From Promethearchaeota archaeon (GTDB lineage Archaea > Asgardarchaeota > Lokiarchaeia > Sigyniarchaeales > SOKP01): a stretch of DNA of 64,000 bases. The stretch lies in contig JBHLPW010000003.1 in the NCBI GenBank assembly GCA_048939015.1, forward strand, positions 32,001-96,000, read 5' to 3'. The position numbers and the translations under genes are program-made. The notes below the pieces were generated by a model. It had not been told where the DNA came from, ran no database searches, and worked only from the letters and a program-made list of their open reading frames with translations. This document shows, piece by piece, positions 1 through 64,000 of the stretch; the stretch's first letter is position 1, and each line of letters opens with the position of its first letter.

Positions 1-868
1 TTTCCTCAAAAAAATTATTATGAGAATTAAAGAAGAAGGATAAACGAGGTGCAAATTCATCAATATCTAATCCTCTTTCGAGGGCGGCTTCAACATAAGC
101 AAATCCATCTGCTAATGTAAATGCTAATTCTTGAACTGCTGTTGATCCCGCTTCTCTTATGTGATATCCACTAATACTAATTGTATACCATTGAGGTACA
201 TACTTCGTACAATATTCAATTGTATCTACAATAATTCGCATAGAGGGTTCTGGAGGAAATATCCATGATTTCTGGGCTATATACTCCTTTAAAATGTCAT
301 TTTGAATGGTTCCTCTTAATTGTTCTGGAGTATGTCCTTGCCTTTCAGCAGTGACAATGTATAACGCTAATAAAATAGAGGCAGGACCATTTATAGTCAT
401 AGAAGTACTTATCTTTGAAAGATCAATCCCATTGAACAAAGTTTCCATATCTTTTAATGAATCTATAGCAACTCCTTCCTTTCCAATTTCTCCTAATGCT
501 CGAGGATCAGTTGCTTCAATGCCATAAATAGTGTGTAAACTAAAGGCTACACTTAATCCAGTATTACCATGATCAATTAAAAATTTATATCTCTCATTAG
601 TTTGTTCTGCATTACCAAATCCTGCGAATTGACGCATTGTCCATAGTTGTCCTCTATACATATTTGGATATGCGCCTCGAGTGAACGGATATTGTCCTGG
701 AAACCCTAGATCAAGGGCATAATTAAAATCTTTAACATCATTAGGAGTGTATAATCTTTTTATTTCAATTTCAGATAAGTTCCTAAAACTTTGTTTTCTT
801 TCCTTCTTAAGTGAAATGGAATTCTCCCATTCTTCCATTTCTCGCTTAATTTTATCATGTTCAGTCAT
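1..868 (-). CDS. methylmalonyl-CoA mutase family, large/substrate-binding subunit (runs off left edge, partial)
   Basis: Manual translation from ATG at 868: [32 protein letters not shown]...[12 protein letters not shown]...[26 protein letters not shown], hallmark MCM motifs. Not in the ORF track because it has no stop in the window. Confidence 0.95.
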
Positions 869-1027
869 AACAATTCTCTCTCTAAGGCTAACTTGGAGGT
901 TTAATCTAATAATCTATAAATGTTAATTCTTCAATTAGATAAGAGAATAAAATTATTTTAACTTTATTTTATTCTTTCTAATGAAAGTTGAGAATATTAA
1001 ATTTGGAAATTAATAAAAAAGAAATAA

Positions 1028-1909
1028 TTATTGAGAACGAGAAATAATAAAATCTACTAGTTTGCCATAACTTTTTACATTTTCGAAACTTTTTGGAGCC
1101 TTTTCCATAAAAAATTCTTTGAAAACTTCCCAATTCTCCTTCTTACCTTCAGGTGCTTCAGATAATACTCTTTTGACTTCTTGAAAGTCATAGCTAAAGA
1201 TTAAGCCATCATCAATTCTATTAGCGTTCTCAGATAAGAGAAAGAGATAATAATCATTTAAGTCCCACGGATTTAATACATGTTCTGGTTTGTTTCCATC
1301 TCCAGCTTTCTTTCCCCTCAATAAACTTGTATCAACTTGTGTTGGTAAAACCATTGTGAAATTAATATTCTCTCTTTTATATTCTGCTGCCATCGCTTTC
1401 TGCATCCCAACGACGGCATATTTAGTTGCAACATATGCTGTAAGTTTTGAGGGGGCATTTGGATATGCTTCACTTCCAGTAATTATAAATCTTGCTTTAT
1501 CTTTTTTATCATCTGTTTTCATATATGGATAAGCTGCCTTAAATGTATGAAACACTCCAAGCACATTAACATTCAAGATTTCAGCAAATTTTTCGTTTAT
1601 AAATTCATGAGTTACCCACATTCGAGAATATCCGGCATTAGCAATAACTCCGTTAATTGGACCAAGTTCATCGTGAAATGCCATAAAAGCCTCCATAACT
1701 TCCTGAAATTTTGTGATATCAGCAGTTTTGACAATAACTTTTACTTTATTACCTAAACCTTCAATTTCTTTTTTCGTTGAATTTAATTCTTCAATAGTTC
1801 TTGAAGTCAATCCAAGATTAGCTCCCTCTTTTGCACAAGCTATTGCAATCGCCTTTCCGATACCTCTACCTGAGCCAGTTATTACAACGTTTTTTCCTTT
1901 TAACAACAT
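1028..1909 (-). CDS. short-chain dehydrogenase/reductase (SDR)
   Basis: TGSGRGIG Rossmann motif, NAG, catalytic YxxxK (YVATK). Confidence 0.92.
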   Translation of the reverse strand: MLLKGKNVVITGSGRGIGKAIAIACAKEGANLGLTSRTIEELNSTKKEIEGLGNKVKVIVKTADITKFQEVMEAFMAFHDELGPINGVIANAGYSRMWVTHEFINEKFAEILNVNVLGVFHTFKAAYPYMKTDDKKDKARFIITGSEAYPNAPSKLTAYVATKYAVVGMQKAMAAEYKRENINFTMVLPTQVDTSLLRGKKAGDGNKPEHVLNPWDLNDYYLFLLSENANRIDDGLIFSYDFQEVKRVLSEAPEGKKENWEVFKEFFMEKAPKSFENVKSYGKLVDFIISRSQ

Positions 1910-2039
1910 TCCAATAATTCACTTATATTTGATTGAAATTTAATTATTTAAGTATAATTGAAAAATAATGAATAAAGATTTCGATTTCAAATTAAACGAA
2001 TTCTCTGTTAAGAACATAAATTATTCTACTGATGAATAT

Positions 2040-3503
2040 TTACCCCCAAAAGGGTTTCCAACGATTCCAGATGTCCCACCGATCGATATGCTTAATATTA
2101 TAAAGAAATGCTTTTAATCTATATCTACTTTTTAAAGTTTTATAAATTTGTCGGGACATATAGCGAGGGCGTTGCATAAGCCTCCTATGCGCATAATTTA
2201 TTCCAGCCATAATTTCACTTAAAGGAATAGGAAGAACAGCAGTACCAACCTCCCAACATTCATCAGGATTAATTCTTTTTTCTTTTACCATTTGATCCCA
2301 GATCCAATTTCCAGGAATTATTCCTAAAACGTGAAACTGTGGAAAATCAATATCTAATTTAATTGATAATTTGAAAGTTTCAATGATTTCCTCACGAGTC
2401 TCAATTGGAGCTCCTACTATAAAATTGCCTAGTACAATATCCATTCCAACTTTTCTGGAATTTTTTAATGCATCATAAACCTGATTTAATGTTATATTTT
2501 TCTTATACCAATCTAAAATCCTCTGTGAACCACTCTCAATCCCATAACTTATTATTCTACAACCCATGTGTTTCATTGCACTCAATAGTTCCCTTGAACT
2601 CTGAGTTACTCGACCTTCAGCCATCCAATTTAATTCAATTTTTTCTTTTCTTACTAAATAAGAGAGTTCCATTAATCTTTTCTTACTTATGGTGAAGTTG
2701 TCATCAATCCAATACAAATTTTGATAACCTTGACTCTCAAGAAGAGCAAGTTCTTCCACTATATTTTTGGGAGATCTTGGACGCCATTTTTGCCAAAACT
2801 TAGAGCTTGAGCAAAAAGTGCATTGATAAGCACACCCCCTTGAAGAAGCCGCAGTAGTAAAATTACCTAGAGATATATCAAGCCCTTCCACTTCACTTTT
2901 ATACTCTATATTTCCTAAAAATTTCCGATTTGGAAAAGGAAGGATATCAATATTTTCTATAAGAGGTCTATCATCATTTTTAACAATTCTGCCATCATCT
3001 CTATATGTCAAACCCCTTATATCTTCAAATCCTTTATTCTTTTCAGTTTTTTCAGCAATTTCTAAAAGAGTATTTTCTCCTTCTCCCCTAATGCATGCAT
3101 CAATGAAAGGGTATTTATTTAGAATTCTGGTATCATTAAATGTGGCGTGATAATTCCCAAATAAGATTTTAACATTTGGATTGATATCCTCTTTTACACA
3201 TTTAGCAATTTCGGCGGATGTAATCCCTGTTCCCGCAGTCGTTATTGTTGAAAATCCTAAAATATCTGGATCTTCATGTTTTATCCAATTTAGAGTTCTT
3301 TCAAGTGAAGCTCCTCTAGCAAATTGGTCAAATATTGATACATCATAATTATTTTCACTTAGATATGTAGCTAGATAAAGAATTCCCATTGGTGGAAATC
3401 CATAAAAATTTATTTTTTCCTCATTATAATCCTCAGCCTCTTTTACAGTACCACAAAATGTTCCATGTTCAGGAGGTTTTGGAAAAATTAAAGATATTTT
3501 CAA
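2040..3503 (-). CDS. B12-binding domain radical SAM protein (class B)
   Basis: N-terminal cobalamin-binding-like domain (PPMGILYLA, GNYHATF, RGEGE), SRGCAYQCTFC CxxxCxxC, DDNF, GIESGS. Confidence 0.92.
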   Translation of the reverse strand: MKISLIFPKPPEHGTFCGTVKEAEDYNEEKINFYGFPPMGILYLATYLSENNYDVSIFDQFARGASLERTLNWIKHEDPDILGFSTITTAGTGITSAEIAKCVKEDINPNVKILFGNYHATFNDTRILNKYPFIDACIRGEGENTLLEIAEKTEKNKGFEDIRGLTYRDDGRIVKNDDRPLIENIDILPFPNRKFLGNIEYKSEVEGLDISLGNFTTAASSRGCAYQCTFCSSSKFWQKWRPRSPKNIVEELALLESQGYQNLYWIDDNFTISKKRLMELSYLVRKEKIELNWMAEGRVTQSSRELLSAMKHMGCRIISYGIESGSQRILDWYKKNITLNQVYDALKNSRKVGMDIVLGNFIVGAPIETREEIIETFKLSIKLDIDFPQFHVLGIIPGNWIWDQMVKEKRINPDECWEVGTAVLPIPLSEIMAGINYAHRRLMQRPRYMSRQIYKTLKSRYRLKAFLYNIKHIDRWDIWNRWKPFWG

Positions 3504-3671
3504 AGGATAATTATAGAATGTAATAAATATTAATAACTTAGAAATTTGTCCTAATAATTAAAACCTCACCATTTCAATTTCAATTGACTATTGTGTGAAT
3601 AAGGAAATATATCTATAAAAATAAAATAAACATTACATAATCTACGAACAACCGGTAAAAGGATTAATAAT

Positions 3672-5135
3672 ATGAAATTAAGTGATAAAAAAATCGAACG
3701 AGTAGCACTGATCAATCCAAATTATATTACGAAGAGCATTACTGATAAATTTACACTTCCAGCTTTGGGATTAGAATACATTGCAGCTAACATTTTAGAC
3801 TTAGTTGAAGTGAAGATTATAAACGGGAAAGTAAGAAACTTAAGTGTCACTCAAATAATGAAAGAAATTATTGATTTTAAACCGGATGTTGTAGGAATTT
3901 CATGTTGTTATACAATAGGTATTAATTTTGCTTTAAAAATTGCAAACGAATCAAGAAAAAAAGGATATATAACTGTCTTAGGGGGTTGGCACCCTAATTT
4001 TGAATACTCAGAAATTTTGAAATATCCATTTGTAGATCTTATTGTTAGGGGAGAAGGTGAAATTACATTTAGAGAAGTAATTGAAAATAAAGACTTAGAA
4101 AACATAGAAGGTATCTCTTATAAAAGCAATGGAATAATATTCAATAATCCAGATCGTCCATTGATTAAAGATTTGGATAAATTACCATTTCCTACAAGAA
4201 GTCTAAGACATAAAAAGTCGTATTTTCAAGCATTTCAAATGCCTATAGATGTCATAGAAACTTCAAGAGGCTGTCCACATAGATGCATTTTTTGTAATAT
4301 ACATTTATTTTATCGGGGAACCTATAGAACAAAAAGCCCAGAAAGAGTTATAAAGGAATTAAAAATCATTTCAAATCAAAATAAACGTAAAAATGTTTTT
4401 ATTGTAGATGATAATTTCACAGCTAATATTAAACGTGTAGAAAAAATCTGTGATTTAATTGTTGAGGAAGGTATTGAATTAGATCTTATATGCCAAAGTC
4501 GAATTGATGTGATTAAGAAATATCCTAAGATTATTAAAAAGATGGCTAAAGCAGGATTTTGGCTGTTTTTCCTTGGTATTGAATCTTTTAATCAGAAATC
4601 TCTAAATAATATCCAGAAGAAAACTCAATTTAGAGATATTCTTGAAGCAATCCAAATTCTTCATGATAATGATATACTATTAATTGGAAGTATGCTAGTA
4701 GGATCTAAACTTGATGAAACTGAGGAAGATATAAACCAAATGATAAAAATTGTAAAAAAATTAAGAATTGATTTTCCTCTTTATTCTATTATGACTCCAT
4801 TACCAGGAACTCAATTCAGGAAGTATTTAATTGAAAATAACTATGAGATATCTAAAAATTGGAGAGAATATAATTTTACTACGGCGGTAAATTCTTTAAA
4901 TAACTTATCAAAAGACAAGGTAGAACAATTATTATCAAAAGCTTATTATTACGGATACTTTCATAGAGGATGGAGAGAGACAATGCTAAGGATCTATAAA
5001 AGGAAGGGAATAAAGCTGTTTTTGAACCCTAAAAATTTACTTGCTATGAAGGATCTTTTGTATTTCTTTAGAGATATTAGAAGAATGGGAAGTCATGAAA
5101 CTTCAAGTTCCATCCAGCCTATAAGATTTAATTAA
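3672..5135 (+). CDS. B12-binding domain radical SAM protein (class B)
   Basis: LGLEYIA, GGWHP, RGEGE, TSRGCPHRCIFC, DDNF, GIES, TPLPGT. Confidence 0.92.
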   Translation: MKLSDKKIERVALINPNYITKSITDKFTLPALGLEYIAANILDLVEVKIINGKVRNLSVTQIMKEIIDFKPDVVGISCCYTIGINFALKIANESRKKGYITVLGGWHPNFEYSEILKYPFVDLIVRGEGEITFREVIENKDLENIEGISYKSNGIIFNNPDRPLIKDLDKLPFPTRSLRHKKSYFQAFQMPIDVIETSRGCPHRCIFCNIHLFYRGTYRTKSPERVIKELKIISNQNKRKNVFIVDDNFTANIKRVEKICDLIVEEGIELDLICQSRIDVIKKYPKIIKKMAKAGFWLFFLGIESFNQKSLNNIQKKTQFRDILEAIQILHDNDILLIGSMLVGSKLDETEEDINQMIKIVKKLRIDFPLYSIMTPLPGTQFRKYLIENNYEISKNWREYNFTTAVNSLNNLSKDKVEQLLSKAYYYGYFHRGWRETMLRIYKRKGIKLFLNPKNLLAMKDLLYFFRDIRRMGSHETSSSIQPIRFN

Positions 5136-5190
5136 TTATTTAATTTCAAATTTTAAAATAAATGAATAATAGAAACTTCAGTCGTACAAA

Positions 5191-6372
5191 ATGGTAAAGA
5201 TTATCAATAAATCTAAGGATCAGAATTACAAATTCCCAATATTGGGATATCCGGGTTACTTTTTCACAAAATTCTTTGATACAGTTAAACCTCTCTCACA
5301 CTTACTTGACAAATTAGAGACAAATTGGCTAAGTAATGATTTAAATAAGCTCACCATAAATAAGCCTGTATTTATTACAGGTCTTGCCCGTAGTGGAACC
5401 ACGATAATATTAGAAATGTTACATCAGCATCCTGAATTAGCATCTCACCGATATAGTCATCTTTTATTACCCTATCTACCTCATTGGTTTAGCCTGATTA
5501 TAAATAAACTTTCGAGATTCTTCCTCAAAAATTATCTAACAAAACCTTTCGAACGAGTACATAAAGATGGTATAATTGTGACTCGTGATAGTCCTGAAAT
5601 GGTTGAAGAAGTAATTTGGCAACAGTTTTTTGATCATCTTCATAACGAAGAGGTTTCAAATATAATAAATACGGAAATAGTTAATCACAAATTTGAAAAA
5701 TTCTATAAAACACATATTTGTAAACTTATTATAAATCAAAATCGTTCTCGATATTTAGCAAAAAACAACTATAATATTACGAGATTAGAATATTTATTAA
5801 AAATTTTTCCCAATTCTAAATTTCTACTCACTATACGCAATCCGATAGAACATATCTCATCATTAATCAAGCAAACAGCTTTATTCATAAGGATGGAAAA
5901 AGAAGCTCCCCTTTTAATCGATTGGTTAAGAATAGTTGGGCATTATGAGTTTGGTTCTCAACATGTTTGCATTAATTCAGGTAATACAGATATTATCCAT
6001 AAAATTCGAAAGTTATGGGCCCATAAAGAGACCTACGTAAAAGGCTGGGCATATTATTGGGATTCTATTTATGATTACATTTCTAAATGCATAGAAACTA
6101 ATTCAAACCTTAAAAAGGCTACTTATATTGTTAGATATGATGATCTATGTGAGTTTCCGGCGAGAGTTATTGATGAAATTCTTTTGCATACTGAACTACC
6201 TAACTCTGAATTTGCAGAAGTTAAGAATTACTACATAAAAAATTTACACAAACCTACTTATTATACCTCCAAATTCACAGAACAAGAACTTAATCAAGTT
6301 TATGAAATAACAAATGCAACAGCTAAATGGTTCAAATTGAAAGATATAAAGGAGGGGATTTATATACGTTAA
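5191..6372 (+). CDS. PAPS-dependent sulfotransferase
   Basis: 5'-PSB loop PVFITGLARSGTT, 3'-PB RNPIEHISS, VRYDDL. Confidence 0.88.
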   Translation: MVKIINKSKDQNYKFPILGYPGYFFTKFFDTVKPLSHLLDKLETNWLSNDLNKLTINKPVFITGLARSGTTIILEMLHQHPELASHRYSHLLLPYLPHWFSLIINKLSRFFLKNYLTKPFERVHKDGIIVTRDSPEMVEEVIWQQFFDHLHNEEVSNIINTEIVNHKFEKFYKTHICKLIINQNRSRYLAKNNYNITRLEYLLKIFPNSKFLLTIRNPIEHISSLIKQTALFIRMEKEAPLLIDWLRIVGHYEFGSQHVCINSGNTDIIHKIRKLWAHKETYVKGWAYYWDSIYDYISKCIETNSNLKKATYIVRYDDLCEFPARVIDEILLHTELPNSEFAEVKNYYIKNLHKPTYYTSKFTEQELNQVYEITNATAKWFKLKDIKEGIYIR

Positions 6373-7364
6373 AAGTAAATTTCCTTTCCGATTTATATGC
6401 GTTAAGGCAAATAATCGGCGTGAATGGAGCACTTAATGCGACCATGAGTCAAGCAAAAGTGATGCAAAACTATGTAAAGATACTTTTTAACAAGTATGGT
6501 GATGGATATGATATAATTCATTGTCATGGATGCTTTCCTTATACATCTCACTTATTAAAAAGAGGATTAAAATCAAAAAAACCAGCAATATTATCTCTTC
6601 ATCAAAATCATTATGATATTGATCAATCATTTCTGTTTTCAAAGCCTCTATCTCAGATTTTCAAATTATATTTAAGAAGATATTGTGCACTTAGTGATCT
6701 GATAATCTGCCCAACTGAGTATTCAAAACAGATTGTAAAGAAAGAATTAAGAATAACCAAACCAATAAAACTAATCTCAAATGGCATTGAAACACAAAAG
6801 TTCAACAATTCAATAGAAAAAAGAAAAAATTTCCGAAAAAGATATGGATTAAATAAACCAACAATTTTAAGCGTAGGAATGCCAACGGTAAGAAAAGGAT
6901 TTTTTGATTTTATTCAATTTTCAAGAAGATTAGAAAAATTGTACTTTATGTGGGTTGGGGTAAGAGCCTTCCCAATAATACAACCTAATTATAACATTAA
7001 TTCTAAGAACTTTTTCATGCCCGGTTTTATCGAAGATATAGTATCAGCTTACTCAGGATGTGATATTTTCTGTTTTCCATCATATTATGAAGGAGAAGGC
7101 ATTGCTATCTTAGAGGCAATTAGTTGTGGTTTACCAATCATAATACGTGATTTGCCTGTTTATGATGGCAGATTTATTGATGGATATAACTGTCTTAAAG
7201 CAAGAACAAATAAAGAATTTATTGAAAATATAAACTTTTTATTAGATAATCCTGATGAGCGTAAAAGAATCGCTAAAAACGGATTAAAAACGGCAAGAAA
7301 GTTTGATATTAAAAATACAGGTAAACAAATCTTCGAATCATACATGGAATTAATGGGATCTTGA
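6327..7364 (+). CDS. glycosyltransferase family 4 (GT-B)
   Basis: DIIHCH, ISNGI, RKG, FPSYYEGEGIAILEA (ExF-x6-E type motif); true start uncertain. Confidence 0.9.
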   Translation: MVQIERYKGGDLYTLKVNFLSDLYALRQIIGVNGALNATMSQAKVMQNYVKILFNKYGDGYDIIHCHGCFPYTSHLLKRGLKSKKPAILSLHQNHYDIDQSFLFSKPLSQIFKLYLRRYCALSDLIICPTEYSKQIVKKELRITKPIKLISNGIETQKFNNSIEKRKNFRKRYGLNKPTILSVGMPTVRKGFFDFIQFSRRLEKLYFMWVGVRAFPIIQPNYNINSKNFFMPGFIEDIVSAYSGCDIFCFPSYYEGEGIAILEAISCGLPIIIRDLPVYDGRFIDGYNCLKARTNKEFIENINFLLDNPDERKRIAKNGLKTARKFDIKNTGKQIFESYMELMGS

Positions 7365-7405
7365 ACTTATGATTCCATATTTGAATTTACCAATTATCAA
7401 TTATT

Positions 7406-8155
7406 TTATTTGTTAATTAAATCTTTTAAAATAACGAATTCAACTTTATTTAAAAGAGCGAACTTAATTAAGATATTTATTTTTTTAACAAATGTATCTC
7501 CTGAGTTTATCCAGCGATCTGGTCTAAATAAGTAATCCTTAAATAAATTAAGTTTACTTTTATGAGTCACCATTACATTTTTAATATCTATTATTTCAGA
7601 AGGATGAAAGTATAAAACAACCAAATCATTTTTTAAGATCTTTCTTTTTAATATGTTGTAACCAAAAGGCATTCTTAGAGATATGTCTAGGGGTTGAAAT
7701 TCTAGAATAGAATAAGGATTTGATATATTTTGACTATATTTTCGATTAGATTTAAACGAAGAATCATAATGAAAACCTAAATTGTACAAAATTTTGAATA
7801 GGAAATCAGGAGGTTTTAAATAAGGAGCTCGAAATCCAATAATTTTTGAACTTAAACAGATCTTTTCAAGAATCTTCTTATTCTTGGCTATTACCTCTTG
7901 ACACTTATCAAATTTTAGTTTATTTAATCTTTCATGATTTAACCCATGGCATGCGATTTCATGGCCTTTACTTTCAATTGTTCTTATAGATTCAGGGAAT
8001 TTTTTAGCAATGCTTCCAGTACAAAAGAAGGTGCATTTTAGATTATAATAATCTAAGAGTTCTAGAATTCTTGGGATCCCTTCTTTTACTCCAAAAAATG
8101 TATCTAACAAAAAAGGTATGTCTCTCTCAATATCAATTGTTAACGCGATTTTCAT
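7406..8155 (-). CDS. polysaccharide deacetylase (CE4/NodB-like)
   Basis: LTIDIE, TFF, HEIACHGLNH, GFRAP, YDSS, YFHP motifs. Confidence 0.9.
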   Translation of the reverse strand: MKIALTIDIERDIPFLLDTFFGVKEGIPRILELLDYYNLKCTFFCTGSIAKKFPESIRTIESKGHEIACHGLNHERLNKLKFDKCQEVIAKNKKILEKICLSSKIIGFRAPYLKPPDFLFKILYNLGFHYDSSFKSNRKYSQNISNPYSILEFQPLDISLRMPFGYNILKRKILKNDLVVLYFHPSEIIDIKNVMVTHKSKLNLFKDYLFRPDRWINSGDTFVKKINILIKFALLNKVEFVILKDLINK

Positions 8156-8317
8156 TGTATGAAGAGTGCCTTATAATATAAAATGGAATCAATTTTAACT
8201 TTAATTAAATTATATTAAAAGATTAATTAATAATATTTGTGCTTAGAGCGAACAAATTAAAATTAACTAAATCATTAATATACTTAGATTAATAATCTTA
8301 AAATTGGAAAAGCTACA

Positions 8318-9511
8318 TTGAAAAGTACAAGAAATTTTTATGAAGATTTATCCATCTGTGTAAAAGAAACTGCAAACGAATGCCAATTATATAAAAATCT
8401 ATGTAATCATTATGATTATGATTTTGATCAAACTATTAATGAATCTAATCTAGGGGAAATTCCCTTTATTCCATGGAATTTATTCAAATTATCAAATAAC
8501 AAATTTAAGGAATTATTAAGGGGAAATACTTTTGAAAAATTAGAATATTGGATGGAATCTTCTTCAACATGTGGAGATCCTAGCATCGTTGGACGGTTGA
8601 ACAACGATATCGAAGTTTTGAAAGCAAATTATAATGAGGTTTTTAATAGTTTTTCGAATAAAGAACAAGTTAATAATTTAATATTGTTTGCTCCAGATAT
8701 GAGAATTATTAATAAGATTAGACATACTTTCTATGGCAAGAATGCTTATCTTCTATATAAGAGTATAGTCGATATTTGGGAAGGAAAGCATGTAAATTTT
8801 TTATTACAATTCTTTCTAGGGAAAACTATAAGAGAAATGATTACTTCATTAAAAGCTCGTGCTGTAATTGGGATTAATGGAAAATTATTAAAGTCTGAAC
8901 TAAGCAGAGTCGAGAAAAATAAAATTCCAACAATTATGGCTAATTCTCCACTATGGATGCATAAAGTATTAAAGGACTATTACCAAAAAGAGAAGAAAAC
9001 CTTTGATTTGAGTGAAAATTTTTATATTATCACAGGCGGTGGCGGTTGGGATGGTACAAAAGGGCGCGTAAAATTAGGACATCGTGTAAAAAAACCAGAA
9101 TTCATTGAACAGATGTGTGATATGTTCAATATTACTGTAGATAAATTTTGTGATAATTTTGCTGCCACTGAAAGTCCAATGGCATGTGGAGGACATTGGT
9201 CGAAAAAATATAATGATTTTATACTCCATATAAATAATAATCAAGGTCGAATTGTTGTTCGAGATATTGAAACAGCAGAACCTATTAAAGATATAGGTAA
9301 ACCAGGAATTTTGGAATTAATAACCCCTTATGGTGTGAGCAGTTATGCGGGAGTAGCAGTTTTACTAGATGACGTCGTTCAAGTTGAAAATTGGGAGAGA
9401 TGCCCTGAATGTGGTCGAGAGGGAGCTACTTTTAGAGTTTTGGGACGATTAACCCCTTCAATAGGGAAAGGTTGCAGTTCTTTATTTACTTTAGATGCAC
9501 TTAAAATGTAA
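8318..9511 (+). CDS. LuxE/PaaK-like acyl-protein synthetase (ANL superfamily)
   Basis: IPFIPWNLFK, SSSTCGDPS P-loop, TGGGGWDG, CPECGREGATFRVLGR...GCS C-terminus typical of LuxE. Confidence 0.75.
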   Translation: MKSTRNFYEDLSICVKETANECQLYKNLCNHYDYDFDQTINESNLGEIPFIPWNLFKLSNNKFKELLRGNTFEKLEYWMESSSTCGDPSIVGRLNNDIEVLKANYNEVFNSFSNKEQVNNLILFAPDMRIINKIRHTFYGKNAYLLYKSIVDIWEGKHVNFLLQFFLGKTIREMITSLKARAVIGINGKLLKSELSRVEKNKIPTIMANSPLWMHKVLKDYYQKEKKTFDLSENFYIITGGGGWDGTKGRVKLGHRVKKPEFIEQMCDMFNITVDKFCDNFAATESPMACGGHWSKKYNDFILHINNNQGRIVVRDIETAEPIKDIGKPGILELITPYGVSSYAGVAVLLDDVVQVENWERCPECGREGATFRVLGRLTPSIGKGCSSLFTLDALKM

Positions 9512-9547
9512 AATGCAGAAAATGAAACTTTGATGAACTAGAATAAG

Positions 9548-10666
9548 ATGCGAGTTTTAGTAATAGGTGCAGGATTAACTGGCTGTACATTAGCACGTTT
9601 AATGAAAGATAAAAATTATCTGGTTTCAATAAAGGAGAAGCAGAATTATATTGGAGGGTTATGTTATACAACAACCTCCACTAATGGTATATTATATGAA
9701 CCTTTTGGAGGTCATGCATTTCACACTAATGATCCTCGTATTAGAGAATTTGTTCTTCAATTTTCAGAATTTAATGATTATTTTCATAGAAAAGGTATTA
9801 TTATAAATGGTATATTGCGACCTTTTCCTCTTAGTAAAGATACAATACTTCAGATGGAAAATGGCAAACAAATTCTAAAGGAAATTGATGAACGACCTGA
9901 TATTCCGGATTTAACAAATTTTGAAACATATGCAATTTCACAATTTGGAAATACTTTATATAAATTGTTTATATATAATTATTCCAAAAAAATGTGGGGA
10001 TTAGAACCTGCAAAGTTGACAACTGAATATATCAGAAATCGAATCGAAATGAAAGAACACAATACTCAAATGTTTGATGATTATTTCCAAGGATTACCCA
10101 TTAGAGGATACACTGAATTCCTTAGAAATATGATACAAGATATCCCAATACAATTACGTATTAGTAGGTATGATGAGTCTTCATATGACCTTATTTTATA
10201 CTCTGGTAGAATAGATGAATTATTTAAATTTAAGTTTGGAAATTTACAATTCAGGTCCCTATTATTTGAATATAAAGAGAATGAAAATTGGGAGAACCTA
10301 AATTATGGATCAATTAATCTCCCCCAACATAAAAGATATATTCGAAAGGTAAACTTCAATGTTATGTATAAACAAAAAAATGATAATTCATGGATTCAAT
10401 ATCAAGAACCAGTAGCTCATAATGATAATAATTTACCATTGTATCCAATATATACTAAGAGAAATCTAAAGTCATTTGATAAGTATTTAATTGAGGCATG
10501 CAAGTCTGATAAGATTATTCCTGTTGGTCGTTTAGGATTATATAAATATTTAGAAATGGGACAAGCTATTAATTTAGCAATGAATATGATGCCCTTAATC
10601 GAAAATTGGAAGAAATTTAGTCCTAAAGAAAGATATTCTGAAATTAAAACATTATTAAATTCTTAA
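9548..10666 (+). CDS. glf: UDP-galactopyranose mutase
   Basis: GAGLTG FAD motif, GGHAFHT, YSKKMWG, FQGLP..GY, LQFRSL, GRLGLYKYLEM. Confidence 0.9.
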   Translation: MRVLVIGAGLTGCTLARLMKDKNYLVSIKEKQNYIGGLCYTTTSTNGILYEPFGGHAFHTNDPRIREFVLQFSEFNDYFHRKGIIINGILRPFPLSKDTILQMENGKQILKEIDERPDIPDLTNFETYAISQFGNTLYKLFIYNYSKKMWGLEPAKLTTEYIRNRIEMKEHNTQMFDDYFQGLPIRGYTEFLRNMIQDIPIQLRISRYDESSYDLILYSGRIDELFKFKFGNLQFRSLLFEYKENENWENLNYGSINLPQHKRYIRKVNFNVMYKQKNDNSWIQYQEPVAHNDNNLPLYPIYTKRNLKSFDKYLIEACKSDKIIPVGRLGLYKYLEMGQAINLAMNMMPLIENWKKFSPKERYSEIKTLLNS

Positions 10667-10681
10667 GTAATTTTATTTAGG

Positions 10682-11452
10682 TTACTTTTGCTCCCTCCAA
10701 CTGAGATCTTTAGCTAGATTATGGAAAAAATCTTTTTTTATTCGATATTGAGTAATCCGTCCTAAACTACGACTTGCATTTAAAGATCTGCCACTAGTTA
10801 ATACTGAAACAAAGTTAAGAGTTCTAATTTTACCAGTCTTCAGTTTTCTACTTAAATATATTAAAGAATCTGAAAAAACCTTATCCATTCCTATCAAGTC
10901 GGGAGGCAATTGTTTAAATCCACCAGCTTTAAAAAATATATTTCTTCTAATAATTATATTGCATCCTATAAGTTCCGGATATCCCAATAAGGATTTGAAA
11001 AAATAATATATATGCATACTTATGTTAAGAAAGAAATATTTTGTGAGAGTAAATCTCCAAGAACCTAAACCAAATGAAATAACTCTCCCATCATGGTACT
11101 TGACTCTTGCACTGCAAGCAAATAAATTTTTTTTTTTTTTAAATATATTGTAGACTTTCTGTAAGAAATAGGGATCTATTAACGTATCAGCATCTAAAAA
11201 AACTAGGATACTACCATAAGTTTTAGGTACAGCGAAATTTATCTGGTGTGATTTCCCTTTTTTTGGCGAAATATACACTTTTGCATATTTTTTAGCAATA
11301 GAAACGGTCTTATCGACACTTTGCCCATCTGCTACAATAATTTCATATGAAAAGTTACAAATTTGCTTTTTAACAGCAATTAATGTTTCTTTTATGTGAT
11401 TTTCCTCATTGTACGTCGGGATAATAACTGAAATCTTTGGATTACGAATCAT
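10682..11452 (-). CDS. glycosyltransferase family 2
   Basis: ISVIIPTYNEE, IIVADGQSVDKT, FLDAD (DxD). Confidence 0.92.
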   Translation of the reverse strand: MIRNPKISVIIPTYNEENHIKETLIAVKKQICNFSYEIIVADGQSVDKTVSIAKKYAKVYISPKKGKSHQINFAVPKTYGSILVFLDADTLIDPYFLQKVYNIFKKKKNLFACSARVKYHDGRVISFGLGSWRFTLTKYFFLNISMHIYYFFKSLLGYPELIGCNIIIRRNIFFKAGGFKQLPPDLIGMDKVFSDSLIYLSRKLKTGKIRTLNFVSVLTSGRSLNASRSLGRITQYRIKKDFFHNLAKDLSWREQK

Positions 11453-11571
11453 GTCTTTTATAGTAGGTTAAATTGTAAACAGAAAATCTATAATTTATTA
11501 GTAGATGTTATTTTATTATTCTATACAAGTATTAGATTTATTATATAATTAATTGATAATAAGATAAGACA

Positions 11572-12699
11572 ATGTCTAAGAAGGACTCCACTAAGATGAA
11601 ATTTTTAGCAAAGGGGTTTGTAATTTCATTTTTTTTCTTATGTTTAAGCGCATTTGTTATTATTGTAATAATTATTAACCGTCTCTTTTTACCAATTCCA
11701 TTGGTGGATTCTGTATATCAATTTATAAGACCTTGGTTATTGTTTTTCTTTTATGATTATACCATATTTATCTATTCTATAGTCTTTATTTGTTATACAC
11801 TACTACTTCTTTTCTATGTTTTTGGATATAATTTAGCAAAAGTAAAACATATGACAGGGTCAATAATCTATATTTTTAGTTTATTAGGATTTGTGTTAGT
11901 TACTTTTTTTGTCAGTCACTACGCATACGCTAGTATATTATTTAATCAAGATATAACTCTTAACACAAGGTTAATGCTATTAATGCTCTTTTTACCTATT
12001 ATATTTGCATTAGGTTTATTCCTATTTTTAGTTAATACTGATTTTCTCATATTTTTTAAGGATTTAATAAAGGCTAGAAAAGTATGGAGGCATAATAGAC
12101 CTGGTTTTGAAATCGAAGTGAAGGGAAAAATAACCAATATAATTATTAACACTGAAGAACATATTTTCACTCCTGTCCCAATGTTAATTATTGCCAAGTA
12201 TCTCCAGACTAAAGGATTTTCAGTTTCATGGTTTGTTAGAGGGGCTTTTAATCACGTAATATCGTTAATTACTACATATTTAACTGGATGGCCGCGGGCT
12301 AGAAACATATTATTTCGATTAACTGGGATGAAAATAGGGGAAAATTGCCATATTTCTCAAAAAGCAATACCAGATCCTCTTCTACCTGAGCTAATCGAAT
12401 TTGAAGATGGTAGCGGATGTGGAATTGGAGTAAAATTATTAACTCATAATGCAATGAATATCCAACATGGTACATTTAGTTTTGGACCTATAAAAGTTTG
12501 TAAAAATGCGAGAATTGGAGCTTATTCGGTTATATTACCCGGAGTAACAATAGGTGAGGGGTCGATTATTGGGGCTAATTCACTAGTTAGTGACGATATA
12601 CCTCCATATTCTATTGCTTTTGGTTCTCCCGCTAAAGTTGAAAGGGAGTTAACTGATGAAGAAAAGAAATTAGTAAATAAGAATTATCAAAATTCTTAA
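11572..12699 (+). CDS. membrane-anchored hexapeptide-repeat (left-handed beta-helix) acyltransferase
   Basis: ~4 N-terminal TM helices; C-terminal GMKIGENC...IGAYSVILPGVTIGEGSIIGANSLVSDDIPPYSIAFGSPAK. Confidence 0.85.
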   Translation: MSKKDSTKMKFLAKGFVISFFFLCLSAFVIIVIIINRLFLPIPLVDSVYQFIRPWLLFFFYDYTIFIYSIVFICYTLLLLFYVFGYNLAKVKHMTGSIIYIFSLLGFVLVTFFVSHYAYASILFNQDITLNTRLMLLMLFLPIIFALGLFLFLVNTDFLIFFKDLIKARKVWRHNRPGFEIEVKGKITNIIINTEEHIFTPVPMLIIAKYLQTKGFSVSWFVRGAFNHVISLITTYLTGWPRARNILFRLTGMKIGENCHISQKAIPDPLLPELIEFEDGSGCGIGVKLLTHNAMNIQHGTFSFGPIKVCKNARIGAYSVILPGVTIGEGSIIGANSLVSDDIPPYSIAFGSPAKVERELTDEEKKLVNKNYQNS

Positions 12700-12793
12700 A
12701 TCCTATTGTATTAATCTAATGAAAATTTGCATTAATATTAAAAAAAAAAATTAGAAGTGAATTAATATAACAGAAAATAATCTCAAGCTTTGG

Positions 12794-13630
12794 ATGAAAT
12801 ATTTGATCATTCTTGCGATTTTTATTGGTGTAATATTAATAACTGCCGAATTGGACTGGGCTGCTGAACATTTTAATATAGGACTCGGTGTACAACTTAC
12901 TTGGCTAATTATTCTACTCAGTTTAGGATTTATTCTCCCTATCTGTTTTATGTATCTAGCTGGTAATAAAGACATCGAAAGAAGAGATTCAGATAAGAAA
13001 TGGCTAATAATTGCAATTATTCTGTTTCTAATTGCTAATGGAATACCAATTATATTTTATGTAATTCTAGGTAATCCACCTGGATTTTTATTATACTTAC
13101 AATTAGCACTATTTGGTTTAATTCCGGCTTTTTTTCTTCAACCAAAGGAGATAAAAAACCGAATCTTATTATTAGCCATTCTTTTTTTAACAATTATTAT
13201 CCCAATAGGTATTTTAGTTCAGATCACAATAGGTGAGGTTTGGGCTCAACTAATTGCATATGGTTCAGCAGATAAGACGATGTACTATTTAGCATTCTGG
13301 GGTTTACTGATGACATTTTTCTTTCTAATTATTGCAGTTGGTTGGAAATTGGGAGGCGGTTCTAAAAGACAAAGTTGGAATATTTTTATAGCAGGTACAT
13401 TATTACAATACAGTACACTTGAAGATTTCTTTTATTTCATTTTAAATGGACAATCGCTTCCTGGTACATGGCCTTGGATGAGTAATTTTGTTATAAATTT
13501 AGAACTATTATTTGGTCATGTCCCTACCGATTTAGATCTTTTCATTTTCTGCCTTATTATTAGTATAATAGCAATTTTTATTCTTTTTGATGGTCATGGG
13601 TATATTTGGACAAAAATTAAGGCAAGATGA
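12794..13630 (+). CDS. polytopic membrane protein, unknown function
   Basis: ~7-8 hydrophobic segments; conserved-looking LEDFFYF and WPW motifs. Confidence 0.75.
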   Translation: MKYLIILAIFIGVILITAELDWAAEHFNIGLGVQLTWLIILLSLGFILPICFMYLAGNKDIERRDSDKKWLIIAIILFLIANGIPIIFYVILGNPPGFLLYLQLALFGLIPAFFLQPKEIKNRILLLAILFLTIIIPIGILVQITIGEVWAQLIAYGSADKTMYYLAFWGLLMTFFFLIIAVGWKLGGGSKRQSWNIFIAGTLLQYSTLEDFFYFILNGQSLPGTWPWMSNFVINLELLFGHVPTDLDLFIFCLIISIIAIFILFDGHGYIWTKIKAR

Positions 13631-13760
13631 TGAATTTTTTTTTCTTTTTTCACATTATATACTATAAAACCAAAAAATCTTTAATTAATATTGTTATAAT
13701 TTGATTTATTAATTCACAAAGCTTCAAATCATTAAAGAATTATTTATCATTAAAAATCTG

Positions 13761-15275
13761 GTGGTTCTTTTGAAAAATTATGATATAATATTTATACATC
13801 CACCAAGATTGTTAGAACCTGATTATCGAAAACATGCTAAATTAGTTCGAGGAACCTTTATTTTTATTCCAATGGGTCTTTTTGCGATTGCTGATATCCT
13901 TGAAAGAAAGGGTTTTGGAGTCAGGATAATAAATTATCCTTTAGAACAATATTTAAACCGTAATTGGAGTTTAATTGAGGAGTTAAAACACATAAATTTC
14001 AAAATTTGTGGAATAGATCTTCATTGGATTCACAATGCAAATGGTGCTATAGAAGTTGCTAAGATCGTTAAGGATGTAAATCCTAATGCTAAAGTATTAT
14101 TTGGTGGGTTTAGTGCATCTTATTACCACAATGAAATCTTAAAGAATTACAATATAATTGATGGTGTTATAAGAGGCGAAGGCGAAATTCCCTTTTTAAG
14201 ATATGCTGAAAATCTAAGTAAAAATACTTCATTTGATATGGTTCCTAATTTATCTTACCGTAATTCTTCCGGTCATATTAAAATAAATCCTATATCTTAT
14301 GTTGCCAATTCTTTAGATGAACTTAATTTTACCAACGTATCCTTTCTAAAAAATGCAAAACAATATTTTGAATATAGTAGAAAAATTATGGGTATCTCTT
14401 TTAATCTTCCAATTGGGAGAGGCTGTCCATTTAATTGTCCATTTTGTGGAGGGGGTCAAAAGGCTCAACAATGTTTCACAGAAAGAAAGAAAGTTATCCT
14501 TAGAAGTCCAGAAAAAGTAATAGAAGATATCACTAATATCTCGGACAAATATAAAATTCCAAGTATCTTTTTCGGACATGGTACATATCCATCAAATTTA
14601 ACATATTGGAAAAGATTATTTAGGTTGATTCAACAGGAAAAATTTGATATTGGAGGAGATTTAGAAATATGGCGATTACCGTTTCCTAAAGAAATGTGGG
14701 ATTTATTTTATAAAACTTTTAATCTTACGTATTCATCAGTAAGTATTTCTCCTAGAATAATGTCTTTGAACGTTCATCAAAAAATTGCTCAAATTTGCGA
14801 TCCTACATTCTATTTTCCCGCACATCTAATAAGAGATTTAATAAAGAATGCGATTTTGTACCAAATAACGTTAAGAATTTGGATGACAGTTGGTTTTCCA
14901 TTCCAAACTCGCCTAGATGTTATAAAAGATTTCATGTTCGCGATCAAGAGTTTAATAAAATATGGTAAATCAAAACTAATGCCAATTACCATAATGAATG
15001 AACCATATTTTGTATTCCCCGGTGCGCCTGCTTATGAATCTCCAGAACTATTTGAGATGATTCTAAGATATAAATCTTTTCCAGAGCTAGTCGAAGTTTT
15101 CAAACAGACCAAATCATTATTTAATAGGTTATTTAGTTGTAATAATTATGGAACAAAATATTTATCCCAAACTTCGATTCGTTATTTAAATTTTTTATTT
15201 TCTTTAATTACTTTACCTATGCTCATAACATCAACCTCAAACACACATAATATTAGAAAGGAAAATATACCATGA
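13761..15275 (+). CDS. B12-binding domain radical SAM protein
   Basis: IPMGLFAIA, GIDLHW, GGFSAS, RGEGE, GRGCPFNCPFCGG. Confidence 0.9.
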   Translation: MVLLKNYDIIFIHPPRLLEPDYRKHAKLVRGTFIFIPMGLFAIADILERKGFGVRIINYPLEQYLNRNWSLIEELKHINFKICGIDLHWIHNANGAIEVAKIVKDVNPNAKVLFGGFSASYYHNEILKNYNIIDGVIRGEGEIPFLRYAENLSKNTSFDMVPNLSYRNSSGHIKINPISYVANSLDELNFTNVSFLKNAKQYFEYSRKIMGISFNLPIGRGCPFNCPFCGGGQKAQQCFTERKKVILRSPEKVIEDITNISDKYKIPSIFFGHGTYPSNLTYWKRLFRLIQQEKFDIGGDLEIWRLPFPKEMWDLFYKTFNLTYSSVSISPRIMSLNVHQKIAQICDPTFYFPAHLIRDLIKNAILYQITLRIWMTVGFPFQTRLDVIKDFMFAIKSLIKYGKSKLMPITIMNEPYFVFPGAPAYESPELFEMILRYKSFPELVEVFKQTKSLFNRLFSCNNYGTKYLSQTSIRYLNFLFSLITLPMLITSTSNTHNIRKENIP

Positions 15276-15320
15276 TTGGTATTAAAAAAAAATAACTTAA
15301 TCCCCTTAAACCAAGAGTTA

Positions 15321-15839
15321 TTACAACGCAGTTATTCCTGCCATTAAAGTGGCTATTAACAGAAGTATTGTATTAAATGTTATCCCGATAAGTCCTATTA
15401 TTTTTCCAGCTTTAAGAATAGAACTTAAAGATTCCATTTCTTCTGCTTTTCTATAGAATATTCTAGAAGCAATTCCAAACATTATTCCTATCACATGTGC
15501 TATTATAAGCCCAATAAAAACTCTTCTCAATAGGAAAATATAAGAAAAAATAGGATCTAAAACTGCTGTGGATCCAATATCAAATGTGATTGACAAAATG
15601 ACAATTGAGACTATTCCAAATCCTAAAGATTTCTTTGAATAGGAACCAGCACTTCCTTTCATTTTTGATTTTTGTCCTATAATTTGATACACGGGAGGTG
15701 AAATAGGTATTGAATCATTTCGATCTCCAGTAGTCTCCAATTGAGATGGTCCATATGCTCTTTGAACTTTATTCCCGCAATACTGACAAAACCGTTGATT
15801 TTCAAATTCTAATTTTTGCCCACAATTCTTACAATACAT
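15321..15839 (-). CDS. zinc-ribbon membrane protein (N-terminal double CxxC, C-terminal TM helices)
   Basis: Likely start MYCKNCG at 15839 (track starts 15911); CKNC...FCQYCG followed by 3 TM segments. Confidence 0.8.
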   Translation of the reverse strand: MYCKNCGQKLEFENQRFCQYCGNKVQRAYGPSQLETTGDRNDSIPISPPVYQIIGQKSKMKGSAGSYSKKSLGFGIVSIVILSITFDIGSTAVLDPIFSYIFLLRRVFIGLIIAHVIGIMFGIASRIFYRKAEEMESLSSILKAGKIIGLIGITFNTILLLIATLMAGITAL

Positions 15840-15929
15840 AGGGTTTTTCTCAATATGATCATATAAATTGAATCTAATACAAAAGGGATTACATATTAAA
15901 TAAAGAAACAATAATTAATAAAAATTTAG

Positions 15930-17294
15930 TTATACTTTAGATAAAGCTAATACTTCAGCTTCTTCTCTTTCTAACAACATTGGAGTTTTTTCCCAACTTA
16001 TTTCTTTAGGAAGTTTAAATTGCCGTAAAAACATAAAAAGATGAATATAGCCACTAATTGGAAAAAGTAATAAAAGACTATAATGTTTATCACAATACTT
16101 TCTTATAACATTGAATAAAAACCCAAATTGAAAGAAGAGACACGAAATATTCCAGATTAGCATATAAAATTCTCCAATTAAAGCATAGAGTATCGTAAAA
16201 CCAAGAATAATAGGAATCCATGTATCCATGTTTGCAATAACCATCATTGTCATGTTTCTTGCAATAATTAAAGATTTTCCATTTTTATATTCGCTTTCCA
16301 TTGCCATTAATTGGGGCATATCACCAATAAATCCCGCAAGCCATCTTGTACGTTGTTTGACTAAAATTTCCCAATTATTTGGTACATATTCATATATTTT
16401 TGCTTTAGGCGAAAATCGAATATCGACTCCATCTAGATTTAGAAGCACAGATAGATAAAGGTCTTCTGTCATTGAATCTTCATTAAAACCACCATACTTT
16501 CTAAGATATTTTGTTCTCACCGCAAAATTTCTGCCGAATGAATAGGCTGATGAACCCAGTCTATTTTTAACTTCAAAAAGTAATCCACCACCTGAAACTA
16601 TACCATAATCTAAGAAGATTCCTCGTGTCAATTCATTTTCTTTCCAATTCTTGACTAAAACAGGGCCAATTACAGCATTATTCTTTTCTTTTTGAAATGG
16701 TGAAATCAAATTTCTTAGAGTATGGGGTTCTAATATACAACCTGAATCATAAAGTACTACAATATCGTTTTTTACATGATCCAAACCATAATTAAGTGCT
16801 GCAGGTTTTCCTTTTTTAGGTAAATCTTCTGAAAGTAATTTAATATCCAGGTCTTTATAATTATTTATAAAGTTTTTACAATAATCTTTTGTCTTTTCTG
16901 TTGAACCGCTTGTTATTATAATTATTTGGATATTTTCTTTTGGGTAATCTGAATTAGCTATCGATTTTATTGTTCGTTCTAATAATATTTCTTCGTTTTT
17001 TGAAGCTATTAGTATACTTATTTTTGCATAAAATGGAGTTTTTGTTTTATATCCTCTCCCAAATGAAGCAAAGAAATGTATTCCATAAAAAATGATAAAT
17101 CCTGCCAGCATTATTAATCCAATAAATGGAAATATGAACCACCAATATTCTAAAGGTGCTGTTAAAAAGGTATCAATTGCTTCTTTAACTTTTGATGGCC
17201 AAAAGGGTGGAAAAAAGATGTGGATTAATACAAAAAAAATTATAATAATAGCTCCATAGAGGAAATATCTATAAAGTTTCATTTTTCTTAACAT
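15930..17294 (-). CDS. processive-type membrane glycosyltransferase family 2 (cellulose synthase/PgaC-like)
   Basis: GKPAALN, TEDL, QRTRW motif, N- and C-terminal TM helices; DxD appears as YDSG. Confidence 0.88.
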   Translation of the reverse strand: MLRKMKLYRYFLYGAIIIIFFVLIHIFFPPFWPSKVKEAIDTFLTAPLEYWWFIFPFIGLIMLAGFIIFYGIHFFASFGRGYKTKTPFYAKISILIASKNEEILLERTIKSIANSDYPKENIQIIIITSGSTEKTKDYCKNFINNYKDLDIKLLSEDLPKKGKPAALNYGLDHVKNDIVVLYDSGCILEPHTLRNLISPFQKEKNNAVIGPVLVKNWKENELTRGIFLDYGIVSGGGLLFEVKNRLGSSAYSFGRNFAVRTKYLRKYGGFNEDSMTEDLYLSVLLNLDGVDIRFSPKAKIYEYVPNNWEILVKQRTRWLAGFIGDMPQLMAMESEYKNGKSLIIARNMTMMVIANMDTWIPIILGFTILYALIGEFYMLIWNISCLFFQFGFLFNVIRKYCDKHYSLLLLFPISGYIHLFMFLRQFKLPKEISWEKTPMLLEREEAEVLALSKV

Positions 17295-17308
17295 ACCTTT
17301 TTTGTTTT

Positions 17309-18238
17309 TTATAAATTATCCATTTTTTTTAGGTTTTTCCAGATGTATTTTCCAAATAGAATCACTGAAAGTACCATAATTACTAATAAACTGATTTGAT
17401 AAATTATCATGGTCCAATTAACAACCCATGTGTGGGTCGCTGTCCAGATCGAGGTAGCTGCGGGATTGATCAAATTTGTTATTAACACAGTGAGACTTGA
17501 AACACCATACATTACGTAGAATGTAGTAATAACTAATACTCGCGTTATTCTTTCACCAATAAATGGTTTAGTTTCTTGTAAACCTAATCCTTCGTGTCTA
17601 GCTCTCATATACTCATATATGAATATTAGGAAAATATTAGTCCAAACCATCCATTTAAAATCTAATCCATTTATAGACAAGACTGAAAGACTCGTAGGAA
17701 TAAGGCATACTAACATTAAAGTATCACTAACGCGGTCAATCACATTATCTAACCAAGCACCACTTTTAGACTTAAGATTTAATAATCTCGCTATCGCTCC
17801 GTCAATTCCATCAATTATTCCCGTAAAAAGAACCAAAAGTGCAAGAGCAAAAAACCACGCACCATATAAGGGTTGTTGAGTGAATAATCCTAATGTATGG
17901 CCTTTTCCCACCATAATCACTCCATAAAAAATAAGAAATGATAAAATCAAATTCATAAACGATACTTTATTTGGAGTTAAACCCATTCTTATAAAGATTT
18001 TAGCACCTTTGTATGTAATAGGCATATAAAGTTTTCCTGAAGGATCCTTTTTCATTTGTGCAAATTGTTTCTCTAATTTGTGTGCTTGTCCATGATCCTT
18101 TAGCCAATCTCTTATAAATTCATCGCAACTCATAAATTCTTGGTTGACTTTCTCTTTAGAGATTCCACTAAGAAAAATAATTACAAGACATATGAGTAGT
18201 ATTATAGGAAATACAATAGTAAACACAATTTCTGTCAT
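17309..18238 (-). CDS. CDP-alcohol phosphatidyltransferase family protein
   Basis: Signature DGIDGAIAR-x7-GAWLDNVIDR, TPN motif, multiple TMs. Confidence 0.92.
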   Translation of the reverse strand: MTEIVFTIVFPIILLICLVIIFLSGISKEKVNQEFMSCDEFIRDWLKDHGQAHKLEKQFAQMKKDPSGKLYMPITYKGAKIFIRMGLTPNKVSFMNLILSFLIFYGVIMVGKGHTLGLFTQQPLYGAWFFALALLVLFTGIIDGIDGAIARLLNLKSKSGAWLDNVIDRVSDTLMLVCLIPTSLSVLSINGLDFKWMVWTNIFLIFIYEYMRARHEGLGLQETKPFIGERITRVLVITTFYVMYGVSSLTVLITNLINPAATSIWTATHTWVVNWTMIIYQISLLVIMVLSVILFGKYIWKNLKKMDNL

Positions 18239-18565
18239 ATTTATATCTTCAGTTTTTCTAATCTAATTTTTAATTTGGTAATTTTTATTAGAGTATGAGG
18301 AAATATTTAAATTTATTGTAAAAAGGTGTCAGAGTTTAATGCGTTTAACAAAAATATCACTTATTGAATTTTTTCCTTTATTATTGTCTCATTCTGATGA
18401 ATTCTTTTAGTATTTTGAAATTAATCATACACACTTTTATTATTTAAGTCGAAATTTGAATACGTGAAAGGTTGATATAATTAAGAATTGGACTCCCATA
18501 ATTATATTAAATCCCAAATCGTTATTTACGTAGAAAAAAATACTTATGTTTAAGAGTTTTAAAAT

Positions 18566-19426
18566 ATGTCAAATCAAAGTTTAGAATTGAGATGGAACAA
18601 TTTTGGGAGATATATTCTTGCTGTAGCAATTTTATGGCTTTTTATATTTATTCCGTATGTTGCATTTGGAGTTATTGTACTTCAATTCATCTTTATAAAT
18701 TTAGCAATAAATGAGATTAAAATTATAAAATCTCAACTTAATAATCCAAATCTCGAAGTTTTTTGTTCAAAAGCTATAGCGGGGAATATAATTAAATTAA
18801 TTGGTTTAATAGTCATCAATGTTGGGGGTGCAATGATAGCGGGGTCAATAATGCTACGTCGTTTCTTTCATATTTTTCCAAGAATGCTGATTTTTATTCC
18901 TCCACTAGTAGTTATTATTGTTGGATTTGTAATAATGATTATAGCTAGTAGCATTGAAATGCAAGCTTGGGAAAACTTAAAGAATTTTCTTCAACAAAAT
19001 AAGGAATCTTTTCCGACTAAAATAGCTCAAAATGTAGTTGAAGGTGCAGATAACTTAAAGTCTGGAACTTTTTTATGGGCACTTGGATTTCTATTTATCC
19101 CTATAATAATTGGATGGTTATTCCATGTAGCTGGTTATTTCAAATTAGCATCTTTCAATAAATTGGTTCCAAAGAAAGAAATTGAAATAATTCCAACTCC
19201 TGAATATAAATCAACTAGTTCTCACGTACTTCAAACAGCTACTACACCTGCTTATCAGTCAACTACTGTTCCTGTTTATCAAACGATTGTGGCTCACACT
19301 AACAGACCAGATCTAGAAAATATTCAAGGAGAAAGAAATGACTTTAATTTCTGCCCAATATGTGGAGCAAAATTAGATCGAGCAGCTAAATTTTGCGGTG
19401 AATGTGGATCACATTTAAGGGATTAA
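18566..19426 (+). CDS. membrane protein with C-terminal zinc ribbon
   Basis: 4 TM segments, Thr/Pro-rich linker, FCPICG...FCGECG. Confidence 0.8.
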   Translation: MSNQSLELRWNNFGRYILAVAILWLFIFIPYVAFGVIVLQFIFINLAINEIKIIKSQLNNPNLEVFCSKAIAGNIIKLIGLIVINVGGAMIAGSIMLRRFFHIFPRMLIFIPPLVVIIVGFVIMIIASSIEMQAWENLKNFLQQNKESFPTKIAQNVVEGADNLKSGTFLWALGFLFIPIIIGWLFHVAGYFKLASFNKLVPKKEIEIIPTPEYKSTSSHVLQTATTPAYQSTTVPVYQTIVAHTNRPDLENIQGERNDFNFCPICGAKLDRAAKFCGECGSHLRD

Positions 19427-19551
19427 GATAGGTATAAAAATTTTTAATTAATTTTCTTTTAATTATTTTAATTTTTCCAAATTAATTTATTGAATAATTT
19501 TTTTGCTAAGAATTTTAAATTTTTTTTTAAAATTAATCTAATTTAATAATT

Positions 19552-20691
19552 CTATGCTTCAATATAAGCTTCTTTTATTGCTGAACATCCTCCACACCTT
19601 ACGCAACCCGCTTTATTTTGTAATGGATTAAGTCCATATTCTCTCATCAGTTTTCCACTTTCTTTATATATGTCTAACAAGTCAAGATAGTTTGTAATTG
19701 GTAGATCTTTTTTTCCGGGGATAGATCTCACGGGAGTAATGTATGGAATCACTCCAATTGAAATAACTTTTTCTACATCTTTAATAAAATTTGATTCTGA
19801 TTCTCCAAATCCGGTTAAAATGTAACTACTAACTTGATTTTTTCCAAATATGTCAATTGCGCGTTTCCAATTTTTTTCATATAATTCATAGGAAAGACTG
19901 AACTTACCAGGTGTAATAGCTTTTCTTAAAGATTCATCAAGAATTTCTATATGAATACCTATTGTTTCAGCTCCAGCTTCTTTTAATTTATTAATATATT
20001 CTAAATCTTCTAAAGCTTCAATTTGAACGTGAATGGGTAGATCAGGATGGTTTGTTTTTACTCCTTTTAATAATTCAATATATCTATTTGCTCCTTTGTC
20101 TATAGTATCCTCAGTCCCACTAGTTAAAGTCATATGCTTACATCTTCCTTCTTTTTTAGCTGCAATAATGACTTCTGACATCTGCTCAGCAGTTTTTTCT
20201 TCTATTGTTGCATTATTTTGTAAACTTACTTCGATACCACAAAAAGTACATGCTTCTCCACAAGCCCAATATATACATTTTTGATATATTGTACTTGCTA
20301 GACAATCTATTCCATGAACTAGAGCTACTTTTTTCATTGGAATTCCGTCTGAAGTTTTATATTCAGGGCTGTAGAATTGTGGATTTTGAATTAATTTTAC
20401 CTTTCCAAACCTGGTTTTATTCTTATTATTATAAATTTCGAAGTAGCTATTTTCATTCTCTTTTAAATATAGTTCAGTTTTATTGCGATTGTTCCAAAGT
20501 GCTATATTTACTAAAGTATGCTCGTCTTCTAATAGAAAGTATCTCCCTCCGGAAGGTCCTGCACCACCTTTTCGTCCGAAATCAATTTCAATACCTTGTT
20601 CTTTATATTGAGGGATTAATTCACTATCTAAATATAGTCCTTTACATAACAATTCAGTTTTCTTTTCTAATATGGTTTTAGAGTTAATCAT
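19552..20691 (-). CDS. radical SAM protein, MSMEG_0568-like
   Basis: RKGGAGPS, ALVHG, CIYWACGEACTFCGI, LTSGT, C-terminal AGCVRCGGCS. Confidence 0.82.
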   Translation of the reverse strand: MINSKTILEKKTELLCKGLYLDSELIPQYKEQGIEIDFGRKGGAGPSGGRYFLLEDEHTLVNIALWNNRNKTELYLKENENSYFEIYNNKNKTRFGKVKLIQNPQFYSPEYKTSDGIPMKKVALVHGIDCLASTIYQKCIYWACGEACTFCGIEVSLQNNATIEEKTAEQMSEVIIAAKKEGRCKHMTLTSGTEDTIDKGANRYIELLKGVKTNHPDLPIHVQIEALEDLEYINKLKEAGAETIGIHIEILDESLRKAITPGKFSLSYELYEKNWKRAIDIFGKNQVSSYILTGFGESESNFIKDVEKVISIGVIPYITPVRSIPGKKDLPITNYLDLLDIYKESGKLMREYGLNPLQNKAGCVRCGGCSAIKEAYIEA

Positions 20692-20945
20692 AAGACCTGA
20701 AAAAAGAATTCGATAATATTTTATTCTTTTATTAATTTAGAGTGTTTTAGTTATCTTTATGGAATTTAAATCTGGAGCTTATTTAATTTTAGGTATTATT
20801 TAAAATAAAAAGAATTCCAAAAAATTTTATTTCAAAATACTTCTACATATTTTTTATGTCAAGTAAAGAATTAAATAAAAAAGAAAATAATCAACCATAA
20901 TTTTAAATTTTAGTATTTATATCTATATTCAAAATTAATTAAAAG

Positions 20946-21650
20946 TTGAAAATAATGACTGGAATTAGAGATTACATATGGTTTTTCCCTTTTATAGGAG
21001 CAATACTTACAGCAATTAGTCTTTTTACACCATCTTTAGTTTTTCCATCTGGAATTAACTTTGTACTTCAGTTTATGGATGGTTTTTATGTAATTATTGG
21101 TGGAGGATATGGACCTTCTGTAGGATTCACTCATATCCCAGGTCTCATGATTGTGGGTATTATTTCAACAGTATTACTAGCAATATGTACAATTATCTTA
21201 TTTATCTCTGCTTTTTCCCATAGAAGAAAAAAAGCACCAGTATCCTGGATAATTCTTGGAATTATTCTTATTGGAGGGACGATTTATTATATTGGGGGAT
21301 CACAATTAGCTTATTTTATTTACAGAATAATAAATGATGGATATCCGACTAGTTTTTGGCAGGGTAGAATTCCTAGTTTTGCATCCATCGCTCCATTTAT
21401 AGGAGGAGGAACATCAATCTTAAGCTTTATTGTTAGTAGAATTACAGGTGAACAAGAGGTAGATATTAAACCAGTTGATAAAAAAGAATCGTATGAAAAT
21501 ATATACAGAGCGCCTATAAATGAAGAATTATCTCACACCTTCCCAACTGCACAAACTCATATTGCTAAATTCTGTCCCGTATGTGGTGTGAAATTGGAAA
21601 ACCCAGAAGGCCGATTCTGTCCGAGTTGTGGAAGTGATGTTAAAAAATAA
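20946..21650 (+). CDS. membrane protein with C-terminal zinc ribbon
   Basis: 4 TM segments then FCPVCG...FCPSCG. Confidence 0.8.
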   Translation: MKIMTGIRDYIWFFPFIGAILTAISLFTPSLVFPSGINFVLQFMDGFYVIIGGGYGPSVGFTHIPGLMIVGIISTVLLAICTIILFISAFSHRRKKAPVSWIILGIILIGGTIYYIGGSQLAYFIYRIINDGYPTSFWQGRIPSFASIAPFIGGGTSILSFIVSRITGEQEVDIKPVDKKESYENIYRAPINEELSHTFPTAQTHIAKFCPVCGVKLENPEGRFCPSCGSDVKK

Positions 21651-21846
21651 TAGTTATTTTCTTCTTAATTCTTTTTTAACAAAAATTCTAATGATCCATT
21701 TTCGATAAGAATTATTTAATATAATTTCAATGATAAGGATTTAAATTATTGGAATTATTAAAATGAAATTTGAATCAAAAGTTTTATTAATAACCTAAAA
21801 CAATCTCTTTTTACATTAAATTAAGAAATTCAAATAGTGTATAATT

Positions 21847-22260
21847 ATGCCAAAAGTAGAAAGAACAGTAGATATTTCAGCATCTCAGGATAAAATATGG
21901 CAAATTATTGATAATGATGACGATTATGCTAGATGGAATATTGTTGTAAATGAAGTCTCTAAACTTGGTGAGGGTAATTATTTTTTTAAAACAAATGTTG
22001 GAGATGTAACTTCTCAAAGGGTAGAAACAGTTCCACCTGAGCATCTTTCAGCAACTCAAGAAGGAAGCCCTATGACAAGTTTAGGATATAGCTTAAAGCC
22101 AAAGGGAGATGTTGTCGAAGCTACAATCTGGGCAGAATTTGATGATGCAAGTCAAGAACCCGTGTTAGGAATTGCTGGAGAAATGCTCCTTAAAAGTCTG
22201 AAAAAATACGCAGAATATCTTGAATCTGGTGGAGATCCTAACGAATTCTCTAAAAAATAA
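21847..22260 (+). CDS. SRPBCC/START-like (polyketide cyclase) protein
   Basis: VERTVDISASQDKIWQII....YARW start and C-terminal helix LKSLKKYAE. Confidence 0.8.
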   Translation: MPKVERTVDISASQDKIWQIIDNDDDYARWNIVVNEVSKLGEGNYFFKTNVGDVTSQRVETVPPEHLSATQEGSPMTSLGYSLKPKGDVVEATIWAEFDDASQEPVLGIAGEMLLKSLKKYAEYLESGGDPNEFSKK

Positions 22261-22418
22261 TATTTTTTTTTATTTTCTTTTTTAAAAATCGAGAACCAAA
22301 TTATCTTTAAACTTTCTTAGATGCTTTAAATTTAAAAAAACTTATTAGAAATAACAAATTTTATTATAGATAGGTAAATTCTATTTCCAATAGAATATAA
22401 CAGTAGAAGTGAAATATT

Positions 22419-23051
22419 ATGGCACATAAACGTCCTTGGCATTGTTATAGCAAATGGACTCGTAGACCTTATCAATACAAGAGATCTTCAAATCGTAGAC
22501 GTGAATATGCACGTGGTGGCGCTCAAAGCAAGATTGTTAGGTTCTGGGGGGGTAACAAAGATGTTGCATGGGAAGATTGGCCTCTTGTTGTGGGATTAAA
22601 AGTAAACTCCCAAATCCAAATTTCTTCAAACACTTTAGAAGCAATAAGAATTACTATAAACGGAGTTCTCCAGAGGAAACTCGGAAGACAAAATTTCCGC
22701 CTTCGAGTAAGACCAAAACCATTTCACAAAATTAGAGAGAATCGTATGTTAGCATTTGCAGGTGCAGATCGAGTTCAATCCGGGATGAGAAACTCCTTTG
22801 GAAGATCTACAGGAGTATGTGCTCGAATCAGAGCAGGACAAGTTATTGTAGACGTAGGCACACATTTAAGAAACCTTCCGTTAGTAAGAGACAGATTAAG
22901 AGTAGCATCAATGAAAGTAGCTAGTTCTTGTCAGATTGTAATTCTGAGATATAAGACACCTGAATTATTAAAACAATCAGGATTACCATTATATGATGAT
23001 AAAAAGAGAAGAGAAATACCTCTTTATGAATTAGAATTAGCTGAAACTTAA
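22419..23051 (+). CDS. rpl10e: 50S ribosomal protein L10e (uL16)
   Basis: RPWHCY, QISSNTLEAIR, PFHKIRENRMLAFAGADRVQSGMRNSFGR. Confidence 0.96.
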   Translation: MAHKRPWHCYSKWTRRPYQYKRSSNRRREYARGGAQSKIVRFWGGNKDVAWEDWPLVVGLKVNSQIQISSNTLEAIRITINGVLQRKLGRQNFRLRVRPKPFHKIRENRMLAFAGADRVQSGMRNSFGRSTGVCARIRAGQVIVDVGTHLRNLPLVRDRLRVASMKVASSCQIVILRYKTPELLKQSGLPLYDDKKRREIPLYELELAET

Positions 23052-23109
23052 TTTATATCATTTTTAAATCTTAAAATTACTTTATTCACTAAAAGTTCTA
23101 TATTAAATA

Positions 23110-23988
23110 TCAAGCCTTCTTTTGCATTTCCTTAATATTAATATTCTGTTTAGGTTTTTTGAAAATATTCATCATAAAAACACCTATAATTATAATAATT
23201 ATCGAAAAAATAATACCAATTGAAATTGTTGCTCCTTGTATAATTAATAATTCAAAAAAGACTGGGCCTGCAATATACAAGGAATTGTACATTGGGACTA
23301 ATTTCGAAGCATCAGCGCCCTTAGCAAACCCTATTTGAGTTAATATTAACGCAATAAACCCTGCTAGAAAACTAAACAAAAATATAAAGCTATCTATTTC
23401 TAATCTAAATACTCCTGCAAGAGTTTCAATAAAATTACTTGAGGTTAGCCCGATTCTTTTTAAGACATTATCGGTACCTCCCATTGTTCCAGCAACAGCA
23501 CCAAAAATAAAAGCTACGGCAATCTTAGTCTTCCAAGAAAATCCAATAAGTATAGAAAAAAATATAATCATTACAAGAATAATTATAAAAAAGTTTCCAT
23601 AATTAATCGTTCCTGTGACCTCTGGTTCCAAAATATAAAAAAATCCAACCATAGTTGTTCCAATAGTAATTAATATGGCTCCTATTAACTCATAATTATT
23701 AATCTCCTCATGTAAGATAAAACGTGAATAAAACATCAATAATATCAACCCTAGTCCAAAAACACTCGAAAATACTGCTGCTGAAGCAAAGGTGGTTCCC
23801 AGTATCTGCCAAATAGGAATTGTGTTATTCAATGCAAAACCTATAATATAGATCAAAGGTTTTTTCCCTTTTTCTTTTAATGACTTCTTTCTTGAAAAGA
23901 TTTCAATACCATGACGTTCCATGCCCTTAGCAAGATGCAACGTCAAAGTATTGATAATTCCAAATATAAGACCTAAAATAACAGACAT
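23110..23988 (-). CDS. DMT superfamily (NIPA-like) membrane transporter
   Basis: ~9 TM helices; ILHEEI..YELIGAILITIG and LTQIGF..ADASKLVP patterns resemble NIPA/DMT. Confidence 0.65.
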   Translation of the reverse strand: MSVILGLIFGIINTLTLHLAKGMERHGIEIFSRKKSLKEKGKKPLIYIIGFALNNTIPIWQILGTTFASAAVFSSVFGLGLILLMFYSRFILHEEINNYELIGAILITIGTTMVGFFYILEPEVTGTINYGNFFIIILVMIIFFSILIGFSWKTKIAVAFIFGAVAGTMGGTDNVLKRIGLTSSNFIETLAGVFRLEIDSFIFLFSFLAGFIALILTQIGFAKGADASKLVPMYNSLYIAGPVFFELLIIQGATISIGIIFSIIIIIIGVFMMNIFKKPKQNINIKEMQKKA

Positions 23989-24120
23989 TTTAAAGAAGGT
24001 TTGGAAATATTATTTATAGATTATGTGAATTACCTAAATAAATCTAGTTAAATTATAAAATATTATAAATTATTAGTATCCCATAATTGTTTAATTTTTA
24101 AAATCAATTGAATATATATT

Positions 24121-25470
24121 TTGAAAGATCTCGAACCGTTCTTTAACCCCAAAAGTATTTTAATAGTTGGTGTGTCAAGGAAAGCCTATACTTTTAGTTA
24201 CACCATTTTAAAGAACCTTTTAGAAATTTTTTACAGAGGAAATTTATATATTCTAAATCCTAATGCTGATGAAATATTAGGAATTAAATCATATCATTCT
24301 CTAAATGAGTTACCCGAAATCCCAGAACTAGCTGTTATCGTTTTAGGTAAACAGCTTGAAGAAATTTTCGAAAAAGTAGCGAAATTCGGAGTAAAAAATA
24401 TTGCAATTGAATCCGAGTTAAGAATTGAAACTGAAGATCCAATCTTAATAGCCAATTTGAATGCAATCAGTGAAAAATACGGTGTCTCTTATATGGGGCC
24501 TTCAATGATAGGTATTATTAATTTTAATAATAATTTCACTACTTCAATAATACCTGTAAGACAATATCTTATGCAAAAACATCGAAAAATAAAAGAAGGC
24601 ATTAGTTTTATTGCTCAATCAGGAGGGTTAGCTGGAGCTATGGGTTGGTGGGCACCATCTCAAGATTTGCCCATATCTAAAGTGATTCATTTAGGATATG
24701 GATTTGATATCAATGATGCTGACGTTTTAGAATATTTCAAGGAAGATGAAAAAACGAAGATAATTTCTCTTTTTCTAAGAGAAATCACAGAAGAAATTAT
24801 TAAAGCTGTAGAAGTTATTGCACCATTAAAACCAATTCTATTTTTTTACGTAGGAAAAGATGAATCAAAAGAAGTGGAGTTAGTTGAAGCTGGTGGAATT
24901 GCTGTTTCAAACTATATTGAACTTTTTGATCTAGCAAAGATATTTCTTTGGTGTCCAGAACCGAAAGGTGTTAACCTAGGGATAATTGGGCCAAGCTCTG
25001 GTGCGATTTATTTAATCGTTAAAGAAATGAGAAAACAAGGTTTATCACTTGCTAGAGTGAGTCAAGAACACAAAGAAATCATTCTAAATAAAGTAGGAGG
25101 CTCAACATGTAAATTAGGTAATCCTGTTGATTATTGGCCTCCTGAAAAGTTTGTAGGTACAAAAATATGTGAAATATATAATACGTCCTCTAAAGCTTTA
25201 CTAAAGGATGAAGCTGTTGACGGATTAATTCTGGCATTAGAATTTTTCATTGAAATTGAATTTGACTTCAACATCTTTGCTAAAATTAAAAAATTATTTC
25301 CAGATAAACCACTTATTACCGTATTAATTCAGGCTGAACGTGATGGGGCTAAAAGAGTTATTAAAACGGCCTCAGAATTAAAAATTCCCACTTTTGAAAA
25401 TGAAATTGAACGAGCAGTAAGGGGATATAAAATCCTTTATAATTGGCATTCAAAAATAAAAAGGAAATAA
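24121..25470 (+). CDS. acetate/acyl-CoA synthetase (NDP-forming) alpha-subunit-like CoA-binding protein
   Basis: FFNPKSILIVGVS, MGPSMIG, FIAQSGG, GNPVD; the phospho-His SHTG loop is absent. Confidence 0.85.
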   Translation: MKDLEPFFNPKSILIVGVSRKAYTFSYTILKNLLEIFYRGNLYILNPNADEILGIKSYHSLNELPEIPELAVIVLGKQLEEIFEKVAKFGVKNIAIESELRIETEDPILIANLNAISEKYGVSYMGPSMIGIINFNNNFTTSIIPVRQYLMQKHRKIKEGISFIAQSGGLAGAMGWWAPSQDLPISKVIHLGYGFDINDADVLEYFKEDEKTKIISLFLREITEEIIKAVEVIAPLKPILFFYVGKDESKEVELVEAGGIAVSNYIELFDLAKIFLWCPEPKGVNLGIIGPSSGAIYLIVKEMRKQGLSLARVSQEHKEIILNKVGGSTCKLGNPVDYWPPEKFVGTKICEIYNTSSKALLKDEAVDGLILALEFFIEIEFDFNIFAKIKKLFPDKPLITVLIQAERDGAKRVIKTASELKIPTFENEIERAVRGYKILYNWHSKIKRK

Positions 25471-25474
25471 AAAA

Positions 25475-26737
25475 CTATTTTAAAAAAATCTCACTGAGTT
25501 CTTCGGGAACTTCATCAGATTCATCCATTAATGAAAGTGCATAGACAGCTTCTCCACAATTACATTCCTTTCCTTCAAATAAGTAAAATTTAAATTGATC
25601 TTTCCAATTACAAACCTGAACGGTATTTATTTCCGCAATATCTCCGCATATACAATAAATAGCCATCTTTTCTGAATAATCGGGTATAATTTCTTTGAAA
25701 TCTTTTGAAGCTTTACTAAAATCAGAATTATTCAACATTTCGTTAATTTTATCAGCTAAATTATCTTTGAGTGTTGGTACAAAGTAATTAATAACTCCAT
25801 TTCTACCTTTCATTTCTGAAAGGACAATAAAATTTCTCTCCACCTTCTCTTCCTTCTTTTTTTCAGGTACTAAAGGTCCCTGATATTGTTGAAGCGACTC
25901 AGGTATTGGAAATGGCTCTACATCCGCAGGATAATCAAATGTATAAAAATATTGCATAGCTCCTCTTATATTTTTTTGATTTATTAAGGTGAGATTCTCA
26001 TAATCTCTACTATGAAGAACAAATTTTATCAATTGAAGAGGAACTTTTAATTCAATTAACCTCGATCGAATATTAGCTAATAATTCACCTGCGAAATTCT
26101 TTAAAATCATTATATCTTCTCGATTTCTTGTATAGATTTCATGTTTATTTTGCTCTTTAAAAGCAAACCATTTCTTAACGACATTACTTCTAATTAATTG
26201 AGGTATCAAACAAAATACACATAGAACCGGAAAGAGAACGAAAATAGGTAAATTAGGGATAAAAGCTAAACCAAAAATAACAGCGAATAATGGGAGTGTT
26301 ATAATTAAAGTTAATTTTCTCAATCGTTTATCCATTGAACTTTTTATACCCTTACTAAGAGCAAGCTCCTCTGCTTTCTGTTTTAGCCTATTTACAATAT
26401 CAATTATTCCTTTTGATTCGAAACTTTGTTTTAAAATTCTATCCTCCTCTCTTCCTTTACTAAAATCATCGATACTAGCTTTAATTTGTTTTGTGTATTG
26501 ATTTAAAGTGCTATCCTTAAATATGAAATCAAGAGTTTCTTCAGAAAAATAGTCTATAAAACGTACAATGAATAGTTTTTTCTCAACATCTTGAATGTCT
26601 GTTGGACCTAAACCAAGTGCCTCTTGAATAATTTGGCCTTGAGTTTTTCTTTGTGCTCTAGCTGACTTTTTCTTTTTTTTTTCTCGATTCTCCGAGCTCT
26701 CAGATTTTAGCTTTTCATCATTTTCAGTGTCTTTCAT
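25475..26737 (-). CDS. hypothetical membrane protein (TM hairpin, C-terminal CxC pairs)
   Basis: 420 aa ORF, charged N-terminus, two TMs, YCICGD and ECNCGE. Confidence 0.75.
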   Translation of the reverse strand: MKDTENDEKLKSESSENREKKKKKSARAQRKTQGQIIQEALGLGPTDIQDVEKKLFIVRFIDYFSEETLDFIFKDSTLNQYTKQIKASIDDFSKGREEDRILKQSFESKGIIDIVNRLKQKAEELALSKGIKSSMDKRLRKLTLIITLPLFAVIFGLAFIPNLPIFVLFPVLCVFCLIPQLIRSNVVKKWFAFKEQNKHEIYTRNREDIMILKNFAGELLANIRSRLIELKVPLQLIKFVLHSRDYENLTLINQKNIRGAMQYFYTFDYPADVEPFPIPESLQQYQGPLVPEKKKEEKVERNFIVLSEMKGRNGVINYFVPTLKDNLADKINEMLNNSDFSKASKDFKEIIPDYSEKMAIYCICGDIAEINTVQVCNWKDQFKFYLFEGKECNCGEAVYALSLMDESDEVPEELSEIFLK

Positions 26738-26996
26738 AATGTATTCATAACTTAATGTTTTAGAATTTAAGCTATGTAATTATTGACCGATAATTAACTT
26801 TTGTAAAATATTTTAATCTTAAAAAATAAAGAGAAGACTATATAGATTAGCTGTTTAAATTTATACGAAATTTGGAAACCTCTTTACATAATAGTAATAT
26901 TTAATAATAAATGAATTCAATTTTAAAGTTATAACCAATTAAGAAATCGAGTGAAAAGTTTAATTTCATTTTTAAAAATTAAACCAGGTAAGAATA

Positions 26997-28820
26997 ATGA
27001 GTGAAACAGTTATACCTAAAAAAAAACGAGCTGGAATTAGAGAGAATAAAAAACCTATAATTGTGGGAAGCACAATAGCAGTCATCGCGATCGCAGGAAT
27101 TCTTAGTGGTATTTATTATCTAAATATAAGACAAGAAAATGGAGTAGAGGAAAAAGACACACTTATCATGGGGCTTCAAATAGGTCCACAATCCTTCGAC
27201 CCTTTTTATTTTGGCTTTCCAGGTCTTCATCCTAGGGAAACCCTTCTGTTGTTTGATCAAGTTGCTGAAGGATTGTTTCAATATGACAGATGGAATAGTA
27301 CTAATCCCATTGTTAATAATCTTGCAACAAAGGGAGAATGGAGTAATGACGGTTTAAATTTTACTTGTACCCTAAGAAAGGGAGTTAAATTTCATGATGG
27401 AACGGTATTTAATGCAACCGCAGTTAAATGGAATATAGATAGACTTTATTATTTTTTAAATCATAATCCTGATGATTATTCAAATATGAGTTGGTGGATT
27501 CCTGTAATGTGGCATCTTCCTGACGGTGTTACGCCGATTGTCAATAAAACTATAGTAATAGACGAATATACGGTACGATTTGTGTTAAATGAACCTTATG
27601 TTCCATTGCAATCTTTATTGATGCATCAAAGCTCTTATATGTTATCTCCTACTTCTACTCCTTTTGATAGACTTATTGATATTCGTAATGTTAATGAAAC
27701 AATGGTAGGAACAGGACCCTTCACTCTGGATTTTTTCAATATAACAGAGGATTTTGGTGTAGGTGTCGTACCTTATACAATTTTGAAAGCCAATGAAGGA
27801 TATTGGCATGGGAAGCCTGAGATTGAGGAAATTATCCTCAAACCTTTTTTTTATGACTACCAAAGATGGGAAGAAATGCGATCTGGAAATCTCTCTTATT
27901 CGGATTCAGTTGATTGGTGGTCTAATCTTAATCTAACAACGCTTGAAATAATGAGAAACACTCCAGAGGTTAATGTATTACCGGTATATTTTCCCTGGCA
28001 TAATTATATTTGGATGCATTACGAAAGAATAAATGGTACAATGAGAAAAGCAATTTCATACGCTTTTAATTATACTCGTCAATTTGAAGAATTTGATTTG
28101 GTATTCCCTGAAATTCGTGGAGAAAGATTGAAATCTTATCTGCCTTCGAATTCTCTTTATGCGAACTGGACAGCCTTTGATATACCAGAATTTAACCTCA
28201 CTAAGGCACGACAAGTTTTAAAAGATGCAAATTGGCCCGGAACAGAAACATTGACTGTAGATGATGATATTAGTCCCGGAAACGATTGGGAACTGAAAGC
28301 AAAAAGTTCAACACCTCTCGCAACATATCATACTGGAGATGGGTGGAATAGTATGCTTCTCCCTAAAGTAGCCGTTTTATTAAATGATACCCTCAAACAA
28401 ATCGGAGTGAAACTCAATGTTTCTCACATGGATGTGGATCAATACTGGGATAATGCTTCTGTAGGCAACTTAGATTTTATTAAAACCAAATATTTAGGAG
28501 ATTATGACGATCCTGACAATATTATTACTCCACAATTTGCCAATATAACGAATTTTGAATGTTTTCAGGCTTATAGGTATAATGATCCGTATATGCAGCA
28601 GATGATAAAAGATGGAAGAACAGAACATGACCCAATTACAAGAAAGCAAATATATTATGAAGTTCAGAGATATCTTATTGAAGAGTCATATCCTCATATA
28701 ATGCTATTCAATGAAAAACTATATACATATTGGAATTCAAATGTAGGAAATGTACTTTCTGCTTATAGATCAGACAACTCATTCCTATTAAAAGACCTAT
28801 ATATCATTAAAAACTCTTAA
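26997..28820 (+). CDS. family 5 (OppA/DppA-like) solute-binding protein, membrane-anchored, copy 1
   Basis: Basic N-terminus plus TM anchor; LRKGVKFHDGTVFNATAVKW, GTGPF, RKAISYA, DYDDPD. Confidence 0.92.
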   Translation: MSETVIPKKKRAGIRENKKPIIVGSTIAVIAIAGILSGIYYLNIRQENGVEEKDTLIMGLQIGPQSFDPFYFGFPGLHPRETLLLFDQVAEGLFQYDRWNSTNPIVNNLATKGEWSNDGLNFTCTLRKGVKFHDGTVFNATAVKWNIDRLYYFLNHNPDDYSNMSWWIPVMWHLPDGVTPIVNKTIVIDEYTVRFVLNEPYVPLQSLLMHQSSYMLSPTSTPFDRLIDIRNVNETMVGTGPFTLDFFNITEDFGVGVVPYTILKANEGYWHGKPEIEEIILKPFFYDYQRWEEMRSGNLSYSDSVDWWSNLNLTTLEIMRNTPEVNVLPVYFPWHNYIWMHYERINGTMRKAISYAFNYTRQFEEFDLVFPEIRGERLKSYLPSNSLYANWTAFDIPEFNLTKARQVLKDANWPGTETLTVDDDISPGNDWELKAKSSTPLATYHTGDGWNSMLLPKVAVLLNDTLKQIGVKLNVSHMDVDQYWDNASVGNLDFIKTKYLGDYDDPDNIITPQFANITNFECFQAYRYNDPYMQQMIKDGRTEHDPITRKQIYYEVQRYLIEESYPHIMLFNEKLYTYWNSNVGNVLSAYRSDNSFLLKDLYIIKNS

Positions 28821-28877
28821 TTCAAGCTTAATTTATATTTAACCTACTTTTTTTTTCAGCTTAGAAAGTATATATTT

Positions 28878-29858
28878 CTAAGTGCTATAGACGGTATAAA
28901 ATAATATTCCTTCAAGATACAATGAGAAAATATAATTGTTATTTGCAGGAAAATCATCAGATTTAATACTATATCTATTAATTCCTACTGGTTCCGGATA
29001 AAATTCAAAATTATACATTGTCCTATTAAGGAGGACAGTAGCATATTTATAATTGTATAGAGTAAATTTTGCTCCAATTTCAGGAGAATTATCGTTATAA
29101 TTTAAGATGGTTGGAATATCTATTGCTGTAATAATAGAACCAGTAACATTAGCACCCATAAGTTTATGTTGAGTAATATAGATTTTATTTTTAATCGAAG
29201 AAAGAATCCACATACTATTCTGTGTATATTCTACATTGTAAGATTTCAAAACTAATTTTCCATTCTTTGTAACTCCAGTGATGTTCCCTTCGACAATACA
29301 ATTTGTTAGATCAAAGAATATATCACCGTTGGTAATATTAACATTCAAATTACTAATATGGACATTAAACGGGACAATTAAATCAACATTACCATCCATA
29401 ACGGCAGTAGAAATATCAAAAATCACGCCCTTTCTTAGGGTTACTGTTATTGAGACATCCCTTAATAAAGAATCCACTTCAGATTGAGTTACATTTGAAA
29501 ATAGTCTCATTGAGAAATCATATGGTGAGCTTGTTTTATCACCTTCGCTGATATTAAAATAATTTGAATAGCTTTTTCCCGCTAATCCTGAACCAGCCAT
29601 CTCAACATTTACTTCTATCCTCATAAAATAATCAACTGGGGGATCTATATATTTTATTTCGATATCCCCAATTTCAACATTAAGGTTTAATTTTTCAACA
29701 GCTGAACGGTTATCTGGAGTATAGGGATAAGAATAAGAGTAATTGATTATGCCATATGATGAGAGATTAACTGAGAGTACTCCAATTGGGACTGTGATAA
29801 TAAACCCGAAGCTACTAATCAGTATTATAGTAAATATTATTGCTCCTTTTTTCGCCAT
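28878..29858 (-). CDS. DUF4097/adhesin-like beta-repeat protein, N-terminally anchored, copy 1
   Basis: N-terminal TM; repeated xNGDI/xGNV beta turns; paralog of 31874-32851 and 34917-35909. Confidence 0.65.
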   Translation of the reverse strand: MAKKGAIIFTIILISSFGFIITVPIGVLSVNLSSYGIINYSYSYPYTPDNRSAVEKLNLNVEIGDIEIKYIDPPVDYFMRIEVNVEMAGSGLAGKSYSNYFNISEGDKTSSPYDFSMRLFSNVTQSEVDSLLRDVSITVTLRKGVIFDISTAVMDGNVDLIVPFNVHISNLNVNITNGDIFFDLTNCIVEGNITGVTKNGKLVLKSYNVEYTQNSMWILSSIKNKIYITQHKLMGANVTGSIITAIDIPTILNYNDNSPEIGAKFTLYNYKYATVLLNRTMYNFEFYPEPVGINRYSIKSDDFPANNNYIFSLYLEGILFYTVYST

Positions 29859-29900
29859 ATTTGTTTGCTGTTAATTTGATTTCAGATGCCTATAATTAAT

Positions 29901-29930
29901 TTGATAAGACTCTTTTGTATTTAAATCAAT
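29901..29930 (-). promoter_or_regulatory. conserved TATA-containing promoter of DUF4097-like gene copy 1
   Basis: Minus strand ATTGATTTAAATACAAAAGAGTCTTATCAA; near-identical at 32894-32923 and similar at 35951-35981. Confidence 0.6.
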
Positions 29931-30096
29931 CACTTGCGAATTTGGTTTAAGATGATATAATTGATCTATCACTATGAAATGTATGATCGTAAGATTTAAT
30001 AATATATGAAATTAATTTCTTTGTTACAACAACATTGTGAAATCTCATTTAATATTCAAATTTTCAGAAATTTGAAAAATTCAAAAATTCATTTTA

Positions 30097-31830
30097 ATGA
30101 TTAAAATGGTGGCAGAAAAAAAAAAACCGAAAAAAAAAATTCCTAAATTTAAGGAAATTAAAAAACCTATTATCATTGGGGCTATAATTGCCGGTTTTGC
30201 AATAACGGGAATTATAGTTGGTATTATTATATTAGGTGGTTACGATACAGATAAACCACCTAAAATTTTAACTTTTGGTTATCCTGGTTTACCATTTACT
30301 CTTGATCCACTTGAAGTTGCGTATCCTATAGATATAAATATGCTATACCAAGTAGCTGAAGGTCTATTTGATATTGATGAGAACGGAAACATTATTTCTG
30401 GTCTTGCATATATTAATAATCGTACATGGAGCCAAGATGCGCTAAATTTAACTTGCAATCTTAGAAAAGGTGTTAAATTCCATGATGGAACACTTTTTAA
30501 TGCTTCTGCTGTTAAATGGAATTTTGATAGAATTTATTATTTTCTTAATAATTCACTACTTGAATATCCAGATTTATGGATTTTTCCAGATGGAACTCCC
30601 ATTGTTAATGATACTCAAGTGATTGATGATTACACTGTTAAGTTTGTTTTGAACAAAGCTTTTGTACCTTTCGAAAGCTTATTAGCAACTTATAGTTCCT
30701 TTATAATCTCCCCAACTTCTACACAAGAAGATCGATTTCTCAATCTTGGAAATGATAATATCACCGGAACTGGTGCTTTTATCTTTGAGCACTTCGAGCC
30801 TTCAAAAAATATTTCGATGCTGGCAAACCCAATTTATTGGAATGGTAAACCAAAAATCGATAAACTCATATTAATCGAATTAAATACGACAGACTTTACT
30901 ACTGGTGCCCCACTATTGTCTGGAGACGTCGATCTTATGTTTCGGCATTTTGGGTGGGAAGAAGAAGTACTTGAAACATTCAGAAATAATTCCTCGTTTA
31001 TTGTAGAAGCTGGGCCTTTCTCAAATCTTCGATATCTTGTAATGAATAATGAATTGATAAATAAGACAATGAGAAAGGCAATTTCTTACGCTCTGAATTA
31101 TTCTTTTATCGAAACTCTTGGAGGAATTAGGGCAAAATCTCCTATTCCCGAAAGTATTCTGTATTATAATACTACAGGGATAAATGTACCTTTTTATGAT
31201 GTTTCAATAGCACGTCAAACTTTGAAGGATGTTAATTGGAATAATACTGCTGGTGCTTTAACTGCTGATAATAATATTAGTGCAGGTAATGAATGGGAAA
31301 AATTAGTAGATAATGGAACACCCCTCGCAATATATAATTATACATATGTTAAGAATTCTCCCATTTTTCCCCCCTTAAATTTTATCACATTATTAATTGA
31401 AAACCTCAAACAAATTGGAATAAAAGTTGAACCTTATAATATATCCATTACAAAATATAGCGCACAAAGGTTTGAAACAGGAGGATATCATAGAAATATG
31501 TTCGAACTCTGTTGGGGTTGGTGGGCTGCTGATTATAATGATCCATCCACTTTTATTAATCCACTCTTTACTAATGAAACGGTTGCATTTAATACAGGTC
31601 AGGTTAATGATCATCTCACACAAATGTGGATGACTGAAGCTTTATCAGAAACTGATCCAATAGCTCGAAAGGATTTATATTATGATATTCAAAAACATCT
31701 TATTGAAGAAGTATATCCCATTGCGTTTTCTTACTCTACAGTTTTAGCAGCAATTTATGATTCAAATATCAATGGCTGGAGTACCAATTCTTGGAATTGG
31801 CCCTTTAAAAATGTCTGTTTTGATTTATAA
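30097..31830 (+). CDS. family 5 solute-binding protein, membrane-anchored, copy 2
   Basis: LRKGVKFHDGTLFNASAVKWNFDR, GTGAF, RKAISYA, ADYNDPS. Confidence 0.92.
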   Translation: MIKMVAEKKKPKKKIPKFKEIKKPIIIGAIIAGFAITGIIVGIIILGGYDTDKPPKILTFGYPGLPFTLDPLEVAYPIDINMLYQVAEGLFDIDENGNIISGLAYINNRTWSQDALNLTCNLRKGVKFHDGTLFNASAVKWNFDRIYYFLNNSLLEYPDLWIFPDGTPIVNDTQVIDDYTVKFVLNKAFVPFESLLATYSSFIISPTSTQEDRFLNLGNDNITGTGAFIFEHFEPSKNISMLANPIYWNGKPKIDKLILIELNTTDFTTGAPLLSGDVDLMFRHFGWEEEVLETFRNNSSFIVEAGPFSNLRYLVMNNELINKTMRKAISYALNYSFIETLGGIRAKSPIPESILYYNTTGINVPFYDVSIARQTLKDVNWNNTAGALTADNNISAGNEWEKLVDNGTPLAIYNYTYVKNSPIFPPLNFITLLIENLKQIGIKVEPYNISITKYSAQRFETGGYHRNMFELCWGWWAADYNDPSTFINPLFTNETVAFNTGQVNDHLTQMWMTEALSETDPIARKDLYYDIQKHLIEEVYPIAFSYSTVLAAIYDSNINGWSTNSWNWPFKNVCFDL

Positions 31831-31873
31831 AAATTTTAATCCATAGAAAATTCACGTTGAGAAAGAATATAGA

Positions 31874-32851
31874 TTAATAAACATTGTTGGTATTTATTTT
31901 ATATTCAAGTACATAAAAAAAAAGCTCAAAATTATTTTCAGCTGGAAAATCCATTGATATTAATTGAAATCCTTTTGGAAACAATGGATGATTGAGAGGA
32001 TCGTCGAACCCGTCTATTATTTGTCCCCCTGATTCCCAATGAGTCAATGGAAAATTAAACAATGCACCAACTTTAAAAGATTGATCTCTATAAATTAAAT
32101 CATATAAAAATTCAGCGAACACAGAACCAGTTATATTAGCACCCATTTCTATATATTGGTATACTTGTAAATCCATCTTACCGTCTTGAGTAGTAAGATT
32201 CCAGATCACGTTCTGTGTACATTGAATGTTATTTACTATAAATTTCATATCTCCATTATTAGTGCTCCCTGAGATGTTTCCCTGTAGTATGCAATGATTC
32301 AAATCATAAAAAAGGTTGCCATTAGTTGTATTTATTTCTAAATTATTAACAGAGACTCCATAGGGGATATTTAATTCAATATTTCCTTCATTTACAGTAG
32401 TTTTAATCTCAAAAATTATATCAGCTCTAAGAGCAACAACTATTGTAATATTCTGAATTAAAGACAGTACTTCTACTTGGTTAATATCTGATCTAAATTT
32501 CATAGAAAAATTTACTGGAGAATTTATATTCTGCCAATTAATATCAAAAAAATCTGAATAGTCTTTCCCAGCCAGTCCAGGACCTGTCATCTCAAGATTC
32601 ACATATATACTCATATAATTATCAATGGGGGGCTCTACATACTTTATCTCGATATCTCCTTTATCAATATCAATATTTAATCTTTCAATTGAAGAAGGTA
32701 TATCTGGTGTATATTCGAAGGGCAAGTTAGTATAATTAATTTTGCCATAGGATGAGAGATTTACAGAAAGAACACCAATAGGAACTATAATAATTAATCC
32801 GAATCCAAAAATCATCAATAGACCAATTAAAAATGTTCTTTTGTTCGCCAT
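31874..32851 (-). CDS. DUF4097/adhesin-like protein, copy 2
   Basis: Shares VPIGVLSVNLSSYG, GLAGK.YS, MGANITG, DFPA.NN with copies 1 and 3. Confidence 0.65.
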   Translation of the reverse strand: MANKRTFLIGLLMIFGFGLIIIVPIGVLSVNLSSYGKINYTNLPFEYTPDIPSSIERLNIDIDKGDIEIKYVEPPIDNYMSIYVNLEMTGPGLAGKDYSDFFDINWQNINSPVNFSMKFRSDINQVEVLSLIQNITIVVALRADIIFEIKTTVNEGNIELNIPYGVSVNNLEINTTNGNLFYDLNHCILQGNISGSTNNGDMKFIVNNIQCTQNVIWNLTTQDGKMDLQVYQYIEMGANITGSVFAEFLYDLIYRDQSFKVGALFNFPLTHWESGGQIIDGFDDPLNHPLFPKGFQLISMDFPAENNFELFFYVLEYKINTNNVY

Positions 32852-32893
32852 TATGGTTTATTCCCACAATGAATTCATAAACCTTTAATTATT

Positions 32894-32923
32894 TTGATAA
32901 GATTCGTTTGTATTTAAATCAAT
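32894..32923 (-). promoter_or_regulatory. conserved TATA-containing promoter of DUF4097-like gene copy 2
   Basis: Minus strand ATTGATTTAAATACAAACGAATCTTATCAA, matches 29901-29930. Confidence 0.6.
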
Positions 32924-33169
32924 CTTTAACTATTCTATTTGTAGAACAATTAAATATTTTTTATACAGGCTTTCCCTTGTTATCCTTAGTTTGCGTTCAT
33001 TAAAGGTAAGAAAATTTTTACAAATGCTAGAAGTGGGGTATTTCTATCCAATTATCCTAATAGTAAACTTTAATTATAACTTTGACAAATTTATAATATA
33101 TTACGAAAAAGTGAAATCTAATTAAGAATATCAAATCATTAAAATCCATCTATATAAGGGGGACTATTA

Positions 33170-34879
33170 ATGAATGAGAAAAAAATACCTAAAAAGAAGA
33201 GATTTCTTCCTACCCATAAGCCGATTGTTGTTGGAGGATTAGTTGCCATTGTATCACTCGCAGGGATTATCACAGGTGTTGTTTGGTATATTAATAGGCT
33301 AAAACCAGGAGAACAAACACTTATCTGGGGTGTAGGGGAAGCTCCCTTGTGGGAAATTGATCCACTCGAACTTTGGTGGCCAGTACCCCTTGTTGAAAAT
33401 TCTGCTGAAGGATTATTCGCTGTTAATTTAACTAATCCTGAATCAGATATTCTTCCAAATTTAGCATTAGATGGGATATGGAGTCTAGATGGTTTAAACT
33501 TTACTTGTCCACTTAGACAAAAAGTTAAATTTCATGATGATACTCCGTTTAATGCTATTGCAGCCAAATGGAACTTCGACAGAGTCCATAGACTAAGTGA
33601 TGCTTTAACGTATCCAGAATTGTGGAAACTTCCAGATGGTAGATTCATAATAAATGAAACGATTGTTATAGATGACTATACGATAAGGTTTGTGTTAAAC
33701 GCACCCTACGCTCCATTCAAGAATTTATTGTCTGCATGGCCTTCGTATATACTATCCCCTACGTCTACTCCCGATGATGAATTTCTTAACCCTAATACCG
33801 AATTTTTAGTCGGAACTGGTCCTTTTATTTATGACCATCTAGAAGTCAATGTTTCCTTCTCAATGTCTGCCAATCAAGATTATTGGGGTGGTAGACCACA
33901 AATCGATACAATAAATTTCACAGTAATTCCTGAGGAGATGACAGGAATAGAACCATTTTTATTAAAAAAAATTCACCTTGGACGTCTAGTTCTTAATCAA
34001 ACAGAGCTCAAAAAGCTCCAAGATGATCCTTCTTTTAATGTAACAGAACATCTAGTGCCGCGGGTGCGATGGTTAGTACTGAATAATAAATTAATAAATA
34101 CTACGATGAGAAAAGCACTCTCATATGCAGTTAATTGTTCTACTATTAATGAATTTTTTGGTGATACAATATTGGCTAAATCACCCATTCCAGAAAATGT
34201 ATTGTATCATAATATAACAGGGATTAATATACCATATTATAATGTTACGATAGCAAGGCAGATTTTAAAAGACGCTGGATGGCCTGGAACAGAAAATTTG
34301 ACTGCAAATGGAGATGTAAGTCCTGAGAATGAATGGGAAACGGTAGCAAATAGTTCAACACCTCTGGCAACTTACAACTACACAATTTTCGATTTCTGGG
34401 AGGCTGCGGATGTAAATCATACAGGAGCTGTATTGGTCGAAAATTTTAAACAAATTGGGGTTAAGATAGAACTTGTTTCCGTTTCTTATGACATAATGAA
34501 TTGGATGGAATGTGATCTATATGGTTATCATAGAAATATGTATCATATGACTTTTACAGGATGGATAGCAGATATTAACGATCCTTCTAACTTTATTAAT
34601 GCACATTTTACAACCGAGAAGCTTGCCTATTTTGAAAATTATAATTATGGTCAAGTGAATGATACTTTAGTACAACAATGGATGGAAGAAGCTTTAACCC
34701 CAGGAAATAGAAGACAACTATATTATCAAATTCAAAAACATCTTATTGAGGAAGTATATCCCAATATTTGGCTTCATTCCACATCTTATTACGTTGTTAC
34801 GGTATCTAATTTAGAAGGTTATTATCCTAATTGGTTTAGACCTTATTATTGTAGATTTGTCTATTTTAAATCACAATAA
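33170..34879 (+). CDS. family 5 solute-binding protein, membrane-anchored, copy 3
   Basis: LRQKVKFHDDTPFNAIAAKWNFDR, GTGPF, RKALSYA, ADINDPS. Confidence 0.92.
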   Translation: MNEKKIPKKKRFLPTHKPIVVGGLVAIVSLAGIITGVVWYINRLKPGEQTLIWGVGEAPLWEIDPLELWWPVPLVENSAEGLFAVNLTNPESDILPNLALDGIWSLDGLNFTCPLRQKVKFHDDTPFNAIAAKWNFDRVHRLSDALTYPELWKLPDGRFIINETIVIDDYTIRFVLNAPYAPFKNLLSAWPSYILSPTSTPDDEFLNPNTEFLVGTGPFIYDHLEVNVSFSMSANQDYWGGRPQIDTINFTVIPEEMTGIEPFLLKKIHLGRLVLNQTELKKLQDDPSFNVTEHLVPRVRWLVLNNKLINTTMRKALSYAVNCSTINEFFGDTILAKSPIPENVLYHNITGINIPYYNVTIARQILKDAGWPGTENLTANGDVSPENEWETVANSSTPLATYNYTIFDFWEAADVNHTGAVLVENFKQIGVKIELVSVSYDIMNWMECDLYGYHRNMYHMTFTGWIADINDPSNFINAHFTTEKLAYFENYNYGQVNDTLVQQWMEEALTPGNRRQLYYQIQKHLIEEVYPNIWLHSTSYYVVTVSNLEGYYPNWFRPYYCRFVYFKSQ

Positions 34880-34916
34880 TTAGCCTGTTCAGTCAGTAAA
34901 TATTAAATATTTGATA

Positions 34917-35909
34917 TTAAGTGGAATTATTAAAGCTCCATAGGTGTTGTATGTCGATCACTGTTAAATTAAATAACAAATTATAGTTGTTTTTAGCTGG
35001 AAAATCAAAAGATTGATAATAATGACCAGTTTGATTTATGTTATCGATTTTGAATCCTACACTTGGAGGAGGAAAAAGGGGAGCAGGTTCTAAAGGAAAC
35101 CTAAATAAGGCTCCAATATTTGTACTAGCATCTTCATAAGTAAAGCTTAAAATACCTCTATTTTTTATCATGGTGCCTGATACATTTGCCCCCATTTCTC
35201 TATAGTGATATATTTCAAGATCCATATCACCATTTAGTGTAGATAGACTCCATGTACTGTTCTGAGTATATTCCGCATTACGAGAATTTAGAATTAAATC
35301 TCCTGAATTAATAATTCCGGTTATGTTACCGTAAATTATACAGTCATCAAAATCATATTTGATATCCCCGTTTTTTACATTTACTATTAGATTTTTAAAA
35401 GAACCACCCCACGGAACATTTATTTCAACATTTCCTTCGTTTAAAGTTGCGATTATATCGAAAACAATACCTTTTCTAATAGTTACATCTACTTTAATCT
35501 TTTGCGTGAACCATATTGAAGGGTTAAACCATTCATCTGATATAACCTCAAGAGTAAAATTTTTTTGAAGGGAATTATCCTGCCAAGTAATATTAAAATA
35601 ATCTTCATATGATTTCCCTGCTAATTTAGAACCACACATTTTAATATATACCTCTATTTTTACAAAGTAACCAACATCAACGGAGGGGTCGATATAATTT
35701 ATTGTGATGTTTCCTACATCGATTTTAAGATTTAATATTTCTATAGATGGTGTATTTGGATCAGTTTCAAAATTAAGTGGCTCTTGAGTAATATACGTGT
35801 CATAAGTTGACAGATGGCTTGAAATATACAAAATCGGTATAGAACTAATAAGAAGAGTAAAGATGATAACCGTTATACTAATACTCCTTATGATATGTTT
35901 TTTCATCAT
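34917..35909 (-). CDS. DUF4097/adhesin-like protein, copy 3
   Basis: N-terminal TM; LAGKSY, NEGNVEI.VP, NGDI, EMGANVSG, DFPAKNNY. Confidence 0.65.
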   Translation of the reverse strand: MMKKHIIRSISITVIIFTLLISSIPILYISSHLSTYDTYITQEPLNFETDPNTPSIEILNLKIDVGNITINYIDPSVDVGYFVKIEVYIKMCGSKLAGKSYEDYFNITWQDNSLQKNFTLEVISDEWFNPSIWFTQKIKVDVTIRKGIVFDIIATLNEGNVEINVPWGGSFKNLIVNVKNGDIKYDFDDCIIYGNITGIINSGDLILNSRNAEYTQNSTWSLSTLNGDMDLEIYHYREMGANVSGTMIKNRGILSFTYEDASTNIGALFRFPLEPAPLFPPPSVGFKIDNINQTGHYYQSFDFPAKNNYNLLFNLTVIDIQHLWSFNNST

Positions 35910-36202
35910 CTTTAAAACCTTCGACCTAGATTTAGTAACTCTACAATTATTTAGATAAGAGAGTCTTTTATTTAAATTAACGTATCAGATAAAGGATTTA
36001 AAAATCAATTTTCGATAAAATTATTATCTTAATTCAGGATATAAAAAAAACATAATTCTTTTATATTGAAATCGCTTATAAGCTAATTATTATAAGATAA
36101 TCTAAATTCAAATCATAGTACTAGTGATTCCAAACAATTCTCTTAATAACTTTTGATCTATTAGAGCGTTTTTTTTCCACCATCGCCATTTTTGTATTAA
36201 TT

Positions 36203-37243
36203 GTGTGTAGTCTATTTTATATCTCCCGTGGTCGTAAAAGGGATATAATACATGATAAAATGCTAATGTATGGATTTGCCAGTTTTTGGTTTAGTATCGC
36301 ATTAGCAAGAATTTATTTTTTTTTTGCTGATTACTTTTTAGAAGGAACATATAGCGGCGATTTAAGCCAAATTTATCTCACTTTCAACACCATAAATTAC
36401 GTATTGATGTACTTTTATCTTTATTTATACATATTTATACTTGTGAGTGTGGTCTCCTTAAGTATAATTTTCATTTGGTTTTCGATAAGATCAAGTAAGG
36501 AATTCAAAGCGATTTCCTCAATAATGACAATAGGTTATGCAGTATTTTTAGTAGGATGGGTGTTTGAGACTATGGTAATCAAATATGAAAGTTATGTGGC
36601 ACCTTCAATTCCACCTATACTTATGATTATTGGGGCACTTGTAGCAATGTCACCATTGATAATTGATCTTCAATTTTTTGCGAAATCTTTTGTTAACTGG
36701 ATAATAATAGTTTCAATTGCTTTCATATTCCTTGCTTTATGTTTAACCTTATTCACACAATTACCAACACTGATAATAATTCAAATTATTATAATATTTG
36801 CTTCTTTTGTTCTGGTGTTTGCGCTTCTTTATATCTCGATTAATGTCTATAAAGTTTATAAATCTCCAAAGTCTTTAATGGAAGATCAAGAAAAAGAACT
36901 TAGAGATTTTATACGAGCCTTTTCAAAACCTCAAAGGATTACAGAAGAAGAAGTGCAAATGTATAAACAAAAGATGATTTGTCTTGTATGTAAAAGTCAT
37001 ATTTCACGTGTTAACTACGTTTGCCCTGAGTGTAATGCACTTTATTGTATCAAGTGTTCAAATGCGCTGAGTAATTTAGAAAATGCATGTTGGGTGTGTG
37101 ATACACCATTTGATGAGTCTCGACCAATACAACCTCATGAGGTGGTTGAAGAAGCTTTAGGTTTTGAAGAACAGATTATCGCAGAAAGTGAAGTAGGAGA
37201 ACCACATAAAGCTTTAAAAAAGGCAAAAAAAATCAAAAAATAA
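36203..37243 (+). CDS. polytopic membrane protein with C-terminal C4C4 RING-like zinc finger (candidate E3)
   Basis: ~6-7 TM helices, then C-x2-C-x10-C-x2-C-x4-C-x2-C-x10-C-x2-C at 36980-37099; frame is open upstream to 36128, so start uncertain. Confidence 0.75.
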   Translation: MCSLFYISRGRKRDIIHDKMLMYGFASFWFSIALARIYFFFADYFLEGTYSGDLSQIYLTFNTINYVLMYFYLYLYIFILVSVVSLSIIFIWFSIRSSKEFKAISSIMTIGYAVFLVGWVFETMVIKYESYVAPSIPPILMIIGALVAMSPLIIDLQFFAKSFVNWIIIVSIAFIFLALCLTLFTQLPTLIIIQIIIIFASFVLVFALLYISINVYKVYKSPKSLMEDQEKELRDFIRAFSKPQRITEEEVQMYKQKMICLVCKSHISRVNYVCPECNALYCIKCSNALSNLENACWVCDTPFDESRPIQPHEVVEEALGFEEQIIAESEVGEPHKALKKAKKIKK

Positions 37244-37254
37244 AAAAGAAATAT

Positions 37255-37530
37255 GTGAGAAGAAACAAGATGATATTAATGATTTTTTCTGTATTAAGCG
37301 ATTTATATTTTTTGGTTGGGCTATTACTTGTTATTTTTTTGGTAATACCTTATTCTATCTTAATATTTCTAACAATCTGGGTATATAGAGATGCTAAAAG
37401 AAAAGAAATTAATGCTGCCGCATGGGTTTTAATAGTATGGATAATTCCTTTTTTCATTGGGTTCATCCTATATTTATCTATTAGAAATAAATCGATTTCA
37501 AGTACTGTGAGTAGAGAGATACCTGAATAA
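37255..37530 (+). CDS. small membrane protein, PLDc N-terminal-like
   Basis: IWVYRDAKRK....AWVLIVWIIPFFIGFILYL pattern; start may be ATG at 37270. Confidence 0.75.
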   Translation: MRRNKMILMIFSVLSDLYFLVGLLLVIFLVIPYSILIFLTIWVYRDAKRKEINAAAWVLIVWIIPFFIGFILYLSIRNKSISSTVSREIPE

Positions 37531-37622
37531 ATTATGTGAAAAATTAAATTATAAAAAATAAATATTAAAAACAACAAAAACAATATTTACAATATATAAT
37601 AAATTGAAAGGTGCGAAAAAAA

Positions 37623-37880
37623 ATGCGAATCAGTGTGGAAGATAGTCGTACTGGAAAGCTAATTAAATTAGATGTTAAAAATCACCATCAGATTGAAAGA
37701 ATAGTTGATATTATCATAAAGCATATGGGTATTATAAGCGCAGAACAACGTTCGTATACACTTGTCCTCAAAGATCAAGAGTTACCAAATACAATAACTA
37801 TTGAGGATGCCATTCACAAATTCGGATTACAAGAAAATGATAAGTTAATTCTATGGGCTAAAGTTATTGGTGGATTTTAA
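37623..37880 (+). CDS. ubiquitin-like protein (beta-grasp) precursor ending GG-F
   Basis: MRISVEDSRTGKLIKLDV...LVLKDQEL...TIED...GLQENDKLILWAKVIGGF follows the ubiquitin pattern; adjacent to E2/E1/JAB; track start GTG 37611. Confidence 0.85.
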   Translation: MRISVEDSRTGKLIKLDVKNHHQIERIVDIIIKHMGIISAEQRSYTLVLKDQELPNTITIEDAIHKFGLQENDKLILWAKVIGGF

Positions 37881-37906
37881 TTTAATAAATACTTAGTAAA
37901 ATTTGC

Positions 37907-38467
37907 CTAATCATCTATAATTAAAACATCCTCCTCTTCTTCCTCTTTTTCCTCAATCTGTTCTTCAGCAATATTGAGTCCTTCTTTAATCTCACTCATT
38001 GTCTTATTTCTAAATAATTCTGCAGCTTCTAAACATATTGGATAATTAAGAGGATCATCAGGATTTGGATTTTCTACTAAATTTTTAAGTGCTTTAGCTG
38101 TAGTTTCTAAATCAGATAACCGCGACCACTTTTTCAAAACATTAAGACAAATGTATCCTGTACCAGGATTTCCTTGGGGAATTTGAACAGGATGAATGTT
38201 AGGATGAAATATATGCGTTATCCAGGAGAAATCAATTCCGCCGGGATATGGAAATGATCTATTAATTTTCAAGAAAATGCGATGTGATCTTTGTGGTATA
38301 AGTTCTCCTTTATTTTTAATAAGTCCTAAAGCATTTATATTTATTGTGAACTCAACACTAGATTCCCCTTTAAGAACGGTATTTTCTTCCAATACCTTTA
38401 ATTTTTTTATATTTGTGAGTTCATTTTCAATTCTGTCCTTCCAAATTTCATAAGGTAATTCTGGCAA
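37907..38467 (-). CDS. ubiquitin-conjugating enzyme E2
   Basis: RIENEL, FPYP, IFHPNI...GYICLNVL..W, NPNPDDPLN..AA; TTG start preceded by GAGGGG. Confidence 0.93.
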   Translation of the reverse strand: MPELPYEIWKDRIENELTNIKKLKVLEENTVLKGESSVEFTININALGLIKNKGELIPQRSHRIFLKINRSFPYPGGIDFSWITHIFHPNIHPVQIPQGNPGTGYICLNVLKKWSRLSDLETTAKALKNLVENPNPDDPLNYPICLEAAELFRNKTMSEIKEGLNIAEEQIEEKEEEEEDVLIIDD

Positions 38468-38580
38468 TTCTTTTACCCCTCATTAATTTTTTAAAATTAA
38501 ATCATAATTATTATTAATTTTTTTCTTTATTATTTTTTGGATATTTTTAATTTTATTATATTCAACTTTTGTGAGCTTTT

Positions 38581-39462
38581 TCAATCTTTTTTATCATAGG
38601 AGCACGTCCAACATTCAGGATTCTTCAATTTTTCAACAACTCTAAATTTATTTAATAATCCATTATAGTTTAACTGTTTACCAATCAAAGGTTTACCTAT
38701 ATAAGTATCCCATTTACCATGTTCTTTAAAATAATCTAAACCTAAGACAAATTTTAATACTTGTTGTGATTGGAGGCCTCCAATAATTGATGTTGTAGTT
38801 ATAATTGTTGCTACTTTTGCCACAGTTTCACCATTTTCACTCTGAATTTCTTCACCAGTACAAGAAAATTTTTTCCACATTAAATCTAAGTCTGCATTAG
38901 AAATACTACATTGCAAACATGCAGCATCTTTCTCTTCAGAATAAACTGCTTGAACACTACCAAAAAACTCTTCAATCCCAGAATCCACGAAAGGCACTCC
39001 ATAATAATAAGCATAATTATTTGCTTGTAGTCTAGCCTCTACATTATCGAGACACGAACATATAACATCAGATTTTTGATAAAGAGTCTTATCAATATCG
39101 TTTAAATCCTTTTTTATTGCTACAATTTCGCTATCAGGATTTAATTCTTCGCATGCATTTTTCACAACATCTACTTTATATTCTTTATTTTGAGCACTTT
39201 GGTTATTAAATAACACACATCGATTTAAATTTGAAATATTTATAAAATCATAGTCTACTAATATTAATTTACCGACACCAGTTAACACTAAATTTTTCAC
39301 AACTTCATTTCCTGTGGCACCAACCCCGATTATGAGAACTGTAGCGTTAGAAATCTTTTTTTGATCCCAACCCTCAATACGTTTTTGACGATCAAATTTA
39401 TCTGAGTCTATAGATTCAACTCCAAAGACTTCATAATCTGCTTTTTTTTCTTTACTTGGCAT
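38581..39462 (-). CDS. ubiquitin-activating enzyme E1 (ThiF/UBA family)
   Basis: FDRQ, GVGATGNEVVKNL, DYD...SNLNR, LDNVEAR, CLQC and CWTC Zn pairs, putative catalytic FSCT; likely start ATG 39462 (track 39510). Confidence 0.93.
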   Translation of the reverse strand: MPSKEKKADYEVFGVESIDSDKFDRQKRIEGWDQKKISNATVLIIGVGATGNEVVKNLVLTGVGKLILVDYDFINISNLNRCVLFNNQSAQNKEYKVDVVKNACEELNPDSEIVAIKKDLNDIDKTLYQKSDVICSCLDNVEARLQANNYAYYYGVPFVDSGIEEFFGSVQAVYSEEKDAACLQCSISNADLDLMWKKFSCTGEEIQSENGETVAKVATIITTTSIIGGLQSQQVLKFVLGLDYFKEHGKWDTYIGKPLIGKQLNYNGLLNKFRVVEKLKNPECWTCSYDKKD

Positions 39463-39481
39463 ATACTCAATATTTATAAGG

Positions 39482-39985
39482 TTAATTCGAATTAAAGTCC
39501 ACAACTGCATAACTTACTTCTTTATAACCCTTTTCTGAATTTTTATCAAGAGTATAAAATTGGGAATCATCGTCAACTGGATCGACAACTAATGCTACTT
39601 GATATGATTCTGGAAAAAAATATTTCTGAGTTTTTACGTCTGTTTTAGACAAAAAACAACCGAATCCTGGATGTGAGTGCCACCAGCCTACTATTCTTAA
39701 ACTCTCATCCTTTCTTCTTCTTTTTAATCTTTGAAATTTCTTATCATACTTTCCCGCAGCACCCTCTATTTGAGCTGTAGAATATTTATCACTATAAATG
39801 GCACCTAAAAGAAAAAGAAGTTCTTCTATTTTAACATAAAGTTTCTCGTCCCATTTCAATATATTTCCTATTAAATATCCAAAAATTTCATTATGAAAGT
39901 TTTTACATAATATCTTTATCCTATTTAAGACATCTTTTTTAATATATACTGGAAATACAAAATTTTCTTCAAATGTCATTATCAT
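39482..39985 (-). CDS. JAB/MPN+ (JAMM) metalloprotease, Rpn11-like
   Basis: [26 protein letters not shown] (HxH-x7-S-x2-D), ALVVDP. Confidence 0.93.
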
Positions 39986-40902
39986 TAATTTTTCTTAATT
40001 TCTTTTATTGAGCGTATAGAAAAATTCTCACTCTTTTTTAAAATTGAGATTTCTAACATATTTTTTATTATTTGATTAATTTGGTCTCGCGAATTTCCTT
40101 GAATCGCAGAAAACCCAAATGTTTTTAACCCAAAAGACTCATTAATTTTGCTAGGTTCAAATGCAGAGTTAATAGAGTCTTGGAAATTTGCGAGTATATA
40201 AAAATCGATATTTTTAACTCTCTCTTTTAATCTTGAGTATAAATTACTAGTTCGGCTTAAATTACCAGCACCAGAGTTGGTAACTATACAAATTATATTA
40301 ATCTTGGCAATTAAGGGTTTATAATTACTGAAGTTTTCTACTAAATCTACTAAATTTATTTCTCTTATAACAAACTCATTAATTCCTTCTAAGTTAGAAA
40401 TCTTCACTGTTTTTTCTACGATCTCATTCATCTCATCATCAATTTCTAATACAGTTTCTCCAGGAAATAGATTCATAATTGTTGATTTTCCTACACCGTC
40501 CTCACCTGCTAATAAAATCTTGGGTGGGATTATAATATTATTTTCTATAAAATTACCAAAATCTTTAATCTGAGGGCTCTGATCATTTCCTGTTCCCAAT
40601 CCATTCTTAAATCGTTTGAAAAATTCTTCCTTCACCAACTCTAACTTATACATTACTTCATCTTCCGGATCATAATGATCAGTCGTAACTATGAATACAT
40701 AATCTTGTCGACCATAGGTATATACAAAATTAAAATTCTCAAAATTTAATGATCTTATATATCCTCCTTCAATCTTTTTACAAACACGTGTAATAAGAGT
40801 AAGAAAGCTTACGATATCATTATTTATATGATCAGCACCATAAAATGATTTAAAATAGCGGACTACTCCATCCAATGTAATAATATAGATATTCGATATC
40901 AT
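39985..40902 (-). CDS. longin-like domain + atypical small GTPase, copy 1
   Basis: N-terminal longin-like fold; [15 protein letters not shown]-loop; ANFQD (G4), FSAI (G5); stop overlaps JAB start (TAATG). Confidence 0.8.
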
Positions 40903-41030
40903 ACCAGAATTTTAATTTTCTCTTTTTCTTACTTTTGACTTTAACTTTTCTTATTTTTTTAATAAATATATGTAATATAATTACATGAACAATGAAATTG
41001 TATTCTTCTTACTTTTTGATAATTAAATCT

Positions 41031-41927
41031 TTAAATTTGCTTACTTTCTATTTTTTCTATTATTGAAATTTTTATCATTTCACTAATTATTTCAAGTATC
41101 TTTTCTTCAGCTTCCTTTTTAATTGCACAAAAACCATACGTTTGCATACCAAATAATTCTTCTACTTTTTCTGGTTCATATGATGTATTTTCTAGATCTT
41201 GAAAATTAGCTATCACATAATAATCCGCTTTTTTGACTATTTTTTCTAATTGAGAGTAAAATCTTTGAGTTCTACCTAAATTACTTGCACCAGAATTAGT
41301 AACAATGCAAATTATATCGACTGAATCCAATATTGGTCTATAAATTTTAGAATTTTTAATCAATTCCTCCAAATCAAATTCCCGTAATACTATCTCCTTT
41401 ATTCTTTTAAAATTAGATAAGGGGATAGATTTTTGAATAATTTCATTCAAGTCTCCATCAAGTTCTAACACAGTTTCTCCAGGTAATAAATCCATGATGG
41501 TTGTTTTTCCTACCCCCAGTTCGCCTACAAGCAATATTTTGGGCGGGATAAAGATGTGGTTTTCTGCGAATTCATCAAATACTTCGAATCTTCCTGTTTC
41601 ACATTTCCAATTTATTAAATCATCGTGAAATTGTCTAATAAATTCATTTTTCATTAACTCTAGTTTATCTTGCGCTTCCTCTTCAGGATCATCAATCTCT
41701 GTAACAATAATAAACATACATAACTTTTCATCGTCATATGTATATACAAAATTAAAATTTCTGAAATTCAACGATTTTATTTCGCCCCCGCCAATTTCCT
41801 TTGCAATACTACTAATTGCTGTAAGGAATCCGCTTACTAAATCATAATCCATGTCATCGCTTCCCACAAATGTCTTTGAATAACAAAGAACACCATTAGC
41901 CATTATTATGAGTATTTTAGATATCAT
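41031..41927 (-). CDS. longin-like domain + atypical small GTPase, copy 2
   Basis: NGVLCYSK...LVSGFLTAI longin-like; GELGVGKTT; ANFQD; FCAI. Confidence 0.8.
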   Translation of the reverse strand: MISKILIIMANGVLCYSKTFVGSDDMDYDLVSGFLTAISSIAKEIGGGEIKSLNFRNFNFVYTYDDEKLCMFIIVTEIDDPEEEAQDKLELMKNEFIRQFHDDLINWKCETGRFEVFDEFAENHIFIPPKILLVGELGVGKTTIMDLLPGETVLELDGDLNEIIQKSIPLSNFKRIKEIVLREFDLEELIKNSKIYRPILDSVDIICIVTNSGASNLGRTQRFYSQLEKIVKKADYYVIANFQDLENTSYEPEKVEELFGMQTYGFCAIKKEAEEKILEIISEMIKISIIEKIESKQI

Positions 41928-42051
41928 TTTGAATTTCTTATTTTATTCTATTAATAATTAATTTAATAATAGAGTTGAGTATTATTTAAAATAACTGTGC
42001 GGAATTATCATTGTCATTATGAATATCCCTTTTAAAAATCTGTGAAATGAT

Positions 42052-42207
42052 ATGGGTGAAGAAGAAAAGGATTCAAAATCAAATGATCATTATCCAACAA
42101 TAATATCTTACGAAGATCGAGAAATTAAAGAACAAAAACCTCCAAATGATAAAATTATTAGTTATAAAATCGTAGATGAGAAAATAAATTCAGATTCTGA
42201 AGATTAA
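42052..42207 (+). CDS. putative small acidic protein (51 aa), not in ORF track
   Basis: MGEEEKDSKSNDHYPTIISYEDREIKEQKPPNDKIISYKIVDEKINSDSED*; purine-rich codon usage; fills an otherwise empty 310 bp gap. Confidence 0.45.
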   Translation: MGEEEKDSKSNDHYPTIISYEDREIKEQKPPNDKIISYKIVDEKINSDSED

Positions 42208-42236
42208 TTATCAAATCTCATAAGATCTATAGAGAT

Positions 42237-43184
42237 CTAGTCTACGTAAATAATAATATCATCATCTTCTTCCTTTTTAGATTCATCAATAGCTTTTTTG
42301 TTATTATGTTGTTTTTTTAGGATCGTTCTATTTACCATTTCTTCTATAATCTTATAAATTTCATTCCTTGCTTTTTTTGATATTGCTGAAAGCCCATACG
42401 TTTTTACTCTAAAAAATTCTTCCACTTTTTCAGGAACAAGTGCTGTATTAAAATCCTGGAAGTTAGCAATAATATAAAAATCTGCTTTTTTTATCTTTTG
42501 TTCTAACAATGAAAACATCCTATGTGTATTACGTAGATTCATTCCTCCTGAATTTGTTACAAAACAAATAATATCAACAGAATCTAAAAGTTGCCTATAA
42601 TTATTTTGATTATCAACTAGATCTTGTAAGTCCATCTCTCTTATTACAATCTCCTGGATTTCCTCTAGATTTGGTAGTTTAATTGACTTCTCTACGATGT
42701 CATTGGTATCTTCATCAATTTTTATTACCGTTTCTCCAGGAAATAAATTGAAGATGGTCGATTTCCCAGTACCCGGAACACCAACTAATAAAATCTTAGG
42801 AGGTATAAAAATGTGAGTATTAATATATTCATCAAAACTTTCAAACTTTCCAACATCACAATCCCAATTTTTAATTTCCTGTCGATATCTCTTGAAAAAT
42901 TCAAATTTAAGCGATTCTAATTTATATCTTACTTCCTCTTCAGGATCATCAATATTGGTTACTATAATAAAAATCCAATTCTTCTCATAATCAAAGGTGA
43001 ATACAATATTAAAATTTCTAAAATTTAATGATCGTACCTCTCCCCCACCGATCTCGCTCGCTATATTGCTAATTGCTGTGAAAAAGCCACTTATAAAATC
43101 TTCATCAATAGACTCTTCGCTAAAAAATGATTTTGAATAGCATAGAACTCCACTCGCTTTTATTATGAATATTTTTTTTATCAT
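42237..43184 (-). CDS. longin-like domain + atypical small GTPase, copy 3
   Basis: Start MIKKIFII (43184) aligns with paralogs; GVPGTGKST; ANFQD; LSAI; acidic tail EEDDDIIIYVD. Confidence 0.8.
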   Translation of the reverse strand: MIKKIFIIKASGVLCYSKSFFSEESIDEDFISGFFTAISNIASEIGGGEVRSLNFRNFNIVFTFDYEKNWIFIIVTNIDDPEEEVRYKLESLKFEFFKRYRQEIKNWDCDVGKFESFDEYINTHIFIPPKILLVGVPGTGKSTIFNLFPGETVIKIDEDTNDIVEKSIKLPNLEEIQEIVIREMDLQDLVDNQNNYRQLLDSVDIICFVTNSGGMNLRNTHRMFSLLEQKIKKADFYIIANFQDFNTALVPEKVEEFFRVKTYGLSAISKKARNEIYKIIEEMVNRTILKKQHNNKKAIDESKKEEDDDIIIYVD

Positions 43185-43227
43185 AGGATTTTTTATTCTT
43201 TTTTGCAATAATAGATTGTATGATTAT

Positions 43228-45111
43228 TTAATATGATTCCTCTATCATCTCAAGGAATATATCAGCTATATTAAGCCATTTATTTTTATGTTCAGGCTCT
43301 AATGTTTCTTTTTTTGTCAATTCTTTCCCTTTTTTGAGATATTTAATAGATTGATCCTTGTTTCCTAAATGTTTATAGCAAATTCCTAATTTTATATAAG
43401 TTTGATTAATATACCATTCTTCAGGACTTAATTCAACTACTTTTTGAAATTGCACTAGTGCTTCATGGTAGTTTTGGTTATACATTAGAATCTCCCCATA
43501 TGTATCTAGATAAGTAGGATTATTTGGAGAGTTCAAAATAAGATTCTCAATGATTTCTAACGATTCATCTTTTTGATCCATATACTGCAACCAGTAAGCT
43601 TTGTACATAAGTAAATCTTTATCATCTGGGTAATCTTGAAGTAATCCTTCTATAATTTCAAATCCCGCTTTAAGTTTGTTTATTCGTTTTAGAATTGATG
43701 CTTTCTTAATTTTGATTTCTCTCCTATTCTCTGGAAATTTGTCAACCATTTCATCTAAATCCCTTGAAGCTTCATTATAACGACCTAAATAAATCAAAAT
43801 TTTAATTTTAGAATAATAATTCTCCATATTCTGTGAATTTTTACTAATTTTCTCATTTATGTTTAAAAGTTCTTGTTCATATTGATTTTCAGATTCTTGA
43901 AATAACTCAGCCATATTTTGCCAAATAATTCCCTCTAATTTATCCCCAATCCCTCTTAATTCAGGCTCTGTTTCAATTTTATATGCTAAATAATTAATAT
44001 AATCAGGTAAAAAATTATACAGGGATTCTTCTAATCCTTTAATAAATAATTTATCTAAGCATTCTTCTAGAATTTTATCAATAATTAACTGTTTATTTAT
44101 TGATTTTGAAAAGAGTCTATTAAAGTAAGTCAACATAGTAACATGTTCTTCTGTTATCGCTCTAAGCATCATTTCAATTTTTTCATTTTCTTGAAAATAA
44201 TAAATCTGGTCTGATGAAACTTTTAATTGAAAAAATTTAATCGGATATAATCCATTTTCTACAATTTGATCAATGTAATAAGTAAGGGTATTCTCTTTAA
44301 TGCCATATTTCTTTGAAAATGTCTCAGGTGATTCATAGTTAGGAAATTCATTAGGGTGATTTACTGAAAGAAATAGTATAATTTTGTTAAAATCATCCTC
44401 ATTTTTTAGCAATGATTCCACTCTGGTATAATCTAATTTTACAATATTGTTTAGAAGCCTAAATTGTAAGAATTCATCCTCAATCTTATTTTTTTTAAAA
44501 AAATCAATAGTCTTGTTAGTGATTTCCTCAACTCGCTTACTTTCTCTTTCTAAAATTGATTGTCTGTCTAAATTGTAATTTTGTAGCATATAGGCATACT
44601 CGACTTTCCCTTTTCTTGTGATTTTATATTCCTTGCTCTCATCATCCTTTTCTACTAAACCTTCTCTTTTTAATTGTTTTAAGTATTTTGATAGTGAGGT
44701 TTGATTGATTGCAACAGGCTCTTCGAGAAAATCAGACCACTTACAGTAGCTATTGTTATAGAGCATCCATAATATCCAATGATCATAATTCCTACCTTTC
44801 TTTAGGATAATATTTGGCGGAAAGTTTACTTTTCTTATTTCTACTGCATTTTGAGACAATTTATTGAATCGAATTATCCCATCTGGGGTAATTTTATAAT
44901 GCCCTATATCAGATTTAACTATTAAACCTTGATTTCTTAGAACTCTTAAATATCTTGACAATGTAGAAGTTGGAATTTTAAGGTTAACAAAATCAGACCA
45001 CTCACTATCATCATTATTACTCAACATCCAGAGAATAATATGCTCATAATTTTTCTTATCCATTGCTGGAGGGTTGAGAATCTCTTGAGGAGGGTAAATT
45101 TTCACTGGCAT
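43228..45111 (-). CDS. double winged-HTH + TPR putative transcriptional regulator, copy 1
   Basis: Two MarR/ArsR-like wHTH repeats (TSTLSRYL...GLI...YKITPDG; QTSLSKYL...GLV...YKITRKG) and C-terminal TPRs (YLDTYGEIL). Confidence 0.8.
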   Translation of the reverse strand: MPVKIYPPQEILNPPAMDKKNYEHIILWMLSNNDDSEWSDFVNLKIPTSTLSRYLRVLRNQGLIVKSDIGHYKITPDGIIRFNKLSQNAVEIRKVNFPPNIILKKGRNYDHWILWMLYNNSYCKWSDFLEEPVAINQTSLSKYLKQLKREGLVEKDDESKEYKITRKGKVEYAYMLQNYNLDRQSILERESKRVEEITNKTIDFFKKNKIEDEFLQFRLLNNIVKLDYTRVESLLKNEDDFNKIILFLSVNHPNEFPNYESPETFSKKYGIKENTLTYYIDQIVENGLYPIKFFQLKVSSDQIYYFQENEKIEMMLRAITEEHVTMLTYFNRLFSKSINKQLIIDKILEECLDKLFIKGLEESLYNFLPDYINYLAYKIETEPELRGIGDKLEGIIWQNMAELFQESENQYEQELLNINEKISKNSQNMENYYSKIKILIYLGRYNEASRDLDEMVDKFPENRREIKIKKASILKRINKLKAGFEIIEGLLQDYPDDKDLLMYKAYWLQYMDQKDESLEIIENLILNSPNNPTYLDTYGEILMYNQNYHEALVQFQKVVELSPEEWYINQTYIKLGICYKHLGNKDQSIKYLKKGKELTKKETLEPEHKNKWLNIADIFLEMIEESY

Positions 45112-45193
45112 TTTAGAAGAATTGATATAAAAACTACTCTATTTAAAAATAGTGTTAGGTTCTATATATATTTATTTTGTAGAACTACCATAG

Positions 45194-45237
45194 TAATTCG
45201 GGACTACCATGAAGGTACCTTTAAAAAAACTATAAAT
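45194..45237 (+). promoter_or_regulatory. operator-like motif + TATA (promoter A1)
   Basis: TAATTCGGGACTACCATG, then AAAAACTATAAAT with TATA at 45231; same motif and spacing at 46939-46982. Confidence 0.7.
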
Positions 45238-45350
45238 GGTTGTCATAAATACTCTTTTATGACCATTTCCATATTGTTCACTCTTAAAATTACTAATATT
45301 AATTTGGGTGTAGAATTAACAATGAGTAATAATAAGAGGGACGAAACAAG

Positions 45351-45399
45351 AATTTAGAATAGGAGGAATATATTTAATCCTCCATTCTAATTCTAAATT
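45351..45399 (+). other. stem-loop element, short copy of a 3-member family
   Basis: TTAGAATAGGAGGA...TCCTCCATTCTAA inverted repeat; same outer stem at 47869-47960 and 55719-55810. Confidence 0.6.
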
Positions 45400-45424
45400 T
45401 TAAGTAAAAAGGATAGATGAAAAA

Positions 45425-46762
45425 ATGAATAATAAAAAAACCTTTTTTATGGCATTAATATTGATCTTGTGTTTTAGCTTCCTGACACAAGGATTAACTG
45501 TCTCTAATGAAAAAAATGATATAAACAATAAGAGTACTTTACGTCTTTCGTCTACAAGCAATTCCGTTAAGTTTTCGTGGTATTGTATATGGGATCTTGC
45601 TCAGGAGGGAGGTGAGGGAGTGGCAGTAGATTCGTCAGGGAATATATATCTTGTAGGATGGACATATAACGCCACATTAACTGATATGGTTCTGGTGAAA
45701 TATGACAGTTCTGGGGTACAGCAATGGAATCGCACATGGGGTGGAAGTATTTCTGATGGAGGTGAAGATGTAGCAGTAGATTCTTCTGACAACGTGTATC
45801 TTGCCGGAAAAACAAGTAGTTTCGGAGAAGGAGATTATGACATGGTTCTGGTGAAATACGACAGTTCTGGTGTGCAGCAATGGAATCGCACATGGGGTGG
45901 AAGTATTAGGGATGATGGCTATGGAGTGGCATTTGATTCGTCTGATAACGTGTATCTTGTGGGAAGTACATTTAGTTACGGGGAGGGATATGATGATATA
46001 GTTTTGGTGAAATACAACAGTTCTGGTGTGCAGCAATGGAATCGCACATGGGGCGGAAGTGGTTCTGATGGAGGCAGGGGAGTGGCAGTAGATTCGTCTG
46101 ACAACGTTTATCTTTCGGGAGAAACAAAAAATTTCGGGGAGGGAAATTATGATATGGTTCTGGTGAAGTACGACAGTTCTGGAGTGCAGCAATGGAATCG
46201 CACATGGGGCGGAAGTAGTTCTGATGAAGGCACGGGAGTGGCAGTAGATTCGTCTGACAACTTATATCTTTCTGGATCGACAGAAAGTTTCGGGGAGGGA
46301 AATTATGATATAGTTCTGGTGAAATACGATGGTACTGGAGTGCAGCAATGGAATCGCACATGGGGCGGGATTATTAGGGATGAGTCCTATGGAGTGGCAG
46401 TAGATTCAGCTAACAGAATATATCTTGCGGGACGTACAAATAGTTTCGGGGAGGGATCTGATGATATAGTCTTGGTGAAATACGACAGTTCTGGTATGCA
46501 GCAAGGGGATCAAACATGGGGCGGGGTTAGTGGTGATGGAGGTACGGGAGTGGCAATAGATTCGTCTAACAACGTGTATCTTTCTGGATATACAGAAAGT
46601 TACGGAGGACCAGGTTCATCTATGGCTTTAGTGAAATATGTACAAGAACAAGGAATTTCTAGTTATAACTTATTTCTGTTTATTATTATAATTGGTGCGA
46701 TAACAGTGATAACAGCAATATCCCTTAAAAAAAAATATTATAAGAAATTTCTTCTTGAATAG
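45425..46762 (+). CDS. SBBP-repeat beta-propeller surface protein with signal peptide and C-terminal TM anchor
   Basis: ~7 repeats of GVAVDSSDNVYL.G.T.SFG.G..D.VLVKYDSSG.QQWNRTWGG; C-terminal ISSYN-TM-KKK tail. Confidence 0.88.
   Translation: MNNKKTFFMALILILCFSFLTQGLTVSNEKNDINNKSTLRLSSTSNSVKFSWYCIWDLAQEGGEGVAVDSSGNIYLVGWTYNATLTDMVLVKYDSSGVQQWNRTWGGSISDGGEDVAVDSSDNVYLAGKTSSFGEGDYDMVLVKYDSSGVQQWNRTWGGSIRDDGYGVAFDSSDNVYLVGSTFSYGEGYDDIVLVKYNSSGVQQWNRTWGGSGSDGGRGVAVDSSDNVYLSGETKNFGEGNYDMVLVKYDSSGVQQWNRTWGGSSSDEGTGVAVDSSDNLYLSGSTESFGEGNYDIVLVKYDGTGVQQWNRTWGGIIRDESYGVAVDSANRIYLAGRTNSFGEGSDDIVLVKYDSSGMQQGDQTWGGVSGDGGTGVAIDSSNNVYLSGYTESYGGPGSSMALVKYVQEQGISSYNLFLFIIIIGAITVITAISLKKKYYKKFLLE
45610..46640 (+). 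repeat. intragenic 156-bp tandem repeat (52-aa propeller blades)
   Basis: GCAATGGAATCGCACATGGGG recurs at 156-bp spacing (e.g. 45721, 45877). Confidence 0.85.
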
Positions 46763-46938
46763 GGTTGTTACTAAGTCATAAATACCCTATATTTTTTTAT
46801 AAAAATTGAACAAAACTAAATTTAAGTTAAGAATTTTTAATATCTGGGTCATTAATTCATACCTCTGAATGACCTTTTAATCCTTTATTCTATACATAAT
46901 TTTTTTTTTTTCTAATTTTATTGAATTTACTTTCTTGA

Positions 46939-46982
46939 TAATTCGGGATTACCATGGGACTTCGCTATTAAAAACTATAAAT
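46939..46982 (+). promoter_or_regulatory. operator-like motif + TATA (promoter A2)
   Basis: TAATTCGGGATTACCATG, 17/18 identical to 45194-45211; TATAAAT at 46976. Confidence 0.7.
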
Positions 46983-47053
46983 AGAAACGAGATCTCAGAT
47001 ATTATTGATCATCAATTCGATGATTACCAAATTTAGAAAAAAGATGAAAAAAA

Positions 47054-47827
47054 ATGAGTAAAACTTCTAAAGTACTAACATTAGTGACGCTAGGAATCCT
47101 CATTTTAAGCTTTACTTCTGCAGTATTAGCAAGTGAAGGTAATATTACTAAGAGGCCACTAGAGGATTGGTTAGAACCAAATTATACCGCTTTCCCTTGG
47201 GGCGAAGAAAATTGGGCTTTTTCGGACTTTGTTAGCCCTTATTCTTGGTTAGTGTGTAAGATGGGATTTCCTTGGCCTGCTGATAATGAAACATGTGAGT
47301 GGAGTCCATTTGTAAATGATTTAATATATGAGAATAGTTTAGTAGTAGGCGATACTATAATTAGCGGAGATATCAAAGAAAGAGCATTAGATGATGGAAC
47401 AGCTTTAATAACTTTACATTTAGATGTAAAGAATGCCCCTATGACGGTCTATGATTACTTTGATTTAATTTTCTATTGTTTTGATTGGGCACCCAAACCT
47501 CAAGCAGTATTAGGTGATGGAGAGGATGGTTATATAGATTATAAAGTAGACTTCAAATTTATTATCCCTGAGCCTGGAGCAGATTTACCCGATGCATTTT
47601 CTATGTGGGATAATTATATCTCATGTAATATTCATGGCATTGGTTATGGAACCTTGACAGAACGTGCAGTTGAGCTTGGTTTTGCTGAAACCGCTGGCGC
47701 AACAGGAATGGTAAACCTTCATGAAATTTGCCTTTTTAAACCCGATTTTGAAGAGGGTCACCCTAAATATGATCCTGGTTACGGTGATTTATGGCCTGTC
47801 GAAACAATTGAAATTCATGAAATATAA
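47054..47827 (+). CDS. secreted acidic protein, unknown function
   Basis: Signal peptide MSKTSKVLTLVTLGILILSFTSAVLA; Asp/Glu/aromatic-rich. Confidence 0.8.
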   Translation: MSKTSKVLTLVTLGILILSFTSAVLASEGNITKRPLEDWLEPNYTAFPWGEENWAFSDFVSPYSWLVCKMGFPWPADNETCEWSPFVNDLIYENSLVVGDTIISGDIKERALDDGTALITLHLDVKNAPMTVYDYFDLIFYCFDWAPKPQAVLGDGEDGYIDYKVDFKFIIPEPGADLPDAFSMWDNYISCNIHGIGYGTLTERAVELGFAETAGATGMVNLHEICLFKPDFEEGHPKYDPGYGDLWPVETIEIHEI

Positions 47828-47868
47828 AATAAATGGAGAGAAATTGAGGGTTGAATATCTAAATTATA

Positions 47869-47960
47869 ATATAGAATAAGGAGGAAAAAGTTTAGATAAA
47901 TGGCTTCTCGAATAACCACACCTAAACTGCAACTCCTCCAAATCTATATATCTTTTTTTT
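47869..47960 (+). terminator. long stem-loop + T-tract (terminator or structured RNA)
   Basis: TAGAATAAGGAGG/CTCCTCCAAATCTA outer stem, AGTTTAG/CTAAACT inner stem, followed by T-run. Confidence 0.6.
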
Positions 47961-48070
47961 ATTTATAAATTTGATTGGTTTATTTAATGGTATTGGAATA
48001 TTAACAATCTTTTTATAAGTAAAAATCTAAACTTATTTTAAACATAATCCTATATGATTCATCTTTTTTC

Positions 48071-48619
48071 ATGGGAAATTCTGTAAAAAAATTTAGATTT
48101 AAAATTACTGTCATAGGGGATGGTAGAGTAGGAAAGACATCCCTTATTAAGAAATTCACTTTAGGTACTTTTAAAACAGATTATGTTGAAACAATAGGTG
48201 CTCAATTCTCTAAATATGAAAAAGAAATTCACGGAGATAATATTCGATTACTATTTTGGGACATTGCAGGACAAAGAGAGTTTGATTTTCTTCGGCCTTC
48301 TTTCTACAAGGAAAGTAACGCAGCTGTCATAGTTTATAGTCTTGAACAAAATGAGCTTGGAGATGGAAGCTTTAGACACATAAACGATTGGGATAACGAA
48401 ATTAAGAAATTTTGCGGAGATATCCCGATTGTGGTATTTGCAAACAAAGCTGATTTAATAAATGAGAACGATCTAAATTTATCTAAAATTGAAAAAATTG
48501 TAAGAGAACATAATTTTCTCGGATATTATATTACTTCGGCAAAAACAGGACAAGGTGTTTATAAAGCTTTTGATGATATTATTGAAAATGTATATTATAG
48601 TCTTGTAGAAACTAGTTAG
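48071..48619 (+). CDS. Rab/Ras-like small GTPase
   Basis: GDGRVGKT, TIG, WDIAGQ, NKAD, TSAKTG. Confidence 0.93.
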   Translation: MGNSVKKFRFKITVIGDGRVGKTSLIKKFTLGTFKTDYVETIGAQFSKYEKEIHGDNIRLLFWDIAGQREFDFLRPSFYKESNAAVIVYSLEQNELGDGSFRHINDWDNEIKKFCGDIPIVVFANKADLINENDLNLSKIEKIVREHNFLGYYITSAKTGQGVYKAFDDIIENVYYSLVETS

Positions 48620-48668
48620 CCATAATAAATAAAACATAAATAAAAATTAAAAAGAAATAGGAGTAAAT

Positions 48669-48905
48669 TTAGGCAACATTTACAACTTGTTTTACTTCTG
48701 GGACAAATTGTTTAATTGCTCTTTCTACACCGTAAGTTAAGGTTTGTTGAGCGTGCATACAACCAGCACAATGGCCTAGCAATCGTACTTTTACTATTCC
48801 ATCATCTTCGACACTAATAAGTTCGATATCGCCGCCATCCATCTGTAATTGTGGTCTTATTTTCTCGATAACTTGTACAACTTTATCTTTATCCATCAAA
48901 TTCAC
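48669..48905 (-). CDS. NifU C-terminal/Nfu Fe-S cluster carrier
   Basis: IRPQLQMDGGDIEL...VRLLGHCAGC. Confidence 0.93.
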   Translation of the reverse strand: MNLMDKDKVVQVIEKIRPQLQMDGGDIELISVEDDGIVKVRLLGHCAGCMHAQQTLTYGVERAIKQFVPEVKQVVNVA

Positions 48906-49091
48906 TTAACAAAAATAGTTTATATTCTTTAATTTACAAAAGGCAAATAACCTTTTAAAGGATTCTTTTTATATTTTATTAATATTTTTCTAATGTAGTT
49001 ATTTAAATCACGCTTTTTGGGGTTAGATCTTTTAAGTAAAAAGATTATTGAGTTACCTCATATTTTTAACTCTAGAATAATCTGAAAAGAT

Positions 49092-49820
49092 TTGAAGATG
49101 GAAATTGAAAAAATATGGAATGAGAGTAGCTGGACTAAACAGGCTCGTGATATTATAACAAATATTAGAAAATTTCCTGAAGATTCTAAGGTTATTTTGA
49201 TCCTTAGACATTCTCAGAGGAATGAACCTAAAAAGTTCAGTGTAAACGCAGACTTGAGTTTGACTCCTCAAGGTCGAAGAATTGCTTATCTTTTTGGTGA
49301 AAAACTACCAAAGAATAGATCAATTCGTGTGTTTCACAGTGATGCTGAGAGATGTAAAGACACAGCTAATGAGATATTTGATGGTTTCAAAACATTGGGT
49401 GGTGATGCCATTTTGAAGGGTTTTTTCAAACCTTTATCTCACATAGGTATTGCTGTAAAATCCTTTTTCCAAGAAAATGAAAAATATGAGATATTAGACC
49501 TTTTTTATCGATGGGTTGCTGGAGTTTATTCTCCTACACTTTGGACTCCATTAATCACATATAGTCAAGAAGCTGGATTAATGATGTTGGAAAAAATCGA
49601 TAATGCTCCAGAGGAAACATTAGATATTCATGTTACGCATGATTTACATCTTATGGCTTTAAGATTAGGATGGTTTGGATTACATCCAGATGGAAGATGG
49701 GTTGATTACCTTGGAGGATTTGCGTTTTCGCTTTTAGAGGATCAAATAAAATTATTTGAGTATGGTGAATTTAAACCAGTAGAATATCCCTATTGGTGGA
49801 AAAACTCTAAAACAACCTAA
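49092..49820 (+). CDS. histidine phosphatase superfamily protein
   Basis: LILRHSQR, LTPQG, S..RC..TA, VTHD. Confidence 0.85.
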   Translation: MKMEIEKIWNESSWTKQARDIITNIRKFPEDSKVILILRHSQRNEPKKFSVNADLSLTPQGRRIAYLFGEKLPKNRSIRVFHSDAERCKDTANEIFDGFKTLGGDAILKGFFKPLSHIGIAVKSFFQENEKYEILDLFYRWVAGVYSPTLWTPLITYSQEAGLMMLEKIDNAPEETLDIHVTHDLHLMALRLGWFGLHPDGRWVDYLGGFAFSLLEDQIKLFEYGEFKPVEYPYWWKNSKTT

Positions 49821-49842
49821 TTTTAATAAAATTATCAATAAG

Positions 49843-50232
49843 TTGAAGTTAAAAATGGATGCAAAAGAATTTATAAACCAATTGAATTATGTTCAAGAAT
49901 TAATGCAAGAAGAGAATTATAAGGAAGCAATTATCATACTTGAAAAACTTAAAGAATTAGACAAAAATACAGATTTTGATTATAATCTCACTCATAGATT
50001 ATACCAATTAGATTCAAATACTCGCTCACTCTATAATCAAGAAATTATCTTGAAATTATTAACTCAACTTTCCACTAAAACTAAAAAAGTTAGTTTCGAT
50101 GACTTAAAGCAAAAACTAATGGAATTAAATAATTTAGATCTAAGTGTTGATATTTTAAGAAGGGAAATTGAAATACTCATATTAAGAAATCTTTTAGCAT
50201 GTAGAATTGATGGAGAATTTTTAATATTTTGA
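49843..50232 (+). CDS. small helical-hairpin + winged-helix (PCI-like) protein
   Basis: TPR-like N-terminal helices; KVSFDDL...ILILRNLLACRIDG C-terminus resembles the PCI winged helix. Confidence 0.55.
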   Translation: MKLKMDAKEFINQLNYVQELMQEENYKEAIIILEKLKELDKNTDFDYNLTHRLYQLDSNTRSLYNQEIILKLLTQLSTKTKKVSFDDLKQKLMELNNLDLSVDILRREIEILILRNLLACRIDGEFLIF

Positions 50233-50251
50233 AAAAAAATTCTGCTTTAAT

Positions 50252-52162
50252 TTAAGGAGATAATAGAATCTTTTGTTCCTCTATCTCAGCAAGAAAAAGG
50301 TCTACAATTGCTAACCACTTGTTTTTTGATTCAATATCGCTAGTAATTTTGTTTGTTAATTCTTTTCCTTTCCTGAGATTTTCAAGCGCTAAATCAATAT
50401 TATCAAGTGCAGAATAGCAAATTCCAATTTTGATATAGGTCTGGTAGATAAACCACTTATTTGGATCAATTTCTATGGTTTTTTTAAACTCTTTTATGGC
50501 TTTTTCATATTCTTTAAAGGTTATTAAGATTTCTCCATAGGTATCATGATAAATTCCTTTTTTTGGTTCGCTTTCGGTGAGGCTCCGAAGGATTTTCAAT
50601 GCTTCTTGTCTCTTACCTAAATATGATAACCAATAAGCTTTATAATTATAAAGAGAATTATCATCAGGAAATTTTTCGAGTAATTCTTCAATAATTTCTA
50701 ATCCCGCCTCCAAATTTTTATCTTTTTTAAGAGTATATGCCTTTTTTATCTTAATATCAATCTCCTTTTCTGGAAATAATGCTCTCATATTCTCTAACAC
50801 TGTTAGAACCTCGTTGTATTGATTAAAATAGATTAGAATTCTAATCTTTGAATTATATAATTCATAATTATTAGGGTTTCTACTGATTTCTTTATCAATT
50901 TCTTTAATTTTTTCTTCGTACTGAGATTTAAAATTTTCAATATTCTGCAATTCCAAAATGTCTGTCATGTTCTGCCAAATTATGCCTTCTAACTTATCAT
51001 AAGTATCTTTTAATTCTTTTTTTATCTCCATTTTATATGCTAAATATTTGATATATCTTGGTAAAAATTCACTCAATGATTCCTTGAAATGTTTATTGAA
51101 TAAGGTTTCACAAATTTCGTCAAGAATATTCTCTATAATAAAGTCAAAACTCCCAGATCTCCCAAATTTCTCTAAATATTTGTTTGTTGCAATATGTTCT
51201 TCAGTTATAGCTCGAAGGATCTTCTCTAATTTTTCATCCGAATGAAAATAGTAATGTTTATTTGGAGAAATATCTAATTTAAAAAACTTTAAGTCATATA
51301 AGTCGCTTTCTACGATCTCATTTACCCAAAAATCAAGGATTCTCTTTTTGATTTCATAAAATCTCGAAAATTCCTCAAAAGATAAATAGTCAGGATAAAA
51401 ATCGGGATGATTTATCGATAAAAAAAGTAAGATTTTATGAAAATCCTCTTCATTTTTTAAAATTGCTTTAACTTTTGAATAATCTAATTTTAACACATTA
51501 TTCAAAAATCTAAATTTGACCTGATCATCTGAAATACTATATTTATTAAAAAACAGTGAAGTCTTTGTAGTAATTTCATCAATCCTTTTCTTTTCTTCCT
51601 CCAATATTGTTTGTCTATCCAAATCATATTGCTGTAAAATTCTCGAATATTCAGATTTGCCCGATTGAGTAATTATATATCTTTTATTTTCTTTGATGAT
51701 AAAACCCTTTTGAGTCAATAAATCTAGACTTTTTGATAAAGAGGATTGATTTATAGATAGTGGTTCTTCAAGAAAGTCAGTTCTTTTGCAATAACCATTA
51801 TTATAAACCATCCATAGAATCCAATGAGGATAATTTCTACCTCTTTTTAAGATAATATTAGGTGGATAATTCAGTTTACGTTTTATTTTTCTTTCTTTTG
51901 ATAACTCATGAAATCTTCTTCTTCCTTCTGGAGTTATCCTGTATTTTCCTCTAGAAAACTTTTCTATAAATCCGTTGAGGATTAATTTTCCTAAATGACG
52001 TGATATTGTAGATATTGGGATTTCCACTGGCTTTTGCTCAAAATTAGACCATTCACAACTTTCATTATTAGCTAATATCCAAAGGATTATCTGTTCGTAA
52101 TTCCTTCTTTGCAGTTCTGAAGGGTTAAGAACCTCCTTAGATGGATAATTAAATTTTCCCAT
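50252..52162 (-). CDS. double winged-HTH + TPR putative transcriptional regulator, copy 2
   Basis: Paralog of 43228-45111 (PPNIILK.GRNY.HWILWM.YNN, DKLEGIIWQNM, DTYGEIL). Confidence 0.8.
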   Translation of the reverse strand: MGKFNYPSKEVLNPSELQRRNYEQIILWILANNESCEWSNFEQKPVEIPISTISRHLGKLILNGFIEKFSRGKYRITPEGRRRFHELSKERKIKRKLNYPPNIILKRGRNYPHWILWMVYNNGYCKRTDFLEEPLSINQSSLSKSLDLLTQKGFIIKENKRYIITQSGKSEYSRILQQYDLDRQTILEEEKKRIDEITTKTSLFFNKYSISDDQVKFRFLNNVLKLDYSKVKAILKNEEDFHKILLFLSINHPDFYPDYLSFEEFSRFYEIKKRILDFWVNEIVESDLYDLKFFKLDISPNKHYYFHSDEKLEKILRAITEEHIATNKYLEKFGRSGSFDFIIENILDEICETLFNKHFKESLSEFLPRYIKYLAYKMEIKKELKDTYDKLEGIIWQNMTDILELQNIENFKSQYEEKIKEIDKEISRNPNNYELYNSKIRILIYFNQYNEVLTVLENMRALFPEKEIDIKIKKAYTLKKDKNLEAGLEIIEELLEKFPDDNSLYNYKAYWLSYLGKRQEALKILRSLTESEPKKGIYHDTYGEILITFKEYEKAIKEFKKTIEIDPNKWFIYQTYIKIGICYSALDNIDLALENLRKGKELTNKITSDIESKNKWLAIVDLFLAEIEEQKILLSP

Positions 52163-52216
52163 TATCTATGAGAGTAAATCGATTTATTCAATAAGTATAA
52201 ATTGGGAACATTTCTA

Positions 52217-52289
52217 TTTATATCTTATTTTCAAAACTTCCACACTTTCTCGGAATTTTCAAGGAATTGTCGAAAGTGGGACTATATAT
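52217..52289 (+). promoter_or_regulatory. bidirectional promoter/operator block (B1)
   Basis: ~70 bp nearly duplicated at 54972-55044; contains CGGAATTTTCAAGGAATTGTCGAAAGT and ACTATATAT. Confidence 0.75.
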
Positions 52290-52377
52290 GGATGGATAGG
52301 TGTACAATTAATTGAACATCATTTTGATGATAAAATTTGAATTAAAACAAAAAAAAAAGAATAAAGTTGATAAAAAA

Positions 52378-52764
52378 ATGACTGAACTTAAAAAAATTAC
52401 AAAAATTGTGTTGATTTGGTATGTGATCTGCGGATCACTCTTTTCAATTATGTACTTGGTTTTGACTGAGATGCAGTTGTCAATGTGGATCTACAACGAC
52501 CCTGTTACTTTTTGGAGTATGGGAATCACTATGCTAGTACTTACTATAGCTACGGTTATAGCATTTTTCAGAGAATGGGAACAGATCGAATTGTATTGGA
52601 TTATTATGAACTTTTGGATGGTCGGATATATCATTATGAATATTTTAATCATTACAACTTTACCTTTAACTGCGATTGCACTAATGAATGAGGTTATGAA
52701 TCTCTTTTTTCTAAGTTTGAATGTAGCTTTAGGAATCATTTGCTATATAATCCAAAGGAGATAA
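52378..52764 (+). CDS. small 4-TM membrane protein
   Basis: Four hydrophobic helices; likely start ATG 52378 (track 52312). Confidence 0.75.
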   Translation: MTELKKITKIVLIWYVICGSLFSIMYLVLTEMQLSMWIYNDPVTFWSMGITMLVLTIATVIAFFREWEQIELYWIIMNFWMVGYIIMNILIITTLPLTAIALMNEVMNLFFLSLNVALGIICYIIQRR

Positions 52765-52970
52765 GTTAAATTGTATTAAACAAATGAAATTGTCGTGTTT
52801 ATGAAAAAAAGAGGCTAAACGACATAATTTAAAAAATTTTTAATTAATTTTTTTTTAAATCCTTATTTAGAGAAAAGGTTATATCTTTTTTCAATGGAAA
52901 TAAGCACTAGATTTAAAATGATGATTAGCTTATTATATTCATAGGTTTATAATCCAAATCAAGTAAATAA

Positions 52971-54920
52971 ATGTCCTATCTACAGTTAAATCAATTAACA
53001 AGGGCAGAAGAACTTTTTGATGCTTGTAAGATTGATGAAGCTCTTGAATTATTAAATGATCAAAGCTTATTTGAGGGGCTTGATCTTGAGCAGAAAAGTT
53101 ATTTTCAGTTTCTTAAGGGCTTGATTCTTTTATATCAACATAATATCGCAGAAACTATTAAGGTGGGTGAACAAATGCTAAAAAAAGGTCAAACATATAA
53201 TGATAATGTCTACTCATTTGATGGATTATTTTTTATTATTAATGGATTGATTCAGACTAATAAATTTGATGATGCACAAGAAAAAGTTGAAGAAGCTGAA
53301 GATTTCTTAAAACTTATTTCTACTAAGCCTAAGGATATTATAATTCTAAGAGAGGTTCGTTTAGGTTTATTAAAAGCATTGTTGAACTTTGAGTTGGGCA
53401 ATTCAGATATTGCAGAAAAGTACTTAAAAAAACCCTTAGAATCTCAAAAAGAACTTGGTAATACATTGGAACTTGTTTGGGCGAATGCAATAATGGCAGA
53501 AATTATGATGTGGGTAAAAAATAGAATAGATCCTGCTATGGAATACGCCAAGAGAGTACTATCAATCGCTAAGGAAATTAAATTTAACCATTTCTGGATT
53601 GTTATCGGTCATGCTTTTATGGGTATAATGTATCATTGGATTGGGGAATTAGAGACTAGTTTAAAACATTATATAAAAACGACAGAAATACTTAAAAAAT
53701 TTAAAAGCGATTTTTGGATGGCAAGGCAGCTAAATAATACAGGACTCTTGTATGCTGATCTTGGCGATTATGAAATGGCTTTAAAATGTCTGGAGGAAGC
53801 TTTAATATTATATGAGCGAGATCCCCTCCTAACTATAGAAAGTCCTATTTCTAGTATAATGACTGTAGCTTTTAAGAAGGGAGATACTGAACTTGCTCAA
53901 AAATATTTTCAACGCTTGGAAAATATGTATAAACAAGCACCAACTAGTCATATCGAATTTCTATATAAATATAATAAAGCTATAATGTTGAAGAGCAGTT
54001 CTCGAATACGAGATAAAGCAAAAGCTGAAAAATTATTTAAACAAGTCATTGGAACAAAAAAAGAAAGTATACATATTGACGTAATAATTATCTCATGTAT
54101 TCATCTTTGCGATTTACTTCTTAGCGAATATCGCATAAGTTATAATAGCGAAGTTCTTGATGAGATTAATCAAAATGTTACTCAAATAATAGCTTTTGCT
54201 GAAAAAGCACATGCCTATCCAACTTTCTGCGAAACTTTCATATTACAAGCTAAATTAGCTTTATTAAATTTTGATATAAAAGCTGCCCGACGATATTTAA
54301 CTCAAGCTCAGAAGATTGCAGAATCATATGAATTAAAAAAATTAGCAATGAAAATCTCAAATGAACATGATAACTTACTAAAAGAATTACGTAAATGGGA
54401 AATCCTGAGTGAATCAAATGCTAGTCTGGCGGAGCGTATTGAATTAGCCCGATTGGATGATCAGATGACTACGATGCTAAAAAAGCGATCAATAGAAGTA
54501 CCAAAGATATCAAAAGAAGACCCTGTTATGATATTAATCTTAACGGAGGGAGGTAATTTGTTATTCTCTAAGAAATTTATAGAGGATTTTTCATTTGAAG
54601 ATGATATCTTAGGAGGATTTCTAACTAGTGTAAATTACATAATTAGTGAGGTATTTTCTGAAGGTCTTGATAGGGCGGTTTTCGGTCAATACACACTGCT
54701 AATGATCCCACTTCAACCATTTTTGGTATGTTATATCTTTAAAGGGGCATCATATTTTGCTCAACATAAGATAAATACCTTTGTTACGTCATTAAAGAAT
54801 GATAATATCACTTGGCAATCTCTACAGAAATTTTTCCAAAAGAGTAAATCAGTTCAATTAAATGATATCCCCTCTCTTGAATCTAAGATAATGGAGATTT
54901 TTGTTGAGAAAAAAGATTAG
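52971..54920 (+). CDS. TPR-repeat protein with C-terminal longin-like domain
   Basis: TPR helices (LNNTGLLYADLGDYEMALKCLEEAL); C-terminus ILILTEGGNLLFSKKF...ILGGFLTSV resembles the N-termini of the 40-43 kb GTPases. Confidence 0.8.
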   Translation: MSYLQLNQLTRAEELFDACKIDEALELLNDQSLFEGLDLEQKSYFQFLKGLILLYQHNIAETIKVGEQMLKKGQTYNDNVYSFDGLFFIINGLIQTNKFDDAQEKVEEAEDFLKLISTKPKDIIILREVRLGLLKALLNFELGNSDIAEKYLKKPLESQKELGNTLELVWANAIMAEIMMWVKNRIDPAMEYAKRVLSIAKEIKFNHFWIVIGHAFMGIMYHWIGELETSLKHYIKTTEILKKFKSDFWMARQLNNTGLLYADLGDYEMALKCLEEALILYERDPLLTIESPISSIMTVAFKKGDTELAQKYFQRLENMYKQAPTSHIEFLYKYNKAIMLKSSSRIRDKAKAEKLFKQVIGTKKESIHIDVIIISCIHLCDLLLSEYRISYNSEVLDEINQNVTQIIAFAEKAHAYPTFCETFILQAKLALLNFDIKAARRYLTQAQKIAESYELKKLAMKISNEHDNLLKELRKWEILSESNASLAERIELARLDDQMTTMLKKRSIEVPKISKEDPVMILILTEGGNLLFSKKFIEDFSFEDDILGGFLTSVNYIISEVFSEGLDRAVFGQYTLLMIPLQPFLVCYIFKGASYFAQHKINTFVTSLKNDNITWQSLQKFFQKSKSVQLNDIPSLESKIMEIFVEKKD

Positions 54921-54971
54921 TGAAAGTTAGTAGGTTATTATCTTCTAAAATTGACATTTACGCTCAGATAG

Positions 54972-55044
54972 TTTATATCTATTTTTCACAACTTCCACTT
55001 ATTTTCGGAATTTTCAAAGAATTGTCGAAAGTAGAACTATAAAT
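54972..55044 (+). promoter_or_regulatory. promoter/operator block (B2)
   Basis: Near copy of 52217-52289: CGGAATTTTCAAAGAATTGTCGAAAGT...ACTATAAAT. Confidence 0.75.
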
Positions 55045-55111
55045 CATAGATATATATCCTTTTCAGTGAACATCATAAAGATGATAAAACAGAAATTTAA
55101 AAAAAAAAGAG

Positions 55112-55660
55112 TTGATCAAAATTAGTAGATCGAAATTAGTACCAAAAGTCTTAGTAGGTTTAACTGTTTTGTTAACAATCTTTGGTTTAATAACAACTGC
55201 TAATGCTGGTATCCCTCCATTTATTTGGGAATACTCCCAATACAATTATATCTGGGGTGTAGATCAAACGCTTCCGCAAGATGAACCATGTTTTTGGGCA
55301 ATTGGTATAGCATGTAGTGAAGAAGAAATTGAAACAGGATATTATCCTAAACCTCCATTTAAACATAAACTGTATATTGATGGAGAGGAAATAAATCTGC
55401 GTAGATTTATCTTTACGGACAAGGATGGGAGCATGTTTGGGATTCCAGGGCAAAAATGGTATTTTTTCTACCAAGTTTTTGAAGCAAGTTATTTTACTTT
55501 AGGCGAGTATGACGTGACAGAGGAATTTTGGGTTCATCACCCCTATACGGGTAGTGAAACTTATGGATGGAGAATCTTTGTAAATTATGAGGGGCCTGAA
55601 TATAAGTATGGCCCAGTAGGTCTACCACATACTTTAACGTATACTTTAACTTTTGTTTAA
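55112..55660 (+). CDS. secreted protein, unknown function
   Basis: Signal peptide ending ITTANA; aromatic-rich beta-type sequence. Confidence 0.78.
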   Translation: MIKISRSKLVPKVLVGLTVLLTIFGLITTANAGIPPFIWEYSQYNYIWGVDQTLPQDEPCFWAIGIACSEEEIETGYYPKPPFKHKLYIDGEEINLRRFIFTDKDGSMFGIPGQKWYFFYQVFEASYFTLGEYDVTEEFWVHHPYTGSETYGWRIFVNYEGPEYKYGPVGLPHTLTYTLTFV

Positions 55661-55718
55661 CACTAATAATTTATTATTTAGAGGGTGAATAAGGGAAATT
55701 TTAATTTTAAAACATGGA

Positions 55719-55810
55719 ATAGAAGTGGAGGAGTTGGGTTAGCTAAACTACTTCCTGACGAAGCTACTACTAAACCAATAATCCTCCATTCTATACTTCT
55801 TTTTTTTTCT
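55719..55810 (+). terminator. long stem-loop + T-tract (terminator or structured RNA)
   Basis: ATAGAAGTGGAGGA/TCCTCCATTCTAT outer stem, TTGGGTTAG/CTAAACCAA inner stem, CTTC/GAAG apical stem, T-run. Confidence 0.6.
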
Positions 55811-55904
55811 ATTTAAACCTTAATAATTCACCAAAATTTTATATTAAACTAAACCTAATTTTTCATTAAAAAAAATCATATTTTCATTAAGACTTAGAAA
55901 TCTA

Positions 55905-56447
55905 ATGAATAATTCTGAGGAATTTCGATTTAAAATAGTCGTAGTAGGAGATGGAGCAGTAGGTAAAACATCCTTAATTAAGAAATTCACGAAAGGGACG
56001 TTCGAAAAAGATTATGTAAAAACTATCGGTGCTCAGTTTTCCAAATATAACAAGAAATTTAATGGAGATGTGGTTAGATTATTATTCTGGGATATAGCAG
56101 GTCAAGATGATTTCAATTTTCTACATCATTTATTTTATAAAGAGGCTAAAGCAGCAATCATCGTATATAGTCTTGAAGAAAATGAACTTGGTCAAAATAG
56201 TTTTACACATATAAAGAACTGGAATGAAGTACTAGAAAAAAATTGTGGACCTATTCCTGTTGTTTTATTTGCTAATAAAGTTGATTTAGTAGATGAAAAT
56301 AGTTTAGATACAACAGAAATTCAACAATTTGTTAATGAACGTAATTTTTTAACTTACTTCTTCACTTCAGCAAAAACAGGACAAGGGGTTGTTGAAGCAT
56401 TTAACGCAATTATAGAGCGGTTATATTTTAAATTTAAAACCCTTTAA
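55905..56447 (+). CDS. Rab/Ras-like small GTPase (paralog of 48071-48619)
   Basis: GDGAVGKT, TIG, WDIAGQ, NKVD, TSAKTG. Confidence 0.93.
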   Translation: MNNSEEFRFKIVVVGDGAVGKTSLIKKFTKGTFEKDYVKTIGAQFSKYNKKFNGDVVRLLFWDIAGQDDFNFLHHLFYKEAKAAIIVYSLEENELGQNSFTHIKNWNEVLEKNCGPIPVVLFANKVDLVDENSLDTTEIQQFVNERNFLTYFFTSAKTGQGVVEAFNAIIERLYFKFKTL

Positions 56448-56550
56448 TTAAAATTATACTTTCATTTCTTTTTCCCTTAATTGATATAAAAATTATTGGC
56501 TTTTATAAGGCTATTTTAAAATTAACGGTTAAAAGGATGTTAAATTTAGA

Positions 56551-57144
56551 TTGATTATTGACCATTCTGCGAAGAGTATTAGTATTAAAATTGTCTATTT
56601 TGGTCCCGCTATGAGCGGTAAGACAACATCAATTAAAGCTTTATTTTCTGAATTTGGGAAAGAAGATGAAGTATGTAGTATTGAAAGTACTTTAGAAAGA
56701 ACTTTATTTTTTGATTACGGTACTGTTACGTTTCAAAATCAAGAATGGAAATTGAAAATTCATATTTATACTACTACTGGACAAGATTTCTATTTTATTA
56801 CTAGACCCGTCACTTTGCGAGCAGTAGATGGAGTTGTTTTTGTTATCGACTCTCAGGAAGATGTTTATGAAAGAAATCTGATCTCTTGGCAGGAATTAAT
56901 CGCCTATTTTAATGAATCCTTAAGTAAATTACCCATTATCATTGCATTCAATAAACAAGATTTAGAAGAAAAATTTAACTCCATAGATTTTTTGAAGGAA
57001 ATTATGTATCATAAATACAAGAATATAGATACCAGATACACAAGCGCATTAAATGGAGAAGGAATCTTAGATTGTTTCGAAGATATTCTTAGATTGATTT
57101 TAAGAAAATATTATAATCAAAAATTTGTTTCAGTAATTAATTGA
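56551..57144 (+). CDS. MglA-like small GTPase
   Basis: KIVYFGPAMSGKTT, RTLFFD, TTTGQ (MglA-type G3), NKQD, TSA. Confidence 0.88.
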   Translation: MIIDHSAKSISIKIVYFGPAMSGKTTSIKALFSEFGKEDEVCSIESTLERTLFFDYGTVTFQNQEWKLKIHIYTTTGQDFYFITRPVTLRAVDGVVFVIDSQEDVYERNLISWQELIAYFNESLSKLPIIIAFNKQDLEEKFNSIDFLKEIMYHKYKNIDTRYTSALNGEGILDCFEDILRLILRKYYNQKFVSVIN

Positions 57145-57191
57145 AATAAGTTTCCTGAATTAAACCGATAACAAAAGGATTTATTTTTATT

Positions 57192-58412
57192 TTAAAAAAA
57201 ACTAACTTCTGAGACAGGAGATTGAATTCGGATTCTTTGTTGACTATTATCTTCTAAGATTGAAATGAGTGCTGTAACATTTTGCTTTGTTTCATAAATG
57301 ATCTCTTTCTCTTCACCCTTTTTCCAGGTATTAAAGCCTGTCAAATGTGAAGCAGTTTCAAATAATCCTTCTTGCAATCCTGAAACTAGAACAGTTACTC
57401 CTTCTAAATCATTTTTAGATATATTTTTTATATGTAATCGATACATATCAATATCAGAATCAATCGCTTCTACTTTGTAAGTTTTCTGAAATTTTGATAT
57501 TCCGTCAAATAAGGACGATGCAGCAGTAGGAGTTTCTGAAAATAGATCTACACCAACCTTTTCCTCAGAAATAGGACCTGTAGAAATAGTTATTGGGATT
57601 TCAAGTTTAATAGGTTCCAAACCGTATTCAGGTTTTTTCTTTCCTATAATTAAAAGACTCCATTTTGTATAAGCTCCATACCTGAAGCCAAATTGCTCCT
57701 TTTCTGAAGGGGACCATAAATAATTATGACTGGGTTCAGCTACTTCTGGAACTTTTAGAAGCATAAAATCTTTTTCAAAGTTTTGTGTCCGAATATCACC
57801 TGCAATTGCAGGAGGTAATTCTTCAACTTTACGACAATTTTGGCCATATGCTTCGCAATAACAAACCAAATTAGAGTTTTGTAGCAACCTAATTTCCAAA
57901 CTTTTAAGCTCCTCCGAGGTGTAGCCAATCTTTATAGCTTCGCCTGGTTTAAAAATATCTTTTGTTAAGAGGATATTTAACCCTGAAATTGAAAATGAAA
58001 TTGGTTTTGGAGATTTCGCTTGAAGTCCAGAATTTCGTGCTTTAATTTCAATGTCATGTATTTTATTAATCATTAAATCATCTTCTGGATTAATCGGATT
58101 TGGTTGTCTTAGATTCAATTTTAGAATATAGTTTAAATTTCTGTTCTTTATGGTTGGTACAATATTACTTTTAATCAAAAGGGATTTTTCTCGTAGATAT
58201 TCACCTGCTTCAAAATTGCCCTTACTAAATATTTCTTCTTTTGATATTTGAAGTTCTTTAGCACAAGGGGGATTAGTAATCAATTGAATTCCACTCCAAT
58301 GAATTTCAGCATCTTCCTCAAATTTGAATTTAGATCGTGTGATTAATTTATCTCCTATATAAACTACTCCGTTATTTAAGTCGGTTAACTCTAATTTTAT
58401 CAAGCGAAACAT
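57192..58412 (-). CDS. arrestin/Vps26/SpoOM-fold-like protein
   Basis: GNFEAGEY...IVPT...YILK (N-domain) and KDIFKPGEAI...LKVP...PS...WSL...IKLEIPITI (C-domain) patterns. Confidence 0.6.
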   Translation of the reverse strand: MFRLIKLELTDLNNGVVYIGDKLITRSKFKFEEDAEIHWSGIQLITNPPCAKELQISKEEIFSKGNFEAGEYLREKSLLIKSNIVPTIKNRNLNYILKLNLRQPNPINPEDDLMINKIHDIEIKARNSGLQAKSPKPISFSISGLNILLTKDIFKPGEAIKIGYTSEELKSLEIRLLQNSNLVCYCEAYGQNCRKVEELPPAIAGDIRTQNFEKDFMLLKVPEVAEPSHNYLWSPSEKEQFGFRYGAYTKWSLLIIGKKKPEYGLEPIKLEIPITISTGPISEEKVGVDLFSETPTAASSLFDGISKFQKTYKVEAIDSDIDMYRLHIKNISKNDLEGVTVLVSGLQEGLFETASHLTGFNTWKKGEEKEIIYETKQNVTALISILEDNSQQRIRIQSPVSEVSFF

Positions 58413-58635
58413 GTATAATGATTATATTTCTACTATTTGTATAAAAAGATAGAATTTTATAAAAACTTTTTATTATTAGATAAGATATAAGGAGATAACC
58501 ATTCTCTCTTTTAAGCGATAATATCTTATTCAAGAATGTCAATTTTTTTATTTGAATTAGTAATTTAAATGATAAATAATTTGAATCACCTTTAATTATA
58601 CCATTTAAGACGTAATATCATAATAATTTGGAACT

Positions 58636-59352
58636 ATGAATAAAGGTCTAGATGAAAAAATTAAAGCTATTCTCTTTGATTTAGATAATACTTTAATAGA
58701 TGTTGATTTAGATAAATTTATACCCCAATATTTACAGCTATTAGCTCAAAGTGTTGCCCATATCATTACTCCTAAAAAGTTTATTTCAAAAATACTTGAG
58801 GCATCTAAAGCTGTAGAAGAAAATAATGGACGCAGCACTAACGAAGATGTATATGCTAATGCATTCTTTCCATTAGAAGGTCATATTCGTGAAGAAATCG
58901 AACCATTCTTTGACAATTTCTATAAAAAAGATTTCACCGAACTACGTCAGTACACTCGAAAGAAACCTGAAGCAAGATCTGTTGTTCAAACTGCTTTTGA
59001 TAGAGGTTATGATGTTGTTATTGCTACAACGCCCATGTTACCTGCTACTGCAATCGAGCAACGTTTAGAATGGGCTGATGTTGCTGACTTTCCTTACCGT
59101 TTAATAACGACTATAGAGAATAGTCATGCTACTAAATCTTTAACACATTTACTTTATTATGAACAAATTTTAGACAAGATTGGATACCCTGCTGACGCAT
59201 GTTTAATGGTTGGAGATGACGAAAAGGATATGATAGCAGCACGTCTTGGAATACTCACTTTTTTTATTGAAGATAAAGAAACAGATTTCTCTAATCATAT
59301 ACCAGAGCCCACATATAGAGGGGCTTTAGCGGACTTGAAAAATATCCTTTAG
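58636..59352 (+). CDS. HAD-superfamily hydrolase
   Basis: ILFDLDNTL, IATT, LMVGDD. Confidence 0.92.
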   Translation: MNKGLDEKIKAILFDLDNTLIDVDLDKFIPQYLQLLAQSVAHIITPKKFISKILEASKAVEENNGRSTNEDVYANAFFPLEGHIREEIEPFFDNFYKKDFTELRQYTRKKPEARSVVQTAFDRGYDVVIATTPMLPATAIEQRLEWADVADFPYRLITTIENSHATKSLTHLLYYEQILDKIGYPADACLMVGDDEKDMIAARLGILTFFIEDKETDFSNHIPEPTYRGALADLKNIL

Positions 59353-59362
59353 GTATATTATT

Positions 59363-59536
59363 TTATATTTTTTTTTTCCAAGTATGACCTAATTTACTCA
59401 TATTATAGATTTGAGGAGGAGGATCTTCTAATAATAATTTTCCAAGGCATTTAGCACATAAATAGACTTCTTTATTTTTATCCGTAAAAAAACACATATA
59501 TAAATTCTCTCGCTTTAAACAAGATTGGCATCTCAC
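59363..59536 (-). CDS. small zinc-finger protein (57 aa), not in ORF track
   Basis: GTG start: MRCQSCLKRENLYMCFFTDKNKEVYLCAKCLGKLLLEDPPPQIYNMSKLGHTWKKKI*; two CxxC pairs. Confidence 0.65.
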   Translation of the reverse strand: MRCQSCLKRENLYMCFFTDKNKEVYLCAKCLGKLLLEDPPPQIYNMSKLGHTWKKKI

Positions 59537-59720
59537 ACATTAAATTCTTTTATAAAAATATAAAAATTTTGTTATCAAATTCTCAATAATCTTCTGAAAA
59601 TAGACTCTCAAATTTATCCCTTTTTCCATGAAATGTTGGTTTTATAATTATAACATAAGTTTTTTTAAACCTTAAAGTTAAATCTTAATTAAATGTTAAA
59701 ATTTAAGATTTAGATACCTT

Positions 59721-60839
59721 ATGCAGATTAAGCGTAAATTTCTCACATCGATTTCTAAACTTCTTAAAATGAGATCCTACAGGTACTTTCATTATTGTTC
59801 AATTATCACTTTTATTATCACCTCTTTTCTACTTTATTATCAGTTATTTCTAGTTAACCAGATTCAATTTAGAATATTTGCAATTGAACTATGTTATGGC
59901 TTAATGTTATTCGTTCCAATTTTTCTGATTAGTTGGTCTTTAAAAAAAACTAGGTTTCAGTTCGATTTAGTTATGGTATTATCTGGAATTTGTGCTTATG
60001 GTGCTTATCTTGCTGATTTAATGACAAAATCAACGCCAAATTGGGGCCCTCTACGAAGTAACATTCCATTTCTAATTGGATTCGTTATATTGGGATTATC
60101 TAATATTATATCATTGCTGGATATAACTGTCTTTATAACAAAAAAAAAAATCTTGAATCCACTTCATCAAGCAATTAAACAAAATAAGGAGAAAGAGAAG
60201 GTTCTTCATCGACAAAAGCAAGAATTAAGCCAATTTGCCCATATGATGTCTCATGATTTGCGGAGTAATTTAACATCCATAAAAGGATATCTTGAAATAA
60301 TATTGACTGAATCAACTAATGAAAAAATACAAGGAATGTTAAAAAAGATAGAGCAAATTCAGGATTTATTAGAAACCTCAGTAAAATTAGCAGATTCCGG
60401 AAAAGTAATAGATACTGCTGAAATTGTTGATTTACATGAACTTACATTAGAAGTTACTGACACAATAATCCCAAAACATATTAATTGTAACATTGATGGA
60501 TTGCCTATGGTTTTAGCCGATAAACACCGCATTTATCAAGTAATGAAAAATATATTGGAAAACGCAGTTATTCATGGTAAACCGGAATTCATTAATATAT
60601 TTTCTAAACATGAAAATGGGGACATCATTATTGTTATAGAAAATGATGGTTTTACTATTCCTAACGATTTTATTGAAAGCTTTAATGATCCAAATTTCAG
60701 TCTTGACTTTCGAAATAAAGGAATTGGATTAAAAATTGTAAAACGGATTATAGAAGCACATAATTGGAAAATTTCAATTACCAATGATCCCCAAACCACA
60801 TTTCTAATAAATATCCCTGAAACTAAAAATATTGATTAG
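59721..60839 (+). CDS. membrane sensor histidine kinase
   Basis: 4 TMs; H-box SHDLRSNL, N-box NILENAV, ENDG, GIGLKIV. Confidence 0.92.
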   Translation: MQIKRKFLTSISKLLKMRSYRYFHYCSIITFIITSFLLYYQLFLVNQIQFRIFAIELCYGLMLFVPIFLISWSLKKTRFQFDLVMVLSGICAYGAYLADLMTKSTPNWGPLRSNIPFLIGFVILGLSNIISLLDITVFITKKKILNPLHQAIKQNKEKEKVLHRQKQELSQFAHMMSHDLRSNLTSIKGYLEIILTESTNEKIQGMLKKIEQIQDLLETSVKLADSGKVIDTAEIVDLHELTLEVTDTIIPKHINCNIDGLPMVLADKHRIYQVMKNILENAVIHGKPEFINIFSKHENGDIIIVIENDGFTIPNDFIESFNDPNFSLDFRNKGIGLKIVKRIIEAHNWKISITNDPQTTFLINIPETKNID

Positions 60840-60854
60840 ATATCATGTTTCTAA

Positions 60855-61439
60855 TTAACTAGAAATTTCTTTAATTTCTTGATATCTAAAACAATCTATA
60901 ACATGATCATTAACCATCCCTACTGCTTGCATAAAAGCATAACAGATGGTTGGACCCACAAATTTAAATCCTCTTTTTTTCAAATCTTTACTCATCTGTT
61001 CTGATTGTATAGTTTTGGATGGCAATTCTGAAAGCTCCTTAAATTTGTTATCCATTGTTTTATTATTAACAAATTTCCAGATATATTTATCAAATGATCC
61101 AAATTCCTTCTGTACATGTAAGAACGCTTTCCCATTTGCGATTACTGCATTAATTTTAAGTCTGTTTCTTATTATCCCTTCATTCTGCATTAACAATTCC
61201 ACTTTTTCTTCGGAATATTTTGCGATCTTGATGTAATCAAAATTATCAAAAGCAGTTCTGAAGTTTTCCCTTTTTTTTAAAATTGTACTCCAACTTAATC
61301 CCGCTTGTGCTCCTTCCAATATTAAAAATTCAAAGAGAAGGTGATCATCGTGAATAGGAGTACCCCACTCTTTATCATGATACTCTATCATCTGTGGGTC
61401 ATCGCCAGCCCATGCGCATCTTTTAACCATTCCTATCAC
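60855..61439 (-). CDS. tag: DNA-3-methyladenine glycosylase I
   Basis: RCAWA, YHDKEWG, LEGAQAGLSW, FKFVGPTICYAFMQAVGMVNDH..DC. Confidence 0.96.
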   Translation of the reverse strand: MIGMVKRCAWAGDDPQMIEYHDKEWGTPIHDDHLLFEFLILEGAQAGLSWSTILKKRENFRTAFDNFDYIKIAKYSEEKVELLMQNEGIIRNRLKINAVIANGKAFLHVQKEFGSFDKYIWKFVNNKTMDNKFKELSELPSKTIQSEQMSKDLKKRGFKFVGPTICYAFMQAVGMVNDHVIDCFRYQEIKEISS

Positions 61440-61541
61440 ATTTGTATTTATGATCCCAAATAGTTAACAAATTATTAATTTCTTTAAAAAAAATAGAAAT
61501 AGATTAAAAAATTTAATTATTGAATTCAATCTTTGATGATA

Positions 61542-62141
61542 TTAATGTTCCTCTAAGTATACAAAGCCAATAATGATAAGACTTATCAAAAATCCTCCAC
61601 CTAATGCAATGAGAAAGTAATGAGAATAAAGTGATGTAAAGGTAGATGGTGCTTCAGATGTGATTGCGACAATGACAATTGTATAAATAAACAACCAAAA
61701 AAATGTCGTTGGAGCTAAGGCATACAAATAGACGGTTGTTTCATCAAACTCTATACCTTTTATTAATTTTGCAGCACCAGGTATAATAAAGCATAAACTC
61801 CAAAAAATGATGTTTACAACCATAAGTGTAATTCTTGAGTATGTATAGGCCAATAGTGCAGTATTAATAACGAAAGTTGAAAATGCAATGAAAATACCGC
61901 CGATAATTAATAACATTATTCGCCGATTTCGAATTGATAATCCTCTATAAAGAACTATAAATCCTACAGGGATGAAAATAACTGGGATAGGTAATAAGAC
62001 GAGTGTCATTATGGAGATTGGGATTATTGGAAGAAAAATCGTCCCTATAACAAGAAGAATTATACCAACTTTAACCTTGGTTTCATCTTTTATTTTAACC
62101 ATGGAAAGACCCTCTCGTATTTCAATTGTAATATATAGCAA
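61542..62141 (-). CDS. membrane protein, unknown function
   Basis: ~6 TM helices; start may be ATG at 62102 (GAGAGGG upstream). Confidence 0.7.
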   Translation of the reverse strand: MLYITIEIREGLSMVKIKDETKVKVGIILLVIGTIFLPIIPISIMTLVLLPIPVIFIPVGFIVLYRGLSIRNRRIMLLIIGGIFIAFSTFVINTALLAYTYSRITLMVVNIIFWSLCFIIPGAAKLIKGIEFDETTVYLYALAPTTFFWLFIYTIVIVAITSEAPSTFTSLYSHYFLIALGGGFLISLIIIGFVYLEEH

Positions 62142-62313
62142 TTGCTACTAATGAAGTCAATATTAAATCCTTATTAAAATCTATCTAAAATTCTATGAAA
62201 TGAAGTTTAAAAAGGATAGATAATATGAATTTCTAAAATCTTGATTTAACTTTAACAATTTTAGCTTCAATTATAAGTATATTCCTTACAATAGCTTCAT
62301 TATTTGTCAATTC

Positions 62314-63201
62314 TTATAGATACGCTTTAGATGCATTTTCTGTAATTGCGTCTACTACTTTCGGTCCCACTTCTAAAGGGATACTATGACCCATCCCTTC
62401 AATAATTAGCAATTCTGCTCCAGGAATTGCTTCCGCAGTATCTTTGCCTCCTTCAGGTGGCACAAGAGGATCATCACTACCATGAATTACAAGTGTAGGG
62501 GTCGTTATAGAAGTCAGGTTTTGCTTACGATTTCCGGTAGCCAATATTGCTGCTAATTGGCGAGAATAACCCGGACGATAATCTGACCGATCCAACGATT
62601 CTATGGCCAGTCGTCGGGCTCTTTCTTCATCAAAAGGAAATCCAGTACCATAAAGAAGTCGCGCAGCATTCACAAAATTATCAATAATTGCTTCGCGCTC
62701 AATTGGTCGTGGTTGAATTAATACTTTCATTGCCTCTGGCTTTGGACGGGGTAAATCGGGATTACCTGTACTACTCATTATAGATGTAAGAGATAAAACA
62801 CGAGATGGATGTCTATATGCAACTGTTTGAGCAATCATCCCCCCCATAGACGCACCACAGATATGAGCTTTATCAATATTTAAAGCATCAAGAAGTCCAA
62901 CCGCATCGTCAGCCATATCATTTAATGTATATAATGATTCAATTTTTTCTCCCGTTGCTACTTGCATATATAATTTCGGAAGGTCTGGTTCTCCTGCTTC
63001 ATCAAATTTTGTAGATAGACCTACATCTCGATTGTCGAACCTGATTACAAAAAAACCTCGTTCTACAAATTTCTCACAAAATTCTTCTTCCCAACTAATC
63101 ATTTGACCACCAAGCCCCATAATAAGCAATAAGGGTTTTGAAGATGGATCCCCAAATGTATCATACTCAATTTCAATATTATTAGCTTTAACTCTTGGCA
63201 T
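62314..63201 (-). CDS. alpha/beta hydrolase
   Basis: RFDNRDVGLS, GASMGG nucleophile elbow, HGSDDPL, GMGH. Confidence 0.93.
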   Translation of the reverse strand: MPRVKANNIEIEYDTFGDPSSKPLLLIMGLGGQMISWEEEFCEKFVERGFFVIRFDNRDVGLSTKFDEAGEPDLPKLYMQVATGEKIESLYTLNDMADDAVGLLDALNIDKAHICGASMGGMIAQTVAYRHPSRVLSLTSIMSSTGNPDLPRPKPEAMKVLIQPRPIEREAIIDNFVNAARLLYGTGFPFDEERARRLAIESLDRSDYRPGYSRQLAAILATGNRKQNLTSITTPTLVIHGSDDPLVPPEGGKDTAEAIPGAELLIIEGMGHSIPLEVGPKVVDAITENASKAYL

Positions 63202-63324
63202 TAGTTTATTCCTCCTTTCATAGCTTAAATTAAATTTAAGATTTACATACTTTTATAAGTTTTGAATGAACTTAGGTTTTAAAAAAAGATATAAAGAAAA
63301 TTGAATTTATTGAAATTTTACAGA

Positions 63325-64000
63325 TTAATCTGTGTGTGCAGAGATAATTAAATCGGCAAAAAGCTTCATGTCATTTAGTAACATATTTAATTTATCTTGC
63401 GAATCTCTGTCTAATTCTCCAGATTTCATAACAAGTACAGAAATGATGTATTTGAAAATGTGAAGTTCAATTTCTTTCCCATCTCCGTCTCGACCTCCAA
63501 ATTTTGCAGAATCTGCCATAAATATATTTTCTCTAACTGTATTGCAAGCATTAATAAAATCCCTTAAGTCTCCCCTTAATGTTAATCCACTACTAACACC
63601 TTGGACATTATGCACGATAACATTACCTGAAATATCAGCAATAATAACTTTAGCCTTAATCTCATCAAGCTGTTTCTCGGCTTTTTCTACGTGAGATTTT
63701 AATTCAGCATACTCAGAAATTAACACATCTCTGAAAACTTTTGCTAATTTGTCCTCCTCATATATACTTGTTAACATATAGTCAAAATCGTAATCTTTAA
63801 ACATATCCAGGAAAATATCCTTAGCATTTTTAACGTTTGTATCAAGTAATTCTTTCTGATAATCTTCTGTATCATACTTATGAAGGAATAAGAAGATCTT
63901 TGGTTTCTCATTGTTCTTACGGTATAAATCCAATAAATTTATGAAATATTCTTTTGCCTCTTCAAATGTATTTGGATCGTGTAAATCAACAATTGGAATT
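63325..64000 (-). CDS. Rag/Gtr-like GTPase with C-terminal roadblock/longin-like domain (5' partial)
   Basis: Frame is open to the window edge (IPIVDLHD...); FLHKYD G4 and TSIY G5 as in Rag GTPases; C-terminal IIADISGNVI roadblock-like. Confidence 0.7.
   Translation of the reverse strand, partial: IPIVDLHDPNTFEEAKEYFINLLDLYRKNNEKPKIFLFLHKYDTEDYQKELLDTNVKNAKDIFLDMFKDYDFDYMLTSIYEEDKLAKVFRDVLISEYAELKSHVEKAEKQLDEIKAKVIIADISGNVIVHNVQGVSSGLTLRGDLRDFINACNTVRENIFMADSAKFGGRDGDGKEIELHIFKYIISVLVMKSGELDRDSQDKLNMLLNDMKLFADLIISAHTD

Follow-up and report, generated by a model that had tools for sequence, protein, structure and literature searches.

A predicted second ubiquitin-like conjugation cascade of Lokiarchaeia, inherited with putative longin-pseudo-GTPases and dispersed RING-fold proteins

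Organization of the locus

The nine genes predicted at 36128-43184 of a 64,000-nucleotide stretch of a Lokiarchaeia genome, hereafter the window, were confirmed in position and strand. On the plus strand, a polytopic membrane protein (36137..37243, stop at 37243; at least five transmembrane segments by hydropathy) carries a carboxyl-terminal C4C4 RING-fold finger (36980..37099) with the spacing C-x2-C-x10-C-x2-C-x4-C-x2-C-x10-C-x2-C. It is followed, in the order originally proposed, by a small two-transmembrane protein (37255..37530; Pfam PLDc_N, E 3e-5), an accessory that accompanies the RING subfamily of the window in part of the family, and by the 85 amino acid ubiquitin-fold modifier Ubl (37623..37880), which aligns to ubiquitin and terminates in GG-F. 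The frame of the membrane protein is open from 36128, but this position is the codon after a TGA and not a start codon. Translation likely begins at ATT 36137; the first standard start is GTG 36203.

The minus strand codes for E2 (37907..38467), a minimal E1 of 293 amino acids (38581..39462), the JAMM/Rpn11-type protease JAB (39482..39985) and three proteins combining a longin with a degenerate small-G domain (longin-G), namely copy 1 (39985..40902), copy 2 (41031..41927) and copy 3 (42237..43184). The clustering of Ubl, E2, E1 and JAMM protease and the common direction of the three longin-G genes, JAB, E1 and E2 are as foreseen, and so is the overlap of the JAB start with the stop of copy 1, where the minus strand reads TAATG at 39983-39987. 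This overlap is of 1 nt; the gaps are 309 nt between copies 3 and 2, 128 nt between copies 2 and 1, 19 nt between JAB and E1 and 113 nt between E1 and E2, and E2 and Ubl converge 26 nt apart. The 309-nt and 128-nt intervals may harbour promoters of their own. A short open frame between copies 2 and 3 has no counterpart in five related loci, and a sigma-70 promoter scan of the locus, a model unsuited to archaea, stayed at chance level. The locus is surrounded by ordinary metabolic and transport genes. The neighbouring wHTH-TPR gene (43228-45111) was rejected as a component since it persists in 4/5 genomes lacking the system.

No ESCRT gene lies in the window, as the original prediction had it: the Snf7 genes are on contigs C10 and C107, and ESCRT genes are absent from the recurrent neighbours listed at related loci. 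This separation is no mark of novelty because it is usual in Lokiarchaeia; in Lokiarchaeota, Ub and ESCRT genes are reported to occupy separate regions (Hatano 2022, PMC9192718). The canonical Ub cluster of the genome, on contig C5, is not beside ESCRT genes either.

The conjugation enzymes

Alignment of about 20 orthologues of each enzyme showed their catalytic residues to be intact. E2 has a UQ_con domain with HPN and Cys107, the adenylation domain and Zn sites of E1 retain the glycine loop, two Zn pairs and catalytic Cys201, and JAB keeps the JAMM metal motif HSH..S..D. The GG is found in 80/80 Lokiarchaeia Ubls, and comparison to the PDB matches the Ubl better to ubiquitin than to SUMO. 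With a length of about 293 amino acids, every E1 orthologue stops shortly past its final Zn pair; ending four residues beyond this region, the E1 of the locus has no C-terminal ubiquitin-fold domain, the part that would recruit E2. In the E1 tree the protein of the locus falls outside the clade of the canonical E1 of the genome and shares a clade with its nearest kin, the E1s of short-E1 operons from Micrarchaeota, Thermoplasmata and Aigarchaeota (SH-aLRT 96). It is single-copy and its split into two families mirrors that of the hosts. The trees comprise archaeal and bacterial-type sequences without eukaryotic ones, and any kinship with the enzymes of Ub, SUMO or NEDD8 is read from profile matches only. 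This is a predicted second Ubl conjugation cascade, apart from the canonical one, whose cluster lies on a different contig, and the E1 tree bears out the earlier view of a module distinct from the canonical Asgard set.

Several known systems resemble it. The Ub-E1-E2-srfp-Rpn11 operons of Caldiarchaeum subterraneum and Asgard archaea also combine a pro-Ubl with GG and an extension, E1, HPN-type E2, a RING-type finger and a JAMM protease (Hennell James 2017, PMC5654768). The locus differs from them by an E1 with almost no cysteine domain, by up to 18 dispersed multidomain RINGs and by a longin-pseudo-GTPase as fixed neighbour. [quoted passage not shown] Cluster III of the same study groups E1s without UBL, placed outside Clusters I/II, with E2s akin to bacterial E2-like proteins; the locus E1 is without UBL and nests among E1s of 380-420 amino acids, and E2 matches UQ_con and eukaryotic E2s. 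The short-E1 operons have a homologous Ubl, an E2 with a C-terminal strand, JAB and sometimes a small finger. No longin-G gene was found near any of 32 such outgroup loci, so longin-G is not needed for conjugation. The canonical cluster on contig C5 likewise comprises Ubl, E1, E2, JAB and a membrane RING away from ESCRT genes (Hatano 2022, PMC9192718), but its E1 of 415 amino acids has a C-terminal extension and belongs to another clade, and the cluster occurs also in genomes lacking the second system. Bacterial BilABCD pairs an E1 without UFD with E2, JAMM protease and Ubl; unlike the locus, it has an extra inactive adenylation domain in BilD and serves phage defence without RINGs (10.1101/2023.09.26.559546).

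The E2 tail and the Ubl groove

E2 ends in a SIM-like tail, acidic residues with a stretch of four hydrophobic ones, which is present in 118/119 E2 homologues; a similar pattern closes 26 of the 4394 ORFs of the genome. The Ubl has the basic residues K19, R26 and K33 on its beta2/alpha1 side, presumably in register with K39/K46 of SUMO1. Position 19 is Lys in 58/58 Ubls from the main locus and sister-family Lokiarchaeia, whose E2 tail is acidic, and Glu/Asp in 26/26 outgroup Ubls, whose E2 tail is mostly basic; the arrangement in the short-E1 operons is the reverse of that in Lokiarchaeia. This swap of charges amounts to a single evolutionary event, and K19 and R26 are gone from many solo Ubls. 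The tail charge appears to mirror the Ubl groove, and the co-variation suggests that the tail may dock between beta2 and alpha1. SUMO systems also join acidic residues and a four-residue hydrophobic core in SIM binding to a modifier that is basic on the beta2/alpha1 side (PMC12751080); the locus differs in that the motif is on E2 itself and E1 is a single short chain. Copy 3 of longin-G closes with the acidic-hydrophobic tail of the E2 type. Such a tail was considered for all longin-G copies and rejected, since it is confined to the copy-3 type and occurs there in five genomes.

The longin-G proteins

The structural model of copy 2 combines a longin topology with an Arf-like G fold. The G2 threonine and the G3 DxxG are absent at the aligned columns in 77/77 G domains, whereas five other related G proteins of the same genome keep both; a canonical paralogue is encoded on contig C34. 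The P-loop (G1) is retained in 74/77 and is lost in several TPR-fused solo copies, and G4 reads N-F/Y-Q-D/N instead of NKxD in 77/77 G domains of the main family (NFQD in the copies of the locus); one sister-family copy keeps the G4 lysine. Because the switch motif G3 and the G2 threonine are missing in all 77, these proteins look like pseudo-GTPases in which the G fold is present and hydrolysis is predicted to be lost. The longin-GTPase signalling that had been proposed is therefore unsupported in its usual sense. Nor does a set of three GTPases characterize the module: the gene is single in 44/73 loci and triplicate in 4/73, and the triplet found here is a local duplication. Many longin-G genes are fused to a TPR-nitrilase domain. 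It was rejected as a core part, since 3/5 genomes without E1 have it and in 5 genomes with E1 it was not found.

Asgard Rag- and Arf-like GTPases fused to longin or roadblock domains (Liu 2021, 10.1101/2020.10.19.343400; Tran 2024, PMC10933270) share the longin plus small-G architecture and the Arf-like fold. The clade of the locus differs by the loss of G2 and G3 and by its operon with JAB and E1, a link that goes unmentioned in the matching passages of either paper. Our literature search yielded no account of E1 and JAB being linked to longin-G, nor of the RING family presented below; an earlier mention of the cluster is possible.

The C4C4 RING family

The model of the C4C4 finger (pLDDT 88) has top fold matches that are nearly all RING/U-box domains, with modest Z scores of 4-5.3; HRD1 and further membrane-E3 RINGs are among them. 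The finger has an invariant N-x-CW-x-C and is without a linchpin arginine after the last cysteine and without a proline before Cys7. Its spacing matches that of TFIIH p44, a finger that is mainly an interaction module. The family has 18 dispersed copies in the genome, 12 of them with membrane segments and six that are fully or nearly soluble and carry TPR or V4R-like domains; its partner domains are polytopic membrane, TPR, V4R-like and extracellular beta-helix. Of 34 loci whose flanks are complete, 27 have a RING-fold protein at most 4.5 kb from E1. The subfamily of the window is absent or truncated at the locus in several close relatives, and related archaeal operons have a small soluble finger of the RING family beside E1 or JAB. 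Fold matches and co-occurrence with E1 support the original assignment of the membrane finger as RING-like and as belonging with the cascade; this co-occurrence also led us to reject a chance neighbour drawn from a large family. The original prediction did not take in the dispersed family, the truncated E1 or the E2 tail. The C4C4 RING proteins are candidate sensor-type E3s and may be the inputs of the cascade.

Linkage and co-occurrence across genomes

The neighbourhood survey established the proposed E1-JAB-longin-G linkage as conserved: in 59 of 73 genomes, from two families, a co-directional longin-G gene lies less than 3 kb upstream of E1, just upstream of JAB-E1. Most genomes without it are cases of contig ends (8 misses). 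The G-JAB-E1 order is kept even in the sister family, which is GC-rich and has Ubl and E2 relocated, and the genes flanking it vary between genera and families. E1 and the longin-G clade are both present in 70 of 161 genomes, both absent from 86 and discordant in 5. Unlinked longin-G copies occur in system-positive genomes and none was found in the 86 negative ones; about 19/21 extra Ubl copies without E1/E2 adjoin a gene of the G clade.

The RING family follows E1 in the same manner (both in 65 of 135 genomes, neither in 59, and 11 discordant, mostly incomplete genomes). When 46 genomes with a completeness of at least 90% were drawn evenly, the family was present in 23/23 with E1 and in 0/23 without. 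One deletion cannot remove all copies, since they are scattered (18 in the genome). One E1-less genome has three copies of the family, two of them with internal stops. Two controls, the wHTH-TPR neighbour family and the canonical E1, are still present in 4/5 E1-less genomes. Two exceptions are a 100%-complete genome with E1 and RINGs where no longin-G gene was found, and a 99%-complete one with Ubl, longin-G and RINGs where no E1 was found. These counts come from kin that are non-independent, and independent losses are bounded only by five genera of mixed presence. The single enzyme set is inherited with the presumed longin-pseudo-GTPase and up to 18 scattered candidate sensor-RINGs, each with a ligase-type zinc finger at its end. 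The locus-type E1 was found only in two Lokiarchaeia families and not in 239 other Asgard genomes searched; NCBI labels of close homologues as Thor-, Hod- or Hermodarchaeota conflict with this GTDB-based result and were treated as mislabels. The system is present in about half of one Asgard group.

A model of the cascade and its alternatives

We favour, with slightly better than even confidence, a lineage-restricted second cascade that serves as a signal relay, in which sensor-RINGs drive Ubl conjugation and the pseudo-GTPase is a dedicated partner. By homology to the Caldiarchaeum system, which has been reconstituted, JAB would trim the pro-Ubl to GG and remove Ubl from targets, the minimal E1 would activate Ubl and E2 would receive it. 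Because E1 has no ubiquitin-fold domain, the C-terminal strand of E2 may dock SIM-like in the beta2/alpha1 groove of Ubl and help to bring E2 to the charged E1. The dispersed C4C4 RINGs would serve as E3s and inputs, and the longin-G clade would be a dedicated partner of the cascade rather than a GTP switch. Within this model the longin-G protein has about even chances of being a substrate, for which the invariant Lys166 of copy 2 is a candidate site; that it serves the RINGs as scaffold or adaptor is less probable, and that it reads the mark is improbable. A tentative reading, which we consider possible but rather doubtful, is ubiquitin-based signal transduction: many sensor-RINGs, both membrane-bound and soluble, would in the manner of histidine kinases feed one E1-E2 pair acting on longin-pseudo-GTPases, with reversible Ubl attachment replacing the lost GTP switch and the co-transcribed JAMM protease as off switch.

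The 12 RING proteins with membrane segments, the presence of HRD1 and other membrane-E3 RINGs among the fold matches and the Ubl-binding-like tail of copy 3 would also fit membrane quality control or receptor turnover, where RINGs mark themselves or nearby membrane proteins for removal as in ERAD- or MARCH-like systems and longin-G acts downstream as an adaptor or simply shares their regulation. We hold this to be unlikely: the six other RING proteins (TPR, V4R-like) are fully or nearly soluble, the tightest link is G-JAB-E1, which survives the relocation of Ubl and E2, and genes for p97, the proteasome or ESCRT are not among the recurrent neighbours. Active longin-GTPases that cycle between GTP and GDP in membrane trafficking, regulating Ubl conjugation or regulated by it, would account for the retained P-loop (74/77) and G4 aspartate region (77/77), the Arf-like fold and the conserved linkage. 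The loss of G3 DxxG and G2 Thr in 77/77, when five related G proteins keep both, and the lack of linked trafficking genes make this quite improbable.

The cassette could instead be a mobile defence system of Bil/CBASS type that modifies viral proteins, with the G and RING genes as co-travelling accessories. Its patchy presence within genera, the scatter of its relatives over unrelated archaea and the E1 without UFD of Bil (10.1101/2023.09.26.559546) agree with such a role. PADLOC, however, gave no match for Ubl, E2, G or RING, only generic ones for E1 and JAB; E1 is single-copy with a split that mirrors the host families, the neighbours are metabolic or transport genes instead of a defence island, and the RING partners are dispersed and receptor-like, all of which leaves defence very improbable. 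We give still less credence to neutral synteny, an acquired Ubl operon that landed beside a longin-G gene and never separated from it. Physical linkage alone yields co-loss, and a duplicated locus that loses its middle genes could leave solo Ubl-G pairs, but G-JAB-E1 persists while its flanks change by genus and family, unlinked G copies occur in positive genomes and none was found in 86 negative ones, and the loss of switch motifs in the G clade falls on the same branch.

Biological significance

Archaeal ubiquitin systems described so far consist of a compact operon whose single RING is a small protein. The system favoured here, one E1-E2-Ubl set with a scattered, domain-shuffled and mostly membrane RING family and a dedicated G clade, has in a prokaryote the funnel layout, few enzymes and many ligases, that is otherwise typical of eukaryotes. 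This layout apparently arose in parallel, because the E1 type was detected in two Lokiarchaeia families alone and nowhere among the 239 other Asgard genomes searched. The system names candidate substrates, so far lacking, for an Asgard cascade and points to a way in which an E1 that has no ubiquitin-fold domain may recruit its E2; its core parts are all small and amenable to in vitro work. It would be a model of the process of ligase expansion and not a direct ancestor of the eukaryotic system.

Gene organization of the locus

The source genome, of 4.86 Mb, belongs to Lokiarchaeia (Promethearchaeota) and carries the window on its contig C32. Every gene of the locus named in the original prediction was found with intact motifs: a polytopic membrane protein with a C-terminal C4C4 finger (~36137-37243, plus strand), a small two-TM protein (37255-37530, plus strand), the Ubl (37623-37880, plus strand) and, on the minus strand, E2 (37907-38467), E1 (38581-39462), JAB (39482-39985) and longin-G copies 1 to 3 (G1, 39985-40902; G2, 41031-41927; G3, 42237-43184). 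The E2 and Ubl genes are convergent, tail to tail, with 26 nt between them. Intergenic gaps on the minus strand are 309 nt (G3-G2), 128 nt (G2-G1), -1 nt (G1-JAB), 19 nt (JAB-E1) and 113 nt (E1-E2), and the claimed TAATG overlap is present, bases 39987-39983 joining the G1 stop to the JAB start. Co-transcription of G1, JAB and E1 is plausible and may extend to the rest of the row. The finger protein gene apparently starts at a non-AUG codon (36123-36139): in ~11 orthologues ATT lies 9 nt beyond a conserved (G)GTGA motif that resembles a ribosome-binding site, and one orthologue has ATG in place of ATT.

Longin-G proteins: degenerate G domains linked to E1

The predicted structure of longin-G copy 2 combines a longin topology with an Arf-like G fold. 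The P-loop is kept in 74/77 G domains and G4 reads NFQD. In place of switch I there is an acidic stretch, together with a lysine (76/77; Lys166 in copy 2). The G3 DxxG and the G2 threonine are absent from 77/77 domains. As an internal control, five related G proteins from this genome retain all motifs, and the longin-G clade is monophyletic relative to them in a tree that carries a long-branch warning. Judging from these sequences, nucleotide binding may persist but a canonical GTP switch is unlikely, and the originally proposed longin-GTPase signalling is not supported in the usual sense.

The proposed E1-JAB-longin-G linkage is conserved in two families. A co-directional G gene lies <3 kb upstream of E1 in 59/73 genomes; the remainder comprises 8 contig ends, 5 true exceptions, two of which still have a G gene ≤2.5 kb from E1, and 1 unchecked case. 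The GC-rich sister family, a second one in Lokiarchaeia, keeps G-JAB-E1 as a block, with Ubl and E2 located elsewhere. E1 and the G clade are both present in 70 genomes, both missing from 86 and discordant in 5. Of 21 additional Ubl copies lacking E1/E2, about 19 also adjoin a G-clade gene, probably reflecting only a few duplication events. The predicted set of three GTPases exists here but is atypical, linked loci having one G gene in 44 cases, two in 11 and three in 4; the window copies belong to one recent subclade in the tree. A close relative has, between copy 2 and a full copy 3, a 95-codon remnant of copy 3 (L026:5651-5938) that retains only the tail-bearing end.

Longin-G also occurs as a fusion with a helical domain plus a nitrilase (L268:1-2631, from contig C125 of the same genome; L033:11978-14620). 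This CN_hydrolase, with an apparent Glu-Lys-Cys triad, resembles the DRT-associated nitrilase, and in many relatives the gene preceding JAB is this fusion. The distribution of the nitrilase does not follow that of the system, and we rejected it as a component.

A dispersed RING family inherited with E1

Profile matches of the C4C4 finger are RNF4, TRIM37 and TFIIH p44, and its structural model matches almost solely RING and U-box domains, at modest Z, which supports its RING-like nature. The finger has no linchpin arginine, so that RING E3 activity can only be inferred. The genome encodes 18 copies of the family: 9 polytopic membrane proteins, 3 with extracellular β-helix domains and a membrane anchor, and 6 soluble or almost soluble proteins bearing TPR or V4R-like domains, one of these domains being assigned from a tandem neighbour. 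In three outgroup loci the family is represented by a small soluble finger. Sister-family genomes have 9-14 copies each, with fingers ending open frames of up to ~2300 aa (L269, L270).

An even draw of 46 genomes ≥90% complete gave the family in 23/23 genomes with the locus E1 and 0/23 without it. Among 135 family genomes, which are kin and not independent, a strict cut-off gave 65 with both, 59 with neither, 6 with RING only and 5 with E1 only; given this kinship, Fisher tests exaggerate the association. Among the six RING-only genomes, completeness is ≤82% in five, and in one a contig end cuts into an E1 fragment; three RING copies, two with stops, were seen in a genome lacking E1. The loss is specific, since the winged-helix-TPR neighbour family and the canonical E1 persist in genomes without the locus E1. 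Decay seems under way in two genomes: in G094 (L159) the Ubl has two stops and a search found no RING or G gene; G087 lacks E1 and contains RING genes interrupted by stops.

E1 truncation and the E2 tail

The locus E1 ends directly past its last zinc pair, with only a short loop beyond the catalytic cysteine, and thus has no domain like that recruiting E2 in canonical E1s. Bacterial BilD, an E1 also devoid of this domain, still binds E2 (10.1101/2023.09.26.559546). E2 terminates in acidic residues plus four hydrophobic residues in 118/119 homologues, an arrangement of SIM pattern (PMC12751080), while the C-terminal strand of outgroup E2s is mostly basic-hydrophobic. All 58 Lokiarchaeia Ubls from main loci and the sister family carry lysine at position 19, and all 26 outgroup Ubls carry an acidic residue there, with a parallel shift at positions 26 and 33. 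This swap fits binding of the tail in the Ubl groove, but it is a single evolutionary switch and cannot serve as a statistical test. In five genomes longin-G copy 3 bears the same tail as E2.

Relation to other cascades

Contig C5 carries another Ubl-E1-E2-JAB-RING cluster and C17 a further E1 and E2; neither has ESCRT genes beside it, these being located on C10 and C107. Separation of Ub and ESCRT genes is the published Lokiarchaeota pattern (PMC9192718), so the missing ESCRT gene at the locus is ordinary. Of the predicted distinct, ESCRT-free module, the separate cascade stands: a 129-sequence tree (quick search, midpoint root, restricted to non-eukaryotes) groups the window E1 with short E1s of Micrarchaeota, Thermoplasmata and Aigarchaeota (SH-aLRT 96) and separates it from those of C5 and C17. 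In those relatives the corresponding Ubl, E2 and JAB genes surround the short E1, and no longin-G gene was found near it. The Lokiarchaeia subtype occurs in 73/161 genomes of the class, in two families, and in 0/239 other Asgard genomes searched.

Short-E1, JAB, Ubl and E2 clusters are widespread in DPANN and Thermoplasmata (L193-L256: Micrarchaeota, Norongarragalinales, Thermoplasmata); we found no description of them in the literature. In Aigarchaeota relatives, Ubl and E2 form a single open frame (L178:8421-9251, L179:8436-9257) whose internal GG would have to be cut by the adjacent JAB. Ubls of this family also head larger proteins of unknown function (L125:7911-9539, L135:2-1297, L130:8556-9068), one with two ubiquitin-like units in tandem.

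Neighbouring genes

Three tandem convergent pairs at 26997-35909 each encode a membrane-anchored substrate-binding-like protein and a membrane-anchored protein of 325-330 aa; such pairs also flank the locus in 22 related loci. Two winged-helix-TPR proteins (43228-45111, 50252-52162) belong to a family with at least 6 full copies in the genome; they are frequent neighbours, yet not tied to the system, and the first was rejected as part of it. Of three small GTPases encoded nearby (48071-48619, 55905-56447, 56551-57144), all with canonical motifs, two are Rab-like and one is MglA-like; Rab-like genes recur close to the locus in relatives. The secreted or membrane-anchored protein at 45425-46762, with near-identical repeats, is probably a β-propeller.

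Proposed function

The gene content, motifs, linkage and joint inheritance observed directly can be read in several ways. A role in membrane quality control is conceivable but rather unlikely. Active GTPase signalling is improbable, the G2 and G3 motifs being lost from the longin-G domains and kept in their five relatives. We give defence still less credit, and neutral synteny, for a linkage conserved in two families, very little.

We lean towards a dedicated conjugation cascade. By analogy with established systems (PMC5654768), JAB would mature the Ubl and the thioester would pass from E1 to E2. The component types are already known; for the linkage to a pseudo-GTPase, the joint inheritance of an expanded RING family and the E2 tail we found no description in the literature searched, whose coverage was incomplete. 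RING proteins would act as E3s and inputs of the cascade, the E2 would dock through its tail, and the pseudo-GTPase would be a dedicated partner, most likely a substrate.

Follow-up and report, generated by a model that had tools for sequence, protein, structure and literature searches.

Opposite charge flips of an acidic-aliphatic tail and a ubiquitin-like groove point to SUMO-style docking in archaea

Two unrelated proteins encoded in one Lokiarchaeia locus, an E2 conjugating enzyme and a longin-GTPase, end in similar acidic-aliphatic tails. This raises the question of what the tails bind, and of how two such proteins came to share them. The locus lies in a window of 64,000 nt from a Promethearchaeota archaeon (GCA_048939015.1, contig JBHLPW010000003.1, forward-strand positions 32,001–96,000). 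A first-pass annotation of this window proposed that the tails resemble SUMO-interacting motifs (SIMs) and recognise the ubiquitin-like protein (Ubl) of the locus non-covalently, possibly recruiting the substrate without an E3.

The Ubl (37623–37880, + strand) has a β-grasp fold and a C-terminus consisting of GG plus one residue. The genes that follow are on the minus strand. The E2 (37907–38467; 186 aa) matches Pfam UQ_con with E 2.7e-10, and its HPN and catalytic Cys107 are invariant in the alignment. The E1 (38581–39462; 293 aa) consists of a ThiF/MoeB adenylation domain only, with no ubiquitin-fold domain, and is followed by a JAB/MPN+ protease (39482–39985; Pfam JAB, E 1.9e-10). Three longin-GTPases complete the series. 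GTPases 1 (39985–40902) and 2 (41031–41927) have no tail, while GTPase 3 (42237–43184, with 43184 the likely start; 315 aa counted from the ATG) has one, together with an intact P-loop, no DxxG, and NFQD in place of NKxD.

Both tails, the predicted docking motifs of the E2 (37907–37954, minus strand; an acidic run, four aliphatics, DD and the stop) and of GTPase 3 (42237–42278, minus strand), read as first quoted. A regular expression written after the event matches only these two among 4249 predicted proteins. As a less circular test, a PSSM was built from the tails of 118 E2 homologues alone. It ranks the GTPase-3 C-terminus, at 20.0 bits, above all other non-E2 proteins of the genome; no other protein has a site above 16.4 bits, that one being internal, and the next C-terminal site scores 11.2. 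Conservation among orthologues had been proposed as a check, and the tails passed it, being kept in 118 of 120 E2 homologues and in all five complete GTPase-3 orthologues. The core is IIII in 68 of the 118 E2 tails and an I/V/L variant in almost all the remainder, and positions -1 and -2 of the core are D/E in 94–100%. The tail is predicted to be disordered and unpacked (residues 168–186 have pLDDT<50 in the AF2 model). E2 homologues may delete the linker helix, or sit apart from the Ubl gene as in Sigynarchaeum, and yet retain it. Natural fusions of a Ubl to an E2 also occur. Two Lokiarchaeia E2s (L180, L181) have lost it though their Ubl is unchanged, and the Desulfurococcales E2s have none. 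A C-terminal HbYX motif, generally known as a proteasome-gate motif, was rejected on sequence.

Each of the two genes has a converging plus-strand gene less than about 30 bases away, and on that strand their acidic codons are T/C-rich. The tails might then reflect a constraint on the DNA, for instance a pyrimidine-rich terminator that serves the converging gene, or else low complexity. This is highly improbable, and was rejected. Synonymous codons vary freely and residues exchange within class (I/V/L, D/E), which shows constraint at the level of the protein and largely refutes such an origin. Moreover, the motif persists at three loci with no converging Ubl gene (L036, L038, L039), and distant relatives hold the aliphatic core despite basic flanks.

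The proposed partner site was β2 of the Ubl (GKLIKLDVK, 37653–37679), which reads as quoted and is indeed basic. In an ungapped alignment to ubiquitin, Lys19 and Arg26 supply basic prongs, and Val18, Ile27 and Leu16 an aliphatic HS1 pocket, within the β2-α1 segment (37656–37727, + strand) that we propose as the motif-binding groove. The offset between ubiquitin and SUMO1 numbering places Lys19 and Arg26 at SUMO1 Lys39 and Lys46. The SUMO1 groove sites used in this mapping (Lys39, Lys46 and HS1) are those of PMC12751080. Ile30 of the Ubl occupies the position of SUMO1 Ser50, and may narrow the groove.

The Ubl itself is not a SUMO, and the SUMO-like logic first proposed is not supported in that form. 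Its sequence is nearest to ubiquitin and to Caldiarchaeum Ub; in structural alignments it is 27–30% identical to ubiquitin, against 14–18% for SUMO, and the Pfam match to Rad60-SLD falls under the cut-off. UFM1 and ATG8 are not within its top 50 fold matches, which does not in itself exclude kinship; the C-terminus of UFM1 differs from the GG ending found here. Co-folding of the Ubl with E2 residues 154–186 scored 0.04 against a mark of 0.32, a result that is counted neither for nor against docking.

Charge supplies evidence for the partner across lineages. Within this E2 family, each of 15 lineages has either an acidic tail or a basic one (P-R/K-I-I), and only about four or five of them have the acidic form. 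The charge of the tail flank is opposed to that of the Ubl β2-α1 segment (lineage-level Spearman -0.83, n=15, permutation p 0.0002, the lineages having been grouped by the analyst and not being strictly independent), and the correlation with the rest of the Ubl is +0.17. Genome-wide composition would yield a positive sign. The best co-varying window is α1 (rho -0.91, family-wise p<0.001). What stands of the original proposal is the β2-α1 groove as best-supported partner, through charge co-variation and no longer through a single basic strand alone, with the stronger signal in α1. On the E2 tree, three contrasts between sister lineages all run in the predicted direction; a strict independent-pairs test has just two well-supported pairs, which puts significance out of reach. 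In L188–190 and L193 a basic tail is accompanied by a neutral groove.

Similar motifs occur elsewhere in the locus. The E1 has an N-terminal acidic-aliphatic segment (39412–39438, minus strand) that is basic where the E2 tail of the lineage is basic, its charge flipping in several lineages though not in all. A conserved 51-aa ORF (42052–42207, + strand) with P-x-I-I and K-P-P elements is fused in other lineages to the N-terminus of JAB, and its flank charge also flips (median -2, n=35, versus +3, n=19). Non-E2 proteins of basic-type loci contain the basic motif 30 times, where shuffling gives a mean of 10.7 and a maximum of 21. An apparent excess of the basic motif in the Lokiarchaeia loci was rejected as a free motif, since the opening strand of the GTPase domain accounts for most of it. 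Adjoining the Ubl gene is a membrane protein (36203–37243, + strand), whose orthologues often bear similar acidic tails, with a C-terminal C4C4 RING-like zinc finger (36980–37099). The finger has eight Cys in RING-like spacing and a W ahead of the last pair, and its matches are weak (RING, FYVE and p44 fingers, E 0.2–0.8). This protein is a candidate E3 on the basis of its sequence, which makes recruitment without an E3 doubtful.

By the established logic of such cascades, the one partner that E1, E2, protease and RING must all contact is the Ubl, which counts in its favour. The spread of the motif also bears on two other readings. Residues 124–135 of the E2, a helix, co-vary with tail charge as well (rho -0.81, family-wise p 0.02), as would be expected if the tail bound the E2 itself, in cis or in a dimer, in an autoinhibitory or stabilising role. 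We regard this as very unlikely, given that the Ubl signal is stronger, that the tail is unpacked in the model, and that the E1, the 51-aa ORF, the RING-like proteins and GTPase 3 bear the same motif with no E2 fold. Alternatively, the tail might dock the E2 on the E1 or on JAB, in place of the ubiquitin-fold domain and as a reversal of UBA5-UFC1, with GTPase 3 competing there. A ThiF-only E1 does need some other route to the E2, and this genome has two further E2s, next to or near long E1s, that lack a tail of this kind. On the other hand, the E1 carries the same kind of motif, and no E1 or JAB window co-varies with tail charge above chance (p 0.52 and 0.94, at low power with 9–10 lineages); recruitment of this kind is rather improbable.

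The tail of GTPase 3 probably has a different history. GTPase 3 is found in about 5 of 54 genomes of the genus, and its absence from most relatives searched excludes it as a general substrate of the system. Its sister is the only GTPase of a subclade whose E2 tails best match the linker in its C-terminal extension (linker plus motif, 42237–42320, minus strand). From these sequences, GTPase 3 probably took its tail from the 3′ end of an E2 gene of that sister subclade, by fusion. Single-linker shuffle tests between GTPase-3 and E2 linkers gave fractions of 0.015–0.33, and comparison of the linkers at the DNA level was uninformative. Capture would mean that the two tails are not independent: the shared terminus of two unrelated proteins is real, and probably reflects homology.

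The narrow distribution and this ancestry would also suit a GTPase-3 tail that is a role-less passenger of the fusion, the E2 tail alone being functional. This is unlikely, though less so than the readings above, since the motif shows 78% identity among the five orthologues and the linker 37%, a difference that suggests selection on the motif, from five sequences only. When 61 relatives were scanned with a DNA pattern for other proteins that have the motif at their end, 9 matches came up (four of them E2s, and one a 507-aa reductase-like ORF), not above a reversed-pattern control, and so no wider set of clients was found among them.

On the basis of these observations, we consider it likely that both tails serve as short linear motifs by which their proteins dock on the Ubl of the same locus. 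They are best read as a strand that binds in the manner of a SIM or of the UBA5 UIS, the Ubl itself being no SUMO. Of the original idea of non-covalent recognition, conserved linear motifs thus survive, with the groove as best-supported partner through lineage-level charge co-variation, and independent tails and a SUMO-like logic in its first form do not. Judging from the charge co-variation, the four aliphatics would add a strand to β2 of the Ubl, and the acidic flank would contact Lys19, Arg26 and Lys33-His34. As the E1 lacks a ubiquitin-fold domain, the E2 would rely on the tail to locate E1-bound Ubl and to keep hold of Ubl that is linked as a thioester or has already been conjugated, in the way of the UBA5 UIS and the SIMs of SAE2. 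GTPase 3 would have acquired the same handle late and retained it, as a Ubl reader or preferred target within one sub-lineage. More speculatively, and with somewhat less than an even chance, minimal-E1 archaeal Ubl cascades may run in general on a charge-coded strand-addition code, in which E1, E2, JAB cofactor peptide, RING-like protein and clients share one handle, its sign has flipped several times, and clients such as GTPase 3 join by capture.

The closest comparison is with the SIMs of SAE2, SENP and SUMO E3s, which are anti-parallel (PMC12751080, PMC12687455) and likewise have a four-aliphatic core after an acidic run in a disordered region, basic residues on the partner at the Lys39 and Lys46 positions, and motifs on several enzymes of one cascade. 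The aliphatic core, acidic flank, disorder and groove prongs of a SIM are thus all found here, whereas a SUMO-family partner is not. In addition, many relatives have the charge code reversed, and here the E2 carries the motif itself, while UBC9, according to the reviews, relies on the SIMs of E3 ligases. The UIS lies C-terminally on its E1 and contains a Trp. The UFM1/UBA5 system resembles the present one in its minimal ThiF-type E1 and, as predicted here, in having a linear motif that lies outside the adenylation domain and is aided by charge complementarity, and the UIS anchors its Ubl on the face opposite the C-terminus (PMC5428781). It differs in that the E1 motif here is N-terminal, the E2 has its own copy, and JAB matures the Ubl. 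Atg3 is an E2 with its own Ubl-binding, ATG8-interacting motif. The LIR/AIM class shares this feature with the E2 here, where it is predicted, as well as the groove and its HS1/HP2 pocket (PMC12751080). The tail was nevertheless rejected as a member of this class: no aromatic starts the core, and the W/F/Y-x-x-L/I/V pattern is absent, in all 118 E2 tails, and the Ubl model opens directly with strand 1, without the two N-terminal helices. The Ub-E1-E2-srfp-Rpn11 operon of Caldiarchaeum and Asgard archaea (PMC5654768, PMC6043591) also clusters an archaeal pro-Ubl, E1, E2 and JAB; here the E2 is of another clade, the E1 is shorter, and the neighbours include longin-GTPases and the membrane RING-like protein. 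In a Nitrososphaeria locus of this operon type (L042) the E2 has no tail motif.

Reading of the SIM type has been described as a hallmark of SUMO, absent from ubiquitin (PMC12687455); UFM1 and ATG8 are read through the same groove as SUMO. Searches of the open literature gave no account of motifs of this kind in the Ubl systems of archaea. The opposite charge flips of tail and groove point to SUMO-style docking in archaea. If the general code sketched above holds, non-covalent Ubl reading of the SIM/UIS/LIR type would predate eukaryotes, in the Asgard lineage itself. The archaeal system is open to direct test, being small, with four proteins, and having charge-swapped variants in nature. It would also offer a mechanism for passing the Ubl to the E2 from an E1 that lacks the ubiquitin-fold domain, and an example of a longin-GTPase drawn into a Ubl pathway through capture of a tail.

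The E2 (37907-38467, minus strand) and longin-GTPase 3 (42237-43184, minus strand) end in tails (37907-37954 and 42237-42278) made up of an acidic run, 4-5 hydrophobics (four aliphatics in the E2) and a terminal Asp, and re-reading of the window returned both sequences as quoted in the first-pass annotation. A regular expression fitted to the two tails matches these alone among 4249 predicted proteins, which is a circular test. A fairer one is a PSSM made from 118 E2 homologue tails, which scores the GTPase-3 C-terminus at 20.0 bits, against 16.4 for the top other protein (an internal match) and 11.2 for the next C-terminus. The E2 motif is kept in 118 of 120 homologues, the others being changed at a single flank residue in one case and truncated in the other. 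It persists where the helix before it has been deleted and where, in Sigynarchaeum, the E2 gene lies apart from the Ubl gene. The tail codons show synonymous variation, and E2 residues 168-186 are disordered in the AlphaFold model. Taken together, the conservation, the survival of the motif without helix or linked Ubl gene, the synonymous variation and the predicted disorder argue that the E2 tail is a linear motif under selection on a flexible tether. In two Sigynarchaeum loci (L038 and L184, genome G340) the E2 and Ubl genes lie on separate contigs, with tail and basic groove both kept.

The window corresponds to contig C32 in an assembly of 4.86 Mb, and the nearest relatives of its E2 are Promethearchaeota/Lokiarchaeia. 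The plus-strand genes of the locus encode a membrane zinc-finger protein, a PLDc_N protein and the Ubl (37623-37880); the minus-strand order is GTPase 3, GTPase 2 (41031-41927), GTPase 1 (39985-40902), JAB (39482-39985), E1 (38581-39462) and E2. The E1 is a ThiF-only protein of 293 aa. The Ubl has a predicted β-grasp fold, for which ubiquitin, SUMO and other Ubls are tied as structural matches (Z 10.5-11.9), and by sequence it is nearest to ubiquitin. All three longin-GTPases (39985-43184) have a P-loop, and because DxxG is missing and G4 is altered (NFQD) they may act as switches that lack normal hydrolysis. Some relatives have the GTPase paralogue as a fusion protein of ~880 aa, the C-terminal part of which is long. 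The window also holds three tandem pairs (26997-35909) of an ABC-type substrate-binding protein (plus strand) converging on a membrane-anchored β-rich protein (minus strand).

The wider E2 clade was gathered by profile search. Its tails form two classes, acidic as in the window or basic, typically P-R/K-I/V-I/V. Each tail was matched to its cognate Ubl, drawn either from the locus or from a natural Ubl-E2 fusion, and 111 pairs from 15 lineages were scored. Where the tail is acidic the Ubl β2-α1 segment is basic, and where the tail is basic that segment is acidic or neutral. Across the 15 lineages, which we defined ourselves and for which the base of the E2 tree is unresolved, tail-flank charge correlates with β2-α1 charge at rho -0.83 (permutation p 0.0002), and the charge of the four residues preceding the aliphatic core at rho -0.67; the same comparison with the remainder of the Ubl gives +0.17 to +0.22. 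Proteome composition does not explain the negative correlation, because it would shift both charges in the same direction. In a sliding-window scan the Ubl α1 is strongest (rho -0.91, family-wise p<0.001). An E2 helix also co-varies with tail charge (rho -0.81, p 0.02), and windows over E1 and JAB show no co-variation in 9-10 lineages, where the Ubl itself reaches p 0.07-0.09. A strict independent-pairs test has two supported pairs and lacks power. The sister lineages were contrasted in three cases (L073/L194, P0139 clade/clade B, L192/P0150-L152), and each runs in the predicted direction. The single Ubl column with the best co-variation is Arg26, which we take, via ubiquitin-to-SUMO1 numbering, to be the position of SUMO1 Lys46. 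That lysine is one of two basic prongs (PMC12751080).

Several E2-family proteins and loci (P0139, P0141, P0150, P0210, L188-L190, L196) encode natural single-chain Ubl-GG-E2 precursors, presumably cleaved by JAB. In another group (P0145, P0158, P0165 and others) the N-terminal Ubl lacks GG and the tail is absent. P0121 (L075:3398-4456) is a tandem double E2 of 352 aa with an acidic aliphatic tail and no Ubl gene nearby, both domains apparently lacking the catalytic Cys. Neither of the other two E2s in the source genome, which lie next to or close to E1s of 415 and 527 aa, has a tail; these two further Ubl/E1/E2 systems (contigs C5:30770-36216 and C17:29378-34351), with long E1s, have Ubls with an AG ending and acidic N-terminal extensions.

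Related motifs are found on other proteins. The E1 N-terminal segment is acidic aliphatic in Lokiarchaeia and L073, and basic in L040, L041, L191 and L194; several E1s have neither. Proteins other than the E2 contain the basic motif 30 times in basic-type loci, where shuffles average 10.7 (maximum 21); most of these copies are at the termini of neighbour proteins. GTPases 3 and 2 are separated by an unannotated 51-aa ORF (42052-42207, plus strand), conserved in about 35 loci of Lokiarchaeia and in some 19 loci of distant lineages. In L152, L154 and L155 it is joined to the N-terminal end of JAB. The charge of its flank changes sign, the median going from -2 to +3, and its product likely serves as a cofactor of JAB or an adaptor for the Ubl. 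In L073/L194 it is joined to membrane proteins. Downstream of the acidic-tail E2 of L073, two membrane proteins (2516-4019) whose N-termini contain repeats of acidic aliphatic motifs are candidate clients. The Ubl is the sole molecule handled by all of E1, E2, protease and ligase.

Substrate recruitment, possibly without an E3, had been proposed. A membrane protein with a C4C4 RING-like finger (36203-37243, plus strand), often beside the Ubl cluster in relatives, is by its sequence a candidate E3. The finger has weak matches to known RINGs, and the source genome has about 13 similar ones. The C-terminus of its orthologues is often an acidic aliphatic segment; L192 and L194 have soluble versions, which bear the basic motif.

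Complete copies of GTPase 3 occur in 5 of the 54 genomes of the genus, each time with the tail. In the GTPase tree it forms a clade (support 100) whose sister (97) is the GTPase of another subclade, which has a single, tail-less one. The E2 tails with linkers most similar to that of GTPase 3, five in number, all belong to that same subclade. Gene order also fits an origin there, since an HTH-TPR gene lies immediately upstream of the cluster in that subclade, and of GTPase 3 in the window. The simplest history would be a single event, in which an in-frame loss removed JAB, E1 and most of E2 from a second, foreign operon copy and so fused the GTPase with the tail of the E2. The GTPase-3 tail is probably in use, because identity has stayed at 78% in the motif and is 37% in the linker. 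Genome G005 has a further, partial GTPase-3 3' end (L211:1456-1743), its tail identical to that of G026, which is a duplication remnant or an assembly chimera. The window has two paralogous double-HTH + TPR proteins (43228-45111 and 50252-52162, minus strand), and in many relatives one such gene sits immediately upstream of the GTPase cluster.

The tails had been described as SIM-like. As conserved tails that, to judge from the charge co-variation, probably dock the Ubl, they resemble SIMs and the UIS in their predicted way of working; they are not SIM members, since their partner is not SUMO and their binding is predicted. The literature searched yielded no account of motifs of this type in the Ubl systems of archaea.

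We conclude that the tails are real and conserved and probably dock the Ubl. Most likely the aliphatic core pairs with Ubl β2 while the acids contact Lys19, Arg26 and Lys33-His34. The opposite Ubl face is held by E1, E2 and proteases, which leaves the β2-α1 face free (PMC12687455), so that a tethered motif could raise the local Ubl concentration. A motif on E1 would anchor the Ubl, as the UBA5 UIS does in that E1 (PMC5428781). The E2 tail would recruit E2 to E1-bound Ubl, standing in for the missing ubiquitin-fold domain, and would also bind modified targets, and GTPase 3 would be a Ubl reader or a preferred target.

What the first reader, a model, noticed from the sequence alone, without database searches (positions are those of the whole stretch)
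39985..43184. Triplicated longin-GTPases with no DxxG and an NFQD G4
Seen: all three keep G1 (GxxGxGKS/T) and G5 (SA/CA), but the G3 position reads REINL/REFDL/REMDL with no DxxG, and G4 is NFQD instead of NKxD. All share LF/LPGETV and a TNSG-x2-NL loop. Conservation across three diverged paralogs argues for selection rather than decay. The longin-like domain is N-terminal, the reverse of Rag GTPases. Inference: a pseudo-GTPase or altered-switch family that may hetero-oligomerise through its longin domains.
Basis: partly seen in the sequence, partly recalled or inferred. Interest (0 to 1): 0.72.

Follow-up and report, generated by a model that had tools for sequence, protein, structure and literature searches.

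The report
Switch-dead longin-GTPases of Asgard ubiquitin operon
Three tandem genes in an Asgard (Loki-type) archaeon encode longin + Arf-like GTPase fusions that keep their nucleotide pocket but have lost the residues needed to hydrolyse GTP or switch shape, and this protein family is almost always the first gene of the archaeon's ubiquitin-like conjugation operon, which links two hallmark "eukaryotic" systems.

Summary
Three paralogs (A 39985-40902, B 41031-41927, C 42237-43184, minus strand; 47-57% identical) are an N-terminal longin domain fused to an Arf-like G domain. The longin call rests on an AF2 model whose best PDB matches are Sec22b, AP sigma and VAMP7. The G-domain model gives Z 18 to Arf.

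Compared with canonical Asgard longin-GTPases (GxxGVGKT / PT / WDFAGQE / NKQD), a 124-member subfamily differs as follows:
- It keeps G1, the N and D of G4, and G5.
- The G2 Thr column reads Q or E.
- The G3 Asp is kept as D or N.
- The G3 Gly is always D or E.
- The catalytic Gln column is mostly Leu (108/124).
- G4 reads NFQD in 124/124.

dN/dS of 0.08-0.23 shows purifying selection, not decay. The best reading is a nucleotide-binding, non-hydrolysing, non-switching pseudoGTPase.

The new point is context. Most sequence-distinct loci fetched for close family members (at least 12) place the gene directly upstream of JAB-E1-E2. A pro-Ubl, a small TM protein and a TM-RING gene converge on it, and a wHTH-TPR gene often lies beside it. 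Most lineages have one copy; this genome has three. Variants without the longin domain keep the same position.

Heterodimerisation received only weak in-silico support. Longin-GTPase fusions in Asgard are already published. I found neither the degenerate subfamily nor its ubiquitin linkage in the papers searched.

The parts
42237..43184 (-). Longin-GTPase paralog C (315 aa). Motifs: G1 GVPGTGKS 42759-42782, REMDLQDL 42618-42641, NFQD 42453-42464. Has a clade-specific acidic-hydrophobic C-terminal tail, EEDDDIIIYVD.
   Evidence: tree clade with 6 metagenomic orthologs
41031..41927 (-). Longin-GTPase paralog B (298 aa). Longin domain about aa 1-125 (41553-41927); G domain about aa 129-298 (41034-41543). 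Motifs: G1 41502-41525, switch-I NEIIQK 41430-41447, REFDLEEL 41361-41384, TNSGASNL 41277-41300, NFQD 41196-41207, G5 41121-41135.
   Evidence: (AF2 pLDDT 85.6, pTM 0.83)
39985..40902 (-). Longin-GTPase paralog A (305 aa). It is the fastest-evolving copy and has Asn at the G3 Asp column (REINLVDL 40342-40365). NFQD is at 40177-40188. Its stop codon overlaps the JAB start by 1 nt (TAATG).
39482..39985 (-). JAB/MPN metalloprotease. Likely the pro-Ubl processing enzyme / deconjugase.
   Evidence: Pfam JAB 41 bits, Prok-JAB 35 bits
38581..39510 (-). E1-like ThiF-family activating enzyme.
   Evidence: Pfam ThiF 169 bits
37907..38467 (-). E2-like UBC enzyme with a conserved acidic-hydrophobic tail, ...EEEEEDVLIIDD.
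   Evidence: Pfam UQ_con 40 bits; tail present in 15/16 orthologs
37611..37880 (+). Pro-ubiquitin-like protein (89 aa) ending VIGG-F. Orthologs end VIGG plus 0-4 variable residues.
   Evidence: (weak hit to polyubiquitin, E 0.021)
37255..37530 (+). Small membrane protein, conserved in the locus.
36203..37243 (+). Multi-pass membrane protein with a C-terminal 8-Cys RING-like finger (candidate membrane E3).
   Evidence: sequence; conserved synteny; no Pfam RING hit
43228..45111 (-). wHTH x2 + TPR protein, immediately upstream of paralog C on the same strand. A homolog lies next to the longin-GTPase in several related loci.
   Evidence: Pfam HTH_45, HTH_5, TPR

Best explanation
The three genes are lineage-specific duplicates of one Asgard (Loki-type) protein family: an N-terminal longin domain fused to an Arf-like G domain.

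The G domain has become a pseudoGTPase. It keeps the phosphate-binding P-loop and the guanine-recognition residues (N..D of G4, SA of G5), so it most likely still binds a guanine nucleotide (inferred). It has lost every element that canonical small GTPases use to sense the gamma-phosphate and hydrolyse it:
- the switch-I Thr,
- the switch-II Gly (now Asp/Glu),
- the catalytic Gln (now Leu),
- a small residue at the Ras-G12 position.

It is therefore predicted to be a constitutively loaded, non-switching module, possibly locked in an Arf-GDP-like fold in which switch I forms an extra edge strand.

The family is a dedicated component of the Loki-type ubiquitin-like conjugation system. It is encoded as the first gene of the JAB-E1-E2 operon, opposite the pro-Ubl and a membrane RING-like protein. 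The proposed role (inferred, not shown) is a scaffold or adaptor/regulatory subunit that couples the soluble conjugation enzymes, or their substrates, to the membrane RING E3. The longin domain would provide a dimerisation or partner platform.

In this genome the single ancestral gene has become three (C-B-A), each with orthologs elsewhere. This suggests sub-functionalisation; for example, C has acquired an E2-like acidic-hydrophobic tail.
For: Fold:
- Full-length AF2 model has pLDDT 85.6 and pTM 0.83.
- The N-domain modelled alone matches Sec22b, AP sigma, VAMP7, Ykt6 and SRX longin domains.
- The G domain matches Arf with Z 17.5-18.2, and the best-ranked rows are GDP forms.

Motif mapping:
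- Canonical relatives read GxxGVGKT, PT, WDFAGQE, NKQD.
- Family columns, n=124: G1 K 124/124; G2 column Q102/E16; G3 Asp column D86/N35; G3 Gly column D59/E58 and never G; Gln column L108; G4 F 124/124, N 124/124, D 124/124.
- Intermediates exist: P0128 and P0129 have lost the Gly but keep NKQD.

Selection: dN/dS is 0.08-0.10 for B and 0.16-0.23 for A.

Linkage:
- The gene lies directly upstream of JAB-ThiF-UQ_con in at least 12 sequence-distinct loci with 43-84% identical family members.
- Phyletic co-occurrence in 121 sampled genomes: the E1 ortholog is in 9 genomes, and 8 of those have the family. Among the other 112, only the distant longin-GTPase hits of 146-170 bits were seen.
- Variants lacking the longin domain (P0135, and the L023 locus) keep the same operon position.
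- The stop codon of A overlaps the JAB start.
Against: - No nucleotide-binding or hydrolysis data exist. Retention of binding is inferred from conservation only.
- HAS-type GTPases show that a hydrophobic residue at the Gln position can coexist with activity. Invariant K166, D157, R182 and E183 could form a non-canonical catalytic or sensing device.
- One related genome (G113) has RING-TM, small TM, JAB and E1 with no longin-GTPase gene between them.
- Two further paralogs in this genome (contigs C88 and C125) sit outside a JAB-E1-E2 operon.
- No physical interaction with any ubiquitin-system protein was tested.
- The register of the G3 alignment differs by two residues in the Arl5 alignment, although no register supplies a Gly.
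Confidence: 0.6

Rival explanations
1. They are active GTPase switches with non-canonical machinery. Catalysis and gamma-phosphate sensing would be supplied by the family-specific invariant residues (K166 after the lost G2 Thr, D157 in the 5-residue switch-I insert, R182-E183 before the G3 Asp, and the acidic residue at the Gly column), or in trans by the longin domain or a partner, as MglB does for MglA.
For: G1, G4 (N and D) and G5 are strictly conserved, and new invariant charged residues cluster around the switch regions. Hydrophobic substitution of the catalytic Gln is tolerated in HAS-GTPases (established knowledge). P0217 and P0218 combine NFQD with an intact DxPGQ, so F in G4 is compatible with an otherwise canonical G domain.
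Against: The G2 Thr, the G3 Gly and the Gln are all lost, and residues at the Ras-G12 position are bulky. To my knowledge no characterised switch GTPase lacks both the Thr and the Gly that make the 'loaded spring'.
Confidence: 0.2
2. The whole locus (Ubl-E1-E2-JAB + RING-TM + degenerate GTPase + wHTH-TPR) is an accessory conflict/defence system rather than a housekeeping ubiquitin pathway. It would be analogous to bacterial Ubl/E1/E2/JAB anti-phage operons, with the GTPase-like protein acting as sensor or adaptor.
For: - Distribution is patchy within one family: the E1 ortholog is in 8 of 15 sampled f1 genomes and 6 of 9 in genus g4.
- The NFQD G domain is also found fused to TIR (P0137) and to CN_hydrolase/nitrilase (P0125, P0132, and the protein on own contig C125).
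- That nitrilase part hits a PADLOC DRT nitrilase model at 43.7 bits.
Against: PADLOC gives no hit for the longin-GTPase, the E2, the Ubl or the RING-TM protein, and only generic JAB and E1 homology. Gene order and sequence are well conserved (E1 66-90% identical). No mobile-element or defence-island neighbours were seen in the loci examined.
Confidence: 0.15
3. The proteins are decaying, functionless duplicates, and their position next to the ubiquitin genes is accidental.
For: Canonical catalytic residues are missing. Paralog A sits on a long branch.
Against: dN/dS is 0.08-0.23. There are 15 invariant columns across 51 diverse members. The adjacency is conserved in at least 12 sequence-distinct loci, and variants with swapped domains keep it.
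Confidence: 0.02

Closest known systems
Asgard longin-Arf-like GTPase fusions (Klinger et al. 2016 as cited in PMC4917890; Liu et al. preprint 10.1101/2020.10.19.343400; Tran et al. 2024, PMC10933270)
   Same: Same two-domain architecture (N-terminal longin, C-terminal Arf/Rag-like G domain), same phylum, and clear sequence homology (profile E 1e-20 to 1e-47). A canonical example from an Odin-like genome scores Arf 84 bits and Fuz_longin_1 27.8 bits.
   Different: Canonical members keep PT, WDFAGQE and NKQD. This subfamily has lost the Thr, Gly and Gln, reads NFQD, and carries a 5-residue switch-I insert and an 'RE' insert. It scores below Pfam thresholds for Arf. Among the members examined, only this subfamily is embedded in the JAB-E1-E2 operon.
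Arf family small GTPases (Arf1, Arl1, Arl5; Asgard ArfR1, PDB 8oun/8ouk)
   Same: Best structural match for the G domain: Z 17.5-18.2, rmsd 2.5-3.0 over 145-153 residues. Asgard ArfR1 gives Z 16.3-16.7. Arf and Arl proteins are the best-scoring small GTPases in the PDB profile search at E about 2e-3.
   Different: No N-terminal amphipathic helix; a longin domain is there instead. There is no WDxGGQ and no G2 Thr. The best matches are the GDP forms, in which switch I makes an extra strand.
Rag/Gtr GTPases
   Same: A small G domain covalently joined to a roadblock/longin-superfamily domain. They work as dimers of paralogs held together by that domain.
   Different: Domain order is reversed (in Rag the G domain is N-terminal and the roadblock C-terminal; established knowledge). 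Here the domain is longin, not roadblock. Rag proteins keep functional G motifs. No Rag chain appears in the top 50 structural matches, which is inconclusive.
SR-alpha SRX longin domain bound to the Arf-like GTPase SR-beta (PDB 1nrj)
   Same: A longin domain paired with an Arf-like G domain. SRX is among the significant matches of the N-domain (rank 24, E 7.8e-4).
   Different: In SR these are two polypeptides and SR-beta is a functional GTPase. Here they are fused and the G domain is degenerate. Whether the longin contacts the switch face here could not be examined.
PseudoGTPases, e.g. the AAGAB psGD that binds the longin-fold AP sigma subunit (PMC12490416; PDB 9ddt)
   Same: A G-fold domain without catalytic residues, used as a protein-interaction module and partnered with a longin-fold protein. 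9ddt_B (AP-1 sigma3) is a hit of the N-domain (rank 20).
   Different: AAGAB lacks nucleotide binding altogether (class i). This family keeps G1, G4 and G5, so it is predicted to bind nucleotide. There is no sequence relationship beyond the fold.
TRIM23/ARD1, a eukaryotic RING E3 ligase with a C-terminal Arf domain
   Same: An Arf-like domain physically coupled to ubiquitin-ligase machinery. A TRIM23 cluster appears among the ESM-Atlas shape matches (TM 0.55 by query).
   Different: TRIM23 is a single polypeptide with an active Arf domain and no longin. Here the coupling is by operon, and the RING-like protein is a separate membrane protein. The resemblance is analogy only.

Membership tests
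Ras-superfamily / Arf-like small GTPase fold | Six-stranded alpha/beta G-domain fold with P-loop GxxxxGK[ST] | tested here: met
   AF2 model; VIA Z 18.2 to Arf1. G1 K and S/T are present in 124/124.
Ras-superfamily / Arf-like small GTPase (functional switch) | G2 switch-I Thr | tested here: not met
   The column aligned to the PT of canonical relatives reads Q102/E16 of 124. The alternative T152 is not conserved (T84, L28).
Ras-superfamily / Arf-like small GTPase (functional switch) | G3 DxxG with catalytic Gln (WDxxGQ) | tested here: not met
   The Asp column is D86/N35. The Gly column is D59/E58, with 0 Gly. The Gln column is L108. Spacing to G1 and G4 agrees with the canonical relatives.
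Ras-superfamily / Arf-like small GTPase | G4 NKxD guanine-specificity motif | tested here: inconclusive
   N and D are invariant, but K is replaced by F in 124/124. The specificity-determining Asp is kept. The effect of F on binding is untested.
Ras-superfamily / Arf-like small GTPase | G5 SAx | tested here: met
   S108/C13 and A111 of 124.
Longin domain | beta2-alpha-beta3-alpha2 topology without an N-terminal helix, and structural similarity to Sec22/Ykt6/VAMP7/AP sigma | tested here: met
   DSSP gives E2-9, E14-19, H28-42, E50-54, E58-65, E70-77, H82-106, H111-125. Foldseek top hits are Sec22b with TM 0.73-0.77; roadblock proteins rank lower. Pfam hits are only sub-threshold (Fuz_longin_1 E 0.011, Longin E 0.12).
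Rag/Gtr GTPases | N-terminal G domain followed by a C-terminal roadblock dimerisation domain | tested here: not met
   The domain order is longin (N) then G domain (C).
PseudoGTPase, nucleotide-binding but catalytically inactive class | G fold lacking catalytic residues | tested here: met
PseudoGTPase, nucleotide-binding but catalytically inactive class | Demonstrated nucleotide binding without hydrolysis | not testable with these tools
   Needs mant-GTP/GDP binding and a phosphate-release assay.
Loki-type Ubl conjugation operon component | Conserved adjacency to JAB-E1-E2 across divergent genomes | tested here: met
   At least 12 sequence-distinct loci. Co-occurs with the E1 ortholog in 8 of 9 genomes.
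Loki-type Ubl conjugation operon component | Physical or functional interaction with the conjugation enzymes | not tested

The most novel reading that the evidence does not exclude
The degenerate longin-Arf-like protein is an integral, nucleotide-loaded subunit of an archaeal membrane ubiquitin-ligase machine. It could be an adaptor that brings JAB/E1/E2 or substrates to the TM-RING protein. It could also be the dedicated acceptor of the Ubl on its invariant switch-I lysine (K166), in the manner of Atg12-Atg5. Either way this would be a prokaryotic precedent for GTPase-fold proteins wired directly into ubiquitylation, predating eukaryotes.
Probability: 0.3. Interest if true: 0.85.

Novelty: new variant of a known kind. 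Interest (0 to 1): 0.62.

Why it matters
Small GTPases with longin/roadblock partners and the ubiquitin system are two of the signature "eukaryotic" toolkits found in Asgard archaea. They have been catalogued largely separately. Hatano et al. 2022 (PMC9192718) describe a discrete ubiquitin region in Lokiarchaeota without mentioning GTPases. Tran et al. 2024 (PMC10933270) note that MK-D1 GTPase genes are generally not in operons with RB, longin or TRAPPC3 genes.

A conserved operon that starts with a longin-GTPase-fold protein and continues with JAB, E1 and E2 gives a concrete, expressible set of six to eight proteins. With it one can test whether GTPase-fold modules already regulated or scaffolded ubiquitylation at membranes before eukaryotes arose. 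It also provides a natural series showing how a switch GTPase degenerates into a pseudoGTPase: canonical, then Gly lost with NKQD kept, then NFQD.

Tried and rejected
- Pfam and NCBIfam on the three proteins gave only sub-threshold hits (Arf 14-22 bits, MMR_HSR1, RsgA, Longin E 0.12). Classification therefore had to come from profiles and structure.
- phmmer against PDB with a single sequence gave only weak EngA/Arl hits.
- The paralog complex B+A gave ipSAE 0.53/0.49/0.53 against a best control of 0.00, with run agreement at least 77% and partner pLDDT at least 77. The tool's verdict is 'weak support', and no interface was reported. It does not distinguish hetero- from homodimers.
- Sequencing-run search: no RNA holder was listed. 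Only sediment-metagenome DNA runs appeared, one of which is probably the source of this DNA.
- Rfam over the whole window gave no family at gathering score.
- The 309-nt C-B spacer is AT-rich with nothing notable.
- PADLOC gave no defence-family hit for the longin-GTPase, E2, Ubl or RING-TM protein.
- Rag, SR-beta and MglA were not among the top 50 VIA rows. MglA is at Foldseek rank 39. This is inconclusive, not an exclusion.
- Residue-level inspection of how the longin domain packs on the G domain was not possible, because no coordinates or PAE are returned.
- The TIR-fused variant P0137 lies on a short contig with no ubiquitin genes in view.
- Literature searches found the fusion architecture. 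They found no description of the NFQD / Gly-less subfamily or of its ubiquitin-operon linkage. The library covers open-access papers only.
Full report
**What is there.** The window has about 30% G+C. It is contig C32:32001-96000 of a 4.86-Mb, 94.9%-complete genome. Close homologs of its proteins carry Promethearchaeota/Lokiarchaeia labels.

On the minus strand lie three tandem ORFs: C 42237-43184 (315 aa), B 41031-41927 (298 aa) and A 39985-40902 (305 aa). They are 47-57% identical pairwise.

**Fold.** An AlphaFold2 model of B, built on a 51-sequence alignment, has pLDDT 85.6 and pTM 0.83.
- Residues 1-125 have the topology beta-beta-alpha-beta-beta-beta-alpha-alpha.
- Modelled alone (pLDDT 80.8), this domain's best PDB matches are the Sec22b longin domain (TM 0.73-0.77), AP-1/AP-2 sigma, VAMP7, Ykt6, TRAPP Bet5 and SRX. 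Roadblock proteins rank lower.
- Residues about 128-298 are a small G domain closest to Arf-family proteins: Foldseek E about 2e-9, and VIA Z 17.5-18.2 with rmsd 2.5-3.0 over 145-153 residues.
- The top rows are almost all Arf-GDP structures. GTP-form entries and the Asgard ArfR1 structures score Z 16.3-16.7.
- The model has an extra strand (152-156) right after helix 1. This is reminiscent of the switch-I strand of Arf-GDP. That reading is an inference from a predicted model.
- An ESM-Atlas cluster of 376 archaeal (Promethearchaeota) proteins matches the whole model at TM 0.87.

**What happened to the G motifs.** A profile search of 1.84 billion representatives found 1425 relatives, 32 of them at E<=1e-30. 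Most of the more distant relatives listed (E about 1e-13 to 1e-47) are longin-GTPases with fully canonical motifs at constant spacing: GxxGVGKT, a PT switch-I threonine, WDFAGQE, TDSTxxN and NKQD.

Aligning the close family (n=124) against 89 canonical relatives gives this column-by-column picture:

| Column | Close family (n=124) |
|---|---|
| G1 Lys and Ser/Thr | intact, 124/124 |
| Ras-G12 position | variable and often bulky |
| Switch I | 5-residue insert with invariant D157 |
| G2 Thr column | Q102 / E16, followed by near-invariant K166 (123/124) |
| Before G3 | 'RE' dipeptide inserted |
| G3 Asp column | D86 / N35 |
| G3 Gly column | D59 / E58, never Gly |
| Catalytic Gln column | L108 |
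| G4 | N-F-Q-D, 124/124 |
| G5 | S/C-A |

The independent HMM alignment to Arf1 gives the same register (the D of RE-x-D-L falls on the D of WDVGG). An Arl5 alignment is shifted by two residues, but neither register supplies a Gly.

The 'TNSG..NL' loop is the family's version of the canonical TDST..N motif, not a novelty.

Transitional sequences exist. P0128 and P0129 have lost the Gly but keep NKQD, and P0127 reads NWQD. The tree places them at the base of the family. P0217 and P0218 independently read NFQD with an intact DxPGQ.

**Selection.** Ortholog pairs give dN/dS of 0.08-0.10 for B and 0.16-0.23 for A. dS is 1-2, so these are approximate. Fifteen columns are invariant across 51 diverse members. 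This is a maintained state, not decay.

**Copy number and history.** A, B and C fall in three separately supported clades, each with metagenomic orthologs. A sits on a long branch.

Most related contigs carry one copy. Two related loci carry a tandem pair (L016 and L036: a B-like copy followed by a second, more divergent one, A-like in L016). This genome carries three in the order C-B-A.

It also has two further paralogs elsewhere. One is on C88 among metabolic genes. The other, on C125, is an 876-aa longin-GTPase-X-CN_hydrolase fusion next to a TM zinc-finger gene.

**Context, which is the main new point.** Downstream of A on the same strand are a JAB/MPN protease (its start overlaps A's stop, TAATG), a ThiF-type E1 and a UBC-type E2. 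Converging from the other strand are a multi-pass membrane protein with an 8-Cys RING-like finger, a small membrane protein, and an 89-aa pro-Ubl ending VIGG-F. A wHTH-TPR protein lies immediately upstream of C.

The same arrangement recurs: longin-GTPase directly before JAB-E1-E2, usually with the convergent Ubl and a TM-RING gene nearby, and in several loci a wHTH-TPR gene. It is found in most of the contigs fetched for close family members, at 43-84% identity. These are loci L011/12, L013, L015, L016, L018, L019, L020/41, L021, L036, L037, L038, L039 and L042. In L022 and L040 a long form of about 874 aa occupies the same position.

In a sample of 121 genomes of the phylum, the E1 ortholog (E<=1e-60) was found in 9 genomes, all in one family. 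Eight of those 9 carry the longin-GTPase family next to it. The ninth (G113) has RING-TM, small TM, JAB and E1 without it. The other 112 genomes showed at most the distant longin-GTPase hits of 146-170 bits, in 10 of them, and no close family member. One caveat applies: only 19 candidates per genome were scored.

Variants that lack the longin domain but keep the NFQD G domain still occupy the same slot (P0135 in L053, and the L023 locus), or sit between RING-TM/small-TM and Ubl/wHTH-TPR (L043-45). The G-like domain, not the longin, is therefore the constant partner of the ubiquitin genes.

The roughly 30%-identical canonical relatives examined are not in such operons. The exception is an Odin-like genus, where the canonical protein sits at the edge of the Ub-ESCRT cluster.

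**Interpretation.** The residue pattern is that of a nucleotide-binding but hydrolysis-dead and non-switching G domain:
- The P-loop, the guanine-specificity Asp and G5 are kept.
- The Thr and the Gly that sense the gamma-phosphate are gone.
- The catalytic Gln is gone.
- A bulky residue sits at the G12 position.

In the usual pseudoGTPase classification (my knowledge of the Stiegler & Boggon scheme; class-i usage is illustrated in PMC12490416) it would fall in the nucleotide-binding, inactive class. That nucleotide is still bound is an inference.

Conserved operon membership makes a role in the Ubl pathway the most economical hypothesis. I propose a scaffold/adaptor or regulatory subunit between the soluble enzymes and the membrane RING-like protein. 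This step is inferred, not shown.

Two details fit a physical link:
- There is translational coupling between A and JAB.
- Paralog C has a clade-specific tail (acidic run + IIIxVD; 7/7 orthologs). It resembles the conserved tail of the E2 (acidic run + [IV][ILV]I[IV][DE][DE]; 15/16 orthologs).

**Oligomerisation.** The A+B pair scored ipSAE 0.53/0.49/0.53 against 0.00 for all three controls. The tool calls this weak support and reports no interface. It cannot separate hetero- from homodimers. Single-copy lineages argue that any dimer was ancestrally a homodimer.

**Rivals.**
- A non-canonical active switch that uses the new invariant charged residues (about 0.2).
- The whole locus being an accessory conflict system (about 0.15). 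This is suggested by the patchy distribution, by the TIR and nitrilase fusions and by analogy to bacterial Ubl/E1/E2/JAB defence operons. PADLOC, however, gives only generic JAB and E1 homology and nothing for the GTPase.
- Decay or an accidental neighbourhood, which is essentially excluded.

**Novelty.** Longin domains fused to Arf-like GTPases in Lokiarchaeum have been reported since 2016 (PMC4917890 citing Klinger et al.). They were noted again by Liu et al. (10.1101/2020.10.19.343400) and Tran et al. (PMC10933270). The architecture is therefore known.

I found no paper describing this Gly-less/NFQD subfamily or its position at the head of the ubiquitin operon. Hatano et al. (PMC9192718) describe a discrete Ub region in Lokiarchaeota without mentioning GTPases or longins. 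Other first-stage notes of this scan flagged the same locus; I verified the linkage independently here.

I rate it a new variant of a known kind, of moderate-to-high interest for Asgard and eukaryogenesis research and for pseudoenzyme biology.

Noticed in passing
window 37907-38467 (-) and 42237-42275 (-): The E2 ends in an acidic run followed by a hydrophobic tail (...EEEEEDVLIIDD); 15 of 16 orthologs keep this. Longin-GTPase C and all 6 of its clade orthologs end in a look-alike (...EEDDDIIIYVD). This SIM-like motif may bind the Ubl or a shared partner.
   Followed up: partly
window 37611-37880 (+): The Ubl is a pro-form (VIGG-F). Orthologs end VIGG plus 0-4 variable residues, which implies C-terminal processing, presumably by the operon's JAB protease.
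   Followed up: partly
L029 1-9032 (G001:C1:1062000-1071031); also L031, L032: In an Odin-like genus, a canonical longin-Arf-like GTPase (Arf 84 bits, Fuz_longin_1 27.8 bits) lies at the end of the Ub-ESCRT cluster: E1-E2-Ub-UEV-Vps28-EAP30-Vps4-Snf7-Snf7-SSB-longinGTPase. This is seen within one genus only, so it may be shallow synteny.
   Followed up: partly
L050 9502-12132 (G000:C125:44501-47131); P0125, P0132: A long form of 874-881 aa joins longin-GTPase, an unassigned region of about 350 aa, and a CN_hydrolase (nitrilase-superfamily) domain. It sits beside a TM zinc-finger gene. In G071 (L022) it takes the place of the short form upstream of JAB-E1-E2.
   Followed up: partly
P0137 (L052 7001-7942): An NFQD-type G domain is fused to a TIR domain (TIR_2, 57 bits). 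No ubiquitin genes are visible on its 12.7-kb contig.
   Followed up: partly
L051 (G113:C65:1-2617): A related genome has RING-TM, small TM, JAB and E1 in one direction with no longin-GTPase gene between them. It is the only exception to the linkage found.
   Followed up: partly
window 43228-45111 (-) and 50252-52162 (-): There are two large paralogous-looking ORFs (627 and 636 aa). The first is a double wHTH + TPR protein. Its homologs flank the ubiquitin locus in several other genomes, which makes it a candidate locus-specific regulator.
   Followed up: no
window 45425-46762 (+): A secreted or membrane-anchored protein with 7 SBBP beta-propeller repeats (Pfam 112 bits) lies divergent from the wHTH-TPR gene. 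The repeats create spurious antisense ORFs.
   Followed up: no
L011 6453-6980, L013 15590-16135, L015 5745-6269: A separate canonical small GTPase (Arf/Ras/Gtr1_RagA Pfam hits, 174-181 aa) recurs within 2-7 kb of the longin-GTPase/JAB/E1 genes in three other contigs.
   Followed up: no
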